DNA from: a virus | Lineage: Duplodnaviria; Heunggongvirae; Uroviricota; Caudoviricetes | Reading direction: 5' to 3' (one strand) | Length of the DNA stretch: 47,224 nucleotides | Virus record (IMG/VR): IMGVR_UViG_2778261507_000009 | Span: 1-47,224 of that record | Shown here: piece after piece, positions 1 through 47,224 of the stretch | How the letters are laid out: each line of letters opens with the position of its first letter | Position numbering within the stretch: the first letter of the stretch is position 1 | The notes under the pieces: generated by a model | The model's database searches: none | The model's input: the letters and a program-made list of their open reading frames with translations, nothing else | What the model was told of the DNA's origin: nothing | Position numbers and translations under genes: made by a program

Positions 1-1248
1 ATGGCACTGAATATTCCATTCAGAAATGCGTACTATCGTTTTGCATCCAGTTACTCATTTCTCTTTTTTATTTCCTGGTCGCTGTGGTGGTCGTTATACG
101 CTATTTGGCTGAAAGGACATCTAGGGTTGACAGGGACGGAATTAGGTACACTTTATTCGGTCAACCAGTTTACCAGTATTCTATTTATGATGTTCTACGG
201 CATCGTTCAGGATAAACTCGGTCTGAAGAAACCGCTCATCTGGTGTATGAGTTTCATCCTGGTCTTGACCGGACCGTTTATGATTTACGTTTATGAACCG
301 TTACTGCAAAGCAATTTTTCTGTAGGTTTAATTCTGGGTGCGCTCTTTTTTGGCCTGGGTTATCTGGCGGGCTGCGGTTTGCTTGACAGCTTCACTGAAA
401 AAATGGCGCGAAATTTTCATTTCGAATATGGAACAGCGCGCGCCTGGGGATCTTTTGGCTATGCTATTGGCGCGTTCTTTGCCGGCATATTTTTTAGTAT
501 CAGTCCCCATATCAACTTCTGGTTGGTCTCGCTATTTGGCGCTGTATTTATGATGATCAACATGTGTTTTAAAGATAAGGATCACCAGTGCGTAGCGGCG
601 GATGCGGGAGGGGTAAAAAAAGAGGATTTTATCGCAGTTTTCAAGGATCGAAACTTCTGGGTTTTCGTCATATTTATTGTTGGGACGTGGTCTTTCTATA
701 ACATTTTTGATCAACAACTTTTTCCTGTCTTTTATGCAGGTTTATTCGAATCACACGATGTAGGAACGCGCCTGTATGGTTATCTCAACTCATTCCAGGT
801 GGTACTCGAAGCGCTGTGCATGGCGATTATTCCGTTCTTTGTGAATCGGGTAGGGCCAAAAAATGCATTACTTATCGGTGTTGTGATTATGGCGTTGCGT
901 ATCCTTTCCTGCGCGCTGTTCGTTAACCCCTGGATTATTTCATTAGTGAAGCTGTTACATGCCATTGAGGTTCCACTTTGTGTCATATCCGTCTTCAAAT
1001 ACAGCGTGGCAAACTTTGATAAGCGCCTGTCGTCGACGATCTTTCTGATTGGTTTTCAAATTGCCAGTTCGCTTGGGATTGTGCTGCTTTCAACGCCGAC
1101 TGGGATACTCTTTGACCACGCAGGCTACCAGACAGTTTTCTTCGCAATTTCGGGTATTGTCTGCCTGATGTTGCTATTTGGCATTTTCTTCTTGAGTAAA
1201 AAACACGAGCAAATAGTTATGGAAACGCCTGTACCTTCAGCAATATAG
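1..1248 (+). CDS. cscB: Sucrose permease CscB (MFS, LacY-type oligosaccharide:H+ symporter)
   Basis: 415-aa ORF, hydrophobic multi-TM profile; sequence matches my recollection of E. coli CscB; lies outside the prophage boundary. Confidence 0.8.
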   Translation: MALNIPFRNAYYRFASSYSFLFFISWSLWWSLYAIWLKGHLGLTGTELGTLYSVNQFTSILFMMFYGIVQDKLGLKKPLIWCMSFILVLTGPFMIYVYEPLLQSNFSVGLILGALFFGLGYLAGCGLLDSFTEKMARNFHFEYGTARAWGSFGYAIGAFFAGIFFSISPHINFWLVSLFGAVFMMINMCFKDKDHQCVAADAGGVKKEDFIAVFKDRNFWVFVIFIVGTWSFYNIFDQQLFPVFYAGLFESHDVGTRLYGYLNSFQVVLEALCMAIIPFFVNRVGPKNALLIGVVIMALRILSCALFVNPWIISLVKLLHAIEVPLCVISVFKYSVANFDKRLSSTIFLIGFQIASSLGIVLLSTPTGILFDHAGYQTVFFAISGIVCLMLLFGIFFLSKKHEQIVMETPVPSAI

Positions 1249-1689
1249 ACGTAAACTTTTTCCGGTTGTTGTCGATAGTTCTATATCCCTCAACCGGTAA
1301 ATAATAATAGTAAAATGCTTAGCCCTGCTAATAATCGCCTAATCCAAACACCTCATTCATGTTCTGGTACAGTCGCTCAAATGTACTCCGGATACACGGT
1401 TCGCTGATTTCCAGAACATTGTCGTCATTCAGCGACCTGTCCCGTGTATCACGGGCCTGCGAATTCATCAAGGAATGCATTGCGGAGTGAAGTATCGAGT
1501 CACGCCGTATTTCGCTATCAGGATTCTGTGTGATGGTTACATCGCCCGGCCCAGGGCTGTTTAGTCATCAGCGCTTTCTGACAGTGCTGAGATTTCAACC
1601 TGTTGCAGTAAAAATGAGTAGATATAGGGCAAGTGTGCTGCCAAACCCATCGTTTACGGGATGAAGGTAGATTTGGTTTGAAGGGTATC

Positions 1690-1704
1690 TGGTGTCCCCT
1701 GCAG
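1690..1704. repeat. Prophage attachment core, left copy (15 bp, TGGTGTCCCCTGCAG), identical to the 3' end of argW at 42117..42131
   Basis: Exact 15-bp direct repeat seen at both prophage ends; the right copy is the 3' end of the tRNA. Confidence 0.75.
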
Positions 1705-1777
1705 ACATCCACTTGAAGCGGCAGGGGATTGATTGGAATGGTGTTTTTTAGATGTGAAAAAAATTTTACCCGCTATT

Positions 1778-1978
1778 TTACCCATTGGCGCGGCTTAAGA
1801 GCTTATTTTTGAATTCACAATGGTCACGATATAACCATCTTGCTCGCCCGTGGATAACTTTGGCTTTAGGCAGGTCTCCGGACTTAATCCGGTCATAGAT
1901 GAAGGTTTTACCGAAGCCAGTATCGGCCATGATGAATTTCAAATCAACCAGGGAATCAGGCTGTAGTTCGTGTTGCAT
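1778..1978 (-). CDS. torI: Excisionase / recombination directionality factor, AlpA-TorI family
   Basis: 66-aa ORF next to left att; matches my recollection of TorI of the KplE1 prophage; AlpA-type HTH. Confidence 0.7.
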   Translation of the reverse strand: MQHELQPDSLVDLKFIMADTGFGKTFIYDRIKSGDLPKAKVIHGRARWLYRDHCEFKNKLLSRANG

Positions 1979-2021
1979 GAGTGCTATCTCCGAATAGGGA
2001 ATCGAACCTGCAAATCAGGCA

Positions 2022-2046
2022 ATAAAAAACCGCCATCAGGCGGTTT
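2022..2046 (-). terminator. Putative intrinsic terminator (hairpin AACCGCC-ATCAG-GGCGGTT followed by T-run on minus strand)
   Basis: Perfect 7-bp stem with U-tract on the minus strand, downstream of the ea genes. Confidence 0.5.
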
Positions 2047-2086
2047 GGTGTTCTTTCAGTTCTTCAATTCGAATATTGGTTACGTC

Positions 2087-2398
2087 TTATTCGATGCGCA
2101 CTCCTGGTATTTCGCCTTTTGATATTGCTAAGTCATAAATTTGCGCAGCACTATACCCATCTCGCATCCATGAATCTAAGGCGCGAACAGCCTCGCTACG
2201 CTTTTTATCTTCTCTCTCATTTTTGATATCAACGAGGACATCAACGCAATTAAGGCAAATGTGGATTTTGTCCTTACATTCGATCATGGCGGCTTTACCA
2301 TGATTTACTCCACACAGTGAGCATAAATCTTCAGGGTCTGGCTGGTATTTCTGTAACGTTAAATGGTTGAATGTTGAACAGGCCATAATCATCTCCAT
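2087..2398 (-). CDS. Hypothetical Cys-rich (zinc-ribbon-like) early accessory protein
   Basis: 103-aa ORF in the early-left operon; CxxC...CxxC spacing. Confidence 0.5.
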   Translation of the reverse strand: MEMIMACSTFNHLTLQKYQPDPEDLCSLCGVNHGKAAMIECKDKIHICLNCVDVLVDIKNEREDKKRSEAVRALDSWMRDGYSAAQIYDLAISKGEIPGVRIE

Positions 2399-2457
2399 AA
2401 AACAAAACTCGCCGTAGCGAGTTCAGATAAAAGAAATCCCCGCGAGTGCGAGGATTG

Positions 2458-2772
2458 TTATTCATTGCCGATATTCACCTTTATAGCGAACACCTTTACC
2501 GGTTTATCGCCGAAGTGCGGATGTGTGATTTTCTTGATTTCATATCCGTCATACGGAACGTCAATTCTGCGGCTGGAATCGTCACGCTTCGGATATCCCT
2601 TTGTGATAATCAGGCGGTCATATTCCCGGAACATAATTCGCTTATTCCAGTAGTCATTACACAGGCGATACTCTTCTGTTTTCTCTCCGCGAATCATGGC
2701 ATCGAAGTATTCACCTTTAACGGCAAGTTGCAGGTTAGCCACGGTTAACCTCCTGCGGCGGTTTTGCTGCAA
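2458..2772 (-). CDS. Hypothetical early accessory protein, possibly ASCH/PUA-like fold
   Basis: 104-aa ORF; pattern EYFDAMIRGEKTEEYR resembles ASCH-type domains (weak inference). Confidence 0.4.
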   Translation of the reverse strand: MQQNRRRRLTVANLQLAVKGEYFDAMIRGEKTEEYRLCNDYWNKRIMFREYDRLIITKGYPKRDDSSRRIDVPYDGYEIKKITHPHFGDKPVKVFAIKVNIGNE

Positions 2773-3214
2773 AATACTCGATACCTTTATCCCAGATAGA
2801 TTTTATGGTCGACCACGTGACTGGCACTTTAATTTCAATACGTCCGCTCCCGTCACAGGTATCGCAATCATCATCGCCAAAGCATTCCAGGCAGCTTATA
2901 AACGTAGTTTCTGAAAATTCACCGGATAGCGCCCCCTTAGCGCCGTTCTCGGCTGTTAGTCTCTTCGGCACCATAACCCAACCATCCGGAGTTACCGGAG
3001 AGTTGCCGCTGGGCGACTCGGCAATTTTTGGCGAAGAATCCAGAGCTGGTGCGGTCTGCATGGTGGTGGTCGACTCGGCGTTTTCGGCACCCTGAAGCAT
3101 TGCCATCTCCACGATTTCAACCATGTCTTCTGGTGGAACTTTGCAGTGCAGGCCGATGTGTCTTTGCTGCTTGGCGTATTCCAGGATGTGCTGTAACTTG
3201 GCGCGATTAATCAT
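2735..3214 (-). CDS. Hypothetical early accessory protein with C-terminal Cys cluster
   Basis: 159-aa ORF; CLECFGDDDCDTCDGSG motif; overlaps downstream gene by 38 nt. Confidence 0.5.
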   Translation of the reverse strand: MINRAKLQHILEYAKQQRHIGLHCKVPPEDMVEIVEMAMLQGAENAESTTTMQTAPALDSSPKIAESPSGNSPVTPDGWVMVPKRLTAENGAKGALSGEFSETTFISCLECFGDDDCDTCDGSGRIEIKVPVTWSTIKSIWDKGIEYFAAKPPQEVNRG

Positions 3215-3684
3215 GGTTTACCTCCCTGAAGCATGGCGGCGCGGCGATTAACAACTTCTATCAGCGCCTCTTCCGCGTCGCTAAGGCAATCTAAAATTCC
3301 TCGCTTGTCGCCGTCGAAGTCATTCAGATCGAGACGAATACGTGCAACTTTCTGTATTGCGGCCATCACGTCATCAGGCACAGATACCGGCGCTGGCGGG
3401 GCGGTGTATAGCGCAACCACATCCCCAACAGTCCGCTCCATTGCCTCACCTAAATCACGATATGCTGGCGTTGATATGATGCTGCTATCCTTCAAATCAT
3501 CCGCCATAACATAAGCCACAGCCTCCGCTTCGAGCGATGCCAGCGCGATAGCCAGCAGCTCGTTATCCATCGCCAATCCATCAGCGTCAGGGTCCCTACT
3601 GATTCGGTATTTATTGATTGCCGTTACCTGGTTAATTCGGGCTATTAACTGCTCTTTGGTGAACCCTTTGGTAATAGTGCTCAT
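3211..3684 (-). CDS. Hypothetical early accessory protein
   Basis: 157-aa ORF; 4-nt start/stop overlap with the downstream gene (2735..3214), typical of a phage operon. Confidence 0.5.
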   Translation of the reverse strand: MSTITKGFTKEQLIARINQVTAINKYRISRDPDADGLAMDNELLAIALASLEAEAVAYVMADDLKDSSIISTPAYRDLGEAMERTVGDVVALYTAPPAPVSVPDDVMAAIQKVARIRLDLNDFDGDKRGILDCLSDAEEALIEVVNRRAAMLQGGKP

Positions 3685-3694
3685 GGGTTAGTCC

Positions 3695-3901
3695 TCAGTA
3701 CACGAAGTCGCAAGTAAATTCATGTCCGCATTCCGGGCATGCCGTTTCATAATCACGAGTTGCTACGGTGTCCGTTTCGCAAATCTGGATAGACGAGCAG
3801 CCTTCAGAAAGCTGAGGTCGTAAATCAAAAACGTGCTTACACTGCGGGCACTGGGTATCGAGTGACAAACTCCACTCTGCGGTTGTATCAGCCATGCTCA
3901 C
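3695..3901 (-). CDS. Small zinc-finger protein (CPQC...CPEC)
   Basis: 68-aa ORF with two CxxC pairs. Confidence 0.5.
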   Translation of the reverse strand: MSMADTTAEWSLSLDTQCPQCKHVFDLRPQLSEGCSSIQICETDTVATRDYETACPECGHEFTCDFVY

Positions 3902-4599
3902 TCCCCTTTACCGATGCCAGCGGCGCGGATTGCTTTTGCGCACTCAGAAATTGCCTGGTTCCAGACTTCTGTTTCACCCCATAACACGCTACCCGCGTAT
4001 TCAGCCGGGCAATATTTTTGTGCCGGAAGCGTCACTGTTCTCGACTCCAGCTCAGCGTTGCGCTTCTCTGCGGATTCCAACGCCGCAACCAATTCGTCTA
4101 CAGTTCCGGCAGCTTGCAGTGCGTAATCGGTAATAGCCATCTCATGATCAATTTCAGTACCGTTCTCATTCGTTGAGGTGATAGCAAAATAATCAGAGTC
4201 GATTTCGTTATCAGCTAAGTGGCGTAGCGTATCGGCAACAAGCCGGCCGTTTTCGATTAGCAGCTTCCCTACCGTTAGCGCAATATCCTCGTTCTCCTGA
4301 TCGCGGCTTTTGATGTATTGCTGGTTTCTTTCCCGTTCATCCAGTAGTGCCAGCACGGTAGCCGGATTGGCTGCGGCGATGAATTCAGCATTGGCCTGCT
4401 GTTCCATTTGGAAATCTTCATCGAAACCGCTTTCAGGATGCGCTCCTTCAATTCTGCAAATAGGAAGATATCCAACAACTTCACGATGAATTAGCGCATC
4501 ATCAGCATCAAGTCTCTCCTCTCCATATTCGAGCGACCACTCGCCACACGTTGCTTTTTCTGCCTTAGCACGCAGTGCCTGATAGTCAATCTTGCTCAC
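3898..4599 (-). CDS. Ead/Ea22-like early protein
   Basis: 233-aa acidic ORF in early-left region; resembles Ead/Ea22 family from memory. Confidence 0.5.
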   Translation of the reverse strand: MSKIDYQALRAKAEKATCGEWSLEYGEERLDADDALIHREVVGYLPICRIEGAHPESGFDEDFQMEQQANAEFIAAANPATVLALLDERERNQQYIKSRDQENEDIALTVGKLLIENGRLVADTLRHLADNEIDSDYFAITSTNENGTEIDHEMAITDYALQAAGTVDELVAALESAEKRNAELESRTVTLPAQKYCPAEYAGSVLWGETEVWNQAISECAKAIRAAGIGKGE

Positions 4600-5165
4600 T
4601 GGTTGCCTCCTTTGCGAAGCTGGGCAGCAAAGTCAACTAACCACTCAGTCATTTCAACCTTCCCTACCAGGTCTGAACCAGGGTGCATACAGCAATCACT
4701 CTGCGCCGCTTTGAAATCCTTATACTCATATTCTTGGGCAACCAGATTTTTTGCAGCTTCTATAGCAGCATCCACCCCCTGCGCCCGGACTTCAGCCAGG
4801 AAAGCATCAGTGGTTGGCGTTTCAGGTATCTGTCTCCTCATCCGTTCTATTGCATGATTGAACCCGAAGTCTTCCGCGAGAGATACGTCATCCATATTGT
4901 CATTGTCATCCTCAATATCCCGTGATTCTGGAATTGCAGACTTTATTCCCGCATTCTCCGCCGCCAGCGCCGCGCACTTGGCCTCAAGGTTATCAATCGT
5001 GATTCCAGCAGAACGACACTCCCGCAACGCCGTTTCCAGTTTTGATTCAAGTTCACCGAACTTACGGACAAGATATTCAGCGTTTGTTTCGTTAACCTTT
5101 AAATCTCGTGGGATGCATTTACCTTTCAGAAATCCATCCATCTCAATTAGTGACATTTGTTTCAT
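4596..5165 (-). CDS. Ead/Ea22-like early protein
   Basis: 189-aa ORF, translationally coupled to neighbours. Confidence 0.5.
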
Positions 5166-5326
5166 TTCTTCACACTCCGCAACATCGCATTCAGATATTT
5201 GTTTTGATTCACTGATGGAAAAGAATTTCTCTTAAGCAATTCCTCTCTCGATGGCATTGGCTTTACGCGTTGGCGAATAATCATTTCTGCCGGAAGAATG
5301 CCGGGATTGTATGCAAGTCCTCTCAT
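5162..5326 (-). CDS. Small hypothetical protein (Abc1-position)
   Basis: 54-aa ORF with GAGGA RBS 7 nt upstream of ATG; position downstream of abc2. Confidence 0.35.
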
Positions 5327-5336
5327 GGTAAATTCC

Positions 5337-5633
5337 TCAGTCATTACTGATAGCGCCATAGCGTGAGCGGTAATTACGCAGGCGCGGGTCGATATATTCA
5401 GGGAAGTGGATATATGTGGCTTTGCGGAATGGTCGGATTGATGTCTGGTAAATTCGCTCGCGTTCTTCTTTCTCTGCAAGCCATATACAGTGGCGAAACT
5501 CCTTTTCCTCTTTCGTTTCCTGCGGTAGCGACATTATCAGGTCGTAGTTTTTTCTGAATTTATCCAGCACCTCCGATACGGAATTGCCGGAACAGCGGCG
5601 CGCGTCATCCGCACCATACAAAGGCGCTGGCAT
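5337..5633 (-). CDS. abc2: Anti-RecBCD protein Abc2-like
   Basis: 98-aa ORF; N-terminus [10 protein letters not shown]... matches my recollection of P22 Abc2. Confidence 0.55.
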
Positions 5634-5656
5634 AATTAAATCCTTATTTTTCTAAA

Positions 5657-6040
5657 TCAGAATGGGATGGAATCGTCGTATTCAGGATGATTTTGATGAT
5701 TGCTACTTTGCTGCTGTTGGCTGTTTCCTGAAGTTGCAAATCCAATCTTTGCATTCAGTAATTCAAGAGTGATTGATTGACCATTTTGCCCCTGATAAAC
5801 ATCAACCCTGATGTTTTCTCCGGTAATTTCTACAATGCCACCTTCAACAAGAACACTACGGTAGTAATCCGCTTGCGCTCCCGGCTTGGCAAATACAACG
5901 GCGCTGTAGTTTGTCCATTCTTTCTTTTTTGTCTGGCGATCGTAATACTGAACGCCAGCACGGATGTTGAATCCGATATTTTCCCCGGCCTGAAACTCTC
6001 TTGCGGGTTTGTTTAGTCTTACAGTAATCGAATGTGCCAT
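5657..6040 (-). CDS. Single-strand DNA-binding-like protein with SSB-type acidic C-terminal tail (DDSIPF)
   Basis: ATG overlaps erf stop (TAATG coupling); C-terminal DDSIPF tail is the SSB hallmark. Confidence 0.5.
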   Translation of the reverse strand: MAHSITVRLNKPAREFQAGENIGFNIRAGVQYYDRQTKKKEWTNYSAVVFAKPGAQADYYRSVLVEGGIVEITGENIRVDVYQGQNGQSITLELLNAKIGFATSGNSQQQQSSNHQNHPEYDDSIPF

Positions 6041-6645
6041 TAAGCAGCCGCTCCTTCTAATTCGTCTCGTCTGATGTTGTAAACGTCCTGCGCTTTGTGC
6101 TGCTCCGGTGTGCCTTCGAGCATCTTCCACGCTTTGGCGAACGCCTGTTTAAGCTCTTCTACGGTGTTTTTCTGCATTGCTGCGTCAGTGAATGCTTTTA
6201 GAACCTGTTCAGGTGTAGGTGATGGTTTTGATTGCTTTGCTGCTGCGTTCTGCTGATGTTTATGCTCGTCTGTATCTGCATCTTTCGCATCATCAATGCC
6301 GAACAAACCATTGAGGCAATACTTGCGTGCATAAGAGCTTGTAGCTCCCGTAACTTGTGCAGAATCCATTCCTTTCTTGCTTTCTTCCTCTCGTGCAAGA
6401 GCGGTTGCCGTATGACTGTTTTCGCCATCGGTAATAGTTGCCGTGGCTTTCACGTAATACCGATCACCAATCAACACAACTTCATCGCTGATTGATAAAA
6501 ACAGACCATTCAGTAACGGCTTAACGCCTTCAAGAATATCTTCGCAGCTTCTGTATTTATATTTACCGAATGAGTTGTACTGATTCTTTGGCGCGTTCAG
6601 ATTCTCCTGAATAGCTGCCAGTCTTGCGTAAAATTCTTTGCTCAT
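6040..6645 (-). CDS. erf: Erf family single-strand annealing recombinase
   Basis: Sequence from MSKEFYARL... closely resembles P22 Erf as I recall it; alternative upstream start at 6675. Confidence 0.7.
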   Translation of the reverse strand: MSKEFYARLAAIQENLNAPKNQYNSFGKYKYRSCEDILEGVKPLLNGLFLSISDEVVLIGDRYYVKATATITDGENSHTATALAREEESKKGMDSAQVTGATSSYARKYCLNGLFGIDDAKDADTDEHKHQQNAAAKQSKPSPTPEQVLKAFTDAAMQKNTVEELKQAFAKAWKMLEGTPEQHKAQDVYNIRRDELEGAAA

Positions 6646-6746
6646 ATGATTGTTCTCAGAATGGACACGGCCCAAGGAAATAACGCTGATTTAATACTTC
6701 GACTCGGGACAAATTAAGGCATACCCGCATTCCTTCTCGGTCGCCA

Positions 6747-6905
6747 TTATGGCGATACCAGAGAGCTTTCTGCGTGTACATGCGTCTCTGTAACTTGCTC
6801 TCCTTCACTGTGGTTGCAAGTGACATGAATATCTCCTTCGTTACCGATTAATTCTTTCATCTGACGAATGAATTCTTCGTCTGACCAGTTATCTGTAAAA
6901 CTCAT
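6747..6905 (-). CDS. Small hypothetical protein
   Basis: 52-aa ORF, ATGA overlap with kil stop. Confidence 0.3.
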   Translation of the reverse strand: MSFTDNWSDEEFIRQMKELIGNEGDIHVTCNHSEGEQVTETHVHAESSLVSP

Positions 6906-7054
6906 TTCCTGCGATACCACGGAAGGTTGATAGCTGATTTCATCGCTTTATTTGCTTCAAGCCACATTTTTGAATCACCAATAAATCGGGCTATTACTGC
7001 TTTGTTCTGTGCCGCACGAAGCATCTGGTGATTAATGGCTATTTCATTGCGCAT
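6902..7054 (-). CDS. kil: Kil-like host cell division inhibitor
   Basis: 50-aa ORF; IARFIGDSKMW resembles lambda Kil IATFIGDEKMF. Confidence 0.5.
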   Translation of the reverse strand: MRNEIAINHQMLRAAQNKAVIARFIGDSKMWLEANKAMKSAINLPWYRRK

Positions 7055-7170
7055 AATAAGACCTCAACTCTTTTCCATCCGTCACGTAATTTACGGGTGA
7101 TTCGTTCAAGTAAAGATTCATTTAGTTGGAAGGCACCCATGCGAGCGCCTCCCGCGATTGCGTAAATCAT
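7039..7170 (-). CDS. cIII: CIII protease inhibitor
   Basis: 43-aa ORF with ESLLERITRKLRDGWKR, identical core to lambda CIII as recalled. Confidence 0.7.
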   Translation of the reverse strand: MIYAIAGGARMGAFQLNESLLERITRKLRDGWKRVEVLLCAMK

Positions 7171-7194
7171 GGGTGGTTCCTTATGTTGGTTTTA

Positions 7195-8163
7195 TTAGTA
7201 GGTTATTTTTGTTGCGAATACTTCGCCTTTTACGATGGCTGTTATGATATTTTTAGCAACATCTTCTGATGCACCAACCTTGATAAGGTCAGCAAGTATT
7301 TTGTTATTTACTTCTTTCCGGTGAGCTTTATCCTTTGCTCTACGCTCTTCTTCTTCCTTGATTCTTTTTTCTTCTGCTATTCTGGCTTGCTCTTTTGCTT
7401 CAGCCTCGCGCCGGATTCGTTCAGCCTCCTCCTGTGCTTTTCGGCGTTCTGCTTCAATTGCCGCCTGCTTTTCTCTTTCAGCTCGTTCTGCTGCCTCTTT
7501 TGCTTCGCGCTGTGCTCGTTGCTCGGCTTCAATGCGTTCACGCTCTGCACGTTCCGCTGCGGCCTTAGCTTCTGCTTCTCGCCTTGCTGCTGCTTCAATT
7601 TCGGCTTTTGCCTTTGCTTCGGCTTCTGCTCTGGCTCTCTCTTCAGCTTCTCTTTTTAAGCGTTCTTCATGCTCTCGCTTTTCCCGCTCCGCTTTGAGTC
7701 TTGCCTCTTCTCTTTGGCGGTCAAATTCGCGATCCATCAAAATCGCTATTTCATGGTCAGACTCAATTTGCTTTGCGAGAGCTTCAGCTGCTGCCTTAGC
7801 TTCTTCTTCGGCTTTAATCCGTGCCTGCTCCTCCTCATAATCAGTAAGAGGCTGGCGCGCCTTGGCTTTCAGTTCATCAAGGCGATCGCGCACTGTCTTG
7901 CGGTTGGCATCAATTAGCTTTGGAATTTCCTTCAGTTCAGCAACAAGGTCTTTGCCAAGACCATCGAGATATGTTTTCGTCTGCGCAACTTTATACGCCA
8001 GAGAAGCGATCTCCTTTCTGCCCTTTGCCGTTGTGATATCAGGCACAAAGGACATAACTTCACGTTCAACCTTTTGAAGGATTTCTTCAATCTGGTCGGC
8101 AGACTGAAATACAGTCATTGCATTTGCTTTTTCAATAACAACTAAATCTGTTACTTCACTCAT
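7195..8163 (-). CDS. Hypothetical coiled-coil protein with long Glu/Arg/Ala-rich low-complexity repeat
   Basis: 322-aa ORF; central roughly 130 residues are EAxxAR-type repeats. Confidence 0.6.
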   Translation of the reverse strand: MSEVTDLVVIEKANAMTVFQSADQIEEILQKVEREVMSFVPDITTAKGRKEIASLAYKVAQTKTYLDGLGKDLVAELKEIPKLIDANRKTVRDRLDELKAKARQPLTDYEEEQARIKAEEEAKAAAEALAKQIESDHEIAILMDREFDRQREEARLKAEREKREHEERLKREAEERARAEAEAKAKAEIEAAARREAEAKAAAERAERERIEAEQRAQREAKEAAERAEREKQAAIEAERRKAQEEAERIRREAEAKEQARIAEEKRIKEEEERRAKDKAHRKEVNNKILADLIKVGASEDVAKNIITAIVKGEVFATKITY

Positions 8164-8198
8164 ATATCCTCCTTAATTTGTATGCGTCAAATCCGCGC

Positions 8199-8510
8199 TC
8201 AGGCTGCTGAGGTTTCTTCTTTCAGGCTTTCGATATATTTACGTGGGTCGTCGTAACATTGGCATTCGCTGTACCAATCCACCCAGCGATCAGTAAGCCC
8301 CATCTCTGATAAATCTTCATCGGTAAGGCTCTCATCCCACATCTCAAGGCCGTTAGCATTGCAGTAATCAGGCTTGATGTTGTTGTCATACTGAAAGGCG
8401 TCATAATCAGCCAGTGCGTCCATCAGGCGAACACCCTCTTCAACACTTGCCACTTCTACAATGAACGGCTTCATAGGTACTTGCGGGATATGCCAGACAC
8501 GTAATTTCAT
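8199..8510 (-). CDS. Hypothetical strongly acidic small protein
   Basis: 103-aa ORF; about 24 Asp/Glu versus about 9 basic residues. Confidence 0.5.
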   Translation of the reverse strand: MKLRVWHIPQVPMKPFIVEVASVEEGVRLMDALADYDAFQYDNNIKPDYCNANGLEMWDESLTDEDLSEMGLTDRWVDWYSECQCYDDPRKYIESLKEETSAA

Positions 8511-8828
8511 ATTTCCTCCGTCAAAAAAATTGCCCTCAATATGATGGCAAAGAAGATTTCCAATAATCAGAACAAGTCGGCTCCTGTTTAGTTACGAGCG
8601 ACATTGCTCCGTGTATTCACTCGTTGGAATGAATACACAGTGCAGTATTTATTCTGTTATTTATGCCAAAAGTAAAGGCCGAATATTCGGCTTCATTCCT
8701 CAAACTTAATCTCTGCTATTTCCCGGTCACCATCGCAAAACAGGTAAGATTCAGAGAACTGGTTTATAAATGAAATTATTCTTTCAATTTTAATTAGCGA
8801 ATATTTCTGCTCTAATGGGTTATGCGGC

Positions 8829-9686
8829 TTAAGCGAAGCACAGTCCAGAATCGCAGAATTGTATAAGATCCATTTGTGCATTTTTACCACCACTAGGTGT
8901 TAGTGGTGCCTCAGATAGTGGAACACCATATTTAGTAAGCCACAAATGAGGCCACTTCATTTGTATCTCTTTTTCATGCTGACATGCTCTTTCAAAATCA
9001 GATGGGACGTTATTTTTCATATAAAGCCACAGATCATCATCTCTGTTAGGGCACATCCAGCAAAGCGAGGCAGGTGGTGTAGGAAGACCATAATCCTCGA
9101 CACATTGAATTGCCATCTGTTTAGTCATTAGCATTTCAATAAGTGGATAGCGCCTCTGCCACTTGCCAGTTGGGTATTTCGCTCTTCGTTTAGCCTCTTC
9201 AATGCTTATCCCCATCCAACTATCCACTCCTCTTGCTGTAAGATACTTCTCTCCATATCTTTCATTTAAAAATCTCTGAATAACTTCAGTTTTCCACTTT
9301 ATAGAACAAAATGCTGGTTGCTTTCCAGCGCACATTCCTTTTGAATCCCTTCCCTCATATTCTGTGAAATATCCAGGTAGAGGAACGTCTGGATCAGGCC
9401 CATCAATGTCGTAGGTAGCAAATCTACTTTTAGGAACAATCAGGTAATCAACACCCATATCTTCACAAATAGGAGCTATATATTTTTTCTGATATTCAAA
9501 TACATTACTTGCCTCACGTTCTGTATCTGACATAACGATAATGTCAGGCTTTGGAAGAACGCCAGCATGTACTAAGCAGATTATTGCGTTACTTTGAGTC
9601 CCACCACCGGAAGAAATAACATTTAGTCTTTCTGGATTATGCTTGAATTCTCTTCTTGGTATGAATTTACTTGTAAATCCTGGCAT
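8829..9686 (-). CDS. PAPS reductase-like PP-loop ATP pyrophosphatase family protein
   Basis: 285-aa ORF; SGGGTQS PP-loop near N-terminus and Cys-rich C-terminal region. Confidence 0.6.
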   Translation of the reverse strand: MPGFTSKFIPRREFKHNPERLNVISSGGGTQSNAIICLVHAGVLPKPDIIVMSDTEREASNVFEYQKKYIAPICEDMGVDYLIVPKSRFATYDIDGPDPDVPLPGYFTEYEGRDSKGMCAGKQPAFCSIKWKTEVIQRFLNERYGEKYLTARGVDSWMGISIEEAKRRAKYPTGKWQRRYPLIEMLMTKQMAIQCVEDYGLPTPPASLCWMCPNRDDDLWLYMKNNVPSDFERACQHEKEIQMKWPHLWLTKYGVPLSEAPLTPSGGKNAQMDLIQFCDSGLCFA

Positions 9687-9687
9687 G

Positions 9688-9819
9688 TTATCTCCTTGTC
9701 TTTACAATTTGATAATCCTGACCTGTTTGTTTTGCGTATTGCTCAGCCTGTTCTTTTGTTTTGAAAGAGTTTCCGCAAACCCATCTACCGCAACTTCTGT
9801 ATTGAATTTGGTAGCTCAT
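9688..9819 (-). CDS. Small hypothetical protein upstream of the PAPS reductase-like gene
   Basis: 43-aa ORF with GAGGGG RBS; stop 1 nt before the next start. Confidence 0.35.
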   Translation of the reverse strand: MSYQIQYRSCGRWVCGNSFKTKEQAEQYAKQTGQDYQIVKTRR

Positions 9820-9822
9820 ATC

Positions 9823-10128
9823 TCACCCCTCATACAGTGGTTTGCTGCCTAATTTCATTTTCTGGCGACCAACACAAGTCACACCCATTTCACTGCGTGG
9901 CTTGCGGTAGTAAATACGGTTCTGTTTACGCTCGACTTCTTCTGCCTTCTTGCAGCGAAGGCTTCCGAGTGATGCTGCTTTATCTGCTCTGACGCAACCA
10001 GAGAGCTTTAGCGCAATTTTTCGCGCCAGTCGCTGCTCTTGCATTGCCTGTTCACGTTGAGCCTGTCTGCGTGCTCTGCGGCGATTTCTGGCGTTATCGT
10101 CAGCCAGATATGTAATGACTACTGTCAT
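9823..10128 (-). CDS. N: N-type transcription antiterminator (non-lambda specificity)
   Basis: 101-aa ORF first gene after pL; arginine-rich motif NARNRRRARRQAQREQ; GGAGG RBS. Confidence 0.6.
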   Translation of the reverse strand: MTVVITYLADDNARNRRRARRQAQREQAMQEQRLARKIALKLSGCVRADKAASLGSLRCKKAEEVERKQNRIYYRKPRSEMGVTCVGRQKMKLGSKPLYEG

Positions 10129-10236
10129 GTTGACCTCCGATGATTGACTTTGGCGGTGACGCGCCGGGTGCTTATCTTCCGGTTGCCGTCGTGCAGCTGC
10201 ACTTCACGTCACCCCAAAGCCAACTACTCTTTGGTT

Positions 10237-10280
10237 CCCGCATTTCGGCGGGACAATCCCATCAATGTTAAAGAGCCTGC
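10237..10280 (-). promoter_or_regulatory. nutL-like site (boxA GCTCTTTAA and boxB hairpin CCCGC-CGAAAU-GCGGG)
   Basis: boxA-like then hairpin on minus strand between pL and N; same boxB recurs at nutR. Confidence 0.45.
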
Positions 10281-10319
10281 CAATCTGTTCCGTTTGGCTA
10301 CCAGCTTCCTGCTGATGTG

Positions 10320-10385
10320 TTTAGTATCACCGCTAGTGGTATTTATGTCAACACCGCCAGAGATAATTTATCACCGCAGATGGTT
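10320..10385 (-). promoter_or_regulatory. pL promoter with OL1-OL2-OL3 operators (lambda type)
   Basis: Three 17-bp operators; -35 TTGACA and -10 GATACT on minus strand. Confidence 0.75.
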
Positions 10386-10530
10386 ATCTGTATGTTTTTT
10401 ATATATATTTATTTTTTGCCGGGGTGTGTTGCTGGGGGGATCGAGAGATCAGAATTGCGATGTTTAGTGAGTTGTATCTATTTATTTTTCAATAAATACA
10501 ATTGATTATGTTTTTTAGGTGGACGATCGT

Positions 10531-10561
10531 GAGGCAAAGAAAACCCGGCGCTGAGGCCGGG
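10531..10561 (-). terminator. Intrinsic terminator ending the cI immunity transcript (t-imm-like)
   Basis: 6-bp GC stem CCCGGC/GCCGGG followed by T-run on minus strand, 8 nt after the stop of 10569..11441. Confidence 0.55.
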
Positions 10562-10568
10562 TTGTATA

Positions 10569-11441
10569 TTATTTAATTTCTTTTTCCGGTAAATACATTG
10601 TCATTTGAACAGGTTTCTTTCCATAGTGTTGAGCAACTCGACTTCTTAGCTCATGCATGGTGTCGCATGTTTTTGCGACCCCAATAACCTCCCAGCACCT
10701 TGATACAAGCTGCCTTACACCTAGGTTCTCGGTTAACTGTCTATGCCAGTGAACTCCTGCCGCAGGCTTGTTTTCTTTAAGATATTTAGCCACATCTTCG
10801 TCAAGAGTGTCATAAATTAACTCTATAACTAATTTCCCCCACCATTTGGGCCTTGATTGCAATGGGGTACTCCATCCTGTCAATCTACCAAATTCTTCCC
10901 ATAACTCATCAGGAAATGTTTTTTCCCATGCTCTTAGTTCCTCAGCGATGAACGCCCTGAGTTTTACTTGGAGAGCATCCTCTGCGCGCTCATACTGATA
11001 CCCAGTAGCCTCATCAATTAGAGCATCTAACCCAGTCCTGGTTAAACCTGCTGTTAATACAGCACATTTAATTGCTATTTCTCGCTGTCTATCTGTCAAT
11101 GGCGCGCCTTTGTATAGCGCCTGTACATAGCCGCGACAAATCAATTCAAATTGCTCAGTCTTAAGTCCTTGGCTCTTAAATTGGGTTCCTGGTATGGAAA
11201 ACTCTATGAGTTCGGCCAGGACTAAGTCTTTGTCTATAAAGCCATTAAGTGAGCTAACGCCAATAAATTTAGCCAGGTCTCCTGACTCCGCATTGGCAAT
11301 TGCTTTTACAGTTGCTCGCAAAGCTATAACACGATGTCCAGTGTCAAGCACATAGCAATCAATACTTTCACCACCTAAGTCGATCTTCCCCTTCCATTTT
11401 GCGAATGGGGATGGTAATTGCTGTAAATCATCATGTTCCAT
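10569..11441 (-). CDS. Unknown protein co-transcribed with cI, occupying the rexA-rexB slot
   Basis: 290-aa ORF starting 31 nt downstream of cI stop on the same strand; no recognisable motifs; alternative upstream start at 11537 would overlap cI. Confidence 0.55.
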   Translation of the reverse strand: MEHDDLQQLPSPFAKWKGKIDLGGESIDCYVLDTGHRVIALRATVKAIANAESGDLAKFIGVSSLNGFIDKDLVLAELIEFSIPGTQFKSQGLKTEQFELICRGYVQALYKGAPLTDRQREIAIKCAVLTAGLTRTGLDALIDEATGYQYERAEDALQVKLRAFIAEELRAWEKTFPDELWEEFGRLTGWSTPLQSRPKWWGKLVIELIYDTLDEDVAKYLKENKPAAGVHWHRQLTENLGVRQLVSRCWEVIGVAKTCDTMHELRSRVAQHYGKKPVQMTMYLPEKEIK

Positions 11442-11472
11442 TAATTGAATTACCCTTTTTTGCTGCGTTGAA

Positions 11473-12189
<717 letters not shown>

Positions 12190-12196
12190 TTAAATC

Positions 12197-12260
12197 TATC
12201 ACCGCAGGGGATAAATATCTAACACCGTGCGTGTTGACTATTTTACCTCTAGCGGTGATA
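12197..12260. promoter_or_regulatory. OR3-OR2-OR1 operators with divergent pRM/pR promoters
   Basis: Three 17-bp lambda-type operators between cI and cro. Confidence 0.8.
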
Positions 12261-12277
12261 ATGGTTGCATGTACTAA

Positions 12278-12487
<210 letters not shown>

Positions 12488-12494
12488 GTAACAC

Positions 12495-12537
12495 CGCTCT
12501 TTAACAGTCATGGTCCTCATTCCCGCCGAAATGCGGG
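12495..12537 (+). promoter_or_regulatory. nutR-like site (boxA CGCTCTTTAA, boxB CCCGCCGAAATGCGGG)
   Basis: Same boxB hairpin as nutL, between cro and cII. Confidence 0.45.
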
Positions 12538-12596
12538 AATACAACGCGCATAAGTTGATGCGCATAACTTCTTATTTGTTAAGGAAATACTTACAT

Positions 12597-12890
12597 ATGG
12601 TTCGTGCAAACAAACGCAACGAGGCTCTACGAATCGAGAGTGCGTTGCTTAACAAAATCGCAATGCTTGGAACTGAGAAGACAGCGGAAGCTGTGGGAGT
12701 TGATAAGTCGCAGATCAGCAGGTGGAAGAGGGACTGGATTCCAAAGTTCTCAATGCTGCTTGCTGTTCTTGAATGGGGCGTCGTTGACGACGATATGGCT
12801 CGATTGGCACGACAAGTTGCTTCGATTCTCACCAATAAAAAACGCCCGGCGGCAACCGAGCGTTCTGAACAAATCCAGATGGAGTTTTAA
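12597..12890 (+). CDS. cII: CII transcriptional activator
   Basis: 97-aa ORF from MVRANKRNEALRIESALL matching lambda CII as recalled. Confidence 0.85.
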   Translation: MVRANKRNEALRIESALLNKIAMLGTEKTAEAVGVDKSQISRWKRDWIPKFSMLLAVLEWGVVDDDMARLARQVASILTNKKRPAATERSEQIQMEF

Positions 12891-12912
12891 CAACATCTAA
12901 CGAGGTAATTAT

Positions 12913-13053
12913 ATGCGAAAAACGCAGGAAAATAAACGCGTTAATCACCGAAAAGATGTGCTACGTGACCAGTTTTATCAGGGGGTTAATCCAGCAATAG
13001 CTGTGCCACTGAGAGAAATACTTAACAGGTACAAAACTTCGGAGAAGTCAAAA
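12913..13053 (+). CDS. Small hypothetical basic protein
   Basis: 46-aa ORF with GAGG RBS, stop overlapping next start. Confidence 0.3.
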
Positions 13054-13784
13054 TGAGCATGAATCTTATGGCTAAGGCCATGAATATAAAGGTTGGCAAC
13101 CCACTGAGAAAACTGGTTCTGATTAAACTTGCCGATAACGCCAATGATAATGGCGAATGCTGGCCTTCATATCAACATGTCGCTGACCAGTGTGAGGTGA
13201 GCAGATCGACAGTAAAAAGTCACATTAGGGCACTGGAAGAGATGGGGCTTTTGAAAAGGGAATTCAGAAGAAAAGGAGAGCTTAACCAGTCAAACGTTTT
13301 TTATCTGACGCTGGATAATGCACAACAAATCCAACCAGAATCAGGTGGGGCAGGAGCTGCCCCCAGAACCTATCACTCTTTTGAACCAGTCAATGAACCT
13401 AAAAACATTATGTTCGAACATGTCCGAACAGAGTGTGAAAAAACTCCTGACCGTCACGAAGAAACCGACAAGGCATTCGAGGAAATATTCTGGTGTGCAG
13501 GCATGCGGAAAGCCGGGAAGAAAAACGCAGCTTCGGCATTCAGAACACAGTTCAGGGAATGGCGTAAAACTACCATGGGTACGGCAAGCGAGTTTGCCAC
13601 GATGCTGGCAGAAGACATCGCATGCAGGAATGGTAAGCAGTTCGGATTCGACAGGTTGTTACCATCGAGCTACCTGAACGGTCAACGCTGGAACGACGAG
13701 AAGCCAGAAACTATTCAACCACAATCCAAACCATCATCCGCAATCACCGTATCGAAAACTGGCTACGTGTTTTTCGACAGGTGA
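13053..13784 (+). CDS. Putative replication initiation protein (winged-helix/HTH)
   Basis: 243-aa ORF with HTH-like segment; positioned directly upstream of the primase-helicase. Confidence 0.5.
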   Translation: MSMNLMAKAMNIKVGNPLRKLVLIKLADNANDNGECWPSYQHVADQCEVSRSTVKSHIRALEEMGLLKREFRRKGELNQSNVFYLTLDNAQQIQPESGGAGAAPRTYHSFEPVNEPKNIMFEHVRTECEKTPDRHEETDKAFEEIFWCAGMRKAGKKNAASAFRTQFREWRKTTMGTASEFATMLAEDIACRNGKQFGFDRLLPSSYLNGQRWNDEKPETIQPQSKPSSAITVSKTGYVFFDR

Positions 13785-13891
13785 ACCATGAAATCAAAAA
13801 TCAAATCGCTACTGGTCGCTGGTTATAACCACGGCTGGTTAAGTATTTCATTTGTCGATTTCTGGTTTAAAAATCTCAATCTGAGGGAGTC

Positions 13892-15772
13892 ATGACGCCA
13901 AGTGAACTTAGCGACCTGCTTTGGGCGCAGGTTGACAGGGTGGCTCCGCACCTGTTGCCAAACGGCAAGAAAGAGGGGCATGAGTGGGTTGCCGGTAACG
14001 TCAACGGTGACAAGGGAAACAGCCTTAAGGTCAATCTTAGCGGCAAGAAAAAATGGGCTGATTTCGCTGAGGGAGACGGCGGTGACATGCTTGATTTGTG
14101 GATGGCATGTCGTGGAATTAACCTGCATCAGGCTATGCAGGAAGCGAAAGCATTTCTCGGTATCAAGGATGACGATCACCATTTCGATGCCAAACGTGAG
14201 AAGAAATTCTCCAGACCTGATCGCAAGAAAATAGCCCGCTACGTTACCAGAACAGAATCCCATCTTGAGTACCTGCAATCGCGTGGCATATCGCCAGAAG
14301 TCGTAAAGCGCTACGAGGTTGTCAGCGGCAAGGTGTGGAATGGAGAACGAGAACTTGATGCACTGGTGCTTCCGTACAAACGCGATGGTGAGTTGTTGCA
14401 GGTCAAGCGAATCAGCACTGAGCGCCCGGACGGGAAGAAAGTCATTATGGCAGAAGGTGATTGTGAACCTTGTCTGTTCGGATGGCAGGCTCTGGACGCT
14501 GGCGTGAGGGCGGTTGTGCTTTGCGAAGGCGAAATTGATTGTATGAGCTATACGCAATACGGCATCTCGGCGTTATCCGTGCCGTTTGGTGGAGGAAAAG
14601 GCGCTAAGCAACAGTGGATTGAGTTTGAGTATCACAACCTCGACAGGTTTGAGGAAATATTCATCTCGATGGACGTTGATGATGTTGGTCGTGAAGCCGC
14701 AAGGGAAATCGCAAGCCGACTCGGTGAACATCGTTGCCGTCTTGTTACTCTGCCGTACAAAGACATCAACGAATGCCTGATGAACGGTGTTACCGAGGAT
14801 GAAATCTGGCAGTACATCGGCACGGCATCCTACTTCGACCCTGAAGAACTCTACAGCGCGCGAGAGTTTTACCAGGACACTATCAACGCTTTCTACGGCA
14901 AGCAGCAGTATCTGTTTAATCCACCGTGGGAATCTCTGGCAGATAAATTCCAGTTCCGTGAGGCAGAGTTGACGCTGGTCAATGGTGTGAACGGTCACGG
15001 AAAAACGGAGGTTGTCGGGCATATGGCACTTGAGGCAATGCGTCAGGGTGTGAAGACGTGCATCGCGTCACTTGAGCTGAAGCCTGGTATTCTCCTTAAG
15101 CGACTTACCCGTCAGGCAACGTGCTGCAAGATGCCGCCAGTGCTGGAAATTGACTCTGCATTTAAATTTTATGACGAAAGACTTTGGGTGTTTGGCCTGA
15201 CCGGAACGGCGAAAGCCGACAGGCTGATCGAAATATTCGACTACGCTCGCCGCCGATACGGGATCCAGTTATTCATCATCGACAGCCTGATGAAATGTGG
15301 CATAGGCGACGATGACTATAACGGGCAGAAGGCGTTTGTTGACTCGATTTGCGACTTCAAAAACAAAACAAACTCCCACGTCATTCTCGTTACTCACTCG
15401 CGAAAAGGAGACAGCGAAGAAAAACCAACCGGGAAAATGGACGTAAAAGGCTCTGGAGCGATAACAGACCTGACAGACAACCTTTTCATCATCTGGCGTA
15501 ACAAGGCTCGCGAGAGAGCGTTACAGAGAGTTCAGAGTGGTGAAAAGATGTCAGAGAAGGACGAACAGCTACTGGCGTCTCCGGCATCTGTTTTGATGCT
15601 TGAAAAACAACGTAACGGCGAAGGTTGGGAAGGTGGTGTCCCGTTGTTCCTTGACGAGCAATCGCACCAGTTCCTGCAACTTGAATCAGGATCGCCATAT
15701 AGCTACATCGCCAATATGCCGAAATCGGAATATGACGAGGCGTGGCGACAGGAAAACGTGACGGAGTATTAA
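13892..15772 (+). CDS. Bifunctional DNA primase (Toprim) / replicative helicase
   Basis: 626-aa ORF; Toprim-like acidic motif and Walker A GVNGHGKT with downstream Walker B-like DSL. Confidence 0.7.
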   Translation: MTPSELSDLLWAQVDRVAPHLLPNGKKEGHEWVAGNVNGDKGNSLKVNLSGKKKWADFAEGDGGDMLDLWMACRGINLHQAMQEAKAFLGIKDDDHHFDAKREKKFSRPDRKKIARYVTRTESHLEYLQSRGISPEVVKRYEVVSGKVWNGERELDALVLPYKRDGELLQVKRISTERPDGKKVIMAEGDCEPCLFGWQALDAGVRAVVLCEGEIDCMSYTQYGISALSVPFGGGKGAKQQWIEFEYHNLDRFEEIFISMDVDDVGREAAREIASRLGEHRCRLVTLPYKDINECLMNGVTEDEIWQYIGTASYFDPEELYSAREFYQDTINAFYGKQQYLFNPPWESLADKFQFREAELTLVNGVNGHGKTEVVGHMALEAMRQGVKTCIASLELKPGILLKRLTRQATCCKMPPVLEIDSAFKFYDERLWVFGLTGTAKADRLIEIFDYARRRYGIQLFIIDSLMKCGIGDDDYNGQKAFVDSICDFKNKTNSHVILVTHSRKGDSEEKPTGKMDVKGSGAITDLTDNLFIIWRNKARERALQRVQSGEKMSEKDEQLLASPASVLMLEKQRNGEGWEGGVPLFLDEQSHQFLQLESGSPYSYIANMPKSEYDEAWRQENVTEY

Positions 15773-15801
15773 ATGACCATCTACATCACTGAGCTAATAA
15801 C

Positions 15802-15833
15802 AGGCCTGCTGGTAATCGCAGGCCTTTTTATTT
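15802..15833 (+). terminator. Intrinsic terminator after replication genes (tR2-like position)
   Basis: 8-bp stem AGGCCTGC/GCAGGCCT followed by TTTTTATTT. Confidence 0.6.
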
Positions 15834-15849
15834 GGGGGAGAGGGAAGTC

Positions 15850-16290
15850 ATGAAAAAACTAACCTTTGAAATTCGATCTCCAGCACATCAGCAAAACGCT
15901 ATTCACGCAGTACAGCAAATCCTTCCAGACCCAACCAAACCAATCGTAGTAACCATTCAGGAACGCAACCGCAGCTTAGACCAGAATAGAAAGCTTTGGG
16001 CTTGCCTTGGTGACGTCTCTCGTCAGGTTGAATGGCATGGTCGCTGGCTGGATGCAGAAAGCTGGAAGTGTGTGTTTACCGCAGCATTAAAGCAGCAGGA
16101 TGTTGTTCCTAACCTTGCAGGGAATGGCTTTGTGGTAATAGGCCAGTCAACAAGCAGGATGCGTGTAAGCGAATTTGCGGAGCTATTAGAGCTTATACAG
16201 GCATTCGGTACAGAGCGTGGCGTTAAGTGGTCAGACGAAGCTCGACTGGCTCTCGAATGGAAAGCGCGATGGGGAGATCGGGCAGCATGA
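15850..16290 (+). CDS. ninB: NinB recombination protein
   Basis: 146-aa ORF from MKKLTFEIRSPAHQQNAIHAVQQ matching lambda NinB as recalled. Confidence 0.85.
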   Translation: MKKLTFEIRSPAHQQNAIHAVQQILPDPTKPIVVTIQERNRSLDQNRKLWACLGDVSRQVEWHGRWLDAESWKCVFTAALKQQDVVPNLAGNGFVVIGQSTSRMRVSEFAELLELIQAFGTERGVKWSDEARLALEWKARWGDRAA

Positions 16291-16814
16291 CTATCAAATC
16301 AAATACGCCAGCACACGACAAGGACTGCTGGCAAACGCCGCTTTGGCTTTTTGATGCACTGGATATTGAGTTTGGATTCTGGCTGGATTCGGCAGCGAGC
16401 GACAAAAATGCTCTGTGTGCTCACTGGCTAACTGAGGCCGACGACGCGCTAAATTCTGAGTGGATAAGCCACGGGGCAATCTGGAATAACCCACCGTACA
16501 GCAATATCAGGCCGTGGGTGGAAAAAGCCGCTGAGCAGTGCATACAACAGCGACAGACGGTAGTTATGCTTGTGCCAGAGGATATGTCAGTCGGATGGTT
16601 CAGCAAGGCTCTGGAGAGTGTCGACGAAGTTCGCATTATCACTGATGGACGGATTAATTTTATCGAACCATCGACAGGGCTGGAGAAGAAGGGAAACAGC
16701 AAAGGCTCCATGCTGCTGATTTGGCGACCGTTCATCAGTCCTCGACGGATGTTTACTACCGTATCAAAAGCGGCATTGATGGCGATCGGGCAGGGCGTCA
16801 GGAGGGCGGCATGA
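16287..16814 (+). CDS. DNA N6-adenine methyltransferase (phage Dam-like)
   Basis: 176-aa ORF with NPPY catalytic motif; ATGA overlap with ninB stop. Confidence 0.7.
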
Positions 16815-16987
16815 GACGACAGCGACGAAGTATCACCGACATAATCTGTGAAAACTGCAAATACCTTCCAACGAAACGCTCCAGAAATAAACGCAAGCCA
16901 ATCCCAAAAGAATCTGACGTAAAAACATTCAACTACACGGCTCACCTGTGGGATATCCGGTGGCTAAGACATCGTGCGAGGAAATGA
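16811..16987 (+). CDS. ninE: NinE protein
   Basis: 58-aa [22 protein letters not shown] matching lambda NinE as recalled. Confidence 0.7.
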
Positions 16988-17349
16988 CAATGGATTATTC
17001 ACAGTTAAGTGATTTTGAAATTAACGTGGCGGTATTCGAAGCCATTCATAACGGATCACCGGATTACAAAGAAGGTGAGAATGGCGATATGGTGTTTGTC
17101 TCATTTGAGGGAGACATTGTAAACGGAGACGCAGTTGAAGTAGAAGTTGAGCGCGGATCCTTTAACCCATGCGCAAACCCAGCAGACTCATGGCCGATTA
17201 TTGAAAAATACAGGATTAGCATTATCAATCTCGATGAAGACGAGTGGGGTGCACGCGGTGTGGCCTACTGTAAATCTAAGCGAGCTATACATGAAAATCC
17301 CCTTCGCGCCGCCATGATTGTCTTTCTCATGATGCAGAGAATCCAATAA
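16984..17349 (+). CDS. Hypothetical nin-region protein
   Basis: 121-aa acidic ORF, coupled start and stop. Confidence 0.45.
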
Positions 17350-17525
17350 TGCTTAGCCCATCCCAATCCCTTCAATACCAGAAAGAAAGCGTCGAGCGAG
17401 CTTTAACGTGCGCTAACTGCGGTCAGAAGCTGCATGTGCTGGAAGTTCACGTGTGCTCCGATTGCTGCGCAGAACTGATGAGCGATCCGAATAGCTCAAT
17501 GTACGAGGAAGAAGACGATGAGTGA
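17349..17525 (+). CDS. ninF: NinF protein
   Basis: 58-aa [29 protein letters not shown] matching lambda NinF as recalled. Confidence 0.7.
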   Translation: MLSPSQSLQYQKESVERALTCANCGQKLHVLEVHVCSDCCAELMSDPNSSMYEEEDDE

Positions 17526-18240
17526 GTTAATAAATGGCAATGCCATCAAAATGACAAGCATTGAAATCGCTGAGTTGGTGGGAAGTCGTCATGACAAGGT
17601 GAAACAATCTATTGAACGACTGGCGGCTCGAGGCGTGATCCGAAATCCCCCAATGGTGGTTTTCGAAAAAATCAATAACTTAGGATTACTTCGTGGCGTA
17701 GAGGCTTACGTTTTTGAGGGCGAACAAGGTAAGCGAGACAGCATTATTGTCGTCGCTCAGTTGTCGCCGGAATTCACCGCTCGTCTTGTTGACCGTTGGC
17801 GAGAGCTTGAAGAAACTGCGGTTAATATCCCAAAAACGCTACCAGAAGCGTTGCGCCTTGCTGCTGATCTTGCTGAGCAGAAAATGCAACTGGAAAACCA
17901 GCTCGCAATTGCCGCACCTAAAGTTGAGTTTGCCGATCGCGTTGGCGAGGCCAGCGGAATTTTGATTGGAAACTTTGCAAAGGTTGTCGGTATTGGTCCA
18001 AACAAACTGTTTGCGTGGATGCGCGATCACAAAATCCTTATTGCTTCAGGTTCCCGGCGCAATGTGCCAATGCAGGAATATATGGATCGCGGCTATTTCA
18101 CAGTGAAAGAAACAGCGGTCAATACAAATCACGGAATACAGATATCGTTCACCACAAAAATCACCGGGCGTGGTCAACAGTGGCTGACCAGAAAGCTGCT
18201 CGATAACGGAATGCTGAAAGTAACAGGGGAGGCTGCTTAA
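17518..18240 (+). CDS. Phage regulatory protein Rha / KilA-C antirepressor family
   Basis: 240-aa ORF; N-terminus MTSIEIAELVGSRHDKV typical of Rha family, C-terminal KilAC-like region. Confidence 0.6.
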   Translation: MSELINGNAIKMTSIEIAELVGSRHDKVKQSIERLAARGVIRNPPMVVFEKINNLGLLRGVEAYVFEGEQGKRDSIIVVAQLSPEFTARLVDRWRELEETAVNIPKTLPEALRLAADLAEQKMQLENQLAIAAPKVEFADRVGEASGILIGNFAKVVGIGPNKLFAWMRDHKILIASGSRRNVPMQEYMDRGYFTVKETAVNTNHGIQISFTTKITGRGQQWLTRKLLDNGMLKVTGEAA

Positions 18241-18530
18241 TGGCTAACCTACGCAAAGAAGCGCGCGGCAGAGAATGCCAGGTACGTATTTACGGCGTAT
18301 GCAATGGCAATCCTGAAACTACAGTTCTGGCACATTACCGGATGGCTGGAATTTGCGGAACTGGAATGAAGCCTGACGACCTGATCGGCGCATGGGCTTG
18401 TAGCGCGTGTCACGATGAAATCGACCGACGCACCCATAACCTCGACAACAAAGACGCCAGACTTTACCACCTCGAAGGCGTGATCAGGACGCAGGCGATA
18501 CTGCTGAAGGAGGGGAAGATTAAGTCATGA
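18240..18530 (+). CDS. Hypothetical nin-region protein (DUF1364/YbcO-like, Cys-His rich)
   Basis: 96-aa ORF with conserved Cys/His; recalled similarity to DLP12 YbcO. Confidence 0.45.
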   Translation: MANLRKEARGRECQVRIYGVCNGNPETTVLAHYRMAGICGTGMKPDDLIGAWACSACHDEIDRRTHNLDNKDARLYHLEGVIRTQAILLKEGKIKS

Positions 18531-18889
18531 ACGAATATCAGTTTGTGCTTCCATACCCGCCGTCGCTGAACACCTACTGGCGAAGAAGGGGAAGCCAATA
18601 CTACATCAGCGATAAAGGCCAGAAATACCGAAAAGACGTTCAGCAAATCATCCGCCAACTTAAGTTAGACATTTTCACCAAATCACGACTCCGCATCAAA
18701 GTCATCGCAGACGTTCCAGACTCCCGCCGCCGCGACCTCGACAACATCCTGAAAGGTTTACTCGACTCCCTTATCCACGCCGGATTTGCGGAAGACGACG
18801 AGCAATTCGATGACATTCGCGTAATTCGTGGTGTGAAAGTACCAGGCGGAAGGCTTGGAATAAAAATCACCGAACTGGAGAACGTATGA
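18527..18889 (+). CDS. rusA: RusA Holliday junction resolvase
   Basis: 120-aa ORF; PDSRRRDLDN motif matches RusA catalytic region. Confidence 0.8.
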   Translation: MNEYQFVLPYPPSLNTYWRRRGSQYYISDKGQKYRKDVQQIIRQLKLDIFTKSRLRIKVIADVPDSRRRDLDNILKGLLDSLIHAGFAEDDEQFDDIRVIRGVKVPGGRLGIKITELENV

Positions 18890-19074
18890 ACGCCACAATT
18901 CAAACGATACCAGAGCTTCTTATCCACACACGAGGCAATCAGACCGAAGTGGCAAGGATGCTTTCCTGCGCAAGAGGAACAGTGCTCAAGTACAACCGAG
19001 ACAGCAAAGGCGAGCGTCACGTAATAGTTAACGGCGTCCTGATGGTCAAACAGGGCAAAAGGGGAAGACGATGA
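18886..19074 (+). CDS. ninH: NinH-like protein
   Basis: 62-aa ORF; GNQTEVARMLSCARGTV resembles lambda NinH. Confidence 0.55.
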   Translation: MNATIQTIPELLIHTRGNQTEVARMLSCARGTVLKYNRDSKGERHVIVNGVLMVKQGKRGRR

Positions 19075-19589
19075 GCATAAGAGAACTAAACCTCACCAAA
19101 GAACAGCACGATTGGCTGAATGGCTGGCTTGAACTGTGGGGTGCATGGGTTTACTCAGGTCGCCTGGAAAAGCGCATGAGCAGCGTAATAGCGAAGTTCA
19201 TGGAGAGCGTAGAGCCGGGAAGAGTTATGACAAGGCCAATGTGTAATGATGATGATGGAATGTTGATTTCTCAGGTCGTCGATTCCGTCATGTACATTGA
19301 CAAGAAAGCCTTTGGCATCCTCCTCAGCTACTACGCTCATGGTTCATCTAAGCGAGCAATTGCATCCTACTATCACGCGACTGCAAAGCCACGCAAGATG
19401 TGTGGGCGTGGTGGTGAGGGATGGAGAAAACCTTCACTGGCAACCTGTAGAAATGAAATTGACGACATCCTGAAAGCGTCGTTATTTGTTTTGTACCAAC
19501 CAATGCAAAATGCTTTCAAAATGCGTAAACGTGTTGAGAAAGTTAAGCATGTTGCTGTTAAAAGCCTTGACATGCAATTAGCCATTTAG
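19071..19589 (+). CDS. Late gene antiterminator Q-like protein
   Basis: 172-aa ORF in the Q position between nin/rusA and the lysis cassette; not lambda Q in sequence. Confidence 0.45.
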   Translation: MSIRELNLTKEQHDWLNGWLELWGAWVYSGRLEKRMSSVIAKFMESVEPGRVMTRPMCNDDDGMLISQVVDSVMYIDKKAFGILLSYYAHGSSKRAIASYYHATAKPRKMCGRGGEGWRKPSLATCRNEIDDILKASLFVLYQPMQNAFKMRKRVEKVKHVAVKSLDMQLAI

Positions 19590-19598
19590 CCATAATTA
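19567..19598 (+). promoter_or_regulatory. Candidate late promoter pR' (TTGACA -35, CATAAT -10)
   Basis: Consensus-like -35 and -10 at the 3' end of Q, just upstream of the tR' hairpin. Confidence 0.3.
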
Positions 19599-19607
19599 GA
19601 AGGTAAG

Positions 19608-19648
19608 CTGCCGTTAGTGACTCTTAAGTTGCAACGGTGGCTTTTTTT
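19608..19648 (+). terminator. tR'-like intrinsic terminator
   Basis: Stem CTGCCGTT/AACGGTGG (with wobble pairs) followed by CTTTTTTTG. Confidence 0.5.
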
Positions 19649-19670
19649 GTTTGCACAACAGGTAAGAGCA

Positions 19671-19724
19671 TTGCGCGCCTGACGAGTCCATGAGGGACGA
19701 AACGCATTAGCGTCGCGCGGAGTA
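19671..19724 (+). ncRNA. Hammerhead ribozyme motif (type I topology) in late-operon leader
   Basis: Stem I GCGCG/CGCGC, core CUGACGA, stem II GUCC-AUGAG-GGAC, GAA, stem III ACGC-AUUA-GCGU, cleavage C at 19714; all conserved core nucleotides present. Confidence 0.6.
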
Positions 19725-20185
19725 TCCCCAGCCGGGGAATAACTGGATACCAGGGGAGACAACCCTAAGCGCATTTACGAGTGTGTTTAGGGCGTGGGTC
19801 GGCAATGACTCCCTGTGCAGCCGACATCTGGCCCGGCAACATACAGTGCTCTTTCCGTTGTGCTGAATTAAGCGAATACCGGAAGCAGAACCGGATCACC
19901 AAATGCGTACAGGCGTCATCGCCGCCCAGCAACAGCACAACCCAAACTGAGCCGTAGCCACTGACTATCCTGAATTCATCAGTGATAGTTATGCTGCGGC
20001 CTTCTACACATGACCTTCGTGAAAGTGGGTGGCAAGAGGTTGCGCTAACAACCTCCTGCCGTTTTGCCCGTGCATATCGGTCACGAACAAATCTGATTAC
20101 TAAACACAGTAGCCTGGATTTGTTCTATCAGTAATCGACCTTATTCCTAATTAAATAGAGCAAATCCCCTTATTGGGGGTAAGAC

Positions 20186-20509
20186 ATGAAGATGCCAGAA
20201 AAACATGACCTGTTAGCCGCCATTCTCGCGGCAAAGGAACAAGGCATCGGGGCAATCCTTGCGTTTGCAATGGCGTACCTTCGCGGCAGATATAATGGCG
20301 GTGCGTTTACAAAAACAGTAATCGACGCAACGATGTGCGCCATTATCGCCTGGTTCATTCGTGACCTTCTCGACTTCGCCGGACTAAGTAGCAATCTCGC
20401 TTATATAACGAGCGTGTTCATCGGCTACATCGGTACTGACTCGATTGGTTCGCTTATCAAACGCTTCGCTGCTAAAAAAGCCGGAGTAGAAGATGGTGGA
20501 GATCAATAA
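20186..20509 (+). CDS. S: Holin S (lambda type, dual-start MKM)
   Basis: 107-aa ORF near-identical to lambda S as recalled. Confidence 0.9.
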
Positions 20510-20969
20510 TCAACGTAAGGCGTTCCTCGATATGCTGGCGTGGTCAGAGGGGACTGATAACGGACGTCAGAAAACCAGAAATCATGGTTATGACGTCATT
20601 GTAGGCGGAGAGCTATTCACTGATTACTCAGATCACCCTCGCAAACTTGTCACGCTAAACCCCAAACTCAAATCAACAGCTGCAGGCCGTTACCAGCTTC
20701 TTTCCCGTTGGTGGGATGCCTATCGTAAGCAGCTTGGCCTGAAAGATTTCTCTCCGAAAAGCCAGGACGCTGTGGCATTGCAACAGATTAAAGAGCGTGG
20801 CGCTTTACCGATGATTGATCGCGGTGATATTCGTCAGGCTATCGACCGTTGCAGCAATATCTGGGCTTCACTGCCTGGCGCTGGTTATGGTCAGTTCGAG
20901 CATAAGGTTGACAGCCTGATTGCAAAATTCAAAGAAGCTGGCGGAACGGTCAGAGAGATTGAGGTATGA
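20493..20969 (+). CDS. R: Endolysin R (lytic transglycosylase)
   Basis: 158-aa ORF near-identical to lambda R as recalled. Confidence 0.9.
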
Positions 20970-21403
20970 GCAGAGTCACCGCGATTATCTCCGCTCTGGT
21001 TATCTGCATCATCGTCAGCCTGTCATGGGCTGTTAATCATTACCGTGATAACGCCATGACCTACAAAGAGCAGCGCGATAAGGCCACATCCACAATCGCT
21101 GACATGCAGAAGCGTCAACGTGATGTAGCAGAACTTGACGCCAGATACACAAAGGAGCTTGCTGATGCTAACGCGACTATCGAAAGCCTCCGTGCTGATG
21201 TTTCTGCTGGGCGTAAGCGCCTGCAAGTCGCCGCCACCTGTGCAAAGTCAACGACCGGAGCCAGCAGCATGGGCGATGGAGAAAGCCCAAGACTTACAGC
21301 AGATGCTGAACTCAATTATTACCGTCTCAGAAGTGGAATCGACAGGATAACCGCGCAGGTTAACTACCTGCAGGAATACATCAGGACGCAATGCCTTCGA
21401 TGA
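20966..21403 (+). CDS. Rz: Spanin inner-membrane subunit Rz
   Basis: 145-aa ORF with N-terminal TM segment, lambda Rz-like. Confidence 0.8.
21165..21350 (+). CDS. Rz1: Spanin outer-membrane lipoprotein Rz1 (embedded in Rz, +1 frame)
   Basis: Embedded ORF with lipobox LLGVSAC and Pro-rich mature region. Confidence 0.6.
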
Positions 21404-21839
21404 TAGCGATAATTTTACTCATCATCCTTCACATCTAGCTCTGTAGACAGGGTGATGATCACTTCTGGAGTGAATCCAGATTAAACATCTCATTGCTGAT
21501 GCTTGATATTGAGCATCTGGCGCGCGGTAAGGGGCTGCGTTGAGATAAGAGCCAGTTCATTACAAAGCCTATCTACGGGTGGGCTTGATAATGAAACCGG
21601 AATTTATTCTGGGCAACCAGTTACGGCAGTACAGCGAAACAACCCAAGCCAGTAAGTGGGGAAATAACACTGGCAGCCACTGAAAGATGAACCTCCTGCC
21701 TTATGGCAAAAAAGATTCTTTGTGGTGTCGGACTGATGGAAAGACATCGGATAGAATCAAGCAGTGGCTAGGGTAGCTCCCGAAAAGCGGACTCGTCACC
21801 GCCTGCCACTGAATCTATGGCGAACAACTAGACGAGGTT

Positions 21840-22058
21840 GTGATGGATGATAACGGAAACCAATGGATCAATGTTGAACACCGGCTACCAGAAAGCAAAG
21901 AAGGGATGTGGTCTAAAGAGGTTATAGCTCTTACTGATACTGGTGACGTGTTCAAACTATCATGTATGGGCTCTTACTGGCAGAGAACCAAGGCATTCAT
22001 CGATTCAGGAGCAAGCAAGGTTACACACTGGATGCCGCTTAATTACCCAGATGATTAA
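21840..22058 (+). CDS. Hypothetical protein (DUF551-like)
   Basis: 72-aa ORF followed by terminator hairpin. Confidence 0.45.
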   Translation: MMDDNGNQWINVEHRLPESKEGMWSKEVIALTDTGDVFKLSCMGSYWQRTKAFIDSGASKVTHWMPLNYPDD

Positions 22059-22076
22059 AACGGATGAAAAATGAAA

Positions 22077-22100
22077 GGTCGCTCAGGCGGCCTTTTTTAT
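22077..22100 (+). terminator. Intrinsic terminator
   Basis: Stem AGGTCGC/GCGGCCT (one G-U pair), loop TCAG, followed by TTTTTTATT. Confidence 0.6.
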
Positions 22101-22205
22101 TGCCATCACAAAAGCCATTCCCTACAGAGTGGCTTTGATAATGGCTTATACCCTACACGGGATAACTTAACTGATATCCCTTTTAACGGATAAACGGAGC
22201 CAACA

Positions 22206-22448
22206 ATGGCAGAGATTATTCCCATGACTGAAGAACAGAAATTCAAGTTAGAAATTTACCGACTGCTATCTAAGAACAATTCAGCGGCAGAGGAAGCTTT
22301 TGCATTCATTGGTGCTGACCAACTGAAACTGGAATTGTTCAAGTTGCACTACAACGATGGCGGTGCAAATCCAGACTTCACATCTCGCACTATCGAAGCG
22401 GTGCGTAAATCGAAGGAAGCGTTAGACCTGTTCACTACCGGAGCGTAA
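22206..22448 (+). CDS. Hypothetical protein upstream of terminase
   Basis: 80-aa ORF with RBS. Confidence 0.45.
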   Translation: MAEIIPMTEEQKFKLEIYRLLSKNNSAAEEAFAFIGADQLKLELFKLHYNDGGANPDFTSRTIEAVRKSKEALDLFTTGA

Positions 22449-22527
22449 ACATGGCAACTCAAGGTTTCGACAACCCATCCAAATTCCGCGATGAATGGGA
22501 TAAGCAAGCAGAAGGGAAATAATCAAT

Positions 22528-23016
22528 ATGGCAGCACCAAAGGGCAACCGATTTTGGGAGGCCCGCAGTAGTCATGGGCGAAACCCTAAATTCGAATCGC
22601 CTGAGGCGCTGTGGGCTGCTTGTTGTGAATACTTCGAGTGGGCTGATGATAACCCGCTATGGGAGGGTAAGGTATTTTCATATCAGGGAGAAATAATTAA
22701 GGCTAATGTCCCTAAGATGCGAGCCATGACTATTTCAGGATTGTGTACCTTCCTTGATATCACCAGGCAAACATGGGGAACCTTCCGGTCAATGGAAGGT
22801 TTTTCTGACGTCACATCACGAGCGGAAGACATCATCTACGACCAGAAATTCTCTGGCGCAGCCGCTGACCTTCTCAACGCTAACATCATCGCCCGTGATT
22901 TGGGCCTCAAAGAGCAGTCGCAAGTTGAAGACGTGACACCTGATAAGGGAGATCGCGATAAGCGGCGCTCTCGTATCAAGGAGCTATTCAACCGTGGAAC
23001 TGGACGCGATTCTTGA
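22528..23016 (+). CDS. Terminase small subunit (P22 gp3-like)
   Basis: 162-aa ORF; [40 protein letters not shown] matches P22 gp3 as recalled. Confidence 0.85.
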
Positions 23017-24490
23017 TAACCTGAGCGACGAAGAGCAAATCGAATTGCTCGAACTACTCGAAGAAGAAGAGAACTACCGGAACACACACCTGCTATATGA
23101 ATTTACGCCATACAGCAAACAGCGTGAGTTCATCGACGCCGGACATGACTATCCAGAGCGATGTTTTATGGCTGGTAACCAGCTTGGTAAGTCATTTACT
23201 GGTGCTGCTGAAGTCGCGTTTCACCTTACCGGGCGTTATCCGGGAACAAAAGGCTATCCGGCTGATGGTAAATATGGCGGGGAGTGGAAAGGTAAGCGTT
23301 TCTATGAGCCTGTTGTCTTCTGGATTGGTGGAGAGACAAACGAGACTGTAACCAAAACGACTCAACGCATCCTGTGCGGTCGTATCGAAGAGAATGATGA
23401 GCCTGGCTACGGCTCCATACCGAAAGAGGACATCATTAGCTGGAAGAAGTCTCCTTTCTTTCCGAACCTTGTTGATCACCTTCTGGTTAAGCATCACACG
23501 GCTGATGGCGTTGAAGATGGCATTTCAATCTGCTACTTCAAGCCATACTCGCAAGGTCGTGCTCGCTGGCAGGGTGACACAATCCACGGAGTGTGGTTTG
23601 ACGAAGAACCACCATACAGCATTTATGGCGAAGGGCTTACCCGTACCAACAAATACGGGCAATTCTCAATCCTGACGTTTACCCCGCTGATGGGGATGTC
23701 TGACGTTGTTACCAAGTTCCTGAAGAATCCCAGCAAGTCGCAGAAAGTGGTCAACATGACCATCTATGACGCTGAGCACTATACCGACGAGCAGAAAGAG
23801 CAAATCATCGCATCCTATCCAGAGCATGAGAGAGAGGCTCGAGCTCGCGGTATTCCTACGATGGGTAGTGGTCGAATCTTCCAGATACCGGAAGAGACGA
23901 TTAAGTGTCAGCCGTTCGAGTGTCCTGATCACTTCTACGTAATTGGCGGTATGGATTTCGGATGGGATCACCCGCAGGCGCAGGTTCAGCTTTGGTGGGA
24001 TAAGGACGCAGACATAATCTACCTTTCACGCGTTTGGAAGGCGAAAGAAAAGACAGCCGTTCAGGCGTGGGGAGCTGTTAAACCATGGGCGCATAAAGTG
24101 CCAACCGCATGGCCTCATGACGGAAACCAGCACGAAAAGGGAGGCGGCGCTCAGCTCAAGGAACAATACGCCGACGCTGGGTTCGACATGTTGCCAGATC
24201 ATGCAACATGGCCTGATGGAGGTAATGCGGTCGAACCCGGGATAGCAGAGATACGCGACATGATGCTCGACGGTCGTTTCAAGGCATTTAACACCTGCGA
24301 GCCATTCTTTGAAGAGTTTCGCCTGTATCACCGCGATGAGAACGGGAAGATCGTCAAGCTAAACGACGACATCCTTTCTGCTGTTCGCTATGGCTACATG
24401 ATGAGGCGTTTTGCAATACAGATGCGAGACATCAAAGATCCTAAAGAGATTGATTACTCAAGCTACAACATACCTTGCGGAGTTGGATGA
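22994..24490 (+). CDS. Terminase large subunit (P22 gp2-like)
   Basis: 498-aa ORF overlapping small subunit end; P22-type TerL size and position. Confidence 0.85.
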
Positions 24491-26691
24491 TGGCTGATGA
24501 TAGAAAGATGACTGACTGGCATCGCAAGGTGCTGTGCAACTTTGATAATGCCTGGTCAGCAACGCAGGATATGCGAGAGCAGATTATTGAGGCTCAACGT
24601 TTCGTCCGGGTGTCCGGCGCACAGTGGGAAGGCAGCACAAACGCTGGTTACTCATTTGATGAAGGCAGGTTTGAGCATTACCCGCGTTTTGAACTGAATA
24701 AGATTGCCCGTGAATGTGATCGCATCATTGGCGAGTATCGACAGAATCGCATCAGCGTTAAATTCAGGCCGAAGGACGATAAGGCATCGGAAGCGTTAGC
24801 CGAAAAGATGAACGGCAAATTCCGCGCTGACTATCAGGAAACATCCGGTGGCGAAGCGTGTGATAACGCATTTGATGATGCTGTAACGGGCGGATTCGGT
24901 TGTTTCCGCATGTGTGCCGATTACGAAGATGAAATGGATCCGAGTAACGAGCAACGCCGTATAAGCCTTCTTCCTGTTTACGACCCAGCGACATGCGTCT
25001 TCTTCGATCAGGACAGCAAGCAATATGACCGCTCTGATGCTATGTGGGCTATGGAAATGTTCTCCATGACGCCTAAAGCGTTTGAGGCTGAATACCCTGA
25101 CTCCATCGCGGCAAGTCTTTCTCGTGATGACACTGGTGCTCAGTATGACTGGTCAACGCCTGATGCCATCTATGTTGGACGCTACTACGAAGTTCGCATA
25201 GAGAAGGTGAAGCTCACGGCGTGGCGCAATCCTGTCAGCGGAGAAACGGCAATCTATGATGAAGAGCAAATCAAAGATATTGTCGACGAGCTGACCGATG
25301 GTGCATTCGAACTGATTGGCGAGCGAACGGTGAAGAAGCGCCGCGTTTATTGCGGTCTTCTGTCTGGCGCTGAATGGCTGGAAGAACCGAAGCGTATTCC
25401 GGGCGAACATATTCCTCTCATCCCGGTATATGGGCGTCGCTCATTTGTTGATAATCAGGAGCGAATAGAAGGCCACGCAGCAAAAGCGATGGATGCACAG
25501 CGTCTTGAGAACCTGATGGTTTCCATGATTGCAGATAACGCTACTCAGGCTGGCGGTGATGGCATTCCTGTAGTTGATGTTGACATGATTCCTGGTCCTC
25601 TCGCCAATCATTGGGCGGAGCGCAACAAAAAGCGCCCGGCGTTCCTGCCGATGGTAAGTCTGAAAAACAAAAACGGAGATATTACTGCGCAGGCTCAGGT
25701 CAGCAGTTATACACCTCCGACACAAATGCCTCCTGCTCTTGCCGGGTTATTGCAGTACACCGGAACGGCTATTCAGCAAATTACCGGGGCTTCGCAGCTT
25801 GAGAACATGCCGAGCAACGTAGCCACCGATACCGTTGATAGCATCTTTAACCGGATGGACACGCAGTCCTATATCTACATGGACAACATGGCTAAATCCA
25901 TGCGTCGCGCTGGCGTTGTGTGGCTTTCTATGGCGCGTGAGGTCTATGGCAGTGATACGCCGATGCGTATCGTGAATGAGGACGGCAGCGATGACGTGGC
26001 GCTGATGACTGGTGAAGTGGTTGACCGTCAGACAGGGCAGGTTATCGCGCTTAACGACCTTTCGCAGGGTAACTATGAAGTGACTGTCGATGTCGGTCAG
26101 TCGTTCGCTACTCGCCGTGATGCAACGGTTAAGTCGTTACTTTCCATGCTGGCACTTATCCCACCAGGAACGCCGAAGCACGACCTTGTATCGTCGATGA
26201 TTCTCGACAATATGGACGGCGAAGGGATGGACGACCTGAAAGAATACAACCGCAATCAGTTGCTTCTGTCTGGCGTTATCAAGCCGAGAACGCCTGAAGA
26301 ACAGCAAATGGTTGAGCAGGCGAAACAACAACAGGCCAGTCAGCCAGATCCGGCTATGGTTGCAGCGCAAGGTCAGCTTCTTGCTGGTCAGGCTGAATTG
26401 CAGAAAGCGCAGAACGAACAGGCAGCCATTCAGGTTAAAGCATTCCAGGCACAGACTGATGCTCAGGTTGCAGCGGCAAATGTTGTGAAAATCCTCGCAT
26501 CTGCCGATAGCCAGCAGAAATCTGATATCCGCGAGGCTCTGAAACTGCTCGGACAGTTCCAGCAACAGCAAGGAGACAATGCCCGTGCTGATGCAGAGCT
26601 TGTCCTGAAAAGTCAGGCCCAGGGCCATGCGCAGCGCATGGACATCAGCAGCATCCTGCAAAAATCAACTCAGCAACAACCACAGCAGTAA
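24490..26691 (+). CDS. Portal protein (P22 gp1-like)
   Basis: About 733-aa ORF; conserved blocks shared with P22 portal as recalled; start 24487 or 24490. Confidence 0.9.
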   Translation: MADDRKMTDWHRKVLCNFDNAWSATQDMREQIIEAQRFVRVSGAQWEGSTNAGYSFDEGRFEHYPRFELNKIARECDRIIGEYRQNRISVKFRPKDDKASEALAEKMNGKFRADYQETSGGEACDNAFDDAVTGGFGCFRMCADYEDEMDPSNEQRRISLLPVYDPATCVFFDQDSKQYDRSDAMWAMEMFSMTPKAFEAEYPDSIAASLSRDDTGAQYDWSTPDAIYVGRYYEVRIEKVKLTAWRNPVSGETAIYDEEQIKDIVDELTDGAFELIGERTVKKRRVYCGLLSGAEWLEEPKRIPGEHIPLIPVYGRRSFVDNQERIEGHAAKAMDAQRLENLMVSMIADNATQAGGDGIPVVDVDMIPGPLANHWAERNKKRPAFLPMVSLKNKNGDITAQAQVSSYTPPTQMPPALAGLLQYTGTAIQQITGASQLENMPSNVATDTVDSIFNRMDTQSYIYMDNMAKSMRRAGVVWLSMAREVYGSDTPMRIVNEDGSDDVALMTGEVVDRQTGQVIALNDLSQGNYEVTVDVGQSFATRRDATVKSLLSMLALIPPGTPKHDLVSSMILDNMDGEGMDDLKEYNRNQLLLSGVIKPRTPEEQQMVEQAKQQQASQPDPAMVAAQGQLLAGQAELQKAQNEQAAIQVKAFQAQTDAQVAAANVVKILASADSQQKSDIREALKLLGQFQQQQGDNARADAELVLKSQAQGHAQRMDISSILQKSTQQQPQQ

Positions 26692-26781
26692 TTAACCCAT
26701 AACGTGCAATGGCTGTCTTTATGAGGCCTGGCACCCTATTGCCTTCCGATGGGCTGAACATCGAGTAAACAGGGGTAACAA

Positions 26782-27669
26782 ATGGACCAGATGGCAGAAA
26801 ACACACCAGAAGTTGAAATCGATACATCAGAGCAGATTCCTGATGATGTCAAACTGGCTGAAGAAGTCGAAACAGAAGATGGCAGTGAGTCCTCCGGCAA
26901 TGATGCAGAGGAAGCTACTGAAACTGATGACGACGAATCAGAACAGGAATTCTACTTTGGTGACGAAAAGCTGGATTCGCCAACCAGCGAAGATGGCGCA
27001 GAGCATGGACTGGTAAAACACCTGCGCAAGACGATTAAAGAGAAAGACCGCGAACTGAAAGAGCTGATGCGTCAGTCTCAGAAACCCGTCGAGCAGCAGC
27101 CGGTAATTACTCAACCACCGCGAATGCCAAAACTGGATGATGAGGACATCGGTTTCGATGAAGAAATCTATCAGCAACGCATGGCTAAGTGGGCAGAGGA
27201 TAACGGCAAGTACCAGCAACAGGAGATGACTCGCAAGCAGAAGGAGCAGGAGCTTCAGGCTGCCTATCAAGAGCGATTATCCAAATATCAGCAACGTGTT
27301 AAGGCTCTCAAAGTTCCTGGCTATCAGGAAGCTGAGCAGGCCGTACTCGAGGAAATCCCCATCGAGACACAAAACGCGATCCTGTTTGAGTCAGAGAAGC
27401 CGGAAATCGTTGTTCTGGCACTCGGTCGCAACGCTGAACTGCGCAAGCAACTGGCAGAAGCTACCAACCCCGTAGCAATTGGTCGTCTGCTGGAACGTAT
27501 CGAATCGAAGGCCAGAATCATGCCAAAAGCAAAAACCACGGCAGCCACAACCCCGACAGTTAAGGGGAGCAACGGCGCAGTAATCAACAACCTCGACAAA
27601 CTGAAAGCCAAGGCGCTGGAAACTGGTGACTGGACGCCGTATTTCGCCGCTAAAAAGGCAAAAAAATAA
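26782..27669 (+). CDS. Scaffolding protein (gp8-like)
   Basis: 295-aa acidic/helical ORF between portal and coat. Confidence 0.65.
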   Translation: MDQMAENTPEVEIDTSEQIPDDVKLAEEVETEDGSESSGNDAEEATETDDDESEQEFYFGDEKLDSPTSEDGAEHGLVKHLRKTIKEKDRELKELMRQSQKPVEQQPVITQPPRMPKLDDEDIGFDEEIYQQRMAKWAEDNGKYQQQEMTRKQKEQELQAAYQERLSKYQQRVKALKVPGYQEAEQAVLEEIPIETQNAILFESEKPEIVVLALGRNAELRKQLAEATNPVAIGRLLERIESKARIMPKAKTTAATTPTVKGSNGAVINNLDKLKAKALETGDWTPYFAAKKAKK

Positions 27670-27687
27670 CCTATCGGAGCATTAAGC

Positions 27688-28941
27688 ATGGTTAACCAAT
27701 TAGCAAAAGACCTTGAAATCATGTTCGAAAACTACGTTGAAGGCTTTGAGGCCGCCTGCGTAGTTTCCCGTAACGCTAAAAAATTCCGTCCCGGTGATAC
27801 AGCAATGCAGCGAGCAGGTGATGTTCTGTATCGTCCGCAGCATTACCACATGAACATTGAGGAAGGCCTCGACCTCAGCAGCAAAACACCAACAGCACTG
27901 GTTCAGCGCCTTGTTCCTTCTGTGTTCAAGGAGCCGAAAAACATTCTGTACACTCTGGATGCGCGTGAAATGCGTGACCCGGAACATAAAACTGAAGCTG
28001 GTCGCGCCGCAGGTATGCGCCTTGCTGCACAGATTGACTCTGACCTGATTTCCATGGTCACGCAGCGTGCTACTAACGTGATCACAATGGCTGACTCAAC
28101 CACTGGTTCACAGGGCCGTGATTTGTGGAACTGTGCGGCAGGTATTGATGCCACCATGACGGCGATTGGTGTACCTCAGGGTATCAACCGTCGCTCTTTC
28201 TGGAACCCCTTCAACTACAAAGACCTTGCTGGCGAGCTTGGTCACCGTGCCTACGCTCAGGGCGCAACCCTGACAGCATACGAAAAAGCGCAGATCCCTC
28301 CGGTTGCGTCCTTCGATAGCTACAAGACCGATATTTCTGGTCGTGTTCCGAAGGGTACAGCAACTTCCCTGACGCTGGCGGCTGAACCTGCGCACAAGGT
28401 TGAAGCGAAAGATGCCAACGATATGCCAGTGGATAACCGACAGGGGACCATTACGGTATCTGCATCTGGTTTGCAGGTTGGCGATGCGTTCACCATTGCT
28501 GGCGTGAATTCCGTACACCAGATCACCAAAGATACCACCGGGCAGCCGCAGGTATTCCGCGTTCTGGCAGTAAGCGGAACGACAGTAACTATCTCCCCGA
28601 AAATTCTGCCGCCTGACAACGCGGATGTCGCCAGCCGACCATATGCAAACGTTGATGCTAACGCGGCAAATGGTGCAGCAATTACCATTCTCAACAAAAA
28701 TGCCGCACCGGCTAACCTATTCTGGGCTGATGGTTCTGTTGAGCTGATGTACGGCAAACTGGCGTTCCCGACTGGTCAAGGTCCACAGGTAATGACAGCA
28801 ACCACCGAGCAGGGCGCTACGCTGATCATGTCTTACGCCTTCGACCACATCAAAGGCGTTACCACTGCTCGTTTCACCACTCTGTATGGTTGCTCTGTAC
28901 TTGTTCCTGAATATACGGGCATCGTTATTGCCGGGCAGTAA
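27688..28941 (+). CDS. Major capsid (coat) protein (P22 gp5-like)
   Basis: 417-aa ORF in coat position; C-terminal motifs resemble P22 coat. Confidence 0.8.
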   Translation: MVNQLAKDLEIMFENYVEGFEAACVVSRNAKKFRPGDTAMQRAGDVLYRPQHYHMNIEEGLDLSSKTPTALVQRLVPSVFKEPKNILYTLDAREMRDPEHKTEAGRAAGMRLAAQIDSDLISMVTQRATNVITMADSTTGSQGRDLWNCAAGIDATMTAIGVPQGINRRSFWNPFNYKDLAGELGHRAYAQGATLTAYEKAQIPPVASFDSYKTDISGRVPKGTATSLTLAAEPAHKVEAKDANDMPVDNRQGTITVSASGLQVGDAFTIAGVNSVHQITKDTTGQPQVFRVLAVSGTTVTISPKILPPDNADVASRPYANVDANAANGAAITILNKNAAPANLFWADGSVELMYGKLAFPTGQGPQVMTATTEQGATLIMSYAFDHIKGVTTARFTTLYGCSVLVPEYTGIVIAGQ

Positions 28942-28982
28942 TTTTGGTGGGGCTTCGGCCCCATTTTTATTGGGAGAAGACA

Positions 28983-29171
28983 ATGGCACGAACAATGCTC
29001 TATAAGCCTGGCAACATGATCACCTGTGGTCAGTTTGCTGTCGATTACATCATTGTTGATGACGAAGAAGTTAAATCTCACCTGAAAAAAGGTTGGGTAA
29101 AAACTCCTGAAGAAACCGCAACGAAGCAAAAAGTGGCTAAGGCGGAAGAAGATGGCGAAAACGAAGGGTGA
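28983..29171 (+). CDS. Small hypothetical protein
   Basis: 62-aa ORF with GGGAGAAGA RBS between coat and gp4. Confidence 0.4.
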   Translation: MARTMLYKPGNMITCGQFAVDYIIVDDEEVKSHLKKGWVKTPEETATKQKVAKAEEDGENEG

Positions 29172-29613
29172 TCTCGTTCTAAAGGCTTTACGAAAAGCCG
29201 GGCTGTATTCCAATGCCACGTTGACAGATGCTGACCCTCAGGCAATTGAAGATGCCATTAATGACCTCGAAGACATGATGGCAGCATGGCAGGCGAAAGG
29301 TATCGAGCTTGGATATCAGTTTGCTGATACAGAAAACGGCATCATGCCGTTACCTGACGATGATTCAGGTATCCCTGCATGGGCAAATGATGGCGTCGCT
29401 TTGAAACTCGCTGTGCAAGTGTGCATGGATAACGTCATTCAGCCGTCGGATGCTCTCCTTACCGCTGCTGACAGCGCATATCAGACAATCTGCATCGCTT
29501 TAACCAAAATACCACCACTTGAGCGGCGAAATGACATGCCTCGCGGTAGTGGTAACAAAAGCGCGTTTACGTGGAATCGGTTTTACATCGAGAAAGATGA
29601 TCCGAGTACGTGA
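29152..29613 (+). CDS. Head completion / tail accessory factor gp4-like
   Basis: 153-aa ORF; KTKGDLVLKALRKAG resembles P22 gp4 N-terminus. Confidence 0.7.
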   Translation: MAKTKGDLVLKALRKAGLYSNATLTDADPQAIEDAINDLEDMMAAWQAKGIELGYQFADTENGIMPLPDDDSGIPAWANDGVALKLAVQVCMDNVIQPSDALLTAADSAYQTICIALTKIPPLERRNDMPRGSGNKSAFTWNRFYIEKDDPST

Positions 29614-29622
29614 GGTGAATAA

Positions 29623-31041
29623 ATGCCGATTCAGCAACTTCCGCTTATGAAAGGTGTCGGCAAAGACTTTCGAAACGCCGACTATATCGACTATCTGCCA
29701 GTGAATATGCTGGCTACACCCAAAGAAATCCTCAACAGCAGCGGATATCTTCGCTCATTCCCGGGCATTGCCAAACGTTCTGATGTGAACGGTGTATCTC
29801 GCGGCGTCGAGTACAACATGGCGCAAAGTGCTGTTTATCGCGTGTGTGGTGGCAAGCTCTACAAAGGAGAAAGTGAAGTCGGCGATGTTGCCGGAAGTGG
29901 TCGCGTATCAATGGCACACGGTAGGACATCACAGGCAGTAGGCGTTAATGGTCAACTGGTCGAGTATCGCTATGATGGCACGGTTAAAACCGTCTCAAAC
30001 TGGCCTACAGACAGCGGATTCACACAGTACGAGTTAGGTTCAGTTCGCGACATTACGCGCTTACGTGGGCGTTATGCGTGGTCAAAAGACGGAACTGATT
30101 CATGGTTTATCACTGACCTTGAAGACGAATCGCATCCTGACCGCTACAGCGCACAATATCGCGCAGAATCGCAGCCGGACGGCATCATCGGTATCGGCAC
30201 ATGGCGAGACTTCATCGTCTGCTTTGGTTCATCGACGATTGAATATTTCTCCCTGACGGGTGCAACCACCGTTGGTGCTGCTTTGTATGTCGCACAGCCA
30301 TCTCTTATGGTGCAGAAAGGCATTGCCGGAACTTACTGCAAAACGCCATTCGCTGATTCTTATGCGTTCATCAGCAATCCGGCAACAGGTGCGCCGTCTG
30401 TATACATCATCGTCTCCGGTCAGGTATCACCAATCGCCAGCGCGAGCATTGAGAAAATTCTTCGCTCCTACACTGCTGATGAACTGGCTGATGGCGTGAT
30501 GGAATCGTTGCGCTTTGATGCGCATGAGTTGCTGATTATCCACCTTCCTCGCCATGTTCTCGTGTACGACGCATCTTCAAGCGCCAATGGTCCGCAATGG
30601 TGTGTACTGAAAACTGGCTTGTATGACGATGTGTACCGCGCTATCGACTTCATTTACGAAGGCAATCAGATAACGTGCGGCGATAAGCTGGAATCGGTTA
30701 CCGGCAAATTGCAGTTCGATATCAGCAGCCAGTACGACAAGCAACAGGAACACCTGCTGTTTACTCCACTCTTCAAAGCGGATAACGCCAGATGCTTCGA
30801 TCTGGAGGTGGAATCATCCACTGGTGTTGCGCAGTACGCCGACAGCCTGTTCCTCTCGGCAACCACTGATGGCATAAATTACGGTCGTGAGCAGATGATT
30901 GAGCAGAATGAACCGTTCGTTTACGACAAACGCGTTTTGTGGAAGAAAGTAGGGCGCATCAGGAAAAATGTCGGCTTCAAATTGCGCGTTATCACGAAGT
31001 CACCTGTCACTCTGTCTGGCTGCCAGATAAGGATTGAGTAA
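29623..31041 (+). CDS. Tail accessory factor gp10-like
   Basis: 472-aa ORF, same length and position as P22 gp10. Confidence 0.7.
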
Positions 31042-31889
31042 TGGCGGATTCGAATCTCAATGTGCCGGTAATCATCCAGGCTACACGGCTCGACACATCA
31101 GTCCTTCCACGCAATATCTTCTCGCAGTCGTATCTGCTTTACGTTATCGCACAGGGTACTGATGTTGGTAACGTGGCTAACAAGGCCAACGAGGCCGGAC
31201 AGGGCGCTTATGATGCACAAGTCAGGAACGATGAGCAGGATGTGATTCTCGCTGACCATGAGCAGAGAATTTCTGCTGCGGAAGCAACGCTTGTTAATCA
31301 TGAGGAGCGAATCAGCCAGGCAGAATCAACTCTTCAGGATCATGAAACGCGAATCGCTCAGAATGAAAGCGATATTGCGTCGCTTGATACCAGAGTTCAG
31401 TCGCTGGAATCGCAGGTTTCAGACCATGAAACGCGCATTGATGCTCTGGAGTATGCCACTACTCGCAAGAAGTCAGAGGTTGTTTACTCTGGCGTATCTG
31501 TAACCATCCCGACAGCGCCGACCAACCTTGTTAGCCTGCTGAAAACGCTCACGCCGTCATCCGGCACGTTGGCACCATTCTTCGACACCGTTAACAACAA
31601 GATGGTTGTGCTCAACGAGAACAAAACCTTGTTCTTCAAGCTGTCGATCGTCGGTACGTGGCCCAGCGGAACCACCAACAGGTCAATGCAGCTAACCTTT
31701 TCCGGCTCTGTTCCTGACACACTGGTCAGCAGTCGTAATGCGGCGACAACAACCGACAACATCCTGTTAGCTACGTTCTTCAGCGTGGATAAAGACGGCT
31801 TTCTTGCCACAAATGGCAGCACGTTAACCATTCAGTCTAATGGTGCGGCGTTTACTGCCACAACCATCAAAATCATTGCGGAGCAGTGA
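31041..31889 (+). CDS. Tail needle protein gp26-like with C-terminal knob domain
   Basis: N-terminal 60 aa match P22 gp26 as recalled; heptad repeats; C-terminal extension like Sf6-type needle knob. Confidence 0.8.
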
Positions 31890-32368
31890 TGGAAATAAAG
31901 CTCATCGATAATCCGGTGAAGCTTGCAGAATTCCTCAACAACCCGGCAAACACGGGAAATATCGTAGACAGTGGAGATAAATACTACATCAAGCCTGATG
32001 CGGTATACCTCGGCATCTACGAAGGACTGATGCTGGTCGGAGTGCATGAAGTGCGTAACTTCTGGCATAGCGTTGTTGAATGCCATGCGGTGTACGACCC
32101 CGGATTCCGTGGCGAATATGCACTGCAAGGGCATCGATTATTCTGCAAATGGCTTCTCGAAAACTCACCATTCCTTAACAGCATCACTATGGTTCCTGAC
32201 ACCACGAAATACGGACGATCAATTATCCGTTTGCTTGGCGCTACCCGTGTTGGTCACCTTGATGATGCTTATAGCAGCAATGGAAAGCCTGTAGGCATCA
32301 CGATTTATCAGTTACCGCGCTCAAAATACGAGGAGCTAAAGAATGTTAATTTTCCAGATTGCCAATAA
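31886..32368 (+). CDS. Head assembly protein gp14-like
   Basis: 160-aa ORF at the gp14 position. Confidence 0.5.
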
Positions 32369-33017
32369 GCACCTCAGCAAAGCTGTGTACTGCAAAGGTG
32401 GCAGTGATGGCGGCTCAAAAGCCCAGGCACGCGCAACTGAAAAGGGTATCGAACTGCAGCGTGAAATGTGGCAAACGAACATGCAGAACCTTGCACCGTT
32501 CACGCCACTCGCTCAGCAGTATGTATCACAGTTGCAGAATCTTTCCTCACTTCAGGGGCAAGGGCAGGCACTTAACCAGTATTACAACTCCCAGCAGTAC
32601 AAAGACCTTGCAGGGCAGGCTCGTTACCAGAGTCTGGCGGCAGCAGAGGCAACGGGTGGATTAGGCTCTACAGCAACAGGAAACCAGTTAGCAGCAATCG
32701 CACCTACACTCGGTCAAAACTGGCTGTCAGGTCAGATGAACAACTACAACAATCTGGCAAATATCGGCCTTGGTGCTCTTACAGGTCAGGCAAATGCCGG
32801 ACAGAACTACGCTAACAACGTCAGCCAATTGTATCAACAGCAGGCGGCAGCATCTGCGGCTAATGCTAACCGACCATCAGGACTGCAATCAGCCTTGGGA
32901 GGTGCCATGAGCGGTGCGGCATCAGGGGCGATGATTGGCTCTGTGGTGCCAGGAATAGGTACGGCTGTTGGCGCTATTGGTGGCGGCATTATCGGTGGTC
33001 TTGGATCATTGTTTTAA
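32343..33017 (+). CDS. Ejection (internal virion) protein gp7-like
   Basis: 224-aa Gln/Ala-rich ORF with Gly-rich C-terminus. Confidence 0.55.
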   Translation: MLIFQIANKHLSKAVYCKGGSDGGSKAQARATEKGIELQREMWQTNMQNLAPFTPLAQQYVSQLQNLSSLQGQGQALNQYYNSQQYKDLAGQARYQSLAAAEATGGLGSTATGNQLAAIAPTLGQNWLSGQMNNYNNLANIGLGALTGQANAGQNYANNVSQLYQQQAAASAANANRPSGLQSALGGAMSGAASGAMIGSVVPGIGTAVGAIGGGIIGGLGSLF

Positions 33018-33026
33018 GGTGGGAAT

Positions 33027-34328
33027 ATGGCTACTTGGCAACAAGGAATCAACTCAGGCGGTTTTCTTGCTGGTATCGGTGGACAAAACTCAAATGCGCC
33101 AAAGGCAAGTGATGTAAGTGAGGCGTTGGCCTATATTCGCCAGAACAACGAAATGGAGCGTTCAGGTCGCAATAACATCGGCCTTCAGGCGTTGCAGGGA
33201 CTTGGTAGTGTCGCTCAAACATATCAAGCTGCAAAGCAACAGGAAGCGGATGCTGCATTCCAAAAAGAATATGCGGCAGCCATCCAGTCAGGTGATCGAC
33301 AGCAGGTGCGAGATCTGATGACCAAATACCCTGGTCAATTAGAGAAGATTCAGTCTGGTATGAAGTGGGCAGACGAAGACCAGCGCAATTCTATCGGCAC
33401 CTTAGCGGCTGGCGCACGCCTTGCGGCCTCGTCTCCAGAAGCAATGCAATCATGGCTGCAAAACAACGCCAAGGAACTGGCGCGCGTCGGTGTTGACCCT
33501 AACAGCGTTGCTCAGATGTATCAGCAGAATCCTTCAGGATTTGGTGAGTTTGTTGATCACCTTGGGATGGCTGCTCTTGGTCCGATTGATTACTTCAATG
33601 TTCAGGACAAGATGGATGGTCGTGAAATTGACCGAGGCAGGCTGGCAGAGACAATCCGTAGCAATCAGGCTGGAGAAGCACTAACAGCGCGTGGTCAGGA
33701 CATCCAGATACGTGGACAGAACATCAGCGCACAGAATGCTGCTCTTTCCCGCGAAATACAAAGAGCAGAATTACAAGAAAAGGCTCTTGACAGACAGATA
33801 GCCAGAGAAAGCAATCAGTTAAAGCTTGAAGAGCTAAAGCAGAAACAGGCAGATGTTCGGCAAAAGGCTGAAATAGCCCGCGCTGACAGACAGGCCGCCG
33901 CTCAGGGCGCTGTTGATACGTTCAGCACTGCGCTTGATTCTCTCAACGAGATAGAGCAAAGCCCCGGCCTTTCAAAAGCAGTAGGCATTCGCTCAGCGTT
34001 TCCGACAGTTCCTGGATCTGATGCGGCTAACTTTGAAGCAAGACTCGACACCTTTAAAGCTCAAACTTTCCTCCCTATGGTGCAGTCCCTGAAGGGTATG
34101 GGTGCTCTTTCAGATGCTGAGGGTAAAAAATTATCCGATGCGGTTGGTGCCCTAAGTCCCAAAATGAGTGAAAAGGCTTTTCGTGACTCTATCGGAAAGA
34201 TTAGAAATCAGCTTGAAAGCAAGTTGAGCACTGTTAAAAAACAGTTTGATTATCAGGAGCCGGTGCAGAATATGCCAGGGCAACAATCTACTACTGGCAG
34301 TAACTTTTCTTCACTATGGGGTGATTAA
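33027..34328 (+). CDS. Ejection protein gp20-like
   Basis: 433-aa ORF, position and composition. Confidence 0.55.
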   Translation: MATWQQGINSGGFLAGIGGQNSNAPKASDVSEALAYIRQNNEMERSGRNNIGLQALQGLGSVAQTYQAAKQQEADAAFQKEYAAAIQSGDRQQVRDLMTKYPGQLEKIQSGMKWADEDQRNSIGTLAAGARLAASSPEAMQSWLQNNAKELARVGVDPNSVAQMYQQNPSGFGEFVDHLGMAALGPIDYFNVQDKMDGREIDRGRLAETIRSNQAGEALTARGQDIQIRGQNISAQNAALSREIQRAELQEKALDRQIARESNQLKLEELKQKQADVRQKAEIARADRQAAAQGAVDTFSTALDSLNEIEQSPGLSKAVGIRSAFPTVPGSDAANFEARLDTFKAQTFLPMVQSLKGMGALSDAEGKKLSDAVGALSPKMSEKAFRDSIGKIRNQLESKLSTVKKQFDYQEPVQNMPGQQSTTGSNFSSLWGD

Positions 34329-36607
34329 TGGCTAAAGCATGGAAAGATGTTATCGCCTCTCCACAGTATCAGGCGTTAGCACCAGAACAAAAAGCGCAGG
34401 CTCAGGAACAATACTTCAATGAAGTCGTGGCCCCGCAAGCCGGAGAAAATGCAGAGCAGGCAAAACAAGCGTTTTACTCTGCTTACCCTAGAGGTCTGCT
34501 AGAGAAGGGTAATATTGACATTCACAATCGGCCTGTTGTTAAAAACTCTGATGGCAGCATTAGCACTGTGCGGAGCATGTCTACCAATATAGATGGTAGA
34601 GAGGTGCTGATTCCTACCGTTAGTGATGATGGTCGCATTATGTCTGATGATGAAGCTATTGATAACTTCATGAGGACGGGAAAGCATCTTGGTATGTTCG
34701 ACAATCCTGACGATGCCACTGCATATGCGGAGAGTCTGCACAACCAGCAAGCTGATGAATACCTCCCTAGGAAGAATCAAGCTACACAACAGCCTGTACA
34801 GCAAAGTACACAGGCAGCGCCACAGCAGCAAGGAGGTTTCATTTCCGACCTTGGCAATGCCGCGGCTGAAACTGGTCGCGGACTGGTGCAGGCTGGCGTG
34901 AACGTGGCAAACATACCTGCATCAGTTGCCGATGCTGTAACAAGTGCGGCTGCATGGGCTGGCGGTAAACTCGGTATTGGTGATGGTACATATCAACCAG
35001 CGCCACGAGTAACAACGCAGGGATTAGAGCAGGACTTTGGCCTTCAGCAAGGCGCGCTGACTCCACAAACGACAGAGGGAAGGGTATTTGCTGAAGCATT
35101 GCCTTACCTCACTCCTGCTGGCGTTGAGAGAGCAGCAACACAGGCACCAACACTTGCTGGTCGAATTGCTCAGGGGGCAACACGACTTCTCGCAGAAAAC
35201 GCAGTTGGATCACTTGCTGCAAATAGTGCGAAAGATGATGCGGAAGCACTCGCCACCGATTTAGGCGTTGGTGTGCTGGCTGGCGGTGCTATTAACGCTG
35301 CCGGACGTGGATTAGGTGCTGCTTATCGTGGTGTTCGTGGTTCGATAGCACCAGAAGCGCAACAGGCTATCAGATTTGCAGAGCGTGAAGGAGTTCCTCT
35401 GCACACCACAGACCTGTTACAACCCACTTCCCGCGTCGGAAAAATGGCGCAGACTACAGCAGAAAATATCCCTCTGGCTGGCACAAGCGGAATGAGAGCA
35501 ACGCAACAGGAAGCGAGAAGCCAGTTGGTGCAGAGATTTGCTGATAAATTCGGTGAGTATGATCCAGCGGTTGTTATTGACAGCCTTAAAGCGAAAACAT
35601 CAGGAATTCGTCGTGCTGCAGGGAACCGTCTTGAGCAGGTTCAGAATGCAATGGCGGGAGTCAATATCAAGCCTGCGCGAGCAATTCAGCAGATTGATAC
35701 TGAGATATCTAATCTGCAGAAGCTTGGTAAGGTAGCTGATAACGAGACAATTTCAAAACTTCAGTCATATCGTGATGAGCTTGTTCGCAATGCCGGCCCT
35801 GATGGTCCGGTAAATCTGGATTTGAAGCAATTAAGCGACCTGCGCAGCCAGTTCAGAATGGACGTGAAGGGTGAGCGACCAGTGTTACCAAACCGTTCCG
35901 ATGCTGCCATTCAGCGCGTTTACAAGGCAATGACTGACGATATCAATGGCGCCATTGGTCAGAATCTTGGCAATGATACTCTTCGTAAATATCAGCAGGC
36001 CAATGCCGTCTACGCTGACGAAGCGGCGAAACTAAAGAATACCAGGCTGAAGAATGTTCTCATGAAAGGCGACCTGACGCCGGAAGTTGTCAACAACATG
36101 CTATTCAGCAAGAACAAATCGGAAATTAAGACGCTGTATAACTCAGTTGGTCGTGTTGGCAGGGCGCAAATGCGCAATGGCATCATTGGAAAGGCGATGG
36201 AGAAATCTGGCGGATCCCCTGACCAGTTCCTTCGGCAGCTTAACATCCTGCAAAACCAGACTGGCATCACATTTAAAGGTCAGGAAGCCGCTTATCTGAA
36301 AGGATTGAAAAACTACCTGCAATCCACGCAGCAGGCTGCAAAAGCAGCAGTAACAACACCAACAGGGCAGCAAACCATCCCGTTCATTATCGGGTATGGG
36401 ACGGCAATGAACCCGGCGACAACTGGCGCAGCGGTAAGCTACGGACTTCTTACTCGCGCCTATGAAAGCGAGCCATTCAGAAATGCAATGCTCCGAATGG
36501 CAAACACCCCACGCGGATCAACAGCCTTTGAGAAAGCAATGCAGCAGGCACAAAAGGCAATTAACGCTCTGACGCAGGGGGCTAAGTCTGATGCGTTGTC
36601 AGAATAG
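34328..36607 (+). CDS. Ejection / DNA transfer protein gp16-like
   Basis: 759-aa ORF, last gene of the structural operon before the immI-like region. Confidence 0.55.
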   Translation: MAKAWKDVIASPQYQALAPEQKAQAQEQYFNEVVAPQAGENAEQAKQAFYSAYPRGLLEKGNIDIHNRPVVKNSDGSISTVRSMSTNIDGREVLIPTVSDDGRIMSDDEAIDNFMRTGKHLGMFDNPDDATAYAESLHNQQADEYLPRKNQATQQPVQQSTQAAPQQQGGFISDLGNAAAETGRGLVQAGVNVANIPASVADAVTSAAAWAGGKLGIGDGTYQPAPRVTTQGLEQDFGLQQGALTPQTTEGRVFAEALPYLTPAGVERAATQAPTLAGRIAQGATRLLAENAVGSLAANSAKDDAEALATDLGVGVLAGGAINAAGRGLGAAYRGVRGSIAPEAQQAIRFAEREGVPLHTTDLLQPTSRVGKMAQTTAENIPLAGTSGMRATQQEARSQLVQRFADKFGEYDPAVVIDSLKAKTSGIRRAAGNRLEQVQNAMAGVNIKPARAIQQIDTEISNLQKLGKVADNETISKLQSYRDELVRNAGPDGPVNLDLKQLSDLRSQFRMDVKGERPVLPNRSDAAIQRVYKAMTDDINGAIGQNLGNDTLRKYQQANAVYADEAAKLKNTRLKNVLMKGDLTPEVVNNMLFSKNKSEIKTLYNSVGRVGRAQMRNGIIGKAMEKSGGSPDQFLRQLNILQNQTGITFKGQEAAYLKGLKNYLQSTQQAAKAAVTTPTGQQTIPFIIGYGTAMNPATTGAAVSYGLLTRAYESEPFRNAMLRMANTPRGSTAFEKAMQQAQKAINALTQGAKSDALSE

Positions 36608-36697
36608 CTTTTCAAACACCAGGAACGTGCAAAAACCAAATATGTAGAACGCGAGGTTTATCGTACCACTCTGCATAGGCGATACCTTTGCTGATTG

Positions 36698-37183
36698 TTA
36701 TCTGATGTTACTGCTACTGTTGCATGTGACTGTATTTCCAAACCCTGAATTGCAGTTTGTGTAAGTGTCAACTCGTGTTGGATAGGGTTGAGTTATAACA
36801 GGCTGTCTCGCTTTTTGCTCGATCGCTTGCATTGTGTTTACAGCCTGATAATTCAATAAAGCCTGCTGGAATGCTTGGCTTTGTGCTATTTGTTGGGCTT
36901 GTTCTTGGCTTTGTAATTGAACATAAAGATTCTGAAGCTCAAGCCTTGCCTGTGCGTCACTTATCTTGCCTTCATCGACACCTTGCCCGAGCATCTTCGC
37001 AGCAAGGACATACAGCTTAGGTGTTGGTGCTGATGCCATGCGTGAGTCGTTCTTCACACTGGCATCAAGGCAATTAGCCATATCGCTAAGCTTTTGATAG
37101 CGTTGTTCGCAACTTGCTTGATAGTCACTTACTTTTGCGCATCCAACCAGTAGAAGCGGGATAATTAACAGTGATTTTTTCAT
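36698..37183 (-). CDS. Lipoprotein moron (possible exclusion or conversion factor)
   Basis: 161-aa ORF with AAGGAG RBS; signal peptide and lipobox LLVGC; opposite strand to flanking structural genes. Confidence 0.6.
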   Translation of the reverse strand: MKKSLLIIPLLLVGCAKVSDYQASCEQRYQKLSDMANCLDASVKNDSRMASAPTPKLYVLAAKMLGQGVDEGKISDAQARLELQNLYVQLQSQEQAQQIAQSQAFQQALLNYQAVNTMQAIEQKARQPVITQPYPTRVDTYTNCNSGFGNTVTCNSSSNIR

Positions 37184-37252
37184 ATGGTTAACTCTCCTTA
37201 GTTTTTCACAGGATATCATGAAGGCAATGACTTTTATCCGGAAACTAGATTT

Positions 37253-37519
37253 CTATGTTTCCTTTTTATTATTGCTATACATGGTCTTAAGCGTTTCAAA
37301 AACCATTTTCTTAACCATATCAGATTGTTGTTCTGCCATACGCTCTGCATCGTCAATGTAAACGGATGCAGAGCTTTGTTTAGCCAATGATTCTTCAATC
37401 GCTGCAATTATCTCTGAGTTCAGCGACCTGTTATTCATCTTCGCACGCTGTTTAATCTTCGCGTGGAGTTCATGCGGAAGTCTCAAGTGAAACTGCGCCT
37501 CGTCGTATTTGCTGTACAT
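37253..37519 (-). CDS. mnt: Mnt-like ribbon-helix-helix repressor
   Basis: 88-aa ORF; NNRSLNSEIIAAIEESL and C-terminal AERMAEQQSDMVKKMVFETLK closely resemble P22 Mnt as recalled. Confidence 0.75.
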   Translation of the reverse strand: MYSKYDEAQFHLRLPHELHAKIKQRAKMNNRSLNSEIIAAIEESLAKQSSASVYIDDAERMAEQQSDMVKKMVFETLKTMYSNNKKET

Positions 37520-37640
37520 CCTTGATGCCTCACCAGTTGGGTGGAATGGCATCGTAACCTACTGGATAAATACTCAATAGTACCATTTCGGTATGCAATC
37601 ACATCATGGTTGCATCATATCATTCGTCTGGAGCAATGAA

Positions 37641-39446
37641 ATGTCAGATATCACCGCAAATGTTGTGGTAAGCATGCCTTCGCAACTCTTCACTATGGCT
37701 CGTTCTTTTAAAGCCGTAGCCAATGGCAAAATTTATATTGGTAAAATTGACACTGACCCTGTAAATCCTGAAAACCAGATTCAGGTTTATGTAGAGAACG
37801 AAGACGGCTCTCACGTTCCTGTATCGCAACCAATCATCATTAACGCTGCTGGATATCCGGTATATAACGGACAGATTGCCAAGTTCGTAACTGTACAGGG
37901 CCATTCTATGGCTGTTTATGATGCGTATGGTGCACAGCAGTTTTATTTTCCTAATGTGCTGAAGTATGACCCTGATCAGTTTGGTCCAGACTTCAAAGAG
38001 CAGTTATCTCAATCAGGGGAATACATTAATGATGATTCAAAAGGTGATGCATTAATTGGCGTAAGACAGCCCGTTGCCGGGTCGGTAGCTATCACACAGC
38101 ATGATAAAAACGCACAAATAATCAACTTAAAAGATTTTGGTGCTAAGTGCGATGGTGTAACTGATGACACAGTGGCAATTCAGGCTGCTGTAGCTGCTGC
38201 GCATACTGGTGTCCGTATAGTTCAACCTGCAGGGGTTTGCCTTACATCTCAGCCGTTGTCATTCACTAGTCCTGCATTTTGGTATGGAGATGATGGCGCT
38301 CGCATTAAGCTCATTAGTGGCAGTCATGACTATGTTATGGAAATTGATCTTCGCGGGCCTAGTGGTTCGTTCTGGGGTTATGGGTCACATATTGAAAACA
38401 TTATCTTTGATGGTGGTGGTCACGCAAAAGATGGCCTTTCATTGCGTGGTGTTATCGGAGGTATATTCAAAAATATTCGTGGGACAAATATATCAAGGGC
38501 CGCTATTCATGAATGGTGGACCCAACTTTGCCACTATGAAAATATTCAATGCAGTAATAATATTGAAGCATTCCAAACAACCCCTGTTCACGGAATCTTA
38601 TCTGATTGTGAGTTTGGAACTGGTAATGATCGTGGGTCTTCTGCAAATACTTACATGAATACCACTATTGAACATACCTCTGGTAGTGGGATTTGTGGGG
38701 TGTTTATGTCTAATTGTACATTTATAAATGGCACATCAGAAGGTAACGATATTGGCATTGAGTTTGGTCACGCTACTGATGATAGAAACCAATCAGTTGG
38801 GAATTCAGTTATTGGTATGGATCTTGAGGTTAATTCTTTAACTGATGTGTTATTACATAAAACAACATATGCAAATGACTTTATTGGTCTAAAAGCTGGT
38901 TATTCATCTCCAGCCATTCAGGTGCAAGGCTCATATGCTAATAGCTTTATTGGTGGAGTAAGCAGTGGTATAGATTTTGACTCATCATCGCATGATAATA
39001 AAGTAATAGGTATGAATCTTTTAGGCAACGATTCTATCATCGTAGATAATGGATCAAGAAATTCATATGAGAATATTTTCAATATTTCATCTGGAGCTAA
39101 AAAAGAAAGCACTAACCCTTATCCATCGCGTAGCAACAATATAATTTCATCAAATGGTACTGTGCAAATTAACCCATTTTTATCATCATACTGTGTTGTG
39201 TCGGCTGCTGGTTCACCAATTAATGTTACGTCTGTAGCAAAAAGATTAGACGGTGCGACTATTGATATGACTATTCATAACATTTCTGGATCTGATGAAT
39301 TAATAGTAAACTGGTCTTCTGACTTCAGAGTTTCTGGATGGACAAGCCCGGCAACAGGGCGCCACCGGTCTATAAGATTTGCTTATGATGCAAACTACGG
39401 ATACTGGACTGCTATATCTATGAGTCAGTCAGATATTCTGAACTAA
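37641..39446 (+). CDS. Tailspike protein: P22-type head-binding N-domain fused to a pectate-lyase-like beta-helix receptor domain
   Basis: N-terminal 120 aa match P22 gp9 as recalled; remainder has beta-helix repeats and is AT-rich. Confidence 0.85.
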
Positions 39447-39467
39447 GATTTATGCTGTGGGGGGGGG

Positions 39468-40586
39468 TTATTCCCCCTGTTTTACTTTCCTCATATCCAC
39501 CAGTTTACCAGGGATGCTCATAAATATCCTATTTCTAATCTTGTTAGTAAGTATCACTTCAATATATTTATGCGAAAGAAATGCAATAAAAATTGATAAA
39601 ATTAGTAAAATAGTGAACCCGTATACATTGTGCATCACACCTGGATTATTAGCCTCAACCTGCCATGAAATGTAACTACCTACCTGGTTATGAAGCAGAT
39701 ACCATGAGAAGGAAATATCACCAAGCATTACAAAAAATGATGGTGTAATTTTTGTTATAACTTCATCATTTATTACGAACGCCACTAAGAGGAAGTATGC
39801 AATGATGCCTGTCTTTAAATTATAACCTTCAATAGAACCATTGAAGACTGCAGTCATAAAAATTAATGCCGATATAGCAGTGAATGAGTATTTTAATCTA
39901 TTGCTCCATGATTTTGCTGAACGCACTGTGTGCCCAGCAAGGATGCCTAAAGCAAATTCAATTACTATCGGATTTGTTAAAAAGCTAAGTTCTGGAGTAC
40001 CAGTTTTATAACCTGAAGTGGATAATGTTACATTTCCAGTCAACATATATCCTACAAGGATAGTTGTCATTATCCATACGACTATGCCAGAGGTTCTTTT
40101 ATTGAATAATAAACAAAGTGCGAATACAAGATAGAAGTATAATTCATAGTTAAGCGTCCATCTAATAACAAATATACCACCAGCATCAACATACAAAGGA
40201 GGGTACGCATCCGTAAAAGGAGAGAATGTTAAAGCACTCAGTAAATTTTCCACCTTAGCTTGGTCAACGAAGATTCCAACTTCCCATGTAAAGTAGAAAG
40301 CTGTAAAGAGAGCAATAAAATATGTAGGAAAAATCCTTGTGAGTCTTTCTACGGAAAAGAATATAGCAGACTTTATACCAGATGGCTTACGGCTAGTGAT
40401 ATGCATCATAATAAAACCACTTATTACGAAGAACAAATCAACACCAGCAGAACCCCAAGATAAATATTTATTAGGGATAGTTAAATCTCCATACAATGGT
40501 GATAACCAAAATCTGTAGTGAAAAAGAACTACAGACAATGCAGCTAATCCTCTAAGTATCTGTACTGAGCTAAGTTTATTGTTCAT
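39468..40586 (-). CDS. Acyltransferase family 3 membrane protein (O-antigen acetylase Oac-like)
   Basis: 372-aa multi-TM ORF, AT-rich; N-terminal RGLAALSVVLFH motif typical of acyltransferase_3; between tailspike and int as oac is in Sf6. Confidence 0.75.
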   Translation of the reverse strand: MNNKLSSVQILRGLAALSVVLFHYRFWLSPLYGDLTIPNKYLSWGSAGVDLFFVISGFIMMHITSRKPSGIKSAIFFSVERLTRIFPTYFIALFTAFYFTWEVGIFVDQAKVENLLSALTFSPFTDAYPPLYVDAGGIFVIRWTLNYELYFYLVFALCLLFNKRTSGIVVWIMTTILVGYMLTGNVTLSTSGYKTGTPELSFLTNPIVIEFALGILAGHTVRSAKSWSNRLKYSFTAISALIFMTAVFNGSIEGYNLKTGIIAYFLLVAFVINDEVITKITPSFFVMLGDISFSWYLLHNQVGSYISWQVEANNPGVMHNVYGFTILLILSIFIAFLSHKYIEVILTNKIRNRIFMSIPGKLVDMRKVKQGE

Positions 40587-40797
40587 TATTAAACCGATCA
40601 CTTTCTGTAAATGTCATTCACATGATTATGCGATAAAACCCATAGTAATCCATTATAAATTTTTCTATATGAAACATAAGAAAAATTCACTGAGTTGTTG
40701 AATTGATACATCTCATCTTTCAACGACAATGTCTACAAAACACACAAAGCTTTGCACTGGATTGCAATGATTTGTGTCATTCGATAGTTAATGTGGA

Positions 40798-41955
40798 TCA
40801 CTCCACCTTTTCATCAAGCCAGTCCGCCCACCATTGCATCATTTCTCTGCGCTTATCGAGATACTGAGCATGGTTGTAAATCCCGCGCACAGAACCGCCG
40901 TTGGCATGTGCCAGCTGCACTTCAATAGCGTCAGCAGGCCATTCGTGCTCGTTCATAATCGTGCTGAATTCATGCCTGAATCCGTGACCGCTTTCCAGAC
41001 CTTCATAGCCGATTTGTTTGATCACAAGCAATACCGCGTTCTCGCAGATTGGCTTCTTCTTATCGTTGCGCCCGGCAAAAACAAACTCTGAGACTGGTTT
41101 GGTGATTGAGCTTAGCGTAGTGAGAAGTTCAACCACCTGGTCTGACATCGGGACCACATGAATTTTGCGTCCCTTCATCACACTGGCGTCGATGGTGATA
41201 ATCCTGTTTTCAAAATCGACGTTCTTCCATAGCATGGAACGAAGCTCTTTTGTTCTTAGGGCTGTGTAGCGTAAAACTTTGGTCGCAATGAGCGATACGA
41301 TACTTCCTGAAAATGTTGCCAGTGCTTTGTTGAATGCCGGGATCTGGTCTGCAGGAAGAAACGGGAAGTTCTTCTTGCGGTATCCCTTCATGGCGTCCGC
41401 AAGGTCAGGTGCCGGGTTGTATTTAGCCCTTCCGGTGACAATAGCGTAACGGAAAACTTCGCCGCATCTTCTGCGGGCTTTGTTGGCTCGCTCCATTGCA
41501 CCGCGATCTTCAAATCTGCGGATTACTTCCAGCAGTTGCATCGGCTCAATATCCTGAATTTCAAGGCTGCCGATGATAGGTAAAATGTCGTCATCAAACA
41601 TTTTTGCAAGTTCATTTGCATAGCCTACTGACCAGACTTGCTTCTTGTGCTCGTACCATTCCTTGTAAATGGCACTAAAGGAATTGTTGTTAGACGAAGC
41701 CTTTTTCGCTTTTACCGGATCGATACCAACCGAGATGTCTTTCCTCGCAGTCCATGCTTTATCCCTTGCCTCCTGCAAAGTCATAAGCGGATATTTTCCT
41801 ACGGTCAGTATTTTTTCCTTACCGTCAATCTTGTAGCGAAGCTGCCATACCTTTTTCCCGGATACAGGGACATAAAGGTACAGGCCATTACCATCGAGAA
41901 GGCGGTATGGTTTTTCTTTCGGCTTTGCTGCTTCAATCTGCTTAACGGTGAGCAT
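40798..41955 (-). CDS. intS: Tyrosine integrase (P4/IntS family)
   Basis: 385-aa ORF from MLTVKQIEAAKP, adjacent to argW; C-terminal catalytic HxxR...Y region; matches IntS as recalled. Confidence 0.85.
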   Translation of the reverse strand: MLTVKQIEAAKPKEKPYRLLDGNGLYLYVPVSGKKVWQLRYKIDGKEKILTVGKYPLMTLQEARDKAWTARKDISVGIDPVKAKKASSNNNSFSAIYKEWYEHKKQVWSVGYANELAKMFDDDILPIIGSLEIQDIEPMQLLEVIRRFEDRGAMERANKARRRCGEVFRYAIVTGRAKYNPAPDLADAMKGYRKKNFPFLPADQIPAFNKALATFSGSIVSLIATKVLRYTALRTKELRSMLWKNVDFENRIITIDASVMKGRKIHVVPMSDQVVELLTTLSSITKPVSEFVFAGRNDKKKPICENAVLLVIKQIGYEGLESGHGFRHEFSTIMNEHEWPADAIEVQLAHANGGSVRGIYNHAQYLDKRREMMQWWADWLDEKVE

Positions 41956-42116
41956 GGGTAAAAATCCGGTGGGTAAAATTATTTTATCCACTTTTTACCC
42001 GTCATGGAGTGCGGCTGTCAACGATCTGACGCGAACCATTACGAACTGTTAATCTACGGAAGGCTTGATATTCAGGGGATTTTGCGGACTGGTACGGATG
42101 GGAGCGAACTGATAAA

Positions 42117-42191
42117 TGGTGTCCCCTGCAGGAATCGAACCTGCAATTAGCCCTTAGGAGGGGCTCGTTATATCCATTTAACTAAGAGGAC
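42117..42191 (-). tRNA. argW: tRNA-Arg (anticodon CCU)
   Basis: 75-nt cloverleaf on minus strand, anticodon loop CUCCUAA, T-arm GGTTCGATTCC, 3' CCA; 3' 15 nt duplicated at 1690..1704. Confidence 0.9.
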
Positions 42192-42266
42192 AATGCGGCA
42201 TGAGTATACCCGCTAATGGACTGCGGGGTAAGTACGCTGCCGTGCGATTGCTTAAACCCTCGCCAT

Positions 42267-43199
42267 TTATGCCGGGTTTTTATCATTTTTCTTAATGTTT
42301 TCCGCACGTTCTGCTTTTTGGCGTGCTTCTGCTTTGCGCTTGTTGCTCATGTCGTTACGGATCTGTGCATGACTCATTAACGCGAAGATAAAGGTGCCGC
42401 CGCAGATGTTCCCCGCTAAAGTAGGTAGTGCGAAGGGCCAGATGAAATCGCTCCAGTGCAGCGTACCGTTAAACACCAGATAGAGGATTTCAACAGAACC
42501 GACAACGATGTGAGTGGTGTCACCCAGGGCAATAAGCCAGGTCATCAATATAATCACCACAATCTTTGCCGCACCCGCTGCAGGAAACATCCATACCATA
42601 GTGGCGATCAGCCAGCCGGAAATGATCGCGTTGGCAAACATCTCGCTGGGGGTGTTCTTCATCACATCCATGCCGATTTTGACAAATGCATCGCGAGTTT
42701 CTTCATTGAAAATAGGCATATATTCAAATGCCCACGCAGCAATACCTGTCCCGAGAATATTACCCAGCAGCACGACGCCCCATAACCGCATAAGTAAGCC
42801 AACGTTGCTCATTGTCGGTTTTTGCATGACGGGTAGTACCGCAGTCACGGTGTTTTCGGTAAATAATTGCTGGCGGGCCATAATGACGATAATAAAACCA
42901 AAGGTATAACCGAGATTCTCCAGCAAGAAGCTGCCCGGCACACCTTCCAGTTCGACATGAAATATCCCTTTTGCCAGTAATGAAGCGCCCATCGACAGAC
43001 CCGCCGCAATGGCTGACCACAGTAGTGCCATTGCGTCGCGTTCCAGCTCTTTTTCACCATCCTGGCGGATATGCTCATGAATTGCCATCGCCCGGGAGGG
43101 GAGTCGATCTTCATCTATTTCTATTTTTTTGCCACTCTCTTTTTCTTCGCTCTCAACTTCAATTTCGTCGCTGTGTTGATCAATTTTGTCGTTGTCCAT
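42267..43199 (-). CDS. yfdC: Inner membrane protein, formate/nitrite transporter family
   Basis: 310-aa multi-TM ORF; position next to argW as in E. coli. Confidence 0.75.
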   Translation of the reverse strand: MDNDKIDQHSDEIEVESEEKESGKKIEIDEDRLPSRAMAIHEHIRQDGEKELERDAMALLWSAIAAGLSMGASLLAKGIFHVELEGVPGSFLLENLGYTFGFIIVIMARQQLFTENTVTAVLPVMQKPTMSNVGLLMRLWGVVLLGNILGTGIAAWAFEYMPIFNEETRDAFVKIGMDVMKNTPSEMFANAIISGWLIATMVWMFPAAGAAKIVVIILMTWLIALGDTTHIVVGSVEILYLVFNGTLHWSDFIWPFALPTLAGNICGGTFIFALMSHAQIRNDMSNKRKAEARQKAERAENIKKNDKNPA

Positions 43200-43492
43200 G
43201 GTCTCTTCTCTTGAATTAGCACGTATAGCTAAAGCGTAGCGGCTTTTTCGCTCGCAACTGGCGGGAGTTACTCTGAAAATGTAGAAAAGGCCGCGTTTGC
43301 CTTTTTCTGTTTCTATAGAATCAAGTAGCCTACAGGGCGGCGATTACCAGGCTATGATCAAATCAGCAAATCAGGGCGTCTGGACATCAGTTGACGTGCT
43401 GTTACAATCGCCCACACCTAAACAGGCGGATACGGTATCGTTCCGTCATGGATGGCAAACTGCATAAGCCATAAAAAAACAGGGAGACATTT

Positions 43493-44248
43493 ATGAAGCT
43501 TCGCCTGTCGGCGCTTGCTCTGGGAACTACGCTTCTGGTGGGGTGTGCGAGTTCCGGTACAGATCAGCAAGGGCGTTCTGACCCGTTAGAAGGGTTCAAC
43601 CGCACCATGTACAACTTCAACTTCAATGTATTAGACCCGTATATTGTTCGACCGGTCGCTGTTGCCTGGCGTGATTATGTTCCACAACCGGCGCGTAACG
43701 GTTTGAGCAACTTTACCGGCAACCTTGAAGAACCTGCGGTGATGGTTAACTACTTCTTGCAGGGCGACCCTTATCAGGGGATGGTCCACTTTACCCGCTT
43801 TTTCCTGAACACCATTTTGGGGATGGGCGGCTTTATTGATGTTGCAGGGATGGCGAACCCGAAACTGCAACGGACTGAACCTCACCGCTTCGGTAGTACG
43901 CTTGGTCATTATGGCGTGGGTTATGGGCCTTACGTCCAGTTACCGTTCTACGGTAGCTTCACGCTGCGTGATGACGGTGGTGATATGGCGGATGGTCTTT
44001 ACCCGGTTCTTTCCTGGCTGACCTGGCCGATGTCTGTGGGTAAATGGACGCTTGAAGGGATAGAAACTCGTGCGCAGTTGTTGGATTCTGACGGTCTGCT
44101 GCGTCAGTCGTCCGATCCTTATATTATGGTGCGCGAAGCGTACTTCCAGCGTCATGATTTCATCGCTAATGGCGGCGAACTCAAACCGCAGGAAAATCCG
44201 AACGCGCAAGCGATTCAGGATGATTTAAAAGATATCGATTCTGAATAA
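43493..44248 (+). CDS. mlaA: Outer-membrane lipoprotein MlaA (VacJ)
   Basis: 251-aa ORF with lipobox LLVGC; matches MlaA as recalled. Confidence 0.8.
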   Translation: MKLRLSALALGTTLLVGCASSGTDQQGRSDPLEGFNRTMYNFNFNVLDPYIVRPVAVAWRDYVPQPARNGLSNFTGNLEEPAVMVNYFLQGDPYQGMVHFTRFFLNTILGMGGFIDVAGMANPKLQRTEPHRFGSTLGHYGVGYGPYVQLPFYGSFTLRDDGGDMADGLYPVLSWLTWPMSVGKWTLEGIETRAQLLDSDGLLRQSSDPYIMVREAYFQRHDFIANGGELKPQENPNAQAIQDDLKDIDSE

Positions 44249-44262
44249 GAAACAAATAAAAA

Positions 44263-44290
44263 AGGTGAGTCGCAATACTCACCTTTTTTG
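44263..44290 (+). terminator. Intrinsic terminator after mlaA
   Basis: 8-bp stem AGGTGAGT/ACTCACCT followed by TTTTTTG. Confidence 0.65.
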
Positions 44291-44640
44291 TTGTTATCCC
44301 TCAATTATCACAAGTAAAAGGAGATAAACCGACAATGACCCGGACGTAATTATGTAAAAATACTGATGTTCGTCACTGACTATTTCCGATATTCAGCTGT
44401 TGAAAAATCAAAAAACTGGAAAAATAATTTAAATATCATCAAAATTAACACCTAGCGCATATAGTTGATTAATTTCATTTTGATATTTCGTCTGGCGATC
44501 TTGAAGCCTTTTTCAATGTTACCTTCGAGTTCCTTAAAGTGCTTATATATTTTTTGAGAATGGTCAACGTTAACTTCGTTACCGAATAAAGTAGAAACTA
44601 TTTCTTTTGTATTCTCAAGTGTATATTTTCTATCATCCTC

Positions 44641-45672
44641 TTAATATTCATATCCTCTTGCTAGATTTGAAGGATTAAAAGCTTCGTTAAGTTCTCTCAG
44701 TCTTTCCCCTTTGAGTTCGTTTACAACTTGATGATCGGAACCTGTTGCAAATGATTCTGCAATGATTGCTTTACTGTGTTCAAACCACGCAGAAGCACTC
44801 CTGGCTTTTTTACTACAATATTGGGTGAGATTATCACCATCAATACGAAATCCTTTTTGAATGTGGTAGCCATCCTGATCGTAGTAACCGAGAGATAAGT
44901 AATCATTTCCATTTTTATTTTTAATTACAATAGCGAGAGAGTCGCCTTTTTTATCTTTACCGTACCAGGTAAATAAGCCCGTTGGTTCGCTTTTCCCGCT
45001 CTCATCGAATTCCGTTACCGTATGTCTGAGTTTATGTGATATTTTATCGAAGATAAAACTTGGATCTTCATCATATATTTCTTTTATTGCGCTGAAGATC
45101 ATTTTCTTGTTATTGATATCATGAGTATTCTCTACTATGTTTTCATTGATGATGGTTTGGCCGACTTTTTTGTTTTCATCGTTCGCGGGTGATTTTATTG
45201 GTTCTTGATTATCAATATCAATATCGTCTGTATCATTGGAGTCAATGCCAATATCACTACGATCATCAATACCACCATCAGTAAATTCAGCATTATTTAT
45301 ATCATCATGAGTCTTCTCAACTATGTTGTCATTAATGATAGTACGGGCGAGTTCTTTGTCTTTATAGCTCGCAAGTAATTTTATTGGTTCTTGGTTATCG
45401 ATACCAATAGTAATATAGTCTGAATCATTGGAACCAATATTAATATAAGTAACTGAGGAATTATTAATATTAAATCTATCAGGATTGTCGTTTACTCGTA
45501 TGGCGTTTTTTATAAGCTCAAGCAGATGTTTAATACAGGTGCTTATTCCTTCCTTACCATTAAAAAGGTTTTTGAACTCTTGTACTAATCCATTAACTTC
45601 ATCATTGTTATTTTCATTGATGGATTCTGGGTAAGCTGCACTGGTATTGTTGATTGAAATAGATGGTAGCAT
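44641..45672 (-). CDS. yfdF: Uncharacterized AT-rich protein YfdF-like with internal tandem duplication
   Basis: 343-aa Asn/Asp/Ile-rich ORF between mlaA and fadL; two copies of a roughly 35-aa segment. Confidence 0.65.
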   Translation of the reverse strand: MLPSISINNTSAAYPESINENNNDEVNGLVQEFKNLFNGKEGISTCIKHLLELIKNAIRVNDNPDRFNINNSSVTYINIGSNDSDYITIGIDNQEPIKLLASYKDKELARTIINDNIVEKTHDDINNAEFTDGGIDDRSDIGIDSNDTDDIDIDNQEPIKSPANDENKKVGQTIINENIVENTHDINNKKMIFSAIKEIYDEDPSFIFDKISHKLRHTVTEFDESGKSEPTGLFTWYGKDKKGDSLAIVIKNKNGNDYLSLGYYDQDGYHIQKGFRIDGDNLTQYCSKKARSASAWFEHSKAIIAESFATGSDHQVVNELKGERLRELNEAFNPSNLARGYEY

Positions 45673-45991
45673 GATTTTATTCCATTTTGATTGATTTGTT
45701 ACAAATATATATTACCTAATGAAATAGACTATCAAAAAACGCTCATTTATTTAGAGCCTATCTTTAATTTGAGTGTATGAGCGCACAATAGCCAGGGGGT
45801 TGAGTATCCTGGAAATTCAGAAAAGTAAACTCTTTGAGAAGGACGAGCAGAACGCCTGAAAATATGCGTTTCCCTTCAGGTTTGTCTGTGGATACCACTT
45901 ACTGATTTGAAAGGGCAAGCTGCCATCAGGCTGTTTGCAAAACTCAGGAGGCAAGCAATGAGGAAACTACTTTCGGTGAAGTGGGGGAGTT

Positions 45992-46018
45992 AAAGTCACC
46001 TGCATAGCAGGTGACTTT
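45992..46018 (-). terminator. Intrinsic terminator after fadL
   Basis: Perfect inverted repeat AAAGTCACCTGC/GCAGGTGACTTT immediately downstream of the fadL stop. Confidence 0.5.
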
Positions 46019-46036
46019 ATCCAGGCGAACGCGTTA

Positions 46037-47224
46037 TCAGAACGCGTAGTTAAAGTTAGTACCGAACAGCCAGGCTTTACCTTCAGATTTAAAGGTATAT
46101 GCTGCTGGCCCTTCACCTTCAGTAAACTTCACATTCTGACCGTGCATATAAGATGCACCAACGTCAATGGATGCATCTTCATTAAATGCATAAGTCGCAC
46201 CTGCACTTAACCACAGACGATCCTGATCTGGGATAGAGATAGAACGTTTATCTGCCGGAACCGGGCTGTCATCGAATGCAATACCCGTACGGAAGGTCCA
46301 GTTTTTATCGTGGTAGTAGGTTGTACCTAACGCGATACGGTAAGCATCCCGGAAACCTTCGTCTTTATAGAACAGCGTTTGACCAGAGTCTCCTTTCGCT
46401 TTCAGTTCCTGGAATTGACTCCAACTGGTATACGCCAGACTATAGTGGATAGCCCATTGTGGTGCGACACGGTTATAGCCAGAAATTTCCCACATCTCAG
46501 GTAAATTCAGCGTTAAGGACCCATTTTGGGTTGCACCCATTGTGCCATATGGTAAACCCATGCTACCCAAAATGTTGTTCAGATTTGGGTTGATGGAGCT
46601 TTTGTAATCTCCTTCAAAGTCAATTTTCACTTCTGAACGATAGGTTAGGCCCCAACGGTTATCTTTATCCAGTTCATAAAGAATACCGGCGTTCCAGCCG
46701 AATCCCCATTCATCACCCTTGAGATGAGCAATTTGCGAATCCGGTGTATTGATGCCGTTTGTCCAACTTTGTGGCACGCCTTGCGCTATCAGTTGTTGGG
46801 AAAGCAATGGACCGAGTGAACCGGCAGTACGCTCAATTTTTGCCTTAGCGTATACAGCATCAAAACCAAGACCAAAACTCCAGCTATTGTTAAGGCGGTA
46901 GGCTCCGCTAAGGTTAAGGTTGATCGTCTGCAGATCGGTTTTACCGCCATAGATTCCAGCAGCGTAGTTATCATTAAATTCCGTGGCCAGACCATAGTTC
47001 GAGGTAATAGAAGCCCCCCAACCAAACTGATCGTTAATAGGTGCTACGAAATGTAGGTTAGGCACCCACGCAGTTGGTGCAATATTATCTGCATCAGCAC
47101 GCTGGCCCGTTAAATCGGAACGCCCAGAAATATCTACATCCGGATCAATATAAACCGCACCCGCAGAAAATGTCGGGCGGTCAAACATGGTAATCAATGC
47201 GGGGTTACGGCTGACGTTACCTGC
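46037..47224 (-). CDS. fadL: Long-chain fatty acid outer-membrane transporter FadL (3' portion; N-terminus lies beyond window end)
   Basis: Minus-strand frame runs open to the window edge; C-terminus GTNFNYAF and beta-barrel pattern match FadL. Confidence 0.85.

Follow-up and report, generated by a model that had tools for sequence, protein, structure and literature searches.

An SspD/PptA-like PP-loop enzyme in an exchangeable cassette of a lambda-type pL operon, a candidate early counter-measure to host restriction

In the window, which is the whole 47,224-nucleotide stretch of viral DNA analysed here, three minus-strand ORFs form one AT-rich cassette of 1.12 kb (8695-9816). From upstream to downstream, they are a 43-aa gene (9688..9819), the gene of an SspD/PptA-like PP-loop enzyme of 285 aa (8829..9686) and a 62-aa gene (8693..8881), which shares its first part with the 3'-terminal 53 nt of the enzyme gene, in a different reading frame. 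The GC content is 0.39 within the cassette and 0.47 over the whole window. Directly upstream lies the minus-strand gene of an N-like antiterminator (9823-10128; PHROG 271, E 5e-38), the end of which is separated from the 43-aa ORF by 3 nt, in agreement with the predicted position of the cluster immediately downstream of N. The three ORFs and the hairpin listed in the original prediction were all recovered in place.

Homology to a lambdoid prophage bearing ral and Nmad5 breaks at 8694 and resumes at 9817, marking 8695..9816 as an exchangeable cassette, to which as a unit no strand is assigned. The slot downstream of N is thus occupied by the cassette in this phage, and by ral, or by ral and Nmad5, in other lambdoid prophages. 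This three-gene cassette next to the early regulator gene N is a rare one. A Pfam search identified a P22 gp17 superinfection-exclusion-related gene as a neighbour of the cassette, while an Rfam search of 8000-10700 gave no match.

A lambda-type pL promoter (TTGACA-17-GATACT) is located on the minus strand at 10323..10351, where it would drive N and the cassette. Since no strong terminator-like site was found on the minus strand between pL and the cassette, the cassette is probably read from pL; the sole terminator-like site on this strand from pL through the cassette is a weak 5-bp stem within the enzyme gene. A promoter search of the cassette itself found none. The cassette had been described as a 'moron' inside the pL operon. 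Its location within the pL transcript agrees with that description, but the strict sense of the label is unsupported, since the promoter search gave no indication of a self-contained unit. Downstream, a minus-strand terminator-like hairpin, GCCGAATATTCGGC, with the tail CTTTACTTTT, occupies 8668..8691 in the conserved downstream flank of the slot. The hairpin proper, GGCCGAATATTCGGC (8677-8691), was called as terminator-like with a T-rich tail and has a folding energy of -11.4 kcal/mol (z = -2.3). Two related loci, L040 and L044, bear hairpins at the equivalent place, with stem sequences differing from that of the window. The hairpin predicted at about 8677..8691 is therefore present and terminator-like, but it is part of the shared slot flank and lies outside the cassette.

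The same arrangement bears on the possibility that the enzyme is a component of prophage defence or exclusion, which would mark the lysogen DNA or act with exclusion genes such as gp17. The gp17-related gene next door, the listing of SspD as a defence-system component in PADLOC and the frequency of defence genes in prophages would all fit such a role. However, the pL operon downstream of N is repressed in the lysogen, the window contains neither a restriction nor a sensor partner, the related loci show no recurrent one, and homologues occur in lytic phages, such as the T7-like VH-5. We regard this role as highly improbable, and a defence gene expressed in the lysogen was rejected on the basis of the position and the missing promoter.

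Both small genes show signs of selection as coding sequences. The TAA stop of the 43-aa ORF is located 1 nt ahead of the ATG of the enzyme gene, as predicted for a tightly coupled ORF, and the ORF contains an AAGGAG Shine-Dalgarno sequence. As compared to L040, 17 of the 19 nucleotide differences in this ORF fall at third codon positions (16 synonymous and 2 non-synonymous changes). In L044, the 43-aa protein is 56% identical and the enzyme 80% identical. The 43-aa protein has a weak match to PHROG 15891 (E 5e-5), and a weak Pfam match to NDUS4 (E 4e-4) that did not reach the cutoff was dismissed as a chance hit. It is a small orphan protein whose gene accompanies that of the enzyme. For the downstream ORF, the likely start is the ATG at 8881, giving the 62-aa form that is also annotated publicly (P0248), while a GTG at 8893 is another possible start and would give 66 aa (8693-8893, minus strand). 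In the 45 codons that do not overlap the enzyme gene, 17 of the 28 differences from L040 are at third positions, as are 22 of the 39 differences from L044 over 43 aligned codons. The stop codon and the C-terminal 46 codons are conserved in both loci, and in L044 the gene begins at an ATGA overlap with the stop of the enzyme gene. The overlapping ORF, originally proposed only as possible at 8693..8893, is upheld by this third-position bias and the conserved stop, with its likely start refined to 8881. Searches with the 43-aa and 62-aa proteins returned only near-identical copies. The enzyme gene is itself under purifying selection, with 112 synonymous and 21 non-synonymous codon changes relative to a 93%-identical copy. 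All three are more than chance ORFs.

The 285-aa enzyme contains the loop SSGGGTQS at S25-S32 and ten cysteines, six of them within the C-terminal half, confirming the predicted SGGGTQS motif and Cys-rich C-terminal half, and its C-terminus reads ...FCDSGLCFA. It has the Rossmann-like alpha/beta fold common to PP-loop ATP pyrophosphatases and PAPS reductases. In the loop, Q31 takes the place of the Asp of the classical SGGxDS motif, as in CysH, and SGGGTQS is nearer the CysH type (SxGxQ) than the ATP-pyrophosphatase SGGxDS; the use of ATP by the enzyme is therefore uncertain. In an alignment of 45 sequences (A1), D48, T55, E58, C127, K132, R168, C209, C212, C278 and C283 are invariant. In a second alignment of 61 sequences (A2), the members of which are only 25-62% identical, G27, G29 and Q31 of the loop do not vary, and neither do E58, C127, K132, R167, C209, C212 and C283, while T55 and C278 are kept in at least 90% of the members, and D48 and R168 drop from the conserved columns.

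The conserved cysteines include a set that would suit an Fe-S site, as the original prediction had proposed to check. C127, C209 and C212 are invariant and are candidates for the three cysteines that bind the cluster in [4Fe-4S] sulfurtransferases of the TtuA/NcsA/LarE type, but their order differs from the CxxC...C of the TtuA type. In the predicted model, residues 268-277, at the start of the C-terminal tail, have pLDDT values below 50, and the last 15 residues, including the Cys pair C278/C283, average 46-49. The conservation of the Cys triad and the Cys pair across distant members points to catalysis with sulfur or to an Fe-S site.

The family of the enzyme is very large, with homologues in 97 clusters at 90% identity and 6,939 clusters at 50% identity, and its members are mostly stand-alone and located on phages and plasmids. 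By sequence comparison, its closest defined relative is SspD. SspD is the sulfurtransferase/ATP pyrophosphatase of the SspABCD single-strand DNA phosphorothioation system, and is normally encoded with SspB (DUF4007) and SspC (an ATPase), and usually with SspA and SspE. The PADLOC SspD model, which at 277 positions is close to the enzyme in length, was matched by 56 of the 61 family members (best E 2.7e-24), and by the window protein with an E of 3e-7, partially, over residues 120-252 only, a region that includes C127..K132 and C209xxC212. These scores indicate a related family rather than orthologues. Furthermore, SspD belongs in defence islands whereas the present family resides on phages and plasmids, and no SspA, SspB, SspC or SspE neighbour of the enzyme was found in the window or in the related loci. 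Among the 61 members, two match the PADLOC model of BrxP and none matches that of DndC. No informative fusion was found among the longer family members.

The original prediction had placed the enzyme in the PAPS-reductase/PP-loop superfamily and cited DndC-like proteins as examples of its nucleic-acid-modification enzymes. The superfamily fold holds, but the nearest defined family is SspD and DndC is unmatched. Neither the window protein nor the 61 relatives matched the DndC models of PADLOC and NCBIfam, and no dndBDE genes lie near the enzyme gene in the window, so that membership of DndC was rejected. DndC is a PP-loop protein with a [4Fe-4S] cluster on three cysteines and a Cys dyad believed to receive its sulfur from DndA/IscS (PMC10853773), which is the same logic of a Cys cluster and a Cys pair as proposed here for the enzyme.

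Affiliation to CysH was likewise rejected. The window protein has no match in Pfam (E<=0.1) or NCBIfam, tRNA thiolase models included, and a single-sequence search against the PDB gave none. In the HMM comparison with PAPS_reduct that had been proposed, only 14 of 61 relatives match PF01507 (best E 1e-4), and a single one of the 61 family members matches the CysH model PRK02090 of NCBIfam. With E. coli CysH, hhalign aligned 58 N-terminal columns only, at a probability of 44%, covering nothing beyond the nucleotide-binding motifs, and the enzyme lacks the C-terminal catalytic ECG[LI]H motif (ECGLH) of CysH and APS reductase. The prediction that the enzyme is not a sulfate-assimilation CysH is borne out by these data. 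They also weigh against an auxiliary metabolic gene, namely an APS/PAPS reductase raising the supply of sulfite and cysteine during infection, which the usual annotation 'PAPS reductase' would imply. Moreover, the hosts already possess cysH, the gene is seated in an anti-restriction slot of an early operon, and plasmid homologues lie beside ArdC and ParB. A metabolic role therefore seems very unlikely.

The sole solved relative found by sequence is PptA (PDB 21fy; profile search E 1.1e-7). Aligned with the enzyme family by hhalign (probability 96%, E 3.7e-9), it shares about 19% identity with the family consensus across 149 aligned columns. PptA, which is about 250 aa long and is a phage protein that stands alone, also matches the SspD model, and tblastn of the aligned fragment revealed 100% identity to a protein of Vibrio phage vB_VhaP_VH-5, a lytic T7-like phage in which the gene lies just after the RNA polymerase gene. 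The two proteins share the C..K, GxxxxExxR, PL and CxxC elements and the C-terminal Cys pair: C92..K97, C173xxC176 and C237xxxC241 in PptA, and C127..K132, C209xxC212 and C278xxxxC283 in the window protein. Their loops, on the other hand, differ, being SCGAPS in PptA and SGGGTQS in the enzyme. A search of the IscS-bearing PDB entries showed that 21fy also contains the E. coli cysteine desulfurase IscS, and this joint deposition supports sulfur transfer by the enzyme. A literature search for PptA returned only unrelated uses of the name, and a paper describing this protein was not found.

PP-loop chemistry could also proceed without the transfer of sulfur into nucleic acid, either by adenylating or amidating a base, a nucleotide or a protein in the manner of QueC, Cap9 and LarE, or by sequestration of IscS, which would starve the sulfur-dependent pathways of the host. 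Against this stand the Cys triad and C-terminal Cys pair, which are conserved in very distant members, and the fact that the closest defined family, SspD, is a sulfurtransferase. We consider such chemistry unlikely.

For the partner search, ORFs were called in 114 related loci, and the neighbours were clustered and searched with seeded phmmer. The proposed search for co-occurring partners yielded none, as no partner gene recurs in the 114 loci. Specifically, the window lacks an ATPase or DNA-recognition partner (DndD/E, SspB/C or BrxC), and these loci contain no recurrent one. In 11 of 70 non-redundant loci, a methyltransferase gene lies no more than 6 kb to either side, and in some relatives (L009) a Dam gene lies directly upstream of the homologue. 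This association is occasional and may just reflect a shared early-region location. ParB is found in essentially one phage lineage among the related loci; in Serratia-type prophages, a ParB-family gene lies at a distance of 2-3 genes. The hypothesis of an obligate partner of the subfamily, either a methyltransferase or ParB, was dropped, as neither recurs in the 114 loci.

A phmmer search with two ParB seeds detected no ParB-like gene among the window ORFs of at least 60 aa. The predicted lack of a ParB-like partner thus holds for the window, but distant plasmid homologues do adjoin ParB-family genes, in Phaeobacter, Sphingopyxis and Streptomyces, and on Agrobacterium and Mesorhizobium plasmids the start of the homologue overlaps the stop of ArdC. 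This is reminiscent of IbrA/YbdN, PAPS-reductase-like proteins on mobile elements that are paired with the ParB-like IbrB/YbdM; unlike these pairs, the window has no adjacent ParB-like gene, and its protein is unmatched in NCBIfam. With ArdC and ParB as their neighbours, the plasmid homologues point to DNA, and hence away from an RNA enzyme that would use IscS-derived sulfur to thiolate or modify tRNA or rRNA, as TtuA, NcsA, TtcA and ThiI do, thereby tuning translation or shielding tRNAs from anticodon nucleases of the host. The affinity of the sequence to SspD rather than to tRNA enzymes, the absence of the classical SGGKDS loop and the lack of any match to tRNA thiolase models in Pfam or NCBIfam also argue against an RNA enzyme, which we find quite unlikely.

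A precedent for an anti-defence role comes from Vibrio phages: a phage that received two genes of another, one of them a PAPS-domain-Dam fusion, was able to escape the Dnd system of the host (Piel et al., preprint 10.1101/2021.05.05.442762). This fusion, p0018 of Vibrio crassostreae podophages (Piel et al. 2022), is phage-borne and located in a variable region. However, its PAPS domain is detectable by Pfam and fused to Dam, unlike the stand-alone enzyme here, and it moved with a second gene, so that the role of the PAPS domain alone was not isolated. p0018 is absent from the tblastn matches to the window protein. Phage PAPS reductases have also been named as candidate anti-defence genes (PMC13551039). 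From the homology, the ral slot, the plasmid ArdC/ParB neighbours and the one published Dam-fused PAPS case, we infer roles in nucleic-acid modification and anti-defence.

The cassette is most likely an early counter-measure to host restriction rather than a sulfur-metabolism gene. More specifically, our preferred explanation, which we put at somewhat below an even chance, is that it provides a stand-alone IscS-fed sulfurtransferase of the SspD/PptA type that is made early from pL, acts on nucleic acid and probably aids escape from phosphorothioate-based restriction. Given its position, the cassette would be transcribed along with N from pL, immediately upon infection or induction. The N-terminal PP-loop domain would bind an adenine nucleotide, and C127, C209 and C212 may hold a [4Fe-4S] cluster beside K132. 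The flexible C-terminal C278/C283 pair would then take persulfide sulfur from the host IscS and deliver it to the active site. The likeliest target would be phage DNA, by backbone phosphorothioation or a related thiolation, and incoming or replicating phage DNA could thereby escape restriction of the Dnd/Ssp type, which relies on phosphorothioate marks. The enzyme would thus play in this slot the part that Ral has against type I restriction elsewhere among lambdoid phages. More speculatively, the two small proteins encoded alongside may aid targeting or regulation. Every known phosphorothioation system also requires an ATPase and a partner for DNA recognition (DndD/E, SspB/C or BrxC). It appears doubtful that the enzyme, alone or with its small partners, is a self-sufficient IscS-fed writer of sulfur marks on phage DNA that dispenses with ATPase and recognition subunits.

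Phages and plasmids often carry PAPS-reductase-like genes, which are usually filed under sulfur metabolism. The enzyme is a compact member of this poorly understood kind, and it sits in the best-understood setting, the ral slot of a lambda-type pL operon in E. coli. Were it shown to place sulfur marks on phage DNA, or to inactivate phosphorothioate-based immunity, its mode of action could be dissected by lambda/P22 genetics and by biochemistry with E. coli IscS, and thousands of 'PAPS reductase' annotations in viromes would have to be read differently. Should the enzyme prove to be a self-sufficient writer, it would represent a minimal mobile 'self-camouflage' enzyme common to thousands of phages and plasmids.

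The window is a lambdoid prophage whose immunity is of the lambda type. On its minus strand, a cI-like ORF (11473-12186) and the pL promoter (TTGACA-17-GATACT, 10351-10323) are followed by an N-like antiterminator gene (9823-10128; PHROG 271, E 5e-38), a 43-aa ORF first downstream of N (9688-9819), the 285-aa enzyme ORF (8829-9686), an ORF overlapping the 3' end of the enzyme gene in another frame (8693-8893), a hairpin with a T-rich tail (8691-8668; -11.4 kcal/mol, z = -2.3) and, beyond an ORF-free gap of about 170 nt, a P22 gp17 homologue (8199-8510; PF17420, E 1.5e-55). The coordinates in the original prediction were all correct, and the coupling it described is indeed tight: the stop codon of the 43-aa ORF is separated by 1 nt from the ATG of the 285-aa gene, and within the 43-aa ORF lies a Shine-Dalgarno sequence, AAGGAG.

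Two neighboring 322-aa proteins are also encoded on this strand. A P63C-domain protein (10569-11537; PF10546, E 2.7e-22; PHROG 2384) is encoded immediately downstream of cI, at the position of rexAB in lambda, and is followed by a bidirectional terminator-like hairpin (10542-10563); this gene is a candidate for expression in the lysogen. Its listed ATG overlaps the end of cI, and since the PHROG match begins at residue 29, translation may actually begin at the Met near 11441. The other protein (7195-8163; PHROG 1376) has a long central region rich in Glu, Ala, Lys and Arg. The PGAP name of its counterpart in a related prophage, 'cell envelope biogenesis protein TolA', probably reflects composition and not function.

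Coding signals were compared between the window and two related loci, L040, with an enzyme 93% identical to that of the window and an upstream N allele only 55% identical, and L044, with an 80% identical enzyme. Relative to L040, the enzyme gene shows 112 synonymous and 21 non-synonymous codon changes, and third codon positions account for 17 of the 19 differences in the 43-aa ORF, the protein of which retains 56% identity in L044. The downstream ORF is similarly biased to the third position, with 17 of 28 differences across its 45 non-overlapping codons against L040 and 22 of 39 across the 43 codons aligned with L044. Its stop codon is conserved, and in L044 its start forms an ATGA overlap with the enzyme gene stop. 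In the window it likely starts at the ATG at 8881, giving the 62-aa form that is also called in public annotations. All three ORFs are thus genuine genes of one cassette.

The limits of the cassette were defined by alignment to a lambdoid prophage with ral and a frameshifted Nmad5 gene in the same slot. Homology ends at 8694 and restarts at 9817, and therefore the exchangeable unit is 8695-9816, exactly the three ORFs from the first start codon to the last stop codon. It is AT-rich, with a GC content of 0.39 versus 0.47 for the whole window. In the pL operon N precedes the cassette and the first strong terminator-like hairpin follows it, the sole other terminator-like site on this strand being a weak 5-bp stem within the enzyme gene. 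No promoter-like site was found before the cassette, which is best described as cargo within the pL transcript, a promoter-less three-gene unit and not, in the strict sense, the moron that had been proposed.

The hairpin had been counted as part of the cluster; it belongs instead to the flank common to the window and the ral-Nmad5 prophage, outside 8695-9816. L040 and L044 have hairpins at the same position with different stems, and the terminator-like element is therefore a feature of the slot. This flank, on the downstream side of the cassette (8501-8694, roughly 190 nt), has no ORF in the pL direction. An unrelated lambdoid prophage matches it at 93% identity, and 2,236 of 5,426 complete E. 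coli genomes match its 8540-8692 portion; it resembles a recombination 'boundary sequence' serving the cargo slot after N. Within this flank lies a perfect 9-bp inverted repeat with a 10-nt loop, GTGTATTCA...TGAATACAC (8611-8638, minus strand), which lacks a following T-run and has no Rfam match. The slot holds ral in the lambdoid phages CUS-3, HK140 and N7, and in the E. coli lambdoid prophage L115 (NZ_AP045787.1, 4144-5005) it holds the antirestriction gene Ral followed by a frameshifted gene annotated as 'Nmad5 family putative nucleotide modification protein'. Anti-restriction and nucleic-acid-modification cargo seems to accumulate in this slot. The cassette itself is present in 2 of the 5,426 genomes, in none of the deposited phage genomes and in six viral contigs at 93% identity or more. 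In E. coli H26, the one inspected of the two genomes, PGAP annotates the enzyme as a 'hypothetical protein' and leaves the two small ORFs uncalled.

Searches of Pfam, NCBIfam and, with the single sequence, the PDB gave no match to the window protein, whereas PHROG 424 ('PAPS reductase') matched with E 6e-35. The family comprises 6,939 clusters at 50% identity with E<=1e-3 (1,678 with E<=1e-30), and the best 150 matches are mostly 240-290 aa long. Among 61 aligned members, 25-62% identical to the window protein, loop residues G27, G29 and Q31 are invariant, together with E58, P104, C127, K132, G159, E164, R167, P181, L182, S207, C209, C212 and C283; C278 is kept in at least 90%. The superfamily fold, the conserved loop, the conserved Cys triad and the C-terminal Cys pair are established, and the PP-loop class proposed at the outset holds. 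As also anticipated, the enzyme is not CysH: Pfam PAPS_reduct touches only 14 of the 61 members (best E 1e-4) and an NCBIfam CysH model only one, hhalign with E. coli CysH covers only 58 N-terminal columns containing the SxGxQ loop and the DT..E motif (44% probability), and the C-terminal ECGLH is missing. APS or PAPS reduction by a metabolic gene, the activity in the PHROG name, is accordingly improbable.

The enzyme is not DndC, the example cited at the outset, either; no DndC model matches. The closest relatives are SspD and PptA. The PADLOC model of SspD, which in the SspABCD system for single-strand phosphorothioation is the subunit of PAPS-reductase type (PMC12914056, PMC12707154), matches 56 of the 61 members (best E 2.7e-24) and the window protein at residues 120-252 (E 3e-7). 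These scores indicate a sister family and not orthologues, and neither operon partner, SspB or SspC, is present in the window or in 114 related loci; the protein was therefore not filed as SspD. We are highly confident in calling it an SspD/PptA-like PP-loop enzyme. A defence component of the lysogen, a role in keeping with the SspD match and at odds with the position in the pL operon and the lack of a promoter found for the cassette, is the least probable of the readings weighed here.

A PDB search with the family profile found one chain, 21fy_C 'PptA' (E 1.1e-7), a name for which the literature searched held nothing relevant. By tblastn, the aligned PptA fragment matches at 100% identity a protein from the T7-like Vibrio phage vB_VhaP_VH-5 whose gene directly follows that of the phage RNA polymerase. 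The family aligns with full-length PptA over 149 columns (hhalign, 96% probability), and the layouts match: C92..K97, C173xxC176 and C-terminal C237xxxC241 in PptA correspond to C127..K132, C209xxC212 and C278xxxxC283 in the window protein. PptA also matches the SspD model. The exact E. coli IscS sequence occurs in two PDB entries, 1p3w and 21fy, so that 21fy holds both proteins and is presumably a PptA-IscS complex. This shared entry is the strongest evidence for sulfur handling by the family, and IscS-dependent sulfur transfer is somewhat favored. IscS sequestration, taken with other PP-loop chemistry, is unlikely, though the least so of the alternatives. IscS donates sulfur both in DndC-type phosphorothioation and in tRNA thiolation (PMC10853773; established knowledge); thiolation of tRNA or other RNA by the enzyme is also unlikely, if less so than a reductase role.

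In phages and prophages the enzyme gene lies among early, replication or accessory genes, and none of its neighbors recurs as a partner in the 114 related loci. Among close relatives, the gene directly upstream can be, for example, Dam (L009), an N6 methyltransferase (L041), a C5 methyltransferase (Orbus, L005), lambda P or an exoribonuclease-like gene. Of 70 non-redundant loci, 11 contain a methyltransferase, an association regarded as no more than co-location. The window encodes a Dam-family DNA adenine methyltransferase in the nin region (16227-16814, plus strand; phmmer match with a Pfam-confirmed Dam seed, E 4.5e-73), which could act in trans, because some other phages have Dam either fused to a PAPS-like gene or next to one. 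In keeping with the original prediction, no ParB-like gene is found among window ORFs of at least 60 aa. In a Serratia marcescens prophage (L002/L003, 4202-5999), genes for an HTH_ParB protein, a ParE-like protein and a 251-aa protein without a Pfam match, ending 1 nt before the enzyme start, precede a 76% identical enzyme gene; the enzyme may thus be served by another set of accessory genes in Serratia-type prophages.

Homologues are found in 180 plasmid records, 104 of them from Agrobacterium. In pTi-SAKURA (L116, NC_002147.1, 6066-7930) and a Mesorhizobium plasmid (L118, 3072-4861), full-length homologues of 24-27% identity start by overlapping the stop codon of ArdC, an anti-restriction gene, a pairing not found in the literature searched. 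In Phaeobacter, Sphingopyxis and Streptomyces plasmids the homologue adjoins ParB-family genes, with an SSB gene also nearby in Streptomyces. The plasmid homologues keep anti-restriction company. When two genes, one a PAPS-domain-Dam fusion, were moved between Vibrio podophages, the recipient evaded the Dnd system of its host (Piel et al., preprint 10.1101/2021.05.05.442762). Phage PAPS reductases, as predicted DndC/SspD homologues, have been listed as candidate anti-defence genes (Feussner et al. 2026, PMC13551039), a Thermus phage study termed their function open, and solo SspD matches in prophages have been recorded, unexplained (PMC12429752).

Taken together, the enzyme would be produced alongside N as soon as infection or induction begins, and C127, C209 and C212 would be its ligands for an Fe-S cluster. 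The flexible pair of C-terminal Cys residues would accept persulfide sulfur from host IscS for thiolation of nucleic acid, most likely the phage DNA backbone, allowing the phage to pass phosphorothioate-based restriction. Counter-defence as such stands at about even chances, and the whole chain falls a little short of that. To our knowledge, every phosphorothioation system requires an ATPase and a DNA-recognition subunit; neither was found here, which counts against this reading, as do the loop, of the CysH and not the ATP-pyrophosphatase type, and the distance of PptA as a relative. The function originally proposed, nucleic-acid modification or anti-defence, is plausible. The cassette enzyme adds a new and rare E. 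coli member to a known kind of mobile-element gene, and its prophage setting makes the question of its function easy to test.

What the first reader, a model, noticed from the sequence alone, without database searches (positions are those of the whole stretch)
10531..11441. Unrecognised 290-aa gene co-transcribed with the cI repressor in the rexAB slot: candidate prophage-encoded exclusion/defence determinant
Seen in sequence: the ORF begins 31 nt after the cI stop on the same strand and ends 8 nt before a GC-rich hairpin with a T-tract (10531..10561). Together with pRM-cI this forms an operon with the same architecture as lambda pRM-cI-rexA-rexB-t-imm. Established knowledge: genes in this slot are expressed in the lysogen and are a classical location for exclusion systems such as RexAB. 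The protein here does not resemble RexA or RexB as I recall them. It has no predicted TM segment, Walker A motif, or obvious nuclease or toxin motif; the only hint is an R-x5-H pattern near the C-terminus (RSRVAQH), compatible with but not evidence for a HEPN-type fold. Inference: a single-gene passenger of the immunity operon with unknown, possibly anti-phage, function.
Basis: partly seen in the sequence, partly recalled or inferred. Interest (0 to 1): 0.8.

Follow-up and report, generated by a model that had tools for sequence, protein, structure and literature searches.

The report
Conserved mystery gene replacing lambda rexAB
In this lambda-immunity prophage the classical rexA-rexB exclusion genes are replaced by one gene of the uncharacterised P63C family; the family is unusually conserved and also rides inside insertion sequences in many bacterial phyla, so it is a good but unproven candidate for a new function carried by mobile elements, possibly phage exclusion.

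Summary
A 290-aa ORF (10569-11441, minus strand) starts 31 nt after the stop of a near-lambda cI. It ends 5 nt before a hairpin plus T-tract that is lambda's own t-imm terminator. The 908-bp insert replaces lambda 35827-37225, i.e. rexB plus rexA.

The gene is not unrecognised. It belongs to Pfam P63C (PF10546) and PHROG 2384, and RefSeq annotates it that way. No function, structure or study of the family was found. The R-x5-H/HEPN hint fails: that His is present in only 21 of 82 homologs.

Homologs sit directly behind immunity repressors in Salmonella, Erwinia, Halomonas, Streptococcus and Gordonia phages, and an identical protein follows a different repressor elsewhere. So "cargo of the immunity operon" is well supported.

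Two results were unexpected. First, conservation is extreme: 58-84% identity across phyla with saturated synonymous sites. Second, about 45% of chromosomal homologs lie beside IS1595 or IS1-like transposases. Several lie within the inverted repeats, flanked by 8-bp target duplications.

There is no match to known defence families (PADLOC, RexA/B), and only a weak N-terminal resemblance to BstA. A defence role is plausible by position only (confidence about 0.4). No usable structure model could be made.

The parts
10569..11441 (-). P63C-family gene, 290 aa plus stop; the single cargo gene of the immunity operon
   Evidence: ORF. Pfam P63C E 2.3e-22. PHROG 2384 E 1.3e-86. Start supported by the homolog alignment and by the GenBank annotation of an identical copy. 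dN 0.08 with saturated synonymous sites against SI8.
11037..11408 (-). N-terminal region (residues 12-135): a beta-beta-alpha start (IDCYVLDTGHRVIALRATVKAI) followed by helices; a possible DNA-binding module
   Evidence: Conserved G18, V31, L32, R37, G92, C102, Q119. The only resemblance found is weak: hhalign aligns residues 25-154 with BstA 26-156, BstA's KilA-N-like domain, at P 0.016 and probability 2.9%. Secondary structure comes from low-confidence models only.
10995..11033 (-). Invariant acidic motif G137-L-D-A-L-I-D143-E144-A-T-G-Y-Q149; candidate active or binding site
   Evidence: Invariant in A2 (9 phage homologs found by tblastn, 26-90% identity) and in A3 (59 database homologs). 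It is also 82/82 in A5, but most A5 loci were retrieved with this pattern.
10707..10961 (-). Pfam P63C domain proper (residues 161-245), with invariant F176, P177, Y210 and near-invariant R186, R197, P198, H233
10534..10563 (-). Intrinsic terminator, identical in its hairpin to lambda t-imm; the 3' boundary of the exchangeable cassette
   Evidence: The hairpin is conserved after the homologs in SI8 and Midgardsormr38 and after most phage-borne copies. The same terminator follows other cargo genes in hundreds of E. coli genomes.
11442..11472 (-). 31-nt cI-to-gene spacer with an AAGGG Shine-Dalgarno-like element 11 nt before the ATG; no terminator or promoter detected in it
   Evidence: Sequence; scan.
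11473..12186 (-). cI repressor of lambda immunity (HTH_3 plus Peptidase_S24), 2 substitutions relative to lambda
10525..11502 (-). Extent of DNA homology with the Salmonella phage SI8 cassette: from about 27 nt inside the repressor 3' end to just past the terminator. This is the mobile cassette with its two recombination anchors.
   Evidence: blastn; alignment.
10304..10430 (-). OL/PL region, with a PL-like promoter at 10351-10323, downstream of the terminator; lambda-like
12234..12262 (+). PR-like promoter in the OR region between cI and cro. PRM itself was not picked up by the consensus scan.
   Evidence: lambda homology.

Best explanation
Shown: the gene is the terminal cistron of the lysogenic pRM-cI transcript of a P22-like prophage with lambda immunity. 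It sits exactly where lambda has rexA-rexB and is bounded by the t-imm terminator.

Shown: it encodes a soluble 290-aa protein of the P63C family. The protein has an N-terminal beta-beta-alpha/helical region, an invariant acidic ALxDEATGYQ motif, and a helical P63C domain carrying invariant or near-invariant Arg, Tyr and His residues.

Inferred: the protein is made at low constitutive level in lysogens together with cI. It acts on nucleic acid, most likely the DNA of an incoming or competing element, as a single-protein exclusion or abortive-infection factor. This would work like BstA or RexAB without being related to them, and it would benefit whichever resident mobile element carries it: prophage, insertion sequence or small plasmid.

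Basis for the nucleic-acid inference: relatives repeatedly add an N-terminal Cro/YdaS-type HTH or a basic helix, and the conserved polar constellation looks enzyme-like.
For: Position and transcription unit:
- Exact replacement of rexBA, and shared t-imm terminator.

The slot is a known cargo and exclusion hotspot:
- rexAB, hicAB, an NYN-domain gene and others occupy it in lambda-immunity phages.
- BstA sits in the same place in BTP1. PMC8585504 discusses the cI-N region as a hotspot.

Conserved position:
- Homologs lie directly behind the repressor on the same strand in SI8, ST104, Midgardsormr38, Halomonas, Streptococcus Javan515 and Gordonia Kuwabara.
- 11 of 75 upstream neighbours in IMG/VR contigs are S24 repressors, and more are XRE/CI-type HTH proteins.
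- A terminator follows nearly all phage copies.

Cargo behaviour:
- An identical protein lies behind a different repressor.
- Cassette boundaries fall in the repressor 3' end and the terminator.
- In SEN34 the gene lies on the opposite strand to its neighbours, like a moron.
- It occurs on 5.8-kb and 8.5-kb plasmids, once next to a restriction-endonuclease fragment.

Nucleic-acid link:
- N-terminal HTH fusions: YdaS 10, P22_Cro 8, HTH_17 3, CI 2, MerR 1, out of 82 members.
- A basic N-terminal extension in many others.
- A weak N-terminal alignment to BstA's KilA-N-like domain.

Functional integrity:
- All family-invariant residues are present, and purifying selection is strong.
Against: - No match to any of 5,027 PADLOC models for this protein or for four phage homologs. 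Across 82 members there are only chance-level hits.
- No similarity to RexA or RexB. There is no significant similarity to BstA: hhalign probability is 0.8-2.9%.
- Conservation is atypical for defence proteins in an arms race: 58% identity to Saccharopolyspora isolates and 73-80% to IS-borne alphaproteobacterial copies, with saturated synonymous sites.
- About 45% of chromosomal homologs are linked to IS1595 or IS1-like transposases, some translationally coupled. This could indicate a role in the element's own DNA transactions.
- In 933W the homolog lies in the nin region on the same strand as its neighbours, so it is presumably expressed in lytic growth.
- No expression data, phenotype or usable structure model are available.
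Confidence: 0.4

Rival explanations
1. The P63C protein is an accessory factor for the mobile element's own DNA transactions. For example it could be a DNA-binding cofactor, regulator or retention factor for IS1595 and IS1-type transposition. The phage copies would then be a co-opted or hitch-hiking version with a related DNA-handling role, not a defence role.
For: - 35 of 77 chromosomal loci have an IS1595-like (22-23) or IS1-like (13) transposase adjacent.
- In the tandem form the P63C ATG overlaps the transposase stop (ATGGCTGA, ATGGATAA) in several clades.
- Inverted repeats matching at 18-20 of 20 positions enclose both genes.
- Perfect 8-bp target-site duplications flank the two-gene unit in L013, L015 and L085.
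- Divergence of the two genes is partly correlated (Spearman 0.39, p 4e-4).
- Conservation is extreme, as expected for a protein working on DNA or a universal host factor.
- N-terminal HTH or basic modules occur in relatives.
Against: - The window has no IS1595 or IS1-like transposase, and the phage and plasmid copies examined have none nearby.
- Partners are swapped. L022's transposase is 76% identical to L074's while their P63C proteins are 34% identical.
- Three different arrangements occur (tandem, divergent, downstream), with two transposase families.
- IS-borne and phage-borne copies are intermixed in the tree.
- All of this fits a captured cargo gene better than an integral transposition component.
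- From my own recall of ISfinder, not checked here: most IS1595-family members have a single ORF.
Confidence: 0.25
2. The protein is a regulatory partner of the immunity repressor. It would be a member of the Bro/KilA/Ant-like world of modular phage regulators that tunes maintenance or induction of lysogeny by sensing a signal or modulating the repressor or its operators.
For: - Adjacency to repressors recurs in phages of Proteobacteria, Firmicutes and Actinobacteria.
- About 15% of family members are fused to Cro/YdaS/CI-type HTH domains, which gives a fusion-versus-adjacency pattern.
- From my own recall, not checked here: P63C was defined among modular phage regulatory proteins.
Against: - Lambda-immunity phages carry unrelated cargo or rexAB in this slot with essentially the same cI and operators, so the switch does not need this gene.
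- An identical protein follows a different repressor.
- Many copies have no repressor nearby: nin-region copies, IS-borne copies and plasmid copies.
Confidence: 0.12
3. The protein is a HEPN-type RNase that uses the C-terminal R-x5-H motif (RSRVAQH).
For: The motif is present in the window protein (residues 266-272) and is kept in close relatives at 73% identity or more.
Against: - Across 82 family members His272 is His in only 21, with Leu, Val, Lys and Tyr among the alternatives, and Arg266 is Arg in only 49.
- There is no Pfam or PADLOC HEPN hit.
- The truly invariant residues lie elsewhere: D143, E144, T146, F176, Y210.
Confidence: 0.02
4. The gene is a lysogenic-conversion or host-fitness factor unrelated to phage exclusion or to element mobility, for example one that modulates host physiology or virulence.
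For: - Genes in this slot can have such reports. According to PMC8585504, bstA was first linked to virulence phenotypes.
- The window prophage carries other conversion-type cargo, namely an acyltransferase next to the integrase.
Against: - The family spans soil, marine and gut bacteria of many phyla with 45-80% identity. That argues for a universal molecular target, not a host-specific trait.
- The association with IS elements and small plasmids also argues against a niche-specific role.
Confidence: 0.08

Closest known systems
Pfam P63C domain family (PF10546; named after the C-terminus of Myxococcus phage Mx8 p63) / PHROG 2384
   Same: This is clear membership. The Pfam hit scores 79.8 bits against a 26.1-bit cut-off. 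The protein matches PHROG 2384 over its full length (E 1e-86). All family-invariant residues are present. RefSeq already uses this name.
   Different: The family has no assigned function, no solved structure and no experimental study in the held literature. The Pfam model covers only residues 161-245. The most conserved motif (residues 137-149) and the N-terminal region lie outside it.
Lambda RexA/RexB abortive-infection system
   Same: It has the identical genomic slot and transcription unit: cI, then cargo, then t-imm. The window gene replaces lambda 35827-37225 exactly.
   Different: There is no sequence similarity (blastp E>=1.8; family HMM E>=0.1). It is one soluble protein instead of a sensor plus a membrane protein. 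Its function is untested.
BstA of Salmonella prophage BTP1 (Owen et al. 2021, PMC8585504)
   Same: It is a single gene of about 300 aa directly downstream of the prophage repressor, upstream of N, followed by its own terminator, and carried by P22-like phages. There is a possible similar N-terminal beta-beta-alpha module: hhalign aligns window residues 25-154 with BstA 26-156.
   Different: It is not detectably homologous. The PADLOC BstA model does not hit it, there is no Pfam KilA-N hit, and hhalign probability is 0.8-2.9%. The paper reports BstA in Gram-negative bacteria. P63C spans many phyla, is far more conserved and is also carried on IS elements. No counterpart of BstA's aba self-immunity element was looked for here.
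Two-ORF members of the IS1595 family (from my recall of ISfinder, its 'passenger-carrying' subgroups such as ISNwi1-type; not checked here) and IS1-like elements
   Same: The closest non-enterobacterial relatives of the window protein (68-82% identity) are ORF2 of about 2.0-kb IS1595-family elements. These have GGGGyCTATATAC... inverted repeats and 8-bp target duplications.
   Different: The window copy has no transposase, inverted repeats or target duplication around it. It is embedded in a phage immunity operon instead.
Other cargo of the lambda-type immunity slot (HicAB in mEp234/HK106, an NYN-domain protein in ev099, gp48/49 in HK97; Degnan et al. 2007 as cited in PMC8585504)
   Same: These share the flanks (cI 3' end, t-imm terminator, OL/PL) with a different passenger.
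   Different: The proteins are unrelated, and none of these phage records carries the P63C gene at nucleotide level.

Membership tests
P63C domain family (PF10546 / PHROG 2384) | Significant match to the Pfam P63C model above its gathering threshold | tested here: met
   79.8 bits against a 26.1-bit cut-off, E 2.3e-22, residues 161-245. All 82 homologs examined also match.
P63C domain family (PF10546 / PHROG 2384) | Full-length homology to family members, including the ALxDEATG(Y/F/H)Q motif and the FP, RP and Y positions | tested here: met
   PHROG 2384 at E 1.3e-86 over residues 6-287. Invariant columns in A2 and A3. Column counts.
Lambda-type immunity-operon cargo (rexAB slot) | Located between the cI stop and the t-imm terminator, on the cI strand, with lambda-homologous flanks | tested here: met
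   Window 10304-10563 equals lambda 35570-35826, and window 11472-12886 equals lambda 37226-38649. Terminator.
Lambda-type immunity-operon cargo (rexAB slot) | Transcribed from pRM (or pRE) in the lysogen | not testable with these tools
   There is only indirect support: a 31-nt spacer with no terminator-like or promoter-like site detected in it. No RNA data are available.
RexA/RexB | Sequence homology to RexA or RexB | tested here: not met
   blastp best E 1.8; family HMM E>=0.1; no PADLOC hit.
BstA family | Match to the BstA profile, or significant profile-profile similarity | tested here: not met
   No PADLOC BstA hit for the window protein. Only 1 of 82 relatives hits, at E 0.006, which is chance level. 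hhalign probability is 0.8% and 2.9%.
BstA family | N-terminal KilA-N(-like) DNA-binding domain | tested here: inconclusive
   No Pfam KilA-N hit. However, the only hhalign alignment covers window 25-154 against BstA 26-156, the published KilA-N-like region (32-147), at P 0.016.
BstA family | Abortive-infection phenotype with a cognate self-immunity (aba) DNA element | not testable with these tools
   This requires experiments.
HEPN nucleases | Conserved R-x4-6-H catalytic motif | tested here: not met
   R266 is Arg in 49 of 82 and H272 is His in 21 of 82 family members. No HEPN profile hit.
Known anti-phage defence systems (PADLOC-DB v2) | Match to any defence-protein model | tested here: not met
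   0 families at E<=1 for the window protein. There is nothing meaningful for four phage homologs or for 82 members. The library dates from 2023, so later systems are not covered.
Known anti-phage defence systems (PADLOC-DB v2) | Measured protection against phage | not testable with these tools
   No study of the family was found in the held literature.
IS1595-family two-ORF insertion sequence | Adjacent DDE_Tnp_IS1595 transposase, terminal inverted repeats and an 8-bp target duplication around the gene | tested here: not met
   This is met for relatives (L013, L015, L063, L085). The window itself has no such transposase and no inverted-repeat remnant after the gene.

The most novel reading that the evidence does not exclude
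P63C proteins are a previously unrecognised, ancient and exceptionally conserved effector that resident mobile elements of all kinds carry as a portable module: prophage immunity operons, IS1595 and IS1-like insertion sequences, and small plasmids.

One reading is a new single-protein anti-phage or anti-MGE exclusion family with a nucleic-acid-directed active site built around the invariant D143-E144. IS1595 elements would then be defence-carrying insertion sequences.

The other reading is a new kind of element-retention factor, comparable in spirit to TnpB in IS200/IS605.
Probability: 0.3. Interest if true: 0.8.

Novelty: new member of a known kind. Interest (0 to 1): 0.6.

Why it matters
The region between cI and N in lambdoid phages is where RexAB and BstA were found, so every uncharacterised occupant is a defence candidate that can be tested directly.

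This occupant stands out for three reasons:
- It belongs to a family with thousands of members and no known function or structure.
- It is conserved across phyla at roughly the level one expects of housekeeping proteins, despite living on mobile DNA.
- The same gene is packaged inside insertion sequences that transpose it as a unit.

If it is a defence gene, it would be a new family. It would also show that simple IS elements spread immunity genes. If instead it serves the element's own DNA transactions, it would be a new accessory function shared by transposons and temperate phages.

Either way, the invariant DE motif gives a clear mutational handle, and E. coli lysogens carrying the gene exist in public collections.

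Tried and rejected
Tool failures and limits:
No fold search was run, because matches to such models would be meaningless.

Searches that found nothing:
- Sequence and profile searches of the PDB.
- NCBIfam.
- Literature searches for P63C, 'P63C domain', PF10546, and P63C with phage found only passing mentions.
- The Iyer 2002 paper and the Siguier IS review are not in the library.
- ISNwi1 and IS1595 passenger-gene searches gave no description of a P63C ORF.
- The HepS (Nature 2026) and TerI papers were opened and are unrelated.

Ideas rejected:
- HEPN motif.
- RexA/B homology.
- BstA homology.
- A Walker-B-like reading of ALIDE, because there is no Walker A motif.
- An HUH motif at H231-W-H233, because position 231 is not conserved (consensus).
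- An IS remnant around the window copy. The TATACAACCC after the stop resembles an IS right end but is at the wrong spacing, and no transposase is present.
- The RefSeq TTG start at 11480.
Full report
**1. What is in the sequence**

On the minus strand an ORF runs from ATG 11441 to TAA 10571-10569 (290 aa). It begins 31 nt after the TGA of a 237-aa HTH_3 plus Peptidase_S24 repressor (11473-12186). That repressor differs from lambda cI at two residues.

Five nucleotides after the stop lies an 8-bp, G+C-rich hairpin (10563-10542) followed by TTTTCTTT. It folds at -14.6 kcal/mol, z = -2.4.

Alignment with phage lambda shows where the insert sits. Window 10304-10563 equals lambda 35570-35826, which covers OL/PL up to the t-imm hairpin and ends at the rexB stop. 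Window 11472-12886 equals lambda 37226-38649, which runs from the cI stop through cro and cII. The 908 bp in between therefore replace exactly the 1,399 bp holding rexB and rexA.

RefSeq calls a TTG start at 11480 that overlaps cI (303 aa). In an alignment with the homologous cassettes of Salmonella phage SI8 and Erwinia phage Midgardsormr38, conservation starts at the ATG at 11441 and each gene has a Shine-Dalgarno-like element upstream. A GenBank annotation of an identical copy uses the same ATG. I therefore keep the 290-aa form.

**2. What the protein is**

It is not unrecognised.
- It matches Pfam P63C (PF10546) at 79.8 bits against a 26.1-bit cut-off, over residues 161-245.
- It matches PHROG 2384 (unknown function) over its whole length, E 1.3e-86.
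- Eleven of 5,426 complete E. coli genomes carry it at 99.6% nucleotide identity or more, annotated 'P63C domain-containing protein'.
- No deposited phage genome has it at nucleotide level.
- NCBIfam, PADLOC-DB v2 and the PDB, searched by sequence and by family profile, give nothing.
- The held literature mentions P63C proteins only in passing, as hypothetical proteins.

The protein has no Walker A motif and no TM segment.

In 82 homologs His272 is His in 21 and Arg266 is Arg in 49.

The invariant positions lie elsewhere. They are G137, A140-L141, D143-E144-A-T-G147, F176, Y210 and G241. R37, C102, Q119, Y148, Q149, R152, P177, R186, R197, P198 and H233 are conserved at 90% or more. One caveat applies: the genome and viral loci were retrieved with the peptide pattern AL[VI]DEATG, so invariance of that motif in A5 is partly circular. 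It is independently invariant in A2 (tblastn hits, 26-90% identity) and in A3 (database hits).

**3. Context in phages**

By tblastn, 62 phage records encode homologs.

The gene lies directly downstream of the immunity repressor, on the same strand, in these phages:
- Salmonella phage SI8 (90% identity), which has a different repressor.
- ST104 orf23 (27% identity), behind an HK022-type cI.
- Erwinia phage Midgardsormr38 (60% identity).
- A Halomonas genome (73% identity).
- Streptococcus pyogenes prophage Javan515, in the order repressor, gene, integrase.
- Gordonia phage Kuwabara, where immunity repressor gp49 is followed by gp48.

In 75 IMG/VR loci the nearest upstream gene is on the same strand in 57. 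It is an S24 repressor in 11 and an XRE/CI-type HTH protein in several more. A rho-independent terminator follows nearly every phage copy.

Some placements differ. In 933W the gene is in the nin region on the same strand as its neighbours. In SEN34 it is in the nin region on the opposite strand, like a moron. In Burkholderia DC1 it is at the end of the repressor-recET block, next to the integrase.

The cassette is exchangeable. An E. coli IncF plasmid-borne prophage encodes a 100% identical protein behind a different repressor. DNA homology with SI8 runs only from about 27 nt inside the repressor 3' end (window about 11502) to just past the terminator (about 10525). The terminator itself recurs after unrelated cargo, such as DUF2335 and DUF1828 proteins, in hundreds of E. 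coli genomes. Other lambda-immunity phages carry rexAB, hicAB, an NYN-domain gene, HK97 gp48/49 or hypothetical genes in this slot.

The same slot holds BstA in Salmonella phage BTP1. Owen et al. note the conserved placement behind the repressor and the hotspot nature of the cI-N region (PMC8585504).

**4. Unexpected findings**

(a) Conservation. The 120 best database hits are 73-100% identical. They come from Enterobacterales, Pseudomonas, Burkholderiaceae, Delftia, Rhodanobacter and several Alphaproteobacteria.

A scan of one genome per species found at least 577 relatives. Cultured isolates include Saccharopolyspora (58% identity), Acrocarpospora (55%), Acidomonas (75%), Sphingomonas (73%), Pseudanabaena (45%), Lentibacillus (41%), Limnoglobus (35%) and Chryseobacterium (33%).

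This is not recent transfer. Synonymous sites are saturated even against the 90%-identical SI8 copy (pS 0.77, dN 0.08). IS-borne alphaproteobacterial copies have GC3 of 0.51-0.77 against 0.36 in the window, yet keep 73-80% amino-acid identity.

(b) Insertion sequences. In 16 of 77 chromosomal loci the gene immediately upstream on the same strand is an IS1595-family transposase (PF12762 plus PF12760). Six or seven more loci have such a transposase in divergent or downstream orientation. Thirteen loci have a second, IS1-like transposase family adjacent. In total about 35 of 77 loci, or 45%, are IS-linked.
- In the tandem form the P63C ATG overlaps the transposase stop (ATGGCTGA, ATGGATAA).
- Inverted repeats matching at 18-20 of 20 positions enclose both genes. 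The units are 2,012-2,014 bp in L013, L015 and L063, and 1,930 bp in L085.
- Perfect 8-bp target-site duplications flank L013 (TTAAATTG), L015 (AAAAATAA) and L085 (ATCATCAA). The two-gene unit therefore transposes as one IS.
- Transposase and P63C divergence are only partly correlated, with clear partner swaps.
- In a tree of 141 members, IS-borne, repressor-adjacent and other copies are intermixed. The window's repressor-adjacent clade is sister to a pair formed by an IS1595 ORF2 (L011, 82% identity) and a phage copy (L105).
- The window itself has no such transposase and no IS remnant.

(c) Modularity. About 15% of members carry an N-terminal Cro/YdaS, CI, MerR or HTH_17-type HTH domain. Many others carry a basic KGGxARAxxLSxEERxxIAxKAAxARW extension. 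The window protein has neither.

(d) Small plasmids. The family also occurs on very small plasmids: Deinococcus pDFI4 (5.8 kb) and Acinetobacter pRW2 (8.5 kb), the latter next to a restriction-endonuclease fragment.

**5. Relationship to known systems**

- RexA/RexB: no similarity.
- BstA: no PADLOC hit. hhalign against BstA alone gives probability 0.8%. Against a 47-sequence BstA alignment it gives probability 2.9% and pairwise P 0.016. The one aligned stretch, window 25-154 against BstA 26-156, coincides with BstA's KilA-N-like domain. I treat this as a lead only. It means the gene may work like BstA; it does not make the gene a member of that family.
- PADLOC across all 82 members gives only chance-level hits.

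**6. Interpretation**

Shown:
- The gene is intact and under strong purifying selection.
- It is the last gene of the immunity transcription unit by architecture.
- It is a portable cassette that moves between prophage immunity operons, insertion sequences and plasmids.

Inferred:
- It is expressed in lysogens.
- It acts on nucleic acid. The basis is the HTH and basic fusions in relatives, the invariant acidic pair, and the conserved Arg, Tyr and His residues.
- It most likely provides exclusion or abortive infection that benefits the resident element.

I put this at about 0.4. All positive evidence for defence is positional, and both the extreme conservation and the IS linkage are not what one expects of a typical defence gene.

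The main rival, at about 0.25, is an accessory role in the element's own DNA transactions. This is favoured by translational coupling with transposases. It is weakened by partner swapping, multiple arrangements, and copies with no transposase nearby.

A role as a repressor partner is less likely, at about 0.12, because the lambda switch works with unrelated cargo in this slot. The HEPN idea is rejected.

**7. Limits**

- No reliable 3D model could be made. No fold comparison was run.
- The defence library dates from 2023.
- Gene calls in fetched loci are my own longest-ORF heuristic.
- Many loci come from MAGs, so taxonomic statements rely on the cultured isolates listed above.
- What I say about ISfinder subgroups and about the original definition of P63C rests on my own recall, because the papers were not in the library.

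**8. Verdict**

The gene is a new, uncharacterised occupant of a known cargo slot and a member of a named but unstudied family. It has two surprising properties, cross-phylum conservation and IS carriage, which make it worth testing. Interest is 0.6.

Noticed in passing
L013:3891-5902, L015:3897-5910, L063:3861-5872, L085:2621-4550 (relatives; not in the window): These are two-ORF IS1595-family insertion sequences of about 2.0 kb. ORF2 is a P63C protein whose ATG overlaps the transposase stop. The units are bounded by inverted repeats matching at 18-20 of 20 positions, and in L013, L015 and L085 by perfect 8-bp target duplications. A second, IS1-like transposase family is linked to P63C genes in 13 further loci.
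   Followed up: yes
window 11480 (TTG) versus 11441 (ATG): RefSeq PGAP annotates this gene (WP_000342823.1) from a TTG that overlaps the cI stop by 8 nt, giving 303 aa. Comparison with homologs supports the downstream ATG and 290 aa.
   Followed up: yes
window 10531-10583: The t-imm hairpin and its immediate flank match hundreds of E. coli genomes (557 records), where the sequence follows other genes such as DUF2335, DUF1828 and hypothetical proteins. The terminator appears to be a shared 3' recombination anchor for many different cargo cassettes.
   Followed up: partly
family alignment A5 (for example L004:3321-3490, L007:3273-3490): Many distant family members carry a basic N-terminal extension with the motif KGGxARAxxLSxEERxxIAxKAAxARW. 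Others carry a YdaS/Cro-like HTH of about 65 aa. The window protein has neither. The function of the basic motif is unknown.
   Followed up: partly
phage record MK291442.1 (Paracoccus phage vB_PkoS_Pkon1), 26534-27349: An alphaproteobacterial phage encodes a protein 83.5% identical to this E. coli prophage protein. The authors had noted that this P63C protein is the phage's only link to gammaproteobacterial phages (PMC6536676).
   Followed up: partly
window 8199-8510 (-): This is a homolog of P22 gp17, a superinfection-exclusion protein (Pfam GP17, E 1.5e-55), in the PL operon. The prophage therefore carries at least one recognised exclusion gene besides the candidate.
   Followed up: no
window 8829-9686 (-) and 7195-8163 (-): Two sizeable ORFs (285 aa and 322 aa) in the early-left operon have no Pfam match at E<=0.001.
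   Followed up: no
window 39468-40601 (-) and 40798-41991 (-): An Acyl_transf_3 family acyltransferase lies next to the phage integrase. This resembles an O-antigen-modifying lysogenic-conversion module like gtrC/oac of P22-like phages.
   Followed up: no
whole window (47,224 bases) versus LR597635.1 / NC_049953.1: Escherichia phage ev099 has exactly the same record length (47,224 bp) as the window. However, it matches only the flanks of the query (59% coverage, 95.5% identity) and carries an NYN-domain gene in the slot. This is probably a coincidence.
   Followed up: no
window 10598-10627 (+): A sigma-70-like promoter match (TTGTCA, 18-nt spacer, CATAGT; 9 of 12 positions) lies antisense to the 3' end of the gene. 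The number of such matches in the region is at or below chance expectation.
   Followed up: no
window 11473-12186 (-): The cI protein differs from lambda cI at two positions (K71N and Q201H, counting Met as residue 1). The immunity specificity is therefore presumably lambda's.
   Followed up: partly

What the first reader, a model, noticed from the sequence alone, without database searches (positions are those of the whole stretch)
19660..19850. Complete hammerhead ribozyme core with three stems in the late-operon leader between Q and the holin
Seen in sequence on the plus strand, the direction of late transcription: stem I 5' strand GCGCG (19674..19678); CUGACGA (19679..19685), fitting the conserved CUGANGA; stem II GUCC/GGAC with loop AUGAG (19686..19698); GAA (19699..19701); stem III ACGC/GCGU with loop AUUA (19702..19713) including the A15.1-U16.1 pair; cleavage-site C at 19714 (GUC triplet); stem I 3' strand CGCGC (19715..19719). 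Every invariant hammerhead core position is present with correctly placed helices, which is very unlikely by chance. It sits about 25 nt downstream of a tR'-like terminator, so Q-antiterminated late transcripts would carry it upstream of the lysis and virion genes. The following 120 nt (19721..19845) are GC-rich with further hairpins (CCCTAA...TTAGGG, GTCGGC...GCCGAC). From my memory of the lambda Q-S interval, this segment appears to replace a shorter lambda stretch while the flanks (CACAACAGGTAAGAGCATT and GCTCTTTCCGTTGTGCTGAATTAAGCG) are lambda-like. Inference: a self-cleaving RNA that processes the late mRNA leader, or a small ribozyme-bearing insertion.
Basis: partly seen in the sequence, partly recalled or inferred. 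Interest (0 to 1): 0.8.

Follow-up and report, generated by a model that had tools for sequence, protein, structure and literature searches.

The report
Hammerhead ribozyme inside conserved phage RNA
The reported self-cutting hammerhead RNA is real, but it is only the front end of a roughly 170-base, apparently undescribed structured RNA that many unrelated phages carry, often beside tRNA genes and an RNA-repair ligase gene.

Summary
Window 19674-19719 is a complete type I hammerhead, with predicted cleavage between C19714 and G19715. It is the only full-descriptor match in the window, against 0 in 400 random windows. Rfam scores it below threshold (24.7 bits; gathering score 34). Comparison settles the question: 38 distinct homologous hammerheads keep the catalytic core while all three stems covary (96% paired; 0/500 shuffles reach the covariation score).

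The larger finding is that the hammerhead belongs to a ~168-nt module (19674-19841). Its other ~125 nt form a conserved double-pseudoknot RNA (helices E, D, A, B, C): 99.3% of cells paired, 19 of 25 pairs with compensatory changes, 41 of 93 columns invariant, no Rfam family.

The module occurs in two circular permutations, and occasionally without the hammerhead. It is found in lambdoid prophages (15 of 5,426 E. coli genomes), a T7-like Enterobacter phage, Pectobacterium, Dickeya and Arthrobacter phages, and about 60 metagenomic contigs. It sits in tRNA arrays, 5' UTRs or just after terminators. tRNAs (16/72 copies against 0/136 controls) and RtcB ligase (4 lineages against 0) are enriched next to it.

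In this window it replaces the ~37-nt interior of a hairpin that lambda also has.

Most likely role: the ribozyme generates the 5'-OH end of, or a nick in, a stable accessory phage RNA. What that RNA does is unknown.

The parts
19567..19596 (+). pR' late promoter (context, not part of the module)
   Evidence: Position transferred from the HK75 annotation through alignment A2
19606..19648 (+). tR' intrinsic terminator (context)
   Evidence: HK75 annotation 'Tr'' transferred through A2; hairpin plus U-tract visible
19653..19672 (+). P0 hairpin, 5' arm (GCACAACAGGUAAGAGCAUU); pairs with 19844-19863
   Evidence: Paired in the MFE fold. Arms conserved in lambda, HK75 and CUS-3 around unrelated interiors. 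Arms covary in L199.
19674..19678 (+). Hammerhead stem I, 5' strand (CGCGC)
   Evidence: The closing pair N2.1-N1.1 is paired in 38/38 copies and covaries: CG 23, AU 8, GC 3, UG 2, GU 1, UA 1.
19679..19685 (+). Hammerhead core C3-A9 (CUGACGA)
   Evidence: All core letters except N7 are conserved in 38 distinct homologs, with a single exception (U4 is C in L204, CCGAUGA). N7 varies C/A/U.
19686..19698 (+). Hammerhead stem II (GUCC / GGAC) with loop AUGAG
   Evidence: 25 distinct stem II sequences, all paired. Two of its three outer pairs show compensatory changes.
19699..19701 (+). Hammerhead core G12 A13 A14
   Evidence: Invariant
19702..19713 (+). Hammerhead stem III (ACGC / GCGU) with loop AUUA, including the A15.1-U16.1 pair
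   Evidence: 29 distinct stem III sequences, all paired. A15.1-U16.1 is A-U in 38/38.
19714..19715 (+). Predicted cleavage site: C17 (19714) | G1.1 (19715)
   Evidence: Position follows from hammerhead geometry. H17 is A 17, C 16, U 1 and never G among the 34 distinct strictly parsed hammerheads. Cleavage itself was not tested.
19715..19721 (+). GCGCGGA: stem I 3' strand (19715-19719) and conserved 5' leader of the domain. CGCG 19716-19719 is proposed to pair with CGUG 19793-19796 (helix F) after cleavage.
   Evidence: Positions 3-10 of the domain alignment (GCGGAGUA) are invariant and position 2 is at least 90% C. The block is also conserved in hammerhead-less copies. N1 and N47 co-vary by class. 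Helix F is inferred, not demonstrated.
19722..19750 (+). Helix E hairpin (GUAUCC 19722-27 / GGAUAC 19745-50). Its loop carries the helix D 5' strand (GCCGGG 19731-36) and the invariant GAAUAACU.
   Evidence: E is 100% paired with 5 variants; the D 5' strand has 21 variants. A further compensatory variant GUCCUC/GAGGAC occurs in Arthrobacter phage Constance.
19754..19760 (+). Helix A, 5' strand (GGGAGAC); pairs with 19807-19813 inside the loop of helix C (pseudoknot)
   Evidence: All 7 pairs show compensatory changes; 98% of cells paired; 36 distinct 5' strands
19763..19792 (+). Helix B hairpin (CCCUAAGCGC...GUGUUUAGGG). It is a closed hairpin in this permutation and the open terminal helix in type B copies.
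   Evidence: The sequence varies but stays complementary. In type B copies the RNA's 5' and 3' ends pair here.
19793..19797 (+). Invariant CGUGG junction
   Evidence: Invariant columns 48-52 of alignment A1
19798..19825 (+). Helix C (GUCGGC 19798-803 / GCCGAC 19820-25). Its loop contains the helix A 3' strand GACUCCC (19807-13) and the conserved UGCA.
   Evidence: C is 100% paired with 19 variants; 4 of 6 pairs show compensatory changes. Caveat: the parser that selected copies required at least 5 of 6 complementary positions in C.
19826..19841 (+). AUCUGG junction, helix D 3' strand (CCCGGC 19832-37) and AACA tail; 3' limit of the shared module
   Evidence: All 6 pairs of D show compensatory changes; 99.5% paired. 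Homology with the Pectobacterium phages ends at 19841.
19844..19863 (+). P0 hairpin, 3' arm (CAGUGCUCUUUCCGUUGUGC)

Best explanation
Window 19674-19841 encodes one RNA module made of two joined parts.

Part 1 (19674-19719) is a type I hammerhead ribozyme. It should cut the late transcript between C19714 and G19715, leaving a 2',3'-cyclic phosphate on the pR'/tR' leader fragment and a 5'-hydroxyl on G19715.

Part 2 (19715-19841) is a ~125-nt RNA folded into two interlocked pseudoknots: helix E with D, and helix A with C, plus a variable helix B. Part 2 is the evolutionarily constrained core. It occurs with the hammerhead at its 5' end (type A, as here), with the hammerhead inserted at the same structural junction of a circularly permuted version (type B), and occasionally with no hammerhead at all.

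I propose that the hammerhead is a built-in processing device. It frees or nicks the domain at one precise position, so the domain can be carried on any phage transcript. In type A copies that abut a tRNA, RNase P would supply the 3' end. In the enterobacterial copies the long P0 hairpin that encloses the module may do so, possibly through RNase III.

After cleavage the 5-bp stem I is probably exchanged for a short helix F (CGCG 19716-19 with CGUG 19793-96). That would complete the domain fold and disfavour re-ligation.

The mature product behaves genomically like a phage tRNA gene: an accessory, horizontally exchanged, late-expressed stable RNA. Its own function is not known. Its neighbourhood (tRNA arrays and RtcB, the ligase that joins exactly the end chemistry a hammerhead produces) points to RNA repair or tRNA-centred phage-host conflict.

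Shown: the motif, its conservation, the fold, the permutation, the distribution and the gene associations. Inferred: cleavage in vivo, helix F, 3'-end formation, and the function of the domain.
For: Hammerhead:
- One descriptor match in the window against 0 in 400 random windows.
- Full-length alignment to RF00163.
- 38 distinct homologs anchored only on core motifs: 96.3% of stem cells paired (shuffles 72.9%, slid partners 16-46%), 85 doubly changed cells against 25 expected, covariation score 0.603 against 0.157, 0/500 shuffles.
- 25 different stem II and 29 different stem III sequences, all paired.

Domain:
- 35 distinct sequences aligned without gaps, 41 invariant columns.
- 99.3% of cells paired (shuffles 75%, slid partners 31-41%), 19 of 25 pairs with compensatory change, 199 such cells, 0/500 shuffles.

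Permutation and hammerhead-less copies.

Distribution:
- 15 of 5,426 E. coli genomes, at two prophage sites.
- T7-like Enterobacter phage at 95.6% identity, and Pectobacterium/Dickeya phages at 80%.
- Arthrobacter phages.
- 17 viral-contig matches and 59 metagenome loci.

Stand-alone RNA behaviour:
- Inside tRNA arrays; a tRNA starts 126-141 nt after the cleavage site in several type A copies.
- 16 of 72 copies have a same-strand tRNA within 400 nt, against 0 of 136 control loci.
- Downstream protein genes are unrelated to one another.

RtcB: 7 loci in 4 lineages, two of them directly adjacent, against 0 in 1.17 Mb of control loci.

Cassette in the P0 hairpin.

Helix F: CGCG and CGUG are invariant, also in hammerhead-less copies. 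The flanking N1 and N47 are both pyrimidines in 11 of 11 informative cases.
Against: - No experiment: self-cleavage is inferred from sequence.
- Stem I is short (5 bp) and open, and I could not identify the stem I / loop II tertiary contact that fast natural hammerheads use.
- Rfam's curated threshold is not reached.
- Hammerhead-less copies show that a free 5' end at the junction is not essential for the domain.
- In type B copies cleavage does not release the domain. It only nicks it, and the 3' piece stays attached to the downstream mRNA, which fits a 5'-UTR role at least as well.
- The RtcB link rests on four lineages.
- My sample was collected with a sequence pattern, so it under-represents diverged members (the Constance copy).
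- Helix F cannot be tested by covariation because its four pairs never vary.
- P0 as an RNase III site is conjecture.
Confidence: 0.6

Rival explanations
1. mRNA 5'-end module (closest to the first reader's idea). The hammerhead cuts off the promoter-proximal or terminator-bearing leader. The pseudoknotted domain then sits at the new 5'-OH end of the downstream message and protects or insulates it, as synthetic ribozyme insulators do, or in the way exoribonuclease-resistant RNAs block 5'-end-dependent decay.
For: - Type B copies begin a few bases after -10-like boxes and end just before an RBS and start codon of many different genes.
- Type A copies repeatedly lie just after intrinsic terminators and before genes: the window, L001, L008, L009, L014, L216.
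- After cleavage the domain stays covalently attached to the downstream RNA in all these cases.
- From established knowledge: 5'-OH RNAs escape 5'-monophosphate-stimulated RNase E attack in E. coli.
Against: - Copies inside tRNA arrays are separated from anything downstream by RNase P cleavage only a few nucleotides after the domain.
- Hammerhead-less copies exist.
- Invariance of about 40 mostly unpaired positions across phages of very different hosts exceeds what a generic protective hairpin would need.
- The tRNA and RtcB enrichment is unexplained.
Confidence: 0.22
2. Regulated (allosteric) ribozyme. The conserved domain is a sensor for a small molecule, protein or RNA end. Its folding decides whether stem I of the hammerhead can form, so that cleavage is conditional.
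For: - Aptamer-like conservation of unpaired nucleotides and a compact pseudoknotted fold.
- Stem I shares its nucleotides with the proposed helix F, and the stem I 5' strand could alternatively pair with NCGU upstream of CGUGG (35 of 38 compatible), giving mutually exclusive structures.
- Stem I is clamped on both strands by helices D and E in type B copies.
Against: - The domain persists without any ribozyme.
- In type A the hammerhead is transcribed and can cleave before the domain exists.
- There is no consistent downstream gene family that would suggest a ligand.
- No expression platform is present.
Confidence: 0.08
3. Selfish or mobile RNA element, analogous to retrozymes and viroid-like circular RNAs. 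The hammerhead and a host or phage RtcB produce a circular or religated RNA that promotes its own spread, and the circular permutation is a footprint of circular or tandem intermediates.
For: - Patchy distribution across unrelated phage types, with 95.6% identity between an E. coli prophage and a T7-like Enterobacter phage.
- Two circular permutations, and a possible tandem remnant in L176.
- RtcB and HNH homing endonucleases as neighbours.
- Insertion into the apex of a pre-existing hairpin.
Against: - There is only one hammerhead per copy, so no unit-length RNA can be excised.
- No tandem full copies, no reverse transcriptase nearby, and one copy per locus.
- Strong purifying selection with compensatory evolution indicates a function for the carrier.
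- Spread is explained well enough by recombination at conserved flanks and by neighbouring homing endonucleases.
Confidence: 0.07
4. Chance motif or small protein-coding gene. One phage record (Pappous) annotates a hypothetical protein over the element, and a 62-codon ORF overlaps it on the minus strand of the window.
For: CDS0014 in Pappous overlaps the element. Minus-strand ORF 19586-19774.
Against: - 0 descriptor matches in 400 random windows.
- Substitutions are compensatory for base pairing, not codon-patterned.
- The circular permutation breaks any reading frame.
- RefSeq (PGAP) annotates no feature under the match in any of the 15 E. coli hits, and the two regions inspected show none.
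Confidence: 0.01

Closest known systems
Type I hammerhead ribozymes (Rfam RF00163; clan CL00010), including the bacterial and phage hammerheads catalogued by Perreault et al. 2011 (PMC3088659)
   Same: Same catalytic core (CUGANGA...GAA...A15.1/U16.1-H17), the same three-helix junction, and the same topology with stem I open. It lies in a phage intergenic region, a context that paper reports as common for bacterial hammerheads.
   Different: - It scores below Rfam's gathering threshold, as do all relatives tested.
- Stem I is only 4-6 bp and runs on both strands straight into a large conserved pseudoknotted RNA.
- The ribozyme occupies one fixed junction of that RNA in two circular permutations.
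- I found no description of such a partner domain in the papers searched.
Phage-encoded tRNA genes and other stable RNAs in phage tRNA clusters (for example the tRNA genes between Q and S in Stx phages, and the unexplained 'species 1 and 2' RNAs of the T4 tRNA cluster; both recalled from my own knowledge)
   Same: Same genomic behaviour: short accessory RNA genes, co-oriented with late or structural transcription, embedded in or abutting tRNA arrays, exchanged among unrelated phages, and occupying the Q-S slot in lambdoid phages.
   Different: It is not a tRNA (ARAGORN and the Rfam tRNA model do not call it). Its 5' end is made by its own ribozyme rather than by RNase P, which gives a 5'-OH instead of a 5'-phosphate.
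Self-cleaving ribozymes that exist in circular permutations (hammerhead types I/II/III; twister types P1/P3/P5; from my own knowledge)
   Same: One fold is encoded with the chain opened at different helices. Here the opening is at helix B (type B) or at the junction next to stem I (type A).
   Different: What is permuted here is not the ribozyme itself but a larger host RNA that contains it. The host RNA has no demonstrated catalytic activity.
RtcB-linked non-coding RNAs (bacterial rsr-Y RNA-rtcBA operons; from my own knowledge) and RtcB-dependent circularisation of hammerhead-processed RNAs (retrozymes, PMC7229834)
   Same: A structured non-coding RNA lies next to rtcB in several lineages. 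Hammerhead products carry exactly the ends RtcB joins.
   Different: - There is no Ro/Rsr gene.
- I noticed no T-loop-like (GGUUCGAAUCC) sequence in the domain alignment, and the tRNA finders do not call the domain.
- There is one hammerhead per copy, so no excisable unit.
- Most copies have no rtcB within the DNA available.

Membership tests
Hammerhead ribozyme, type I | Conserved core C3 U4 G5 A6 N7 G8 A9 ... G12 A13 A14 | tested here: met
   CUGACGA at 19679-85 and GAA at 19699-701. The core is conserved in 38 distinct homologs, with N7 free to vary and one U4-to-C exception in L204.
Hammerhead ribozyme, type I | Three helices around the core, supported by covariation | tested here: met
   96.3% of cells paired, 85 doubly changed cells, 0/500 shuffles reach the covariation score; slid partners give 16-46% paired.
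Hammerhead ribozyme, type I | A15.1-U16.1 pair and a non-G nucleotide (H17) 5' of the scissile bond | tested here: met
   A-U in 38/38. H17 is A 17, C 16, U 1 among the 34 strictly parsed hammerheads. In the window it is C19714.
Hammerhead ribozyme, type I | Type I topology: stems II and III closed by loops, stem I open | tested here: met
   Sequence order; full-length alignment to RF00163.
Hammerhead ribozyme, type I | Score at or above Rfam RF00163's gathering threshold (34 bits) | tested here: not met
   24.7 bits. No hammerhead hit at gathering threshold in the window or in 20 related loci. The loss is confined to stem I, whose sequence differs from the model consensus.
Hammerhead ribozyme, type I | Tertiary contact between stem I and loop II that supports fast cleavage at physiological Mg | tested here: inconclusive
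   Loop II varies (AUGAG, ACACG, AGUAACGC and others) and I found no partner that covaries with it. The attached domain may provide the contact.
Hammerhead ribozyme, type I | Site-specific self-cleavage giving 2',3'-cyclic phosphate and 5'-OH ends | not testable with these tools
   Requires an in vitro or in vivo assay.
Any curated RNA family for the 125-nt domain (Rfam 15, 4,227 models) | Covariance-model match in either permutation | tested here: not met
   No plus-strand match with E up to 10 on window 19720-19845. Nothing but tRNAs at gathering threshold in 20 loci that include 13 type B copies. Nothing relevant on the Constance copy.
Retrozyme / viroid-like circular RNA | Unit flanked by two ribozymes, or tandem units, allowing excision and circularisation | tested here: not met
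   One hammerhead and one copy per locus in all 72 copies.
Riboswitch | Conserved aptamer coupled to an expression platform, with a coherent set of regulated genes | tested here: not met
   No terminator or RBS-sequestering helix follows the domain, downstream genes are unrelated to one another, and many copies are followed by tRNAs. An aptamer-like fold is not excluded.

The most novel reading that the evidence does not exclude
The double-pseudoknot domain is a new class of functional phage RNA, either catalytic itself or a specific partner or substrate of the RtcB RNA-repair ligase or the tRNA-processing machinery. Its activity would depend on a ribozyme-made 5'-OH or nick. For example, a nicked RNA that RtcB reseals and the hammerhead re-cuts, acting as a sensor, decoy or sink in phage-host conflicts over tRNA and rRNA cleavage. 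The hammerhead would then be the first natural case of a self-cleaving ribozyme serving as a dedicated maturation or switch device of another conserved non-coding RNA, present in two circular permutations.
Probability: 0.3. Interest if true: 0.9.

Novelty: new variant of a known kind. Interest (0 to 1): 0.75.

Why it matters
The biological roles of bacterial and phage hammerheads have stayed obscure since they were catalogued in 2011 (PMC3088659, Discussion).

Here a hammerhead has a fixed, evolutionarily maintained position at one junction of a second, strongly conserved RNA. That gives it a concrete and testable job: making a defined 5'-OH end or nick.

The partner RNA appears to be an unannotated family. 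It spans phages of Proteobacteria and Actinobacteria, with contig names suggesting marine, soil, groundwater and gut metagenomes. It shows riboswitch- or ribozyme-grade conservation, and it is associated with tRNA arrays and RtcB, two features currently linked to phage counter-defence against tRNA-cleaving immunity.

It also sits in a lambda-like prophage of E. coli, between Q and S, in the best-understood late operon in virology. Knock-outs, point mutants, end mapping and host-defence panels are therefore all straightforward.

A practical point follows as well. Rfam gathering thresholds miss this entire hammerhead lineage, and genome pipelines either leave the region blank or place a spurious ORF on it.

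Tried and rejected
- **Rfam matches for the domain.** I ran a gathering scan of the window, a permissive scan of 19560-19960, a gathering scan of 20 related loci and a permissive scan of the Arthrobacter copy. They returned nothing beyond sub-threshold hammerhead hits and tRNAs.
- **14- and 16-mer scans of viral contigs** (GCGCGGAGTATCCC, GGAATAACTGGATACC). Most hits were chance matches in coding DNA. I reused those loci as an empirical control set.
- **Scan of species-representative genomes** with the family pattern: 0 hits, so no host census was possible.
- **Second self-cleaving ribozyme** (twister, twister-sister, pistol, hatchet, HDV-like, glmS) in the downstream 125 nt. From memory I saw short similarities to glmS (GCGC after the cleavage site, GUGGGU, UGCAG). 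They are not collinear, and no covariance model supports any of these classes. Rejected.
- **Coronavirus s2m.** It shares CGCGGAGUA...UAC.AG. From memory GAGUA is a loop in s2m, whereas covariation here puts GUA in helix E. I treat the match as coincidence.
- **Y RNA / tRNA-like identity.** I noticed no T-loop-like sequence in the domain alignment, and ARAGORN and the Rfam tRNA model do not call the domain. Rejected.
- **Nested thermodynamic folding of the cleaved RNA** does not reproduce the covariation-supported pseudoknots (z = -1.9). It is uninformative for this fold.
- **A single regulated gene family downstream.** Rejected: the downstream genes are diverse.
- **Literature searches** for hammerhead with phage, tRNA, RtcB and circular permutation, and for the conserved sequence strings, found no description of this module. 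One search failed on syntax.
- **Full Pfam census of all 237 neighbouring ORFs.** Abandoned as too bulky; I scanned a representative ten instead.
Full report
**1. The observation**

The sequence at 19674-19719 reads CGCGC-CUGACGA-GUCC-AUGAG-GGAC-GAA-ACGC-AUUA-GCGU-C-GCGCG. This is the arrangement of a type I hammerhead: stem I open, stems II and III closed. All invariant core positions are present, along with the A15.1-U16.1 pair and a C at position 17.

I wrote a descriptor requiring the core, stem I of at least 4 bp, stems II and III of at least 3 bp, A15.1-U16.1 and H17. It matches exactly once in the 47-kb window, at this site, and never in 400 composition-matched random windows scanned on both strands.

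Both the isolated 58-nt segment and the 221-nt region fold into the three-stem shape as their minimum-energy structure.

Rfam's Hammerhead_1 model aligns end to end but scores only 24.7 bits, against a gathering score of 34. The loss lies in stem I, whose sequence differs from the model consensus.

**2. Comparative evidence for the hammerhead**

The segment recurs in these places:
- at 95.6% identity in a T7-like Enterobacter phage, and at 80% in Pectobacterium and Dickeya phages;
- in 15 of 5,426 complete E. coli genomes;
- in viral and metagenomic contigs retrieved with conserved-block patterns.

That gave 72 distinct copies. Using only the core motifs as anchors, I obtained 38 distinct hammerheads. 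On these:
- the three stems are paired in 96.3% of cells, against 72.9% in shuffles and 16-46% with slid partners;
- 85 cells show changes on both sides, against 25 expected;
- 0 of 500 shuffles reach the covariation score;
- A15.1-U16.1 is invariant.

A stricter parse found 25 different stem II and 29 different stem III sequences, all paired. The free core position N7 varies, and H17 is A, C or U but never G. Stem I covaries across the cleavage site.

None of the relatives reaches Rfam's threshold either, so standard annotation does not see this lineage. I regard the hammerhead as real. Activity remains to be shown experimentally.

**3. What it is attached to**

Homology does not stop at the ribozyme. 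It runs to 19841, and the following ~125 nt are more conserved than the hammerhead stems. Parsing all copies gave five helices:
- E: 19722-27 / 19745-50;
- D: 19731-36, in the loop of E, with 19832-37;
- A: 19754-60 with 19807-13;
- B: 19763-92;
- C: 19798-803 / 19820-25, whose loop contains the 3' strand of A.

E with D, and A with C, form two pseudoknots.

I made a gapless 93-column alignment of 35 distinct sequences, omitting B and rotating type B copies. On it, 99.3% of cells are paired (shuffles 75%, slid partners 31-41%), 19 of 25 pairs show compensatory changes in 199 cells, and 0 of 500 shuffles reach the covariation score. One caveat applies: my parser required helix C to be at least 5/6 complementary.

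Forty-one columns are invariant. Most are unpaired blocks: CGCGGAGUA, GAAUAACUG, UACCAG, CGUGG, UGCA and AUCU. No Rfam family matches in either permutation, and literature searches found no description.

**4. Circular permutation and hammerhead-less copies**

In about half of the copies (35 type B against 29 type A) the 3' half of the domain (CGUGG-C-AUCU-D') lies upstream of the hammerhead and is joined directly to the stem I 5' strand. Only the 5' half (E/D, and the 5' strands of A and B) follows the cleavage site. The RNA's two ends then pair to form helix B, which is a closed hairpin in the window.

So the hammerhead occupies the same structural junction in both forms. In type A it creates the 5' end; in type B it nicks the RNA internally.

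Several copies have the full domain but no hammerhead, with either a 3-nt linker or another short insert at the junction: L187/L194, L193, L200, L190 and L176. The domain is therefore an RNA in its own right, and the ribozyme is an accessory.

**5. Genomic behaviour**

The module is always co-oriented with the surrounding transcription. It is found in these settings:
- between Q/tR' and the holin in this prophage, and at a second prophage site in another E. coli strain;
- after the capsid-gene terminator of a T7-like phage;
- before tRNA-Met and the head genes in Pectobacterium phages;
- inside tRNA arrays of 80-150-kb phage contigs;
- as type B, starting a few bases after promoter-like -10 boxes and ending just before the RBS of unrelated genes, including RtcB, Dam and C5 methylases, HNH endonucleases, RecT and DUF7694.

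Sixteen of 72 copies have a same-strand tRNA within 400 nt. In several type A copies the tRNA begins 126-141 nt after the cleavage site, only a few nucleotides past the domain. None of 136 unrelated viral loci (1.17 Mb, fetched by chance pattern matches) has a tRNA that close to its pseudo-site.

RtcB genes occur in 7 member loci representing 4 lineages (100%, 54%, 53% and 42% identity to the L024 protein). They lie directly downstream in one lineage and directly upstream in another. There are none in the control loci.

An Arthrobacter phage carries a diverged type B copy with a compensatory change in a pair that was invariant in my sample. The family is therefore wider than my search pattern could capture.

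**6. The lambda comparison**

Lambda, HK75 and CUS-3 all share the arms GCACAACAGGTAAGAGCATTG and CAGTGCTCTTTCCGTTGTGC, which pair to form a ~19-bp hairpin I call P0. Each encloses a different, unrelated interior, about 37 nt in lambda. In the window the interior is the 168-nt module.

The T7-like Enterobacter phage carries the module together with these arms, and in L199 the arms covary. The site behaves as a cassette position, and P0 is part of the RNA structure in the enterobacterial copies.

**7. Mechanism**

What is shown:
- a canonical, conserved hammerhead placed so that cleavage falls exactly at the first nucleotide of a conserved pseudoknotted RNA;
- that RNA's independence from any particular gene;
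- its association with tRNA genes and RtcB.

What I infer:
- Co-transcriptional cleavage at C19714|G19715 leaves a 5'-OH.
- Stem I is then replaced by a short helix F between the invariant CGCG (19716-19) and CGUG (19793-96). These blocks are also conserved in hammerhead-less copies, and the flanking nucleotides N1 and N47 co-vary in class (both pyrimidines in 11 of 11 informative copies).
- The 3' end is formed by RNase P where a tRNA follows, or through the P0 hairpin in enterobacterial copies.

The function of the mature RNA is unknown. The neighbourhood suggests RNA repair or tRNA-centred phage-host conflict, but that is only a lead.

Rivals, in decreasing order of credibility:
- a 5'-end protection or insulation module for mRNAs, which fits type B and the post-terminator positions but not the tRNA-array copies;
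- an allosteric ribozyme, which the hammerhead-less copies and the transcription order in type A argue against;
- a selfish circular-RNA element, which needs more than the single ribozyme found per copy.

Chance and protein coding are excluded.

**8. Novelty and verdict**

Hammerheads in phage intergenic regions are a known kind (PMC3088659). New here, as far as Rfam 15 and the searchable literature show, are:
- a hammerhead fixed at one junction of a second, highly conserved double-pseudoknot RNA;
- the occurrence of that composite in two circular permutations, and with or without the ribozyme;
- its spread across very different phages;
- its tRNA and RtcB neighbourhood.

I classify it as a new variant of a known kind, with a substantial chance that the partner RNA is a new functional class. 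Its presence in a lambda-like E. coli prophage makes it unusually easy to test.

Noticed in passing
window 21761-21823 (+): Rfam int-alpA RNA (RF02996) match at 45.1 bits, above its gathering score of 35.8. It lies downstream of the lysis genes.
   Followed up: no
window 42120-42191 (-): A tRNA gene (Rfam 63.4 bits). The anticodon loop reads CUCCUAA, so the anticodon is CCU (Arg). It may mark the prophage attachment site.
   Followed up: no
window 19653-19672 and 19844-19863; L227 (lambda), L225 (HK75), L226 (CUS-3): A ~19-bp hairpin just downstream of tR' is conserved in lambda and its relatives, while its interior is replaced by unrelated sequences of about 37 to 290 nt. It acts as a cassette site in the late leader. 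Its own function, for example as an RNase III site, is unknown.
   Followed up: partly
alignment A1 columns 1 and 47 (window 19715 and 19792): The first nucleotide after the cleavage site and the nucleotide before the invariant CGUGG are identical in 34 of 38 copies, and are both pyrimidines in 11 of 11 informative copies. This fits a CGCG/CGUG helix that competes with hammerhead stem I, or alternative pairing of the stem I 5' strand.
   Followed up: partly
L187/L194, L193, L200, L190, L176: These copies of the domain lack a hammerhead. L187 and L193 have a 3-nt linker at the junction. L200 and L190 have other 20-34-nt inserts of unknown nature. L176 is preceded by a truncated remnant (CGUGGUAUCUUGCCCUCAC) that looks like a trace of tandem duplication, a possible route to the permutation.
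   Followed up: partly
L024, L089, L147, L174, L189, L204, L224 (hammerhead stem II): Many type B hammerheads share the stem II loop AGUAACGC or AGUAACGA. Its ACGC/ACGA is complementary to the GCGU/UCGU that ends in the conserved CGUGG, so it may form a tertiary pseudoknot.
   Followed up: no
L230 600-900 (Arthrobacter phage Constance); also phage Karkharias: A diverged type B copy in actinobacteriophages, with helix E as GUCCUC/GAGGAC. It is flanked on both sides by T-arm-like hairpins (GGUUCGAUUCC, GAGGGUUCAAAUCCCUC) that ARAGORN does not call as tRNAs. The record annotates gene 68 over part of it.
   Followed up: partly
L002 3035-3151 (Pappous CDS0014); window 19586-19774 (-): An annotated 'hypothetical protein' and a 62-codon minus-strand ORF overlap the RNA. 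Both are probably artefacts of the conserved sequence.
   Followed up: partly
L229 (E. coli 2017.17.01CC), L017, L020, L213: A 95% variant of the module, with its P0 arms, sits in a different prophage context among portal, Gp49-family and terminase genes. The cassette has therefore moved between prophage sites.
   Followed up: partly
L172, L195, L198, L211, L024, L230: HNH homing-endonuclease genes lie next to several copies and could contribute to their horizontal spread. In L211 an ORF with an HNH-like C-x-x-C-H motif sits between the RNA and rtcB, but it had no Pfam match.
   Followed up: partly
window 19716-19753: The string CGCGGAGUA...UAC.AG also occurs in the coronavirus/astrovirus s2m element. 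The secondary structures differ, so this is probably coincidence.
   Followed up: partly

Follow-up and report, generated by a model that had tools for sequence, protein, structure and literature searches.

The stretch between the ejection-protein gene and the tailspike gene of this P22-like prophage is best explained as an 'ant moron', a reduced form of the P22 immunity I (immI) region that now holds a gene for an Mnt-family repressor and a gene for a lipoprotein. This architecture is already known and published. What is new here is that the orphan mnt gene and its operator appear to be maintained by selection as a unit beside the tailspike gene, even where another complete immunity region is present. 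As a whole our explanation stands a somewhat better than even chance of being right: it takes the prophage to be of the Sf101/Sf6-like P22 type, integrated at argW, with an autoregulated mnt gene and a lipoprotein gene in a reduced immI region, and a tailspike made by late read-through.

The prophage and the slot between gene 16 and the tailspike gene

The window, the whole stretch of 47,224 nucleotides that was analysed, is a segment of an enterobacterial chromosome containing a complete P22-like prophage at tRNA-Arg(CCT). A gene for a LacY-type permease lies to the left of the prophage, and yfdC-like, mlaA and fadL-type genes lie to its right. Within the prophage a cI-type repressor gene and cII are followed by the head and ejection-protein genes and then by the tailspike gene, after which come an O-antigen acyltransferase gene and an IntS-type integrase gene that adjoins the tRNA. 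The slot and its borders comprise four genes:

34328..36607, plus strand, P22 gp16-type DNA ejection protein gene (gene 16)
36698..37183, minus strand, lipoprotein moron, 161 aa, following mnt
37253..37519, minus strand, mnt-family ribbon-helix-helix repressor gene, 88 aa
37641..39446, plus strand, tailspike gene

Gene 16 forms the left border of the 'ant moron' slot. Its product matches phrog_770 (DNA transfer protein, 1.8e-234), and the homologues are annotated by PGAP as the P22-gp16 family. The tailspike has a P22-type Head_binding domain (4e-67) and a pectate-lyase-like receptor domain; its ATG is at 37641, with a GGAG Shine-Dalgarno sequence at 37630..37633. In E. coli B7A the mnt, lipoprotein and tailspike genes are called identically by NCBI PGAP, with an mnt gene of 267 bp.

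A preliminary description of this DNA had put about 120 bp between the mnt gene and the start of the tailspike gene and had noted that arc and ant are missing; both observations hold. The two start codons are separated by 121 bp, and there is no open reading frame for arc or ant in 37520..37640. For sar, Rfam gives no family match in 34000..40000 at E <= 1. Of a complete P22-type immunity I region, arc, ant under Pant/Omnt, sar and, as judged by sequence, a strong Pant overlapping the operator are missing.

The Mnt protein

Both domains of P22 Mnt are recognizable in the product of the mnt gene. The N-terminal ribbon-helix-helix matches Pfam Arc (PF03869, 8.4e-15, residues 7-49), while the C-terminal coiled-coil tetramerisation domain matches Repressor_Mnt (PF11423, 4e-12, residues 57-81) and the P22 structure 1QEY (1.2e-06). 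The P22 Mnt structure 1MNT is matched over residues 6-78 (5.7e-19). The original reading of the gene as Mnt-like is thus confirmed by Pfam and by the two structures. The protein is 47% identical to P22 Mnt, and its recognition strand is QFHLR, compared with HFNFR in P22. A start codon at 37552, giving the 99-aa protein of the Sf101 annotation, was rejected; it falls inside the promoter region, the alignment with P22 Mnt disagrees with it, and PGAP takes 37519.

Comparison with diverged relatives gives dN/dS values of 0.04-0.12 for mnt where dS could be estimated; synonymous sites are saturated and the protein is conserved. The value for the DNA-binding domain is about 0.05, and comparison of mnt with the Sf101 type gives 0.21. 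Values of about 0.04-0.2 point to purifying selection on mnt, and therefore argue against a dead relic.

The control region

The sequence from 37520 to about 37600 aligns with the Pmnt/Pant/Oarc/Omnt region of P22, as annotated in NC_002371, and is homologous to it. The following features were assigned in the interval between the two genes:

37551..37577, minus strand, predicted Pmnt, with -35 TTGAGT (37577->37572), a 15-bp spacer and -10 TACGAT (37556->37551)
37580..37594, no strand assigned, Mnt operator candidate GTACC-ATTTC-GGTAT
37546..37572, plus strand, decayed Pant relic, with ATGGCA (37546..37551), a 15-bp spacer and TAAATA (37567..37572)
37524..37553, no strand assigned, inverted repeat GATGCC-N18-GGCATC
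37593..37615, plus strand, weakly supported tailspike-leader hairpin ATGCAATCA / TGGTTGCAT

It had been suggested that an operator-like palindrome be sought in 37520..37640, and one is there. The core TACC-N5-GGTA lies at 37581..37593 and is the only copy in the 47-kb window, where 0.19 would be expected by chance. The complete candidate is conserved and aligns with P22 Omnt, where its counterpart is AGGTCCAC-G-GTGGACCT; the half-site is GTACC in the window and GGTCCAC in P22. It would provide the palindromic operator beside its own divergent promoter that marks the Mnt family. The candidate is positioned just upstream of the Pmnt -35. Its center lies ~43 bp from the predicted Pmnt start on one side and 54 bp from the tailspike ATG on the other, upstream of both, and its near edge is 46 bp from that ATG. 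A search of the whole window with the core and with up to 3 mismatches found no second operator, including near the Rha/KilAC gene. That gene (17518..18240) carries the only ANT domain in the window (Pfam ANT, 9.3e-33). It stands as the antirepressor candidate proposed earlier, but a link between it and Mnt is not borne out.

The hexamers of the predicted Pmnt are the counterparts of TTGAGA-17-TATCAT in P22, and the -10 is invariant across relatives. The 15-bp spacer is suboptimal, which counts against our explanation, and it is the reason that the predicted promoter escaped the consensus promoter scan. On the other strand, the hexamers aligned with P22 Pant (TTGACA-17-TATATT) are poor, and TAAATA lacks the key A-11/T-7 combination. 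The corresponding hexamers are TCGGCA-17-TATATC in phage L, and those of VSe13 and 720R6 are comparably poor. In the window, VSe13, 720R6 and phage L, which represent four independent orphan types, the Pmnt hexamers and the operator have been kept while the hexamers of Pant have degraded.

Among 75 distinct intergenic variants from related loci the best-conserved blocks are the Pmnt -10 and the operator, and the stretch from the operator to the tailspike Shine-Dalgarno sequence falls into several unrelated sequence types. Symmetric variants of the operator were found as GTACC-N5-GGTAC and CATACC-N5-GGTATG. The phage L/720R6 type has the recognition strand QFNLR and a third operator, AGACCAC-N-GTGGTCT. 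Since recognition strand and operator both differ between types, protein and site change together.

The inverted repeat covers both the Pmnt -10 and the region in which translation of mnt starts, and is conserved in the 75 unique variants. The leader hairpin came from a repeat search and folding. Its single-sequence fold has z = -1.0, and variants keep pairing through U-G, C-G and U-A. Pair counting gave 86.5% paired with just 2 compensatory cells, and the hairpin was missed by RNAalifold. We also rejected a promoter-like site reading leftward at 37647->37619, as it is within chance expectation and is not conserved in loci with a 135-bp interval.

Distribution of the module

A segment of 1161 bp that begins at the end of gene 16 and reaches the tailspike N-terminus, counted as present at >= 80% coverage, occurs in 106 of 5426 complete E. 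coli genomes, strain B7A among them, at about 96-98% identity. The mnt gene and intergenic region alone are intact in 231 of the 5426 (about 4%). The rarity that the preliminary description had implied is thus contradicted, both by these numbers and by the literature. The slot was named the 'ant moron' and described as being in rapid flux, and mnt-only versions of it were reported (Villafane et al. 2008, PMC2629481); the E. coli B7A prophage appears in Figure 3 of that paper. Phages L, ST64T and ST104 and the B7A prophage carry such mnt-only forms (PMC2629481; 10.1101/2020.10.05.325894). The B7A genome contains a 97.6% identical copy of the window module.

Over the parts that they share with the window, Sf101 and B7A are 97-98% identical to it. 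Sf101, in which mnt is gp14, has no lipoprotein gene and has the same mnt-tailspike junction at 97% identity. The distance from mnt to the tailspike gene is 121 bp in Sf101, B7A and the window, compared with 135 bp in phage L, and all lack arc and ant. Phage L and ST64T differ in their Mnt specificity (operator AGACCAC-C-GTGGTCT), and orf62 replaces the lipoprotein gene there.

In the best 80 viral-contig relatives the tailspike gene diverges from mnt at 121 bp without arc or ant in every case, and tblastn with P22 Arc found none adjacent in the best 80 loci. About 45 of the 80 have the lipoprotein gene and about 35 lack it. Among the matches listed in the viral-contig scan, all 119 loci with readable flanks keep the operator. 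In all 119, mnt lies 56-63 bp away from it, and on its opposite side the tailspike ATG follows at 45-61 bp. The sole exceptions to this spacing among the matches listed are insertions of an HNH endonuclease or an IS, and an ant fragment in one locus, L142.

The VSe13-type mnt has the same N-terminal domain, and 26 of 71 loci with it also contain a complete second immunity region, nearer to gene 16, with another ribbon-helix-helix repressor, an Arc homologue and a P22_AR or Bro-N antirepressor. The operator nevertheless remains single in these loci and adjoins the tailspike gene. The detectable target of this Mnt thus appears, among the matches listed, to be its own site only.

Origin by deletion

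P22 immI (sieA-mnt / arc-ant-sar, genes 16 to 9) occupies the same slot, with a leftward mnt encoding both Mnt domains, an alignable Pmnt/Omnt and a palindromic operator in the same position. The window differs in lacking arc, ant, sar and sieA, in its decayed Pant and in the 46 bp that separate the operator from the start of the tailspike gene. Its layout resembles that of an immI region reduced by deletion, a view supported by the homology of the control region to that of P22 and by L142. There the same mnt and operator precede the final 110 codons of a P22-type ant (93% identity) and its terminator, beyond which lies the tailspike gene, so that L142 is an apparent deletion intermediate. The proposal that an ant deletion had left this remnant is strengthened accordingly by both the alignment with P22 and the retained C-terminal ant codons.

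In the 135-bp type the sequence that follows the operator, ACCGTAGCCAYGCTGCGGC, corresponds to the element just upstream of P22 gene 9, and a second copy of this element lies just past the P22 ant terminator. Its duplication in P22 makes it a plausible recombination boundary. An 'orphan remnant' is not a full account, because a tailspike-proximal mnt is also found in phages that have a complete second mnt-arc-ant region.

The lipoprotein gene

The lipoprotein begins with MKKSLLIIPLLLVGC, in which a signal peptide ends in the lipobox LVGC. This fits the pattern [LVI][ASTVI][GAS]C of Lgt/LspA substrates, and the protein is a predicted lipoprotein on that basis. Cys15 is encoded at 37139..37141, Ala is at +2, and there are four conserved Cys residues. 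Across 25 homologues, with identities as low as 46%, Cys15 never varies and Gly14 is at least 90% conserved. With an AAGGAG ribosome-binding site upstream of the gene, the original description of a lipoprotein gene with both a ribosome-binding site and a lipobox proves sound. One further feature lies upstream:

37210..37218 (37218->37210), minus strand, candidate lipoprotein promoter, extended -10 TGATATCCT, read from sequence

The motif TCATGrTATCCTG is common to the window and VSe13, where mnt does not precede the lipoprotein gene. The consensus promoter scan did not detect the TGATATCCT candidate, which we infer to be a weak promoter.

The protein matches phrog_6067 ('unknown function', 1.6e-110). 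It belongs to no family in Pfam, NCBIfam or PADLOC, and a profile search of the PDB gave no sequence match. An AlphaFold model (pLDDT 61) found no match in the PDB or BFVD with Foldseek. A profile search of 1.8 billion proteins, followed by inspection of Pfam and the cluster names of remote members, returned no annotation; about 250 clusters share the N-terminal helical domain, and all are unannotated.

Homologues (n=94) occur in Escherichia, Citrobacter, Serratia, Cronobacter, Klebsiella, Pectobacterium, Yersinia, Morganella, Providencia and Tatumella. P22-like prophages of Morganella and Yersinia ruckeri have the lipoprotein gene alone between gene 16 and the tailspike gene, without mnt, and in VSe13 and 720R6 another gene lies between it and mnt. 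The occurrence of the lipoprotein gene alone in Morganella and Yersinia, and of mnt alone in Sf101-type phages, indicates that these are separate modules. The lipoprotein gene is thus an independent moron with its own candidate promoter. The scan found no minus-strand terminator-like site after mnt or the lipoprotein gene, making read-through from Pmnt into the latter likely.

Cor, Llp, Bor, Rz1 and TraT-like proteins are also small phage or prophage lipoproteins, and two of them, Cor and Llp, act at the outer membrane to exclude superinfecting phages. Searches of Pfam, PHROG functions, NCBIfam, PADLOC, PDB sequences and folds (model pLDDT 61) connected our lipoprotein with none of Cor, Llp, Bor, Rz1, TraT and SieA. 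In particular the identity with a known Bor or Rz1 homologue, against which the preliminary description had cautioned, finds no match in Pfam, PHROG functions, NCBIfam or PADLOC. P22 SieA may be the best functional analogy. It is encoded in the same gene 16-to-9 slot, leftward, is expressed in the prophage and has a similar spread of host genera, taken for sieA from the SieA study. SieA is a polytopic inner-membrane protein, whereas the window lipoprotein has a cleavable signal peptide and no sequence similarity to it. That the lipoprotein excludes incoming P22-like phages is only a guess, if the most reasonable one, made because it shares slot, orientation and much the same host genera with sieA.

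A model for expression in the slot

We infer promoter activity, Mnt binding, the sign of regulation and any phenotype as follows. Both genes in the slot, mnt and the lipoprotein gene, would be mobile on their own, read leftward and be expressed in the prophage. The retained Pmnt would transcribe mnt, and the product, a tetrameric ribbon-helix-helix repressor, would bind the single operator GTACC-N5-GGTAT, which adjoins the Pmnt -35 on its upstream side. If P22 is a guide, an occupied operator would regulate Pmnt itself and shut off any residual rightward initiation. An uncharacterised lipoprotein, targeted to the outer membrane, would be made both from a weak promoter of its own and by transcription continuing from Pmnt. 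A deletion in the stretch that separates the operator and the tailspike leader would have removed arc, ant and sar, and the rightward Pant would have decayed afterwards.

The tailspike would then be made by read-through of the late operon across the moron, with no Mnt-gated promoter. Pant has decayed, and on the plus strand scanning found neither a terminator nor a promoter in the stretch that leads from gene 16 to the tailspike gene, so that read-through is the simplest route to the tailspike and the most likely one on the sequence.

Further observations weigh against our explanation, among them that the candidate lipoprotein promoter is weak and escaped the scan. If Mnt did no more than regulate its own gene locally, the strong purifying selection on mnt would have no obvious cause, above all in Sf101-type phages, which lack the lipoprotein gene. 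Moreover, the constant spacing of operator and tailspike gene could mean that there is a real functional link that consensus promoter logic has missed.

Alternative explanations

The alternative that survives best, although we regard it as doubtful, treats both genes as selected for new roles. Mnt would be an exapted regulator, either controlling tailspike dosage or late read-through from the operator 45-61 bp upstream or driving a leftward immunity transcript in the prophage state. The lipoprotein would replace SieA as an outer-membrane or periplasmic exclusion factor that interferes with the ejection-protein conduit of incoming P22-like phages.

Slightly less probable again, and in our view unlikely, is the preliminary proposal that a rightward promoter survives in the 121-bp interval and that Mnt gates the tailspike through it, off in the lysogen and on upon induction. 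The operator occupies the position of P22 Omnt, a site overlapping the start of Pant, and lies 46 bp short of the tailspike ATG; its distance from the tailspike gene is nearly invariant in the 119 loci among the matches listed. In addition, transcripts from P22 Pant extend to gene 9, and an influence of the moron on the level of tailspike has been suggested (PMC2629481). The promoter itself, however, is what the sequence appears to lack. The consensus scan of the mnt-tailspike interval found no plus-strand sigma-70-like promoter, the Pant-aligned hexamers ATGGCA-15-TAAATA are decayed in the window and also poor in phage L, VSe13 and 720R6, and the sole good -10-like hexamer reading rightward, TATCAT at 37618..37623, would place the start inside the ribosome-binding site. 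On the sequence, a gated promoter lacks support.

Mnt might instead be kept for immunity in trans, repressing the antirepressor promoter of superinfecting or co-resident P22-like phages and so shielding the prophage's own repressor from Ant. In P22 lysogens Mnt acts in this way toward superinfecting P22. Purifying selection on mnt would fit such a role, as would the presence of a complete foreign immI in 26 of 71 loci with this mnt type. Yet among the matches listed no arc-ant operon lies under this operator type in 119 operator loci and 160 mnt loci (80 + 80), where the only trace is the truncated ant of L142. The absence of an antirepressor gene under this operator among the matches listed argues against the idea, as does the single operator, adjoining the tailspike gene, of loci with a second immI. 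Phage L lysogens are not known to be protected from P22 Ant, which also counts against it. We consider immunity in trans improbable.

We give a similarly low standing to the idea that leftward transcription itself is selected, with an unterminated Pmnt transcript, antisense to the 3' end of the ejection-protein gene, blocking incoming relatives. The precedent is STnc6030 of BTP1, a leftward, prophage-expressed transcript at the gene 16/tailspike junction of a P22-like prophage, where this antisense RNA in exactly the same slot confers immunity to BTP1 (PMC7067206). The lack of a terminator-like site on the minus strand after either gene is consistent with it, and in Sf101-type phages mnt abuts gene 16. 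However, STnc6030 is non-coding, starts inside the tailspike gene and involves no Mnt. The strong selection on the Mnt protein, especially its DNA-binding domain (dN/dS about 0.05), and on the operator argues for a function of the protein, not of RNA alone.

Finally, a decaying immI remnant without current role, a possibility raised by the phage L authors (10.1101/2020.10.05.325894) and in keeping with the loss of arc, ant, sar and Pant, is very improbable given dN/dS of 0.04-0.21 at saturated dS, an mnt that is intact in 231 of 5426 E. coli genomes, and an operator and Pmnt that are conserved despite diverged flanks.

Significance

If the ordinary reading, a reduced immI region with late read-through into the tailspike gene, is right, the window contains one more copy of a common, published prophage cassette. 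There is a modest chance that the orphan mnt and operator have an unrecognised function. The slot would matter more if a tailspike-proximal Mnt does more than silence a lost antirepressor, or if the lipoprotein is a new exclusion factor. The authors of the phage L study had already asked what an orphan mnt is for (10.1101/2020.10.05.325894). That question is now sharper, in that purifying selection acts on mnt, its conserved operator occurs exactly once, and the gene is kept even where a second complete immunity region is present. With this mnt in about 4% of complete E. coli genomes, material with which to test it is easy to find.

Conserved and variable elements between mnt and the tailspike gene

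Within the interval that separates mnt from the tailspike gene there are three features flanking the candidate Mnt operator (GTACC-N5-GGTAT), whose positions in the window are

37524..37553, inverted repeat GATGCC-N18-GGCATC, covering the mnt start region and the −10 element of Pmnt, the predicted leftward mnt promoter
37557..37571, stretch that differs from related loci by a 2-bp indel in the spacer of the overlapping Pmnt and Pant hexamers
37593..37615, hairpin in the tailspike leader, directly 3′ of the operator

The inverted repeat persists even with a different sequence inside it, and P22 and phage L have a degenerate version. The indel gives a hexamer spacer of 15 bp in loci with an mnt–tailspike interval of the 121-bp type, to which the window belongs, compared with 17 bp in those of the 135-bp type, and both forms are widespread. 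In a minority of loci the right half-site of the operator carries a point mutation (GGTA to TGTA, for example) while Mnt is unchanged; these are the six loci of the L008 group, together with L059, L031, L046 and L092.

Both of the unrelated families of leader sequence have the hairpin, which occupies the corresponding site in the 135-bp type and in P22 (L004 6161..6177). Its pairing is maintained through G-U, C-G and U-A changes; the formal support is weak, at z = −1.0 and with 86.5% paired but only 2 compensatory cells.

Several related loci are interrupted at this junction. An insert of ~550–610 bp lies directly past the first tailspike codons in L027, L035, L043 and L058, and the same kind of insert is found in E. 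coli M160133 (hit H35). On the upstream side of the insert there is a second copy of the first five codons of the tailspike gene. In L045 the operator (GGTATG) is followed immediately by an IS element whose transposase ORFs are IS3-family-like; it lies before the tailspike leader and puts mnt, along with the operator, ~1.4 kb away from the tailspike.

Immunity modules in the gene 16–gene 9 slot

Two immunity-I-like modules are present in the slot between genes 16 and 9 in 26 of the 71 loci L089–L159, represented by L099 and L120. In these P22-like genomes one module is complete, comprising an RHH repressor, Arc and an antirepressor of the P22_AR or Bro-N kind. The other is the mnt gene close to the tailspike, which converges on the end of the ant operon.

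The label 'partition protein ATPase' is attached to mnt in RefSeq NC_002371 (P22 mnt) and NC_027398 (Sf101 gp14), and in PHROG 795 (phrog_795). On an RHH repressor of 83–88 aa this is evidently an annotation error, and one that is being propagated.

Integration module and a possible recombination boundary

The recombination module of the window, of the KplE1/Sf6 type, is located at

39468..42191, integrase gene adjoining tRNA-Arg(CCT), contiguous with the acyltransferase and tailspike genes

It follows that, in the phage genome, int and the early-left genes must flank the attachment site.

A direct repeat is found in two copies in P22 (L004), at

6046..6063, AATTCACCGTAGCCAYGC, directly after the ant terminator
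6156..6173, AATTCACCGTAGCCAYGC, directly upstream of gene 9

In the orphan loci of the 135-bp type the core of this element follows the Mnt operator. This position is consistent with a recombination boundary, and the element may thus mark the point at which arc and ant have been lost or gained.

What the first reader, a model, noticed from the sequence alone, without database searches (positions are those of the whole stretch)
37641..40586. AT-rich receptor-recognition and serotype-conversion module: chimeric tailspike plus acyltransferase_3 gene next to int
Seen in sequence: the tailspike N-terminal 120 residues are P22 gp9-like, then the sequence switches to a beta-helix domain with a pectate-lyase-like signature ([15 protein letters not shown]) and visibly lower GC. 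The adjacent minus-strand gene is a multi-TM acyltransferase_3 protein, also AT-rich. Established knowledge: Sf6 pairs a tailspike with oac at this position, and acetylation of O-antigen changes serotype and blocks superinfection. Inference: this module was acquired horizontally and defines a distinct O-antigen specificity and modification.
Basis: partly seen in the sequence, partly recalled or inferred. Interest (0 to 1): 0.45.

Follow-up and report, generated by a model that had tools for sequence, protein, structure and literature searches.

The report
Tailspike receptor domain plus O-acetyltransferase cassette
A P22-like prophage at the E. coli argW tRNA gene carries a mobile two-gene unit, a tailspike receptor-binding domain and a membrane acetyltransferase that probably masks the same surface sugar; the arrangement is already known from phages Sf6 and phiV10, but this version is uncharacterised.

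Summary
Window 37641-39446 (+) encodes a 601-aa tailspike with a P22/Sf6 head-binding domain (aa 1-113) joined to a different beta-helix receptor domain. Window 39468-40586 (-) encodes an intact 372-aa AT3 acyltransferase, 211 bp from intS at argW. Both are AT-rich: GC 0.377 and 0.345, against 0.481 for the rest of the prophage.

The main new result is that the receptor domain and the acyltransferase move as one about 2.5-kb cassette (38039-40577).
- The convergent pair recurs on at least five phage backbones: P22-like at two integration sites, phiV10-like, a siphovirus type and one more, in E. coli, Salmonella and Citrobacter.
- One phiV10-like E. coli prophage shares only this stretch with the window, at 97.6% nt identity. 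There it sits where phiV10 has its own receptor domain and oac.
- One E. coli lysogen has cleanly deleted the acyltransferase. A Citrobacter prophage remnant kept it while the tailspike decayed.
- The acyltransferase is under purifying selection (dN/dS about 0.1) and has all AT3 catalytic motifs.

The best reading is lysogenic conversion and superinfection exclusion by O-acetylation of the tailspike's own receptor, as in Sf6 and phiV10. The biochemistry is inferred, not shown. The receptor may be O15-type O-antigen, but that rests on a single lysogen. This is a new member of a known kind, of moderate interest.

The parts
37641..39446 (+). Tailspike gene (601 aa), a chimera of a head-binding anchor and a foreign receptor-binding domain
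   Evidence: ORF. Pfam Head_binding aa 1-113 and PF12708 aa 160-218. PHROG phrog_18522 over the full length. 98-99% aa identity to the tailspikes of L001, L002 and L003.
37641..38038 (+). Head-binding (anchor) domain and neck, typical of the Lederbergvirus backbone
   Evidence: 86-93% nt identity to IME10, Sf101, Sf6, HK620 and CUS-3, ending at about 37981-38014. 92% aa identity to the Sf6 tailspike over aa 1-113. PDB phmmer matches to the P22 and Sf6 N-terminal domains.
38039..39446 (+). Receptor-binding domain (aa about 133-601), a right-handed beta-helix
   Evidence: AlphaFold2 pLDDT 90.6. Foldseek best matches are the Sf6, Det7 gp208, CBA120 TSP3 and HK620 tailspikes at 11-16% identity. 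The domain is fused to at least four different N-terminal anchors elsewhere. Invariant acidic residues in alignment A2.
39457..39480 (+). G-run/C-run hairpin followed by a T-tract between the convergent genes. The acyltransferase stop codon (39468-39470) lies in its loop.
   Evidence: Terminator scan. The hairpin, with the stop codon in the loop, is conserved on all backbones examined.
39468..40586 (-). AT3-only membrane acyltransferase (372 aa; alternative GTG start at 40601)
   Evidence: Pfam PF01757, 81.9 bits. phrog_3333 'O-acetyltransferase', E 5.5e-89. R12-X10-H23, R81xxR84, GVDLFFVISGF, WTLxxE, S292/Y296 and E343 are invariant. About 10 TM helices. Best PDB fold match is human HGSNAT. 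dN/dS 0.07-0.14.
38039..40577 (.). Mobile cassette: receptor-binding domain, hairpin and acyltransferase coding sequence
   Evidence: This is the only stretch of the window shared with the phiV10-like prophage L015, at 97.6% nt. The flanks of L015 are 86-88% identical to phiV10. The same pair occurs at 76-81% nt in L004, L009, L016, L018 and L019.
39493..40782 (.). 1290-bp segment absent from the otherwise 98% identical prophage of E. coli QML220601. It is a deletion there, not an insertion here.
   Evidence: Junction comparison with a 2-bp 'tc' ambiguity. QML220601 keeps the last 7 codons of the acyltransferase (RKVKQGE*), and that C-terminus is conserved in homologues 78-79% identical.
40587..40797 (-). 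AT-rich (GC 0.31) region upstream of the acyltransferase, with a TATAAT hexamer on the minus strand at 40653-40658
   Evidence: Sequence. Conserved in L002 and L004 and partly in L009. No full sigma-70 consensus was found by the scan. Promoter function is inferred only.
40798..41991 (-). IntS-type tyrosine integrase
   Evidence: Pfam Phage_integrase, Phage_int_M and Arm-DNA-bind_3. Annotated as intS in homologous E. coli loci.
42117..42191 (-). tRNA-Arg(CCT) argW, the integration site at the int end. A partial repeat at 1690-1709 marks the other prophage end.
   Evidence: ARAGORN. 20-nt direct repeat, 90% identical. yfdC, mlaA and fadL flank it, as in E. coli.

Best explanation
The region is the host-recognition and lysogenic-conversion end of an about 40-kb P22-like (Lederbergvirus) prophage integrated at argW in E. 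coli.

The tailspike uses a standard head-binding anchor to carry a foreign beta-helix receptor domain. That domain binds, and probably cleaves, a particular surface polysaccharide, most likely an O-antigen.

The convergent AT3 gene encodes an inner-membrane acetyl-CoA-dependent O-acyltransferase. It is expressed from its own promoter in the lysogen. It acetylates that same polysaccharide, so tailspikes of this type can no longer bind or cut it. The result is a changed serotype and exclusion of superinfecting phages that carry the same receptor domain.

Because the enzyme is only useful against its matching receptor domain, the two are inherited and exchanged together as one about 2.5-kb cassette. 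One breakpoint is at the anchor/receptor-domain junction. The other is at the acyltransferase start codon.

Shown here: the domain architecture, intact catalytic motifs, purifying selection, the cassette boundaries, and co-transfer between phage backbones.

Inferred: the acetyl donor and acceptor, expression in the lysogen, blocking of the tailspike, and the identity of the glycan. An O15-type O-antigen is a single-lysogen lead only.
For: Architecture
- The gene order and orientation are identical to Sf6 (14 / terminator / oac / oac promoter / int) and to phiV10 (tail fiber p25, then oac p26 annotated 'functions in superinfection immunity').

Linkage
- Every receptor-domain homologue of at least 73% aa identity in the loci retrieved has an acyltransferase homologue of at least 77% identity lying convergently 12-30 bp away. 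The only exception is L001, which retains a relic.
- Receptor-domain homologues of 57% identity or less, such as those of virulent phages, have no such acyltransferase.
- The backbones differ: Lederbergvirus at argW (window, L020/21, Salmonella L004-8), Lederbergvirus beside bioA (L002/3), a siphovirus type with Tail_spike_N (L009-13), phiV10-like Uetakevirus (L015-17), and a DNA-polA/Enc34-type contig (L018).
- L015 shares only 38039-40577 with the window, at 97.6% nt. Its flanks are 86-88% identical to phiV10 on both sides.

Functionality
- The AT3 motifs R-X10-H and RXXR, described as essential in PMC9558356, are invariant.
- dN/dS is 0.07-0.14. The AlphaFold2 model is an all-helical membrane protein whose best PDB match is the acetyl-CoA transmembrane acetyltransferase HGSNAT.

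Natural variants
- The Citrobacter locus L019 keeps an intact 372-aa acyltransferase beside a truncated, frameshifted tailspike, a truncated integrase and an IS element.

Literature
- Sf6 Oac, phiV10 Oac and BTP1 GtrC block the cognate tailspike or adsorption (PMC9558356).
- PMC10408124 notes O-antigen modification genes 'behind the RBP' in Lederberg- and Uetakeviruses.
Against: - There is no biochemical or genetic test of acetylation, expression or exclusion for this protein.
- It is only distantly related to the characterised enzymes: 26% identity to Sf6 Oac over about 190 aa, and no BLASTP hit to phiV10 Oac. Substrate and position cannot be transferred from them.
- AT3 proteins also acylate capsules, peptidoglycan, osmoregulated glucans and other acceptors (PMC9558356).
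- No consensus sigma-70 promoter was detected upstream.
- Identities of the receptor domain and the acyltransferase are not strictly parallel between loci. L004 is 88% and 78%; L018 is 73% and 87%. Some recombination inside the cassette has therefore occurred.
- One lysogen (QML220601) has lost the gene, so it is dispensable for prophage maintenance.
- The O15 assignment rests on that one genome.
Confidence: 0.75

Rival explanations
1. The acyltransferase is an unrelated 'moron' that acylates another envelope glycan (capsule, ECA, colanic acid, peptidoglycan or periplasmic glucans). It lies beside the tailspike only because the end of the late operon tolerates insertions.
For: AT3 proteins have many acceptors (PMC9558356). 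One homologue carries the source name 'OpgC protein', and phage homologues are annotated 'exopolysaccharide production protein'. A 45% homologue in Salmonella sits in a non-phage island.
Against: The linkage is to the receptor domain, not to a position. The pair lies before int in Lederbergvirus, before the lysis genes in Uetakevirus, and at a prophage end in the siphovirus type. The cassette breakpoints enclose both genes. The stop codon shares a conserved hairpin with the tailspike 3' end on all backbones.
Confidence: 0.12
2. The acyltransferase creates the receptor rather than masking it. The tailspike needs an O-acetylated glycan, so the pair is linked because the modification defines the epitope that is recognised.
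For: To my knowledge some phages require O-acetylated O-antigen; this was not checked here. Co-transfer is equally expected under this model.
Against: A prophage that creates its own receptor on its lysogen would promote wasteful adsorption of its progeny. The tested precedents with this gene order (Sf6, phiV10, BTP1) all block adsorption or cleavage. The QML220601 phage lysogenised its host and persists without the gene.
Confidence: 0.06
3. The acyltransferase is a decaying passenger with no present function, and the AT-richness is local compositional drift rather than foreign origin.
For: The gene is absent from one otherwise near-identical prophage. No NCBIfam model matches it.
Against: The ORF is intact and all family-invariant residues are present. 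dN/dS is 0.07-0.14 while dS is saturated or nearly so in most comparisons. It is retained intact in a Citrobacter prophage remnant. GC and GC3 lie below every other 1100-bp window of the prophage. The same DNA occurs on unrelated backbones.
Confidence: 0.03

Closest known systems
Shigella phage Sf6: tailspike (gene 14), oac (gene 15, OacA) and int (gene 16), integrated at argW
   Same: The gene order, orientations, inter-gene terminator and integration site are the same. The tailspike head-binding domain is 92% identical, and aa 131-190 are 55% identical. Both enzymes are AT3-only and share R-X10-H and RXXR.
   Different: The acyltransferase is only 26% identical over about 190 aa (E 1.6e-7), and is 372 aa against 333 aa. 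Beyond aa 190 the receptor domain is 25% identical or less. The substrate is therefore not the S. flexneri rhamnose backbone by homology.
Escherichia phage phiV10 (Uetakevirus): tail fiber p25 and oac p26 (acetylates O157 antigen; superinfection immunity)
   Same: A convergent RBP/oac pair with a 12-bp gap. A phiV10-like E. coli prophage (L015) carries this window's cassette at exactly that position.
   Different: No BLASTP similarity between the two acyltransferases. The receptor domain is different (O157-specific in phiV10). The window's backbone is Lederbergvirus, not Uetakevirus.
Salmonella P22 gtrABC and BTP1 GtrC (an AT3-SGNH acetyltransferase)
   Same: A prophage-encoded O-antigen modification beside the tailspike/int end that blocks the cognate tailspike (PMC9558356; PMC4413052, listed).
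   Different: Those are glucosylation cassettes or two-domain AT3-SGNH enzymes. This protein has no SGNH domain.
Modular exchange of tailspike receptor domains between phage genera (PMC10408124, Virol J 2023)
   Same: The anchor/receptor-domain breakpoint is the same, and exchange involves the same genera (Lederberg-, Uetake- and Kutterviruses).
   Different: That study tracks receptor domains only and treats modification genes as a caveat. Here the exchanged unit includes the acyltransferase. This receptor-domain subtype and serogroup O15 are not among its 14 assigned subtypes.

Membership tests
Acyltransferase-3 (AT3, PF01757) membrane-bound O-acyltransferases | Pfam Acyl_transf_3 domain above the gathering score | tested here: met
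   81.9 bits against a cut-off of 31, covering aa 12-342 of 377. phrog_3333 'O-acetyltransferase', E 5.5e-89.
Acyltransferase-3 (AT3, PF01757) membrane-bound O-acyltransferases | R/K-X10-H motif in TM1 and RXXR motif in the first cytoplasmic loop (PMC9558356) | tested here: met
   R12...H23 and R81-L-T-R84 are invariant across 32 aligned sequences that include Sf6 Oac.
Acyltransferase-3 (AT3, PF01757) membrane-bound O-acyltransferases | Polytopic membrane protein of about 10 TM helices. 'AT3-only' architecture means no fused SGNH domain. | tested here: met
   Hydropathy peaks and the AlphaFold2 helices. No second Pfam domain. Best PDB fold match is HGSNAT.
Acyltransferase-3 (AT3, PF01757) membrane-bound O-acyltransferases | Transfers an acyl group to an extracytoplasmic glycan | not testable with these tools
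   Needs LPS chemistry (NMR or MS) on lysogen, cured strain and deletion mutant.
Sf6 OacA / phiV10 Oac orthologue (same substrate specificity) | Close sequence relationship to a characterised Oac | tested here: not met
   26% identity over about 190 aa to Sf6 Oac. No BLASTP hit to phiV10 Oac.
Phage serotype-conversion / superinfection-exclusion module (tailspike plus O-antigen modifier) | The modifier gene lies immediately next to the receptor-binding protein gene of a temperate phage, with its own transcription unit | tested here: met
   Convergent genes with 21 bp between their stop codons, which flank a conserved hairpin, the acyltransferase stop codon lying in its loop. Same layout as Sf6 and phiV10.
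Phage serotype-conversion / superinfection-exclusion module (tailspike plus O-antigen modifier) | The modification blocks adsorption or cleavage by the cognate tailspike | not testable with these tools
   Supported only indirectly by co-transfer of the receptor domain and acyltransferase on at least five backbones.
P22-like (Lederbergvirus) tailspike | N-terminal head-binding domain PF09008 | tested here: met
   E 4e-67, aa 1-113. PDB matches to the P22 and Sf6 N-terminal domains.
P22-like (Lederbergvirus) tailspike | Right-handed parallel beta-helix receptor domain | tested here: met
   AlphaFold2 pLDDT 90.6. Foldseek probability 1.0 to the Sf6, Det7, CBA120 and HK620 tailspikes.
P22-like (Lederbergvirus) tailspike | Endoglycosidase activity on a defined O-antigen | not testable with these tools
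   Invariant D and E residues exist in alignment A2, but the catalytic pair and the substrate are unknown. The O15 lead comes from one lysogen.

The most novel reading that the evidence does not exclude
The receptor-binding domain and its cognate AT3 enzyme form a self-contained 'recognise-and-mask' cassette. It is exchanged as one unit between unrelated temperate phage lineages (podo-, sipho- and possibly myovirus types) and between E. coli, Salmonella and Citrobacter. If this is general, the receptor-domain subtype would predict the acetyltransferase's glycan substrate and the reverse. This particular cassette would then target and acetylate the O15-type (L-FucNAc-containing) O-antigen, producing an undescribed O-acetylated O15 variant.
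Probability: 0.4. Interest if true: 0.55.

Novelty: new member of a known kind. Interest (0 to 1): 0.35.

Why it matters
**Predicting host range and serotype.** Tailspike receptor domains are used to predict phage host range and to build O-antigen-specific diagnostics and tailocins. A linked acetyltransferase means lysogens of such phages may display a modified antigen. That antigen could escape both the phage and serotype prediction from the O-antigen gene cluster.

**Assigning substrates to orphan acyltransferases.** The receptor domain and the modifier travel as one cassette with defined breakpoints. This offers a practical rule: look at the neighbouring receptor domain to guess what an orphan AT3 enzyme acts on.

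**A ready-made comparison.** There are three natural variants: the window has both genes, QML220601 has the tailspike only, and the Citrobacter remnant has the acyltransferase only. Together they allow a direct test of exclusion.

**Limits.** The biology itself, serotype conversion by O-acetylation, is well established.

Tried and rejected
- **Insertion model.** I first read the acyltransferase as an insertion, because QML220601 lacks it. I rejected this. QML220601 keeps the last 7 codons and the stop codon of the gene, and that C-terminus is native to distant homologues. It is a 1290-bp deletion there.
- **Phase variation through the G9 run at 39459-39467.** Rejected. The run lies between the two stop codons. 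Its length varies among loci without touching either ORF.
- **Promoter.** The scan found no sigma-70 consensus on the minus strand upstream of the acyltransferase. Only a TATAAT hexamer conserved in some backbones was seen. The promoter is left as inferred.
- **NCBIfam.** No model matched the acyltransferase.
- **Kapi1, an E. coli argW phage reported to modify O-antigen.** It has only a 34-aa ORF between tailspike and int, and that ORF is unrelated to this C-terminus. It is not an analogue.
- **Structure of the O15 O-antigen and its O-acetylation state.** The primary paper (Perepelov 2011, PMID 21167479) is not held, and the review's tables and supplements are not held as text. My recollection is that E. 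coli O15 shares its structure with a Salmonella O59 strain and Citrobacter O35. That is unverified and not used as evidence.
- **Host serogroups of the 57%-identical phage tailspikes (hz69, GZMU_E2010).** Nothing useful was found.
- **Scan of genome contigs with the receptor-domain alignment.** It returned one locus only, because it is limited by its search patterns. Prevalence across species is therefore not measured.
- **P0012 context look-up.** No record was found.
Full report
**Setting**

The window is E. coli chromosome. The right flank (42000-47224: argW, yfdC, mlaA, fadL) is 99.9-100% identical to several complete E. coli genomes. An about 40.4-kb prophage lies between a partial copy of the argW 3' end at 1690-1709 and the intact tRNA-Arg(CCT) at 42117-42191. 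Its structural half is 94-96% identical to Lederbergvirus (P22-like) phages vB_EcoP-720R6, E212, Kapi1, CUS-3 and IME10. The finding covers the last two genes before the integrase.

**Check of the observation**

The tailspike:
- ORF 37593-39446 contains the tailspike. The ATG at 37641 gives 601 aa, the same start as its homologues.
- Pfam finds Head_binding at aa 1-113 (E 4e-67) and the N-terminal part of Pect-lyase_RHGA_epim at aa 160-218 (E 3.6e-9). The motif [15 protein letters not shown] is at aa 163-177.
- Megablast against 50,697 phage records matches only the first about 390 nt, at 86-93% to IME10, Sf101, Sf6, HK620 and CUS-3. Nothing further matches. The gene is therefore a chimera with its junction at aa 125-133.
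- Against the Sf6 tailspike, identity is 92% (aa 1-113), 65% (114-130), 55% (131-190) and 25% or less beyond. The N-terminal cap of the beta-helix, which holds the quoted motif, is thus a semi-conserved segment.

The acyltransferase:
- The minus-strand ORF 39468-40586 encodes 372 aa. A GTG at 40601 is an alternative start.
- It matches Acyl_transf_3 at 81.9 bits against a cut-off of 31. It lies 211 bp from the IntS-type integrase at 40798-41991.

Composition:

| Segment | GC | z | GC3 |
|---|---|---|---|
| Rest of prophage | 0.481 (1100-bp windows: sd 0.029, minimum 0.389) | | |
| Tailspike aa 229-601 | 0.377 | -3.6 | 0.26 |
| Acyltransferase | 0.345 | -4.7 | 0.30 |
| Region upstream of acyltransferase | 0.308 | | |
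| int | | | 0.53 |

The drop in GC starts near 38300-38400 rather than at the domain junction.

**The two proteins**

- Receptor domain: it is modelled with high confidence (pLDDT 90.6) as a right-handed beta-helix with a C-terminal beta-sandwich. Foldseek places it among phage tailspikes (Sf6, Det7 gp208, CBA120 TSP3, HK620) at only 11-16% identity. The closest phage-encoded relatives are 57% identical (hz69, vB_EcoS_GZMU_E2010) and 47% identical (TSP2 of PhiSH19-type Kutterviruses).
- Acyltransferase motifs: it has the family's essential motifs R12-X10-H23 and R81xxR84. Also invariant in 32 sequences that include Sf6 Oac are GVDLFFVISGF, W143-T-L-x-x-E148, S292/Y296 and E343 (motifs as described in PMC9558356).
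- Acyltransferase fold: it is predicted to be all-helical with about 10 TM segments. Its best solved-structure match is human HGSNAT, an acetyl-CoA transmembrane acetyltransferase. It has no SGNH domain, so it is 'AT3-only' like Oac.
- Acyltransferase relatives: it belongs to phrog_3333 'O-acetyltransferase' (E 5.5e-89). It is only 26% identical to Sf6 Oac over about 190 aa and has no BLASTP hit to phiV10 Oac.
- Selection: dN/dS against six homologues is 0.07-0.14. For the receptor domain it is 0.12-0.23.

**Main result: the two genes move together**

Homologues of the acyltransferase at 77-99% identity, and of the receptor domain at 73-99%, were traced to their contigs. In every case the two lie convergently, 12-30 bp apart. 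A G-run/C-run hairpin sits between them, and its loop contains the acyltransferase stop codon.

The backbones differ:

| Backbone | Loci |
|---|---|
| Lederbergvirus at argW in E. coli | window, L020, L021 |
| Lederbergvirus at argW in Salmonella (79% nt over 37389-40672) | L004-L008 |
| Lederbergvirus beside ybhB/bioA, with an 84-bp relic of the intS 3' end carried along | L002, L003 |
| Siphovirus type, with a Tail_spike_N anchor downstream of a GpJ-like protein | L009-L013 |
| phiV10-like Uetakevirus, with the pair between a Bro-N gene and the holin/endolysin genes | L015-L017 |
| Contig with DNA polymerase A and an Enc34-type ssDNA-binding protein | L018 |

L015 is decisive. It shares only 38039-40577 with the window, at 97.6% nt. 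Its flanks are 86-88% identical to phiV10 on both sides. In that prophage the window's cassette therefore occupies exactly the place where phiV10 has its own receptor domain and oac. In phiV10 the tail fiber p25 and oac p26 are convergent with a 12-bp gap, and oac is annotated as acting in superinfection immunity.

The exchanged unit is the receptor domain, the hairpin and the acyltransferase coding sequence. Promoter regions are specific to each backbone. Receptor-domain relatives of 57% identity or less have no such neighbour. A 46%-identical acyltransferase in Serratia lies against the tail-fibre and assembly genes of a Mu-like prophage, which suggests a wider association.

**Natural variants**

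- Rarity: among 5,426 complete E. coli genomes, only QML220601 has this tailspike (97.9% nt). None has the acyltransferase, even by sensitive blastn.
- QML220601: its tailspike runs almost directly into intS. The junction shows that 1290 bp (window 39493-40782) are missing between a 2-bp 'tc' repeat. It retains the last seven codons of the acyltransferase, RKVKQGE*. That C-terminus is conserved in homologues 78-79% identical (GKLVDMRK[VA]NQGA). This is therefore a deletion, not the ancestral empty site.
- Citrobacter meridianamericanus BR102 (L019): the converse case. An intact 372-aa acyltransferase lies beside a tailspike remnant that starts at aa 163 and is frameshifted, a truncated integrase and an IS element. 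This suggests the gene is kept by the host after the phage decays.

**Mechanism**

The layout is that of Sf6 (14 / terminator / oac / oac promoter / int) and of phiV10. In both, the review literature reports that O-acetylation of the O-antigen changes serotype and blocks the phage's own tailspike or adsorption (PMC9558356). The same reasoning explains why a modifier would be inherited with one particular receptor domain.

I therefore conclude that the acyltransferase acetylates the polysaccharide recognised by this receptor domain, and so protects lysogens from phages bearing that domain. Confidence is 0.75. The chemistry, the expression and the exclusion are inferred.

The rivals are weaker because the linkage follows the receptor domain rather than a genome position, the gene is under purifying selection, and the tested precedents all mask the receptor:
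- an unrelated moron acting on another glycan (0.12);
- a modifier that creates the receptor (0.06);
- a dead passenger gene (0.03).

**Which glycan?**

- The only complete-genome lysogen, QML220601, has an O-antigen cluster annotated 'O15 family' wzx and wzy, with fnlA, wbjC and wecB for L-FucNAc.
- Its wzy is 99.7% identical to that of strains named O15:H12 and O15_8X.
- 100 of the 5,426 complete genomes carry this wzy.
- This is one data point and only a lead. A paper title links the O-polysaccharides of E. coli O15 and Salmonella O59 (cited in PMC7685785). I could not read that paper.

**Comparison and novelty**

- Exchange of receptor domains between Lederberg-, Uetake- and Kutterviruses is documented (PMC10408124). 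That paper mentions modification genes 'behind the RBP' only as a caveat, and it does not cover this subtype or serogroup O15.
- Tailspike-plus-oac modules are classical. What is added here:
  - an uncharacterised member, with both proteins distant from studied examples;
  - evidence that the receptor domain and the modifier are exchanged as one cassette with defined breakpoints;
  - informative natural deletion and remnant variants.
- I rate it a new member of a known kind, interest 0.35.

Noticed in passing
window 36698-37219 (-): A 173-aa ORF with a lipoprotein signal and lipobox (MKKSLLIIPLLLVGC) and a Q-rich body. It matches phrog_6067 (unknown function) and no Pfam family. It lies between the gp16-like ejection protein gene and mnt, where, to my recollection, P22 carries sieA, so it may be another exclusion or moron gene. 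It is conserved in QML220601 at 95% nt.
   Followed up: partly
L019 (Citrobacter meridianamericanus BR102) 4113-8068: A prophage remnant: a truncated integrase, an IS (rve) element, and a tailspike fragment that starts at aa 163 and is frameshifted. The 372-aa acyltransferase next to host genes is intact, which looks like domestication of the modifier.
   Followed up: partly
L004 (Salmonella enterica GCA_005997165.1) 5540-9188: Between int and the cassette there is a second, unrelated AT3 gene (363 aa, 26% identical to this one), plus a resolvase/HTH_7 fragment. Related contigs also carry int fragments. This is a possible double O-acetylation module.
   Followed up: no
L002/L003 (E. coli) 7702-10963: The same tailspike and acyltransferase (98% nt) lie next to ybhB/bioA instead of argW. 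They still carry an 84-bp relic of the intS 3' end, which shows the cassette came from an argW-type phage.
   Followed up: partly
window 39459-39467 and the equivalent positions in L002, L004, L009, L015, L016, L018, L019: The G-run of the inter-gene hairpin varies from about G5 to G10 among loci. It lies outside both ORFs, so it is not a frameshift switch. Any effect on termination is unknown.
   Followed up: partly
L035/L036 (Serratia marcescens): An acyltransferase about 46% identical to this one overlaps the tail-fibre assembly gene (Caudo_TAP) and tail-fibre gene of a Mu-like myovirus prophage. This AT3 subfamily may be generally linked to receptor-binding genes of temperate phages.
   Followed up: no
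window 7201-7800: A strong strand asymmetry (AT skew -0.565, GC skew -0.206) inside a minus-strand ORF (7195-8163). It stands out from the rest of the prophage and is unexplained.
   Followed up: no
window 44401-45600: An AT-rich (GC 0.32-0.34) host segment between mlaA and fadL (the yfdF region) with a 106-nt direct repeat at 45118-45223 and 45304-45409 (81% identical).
   Followed up: no
L034 (phage Kapi1) 6859-6963: The gene between tailspike and integrase of Kapi1, discussed in its preprint as a candidate O-antigen modifier, is only 34 aa. It is unrelated to this acyltransferase's C-terminus and is probably a relic of a different lost gene.
   Followed up: yes
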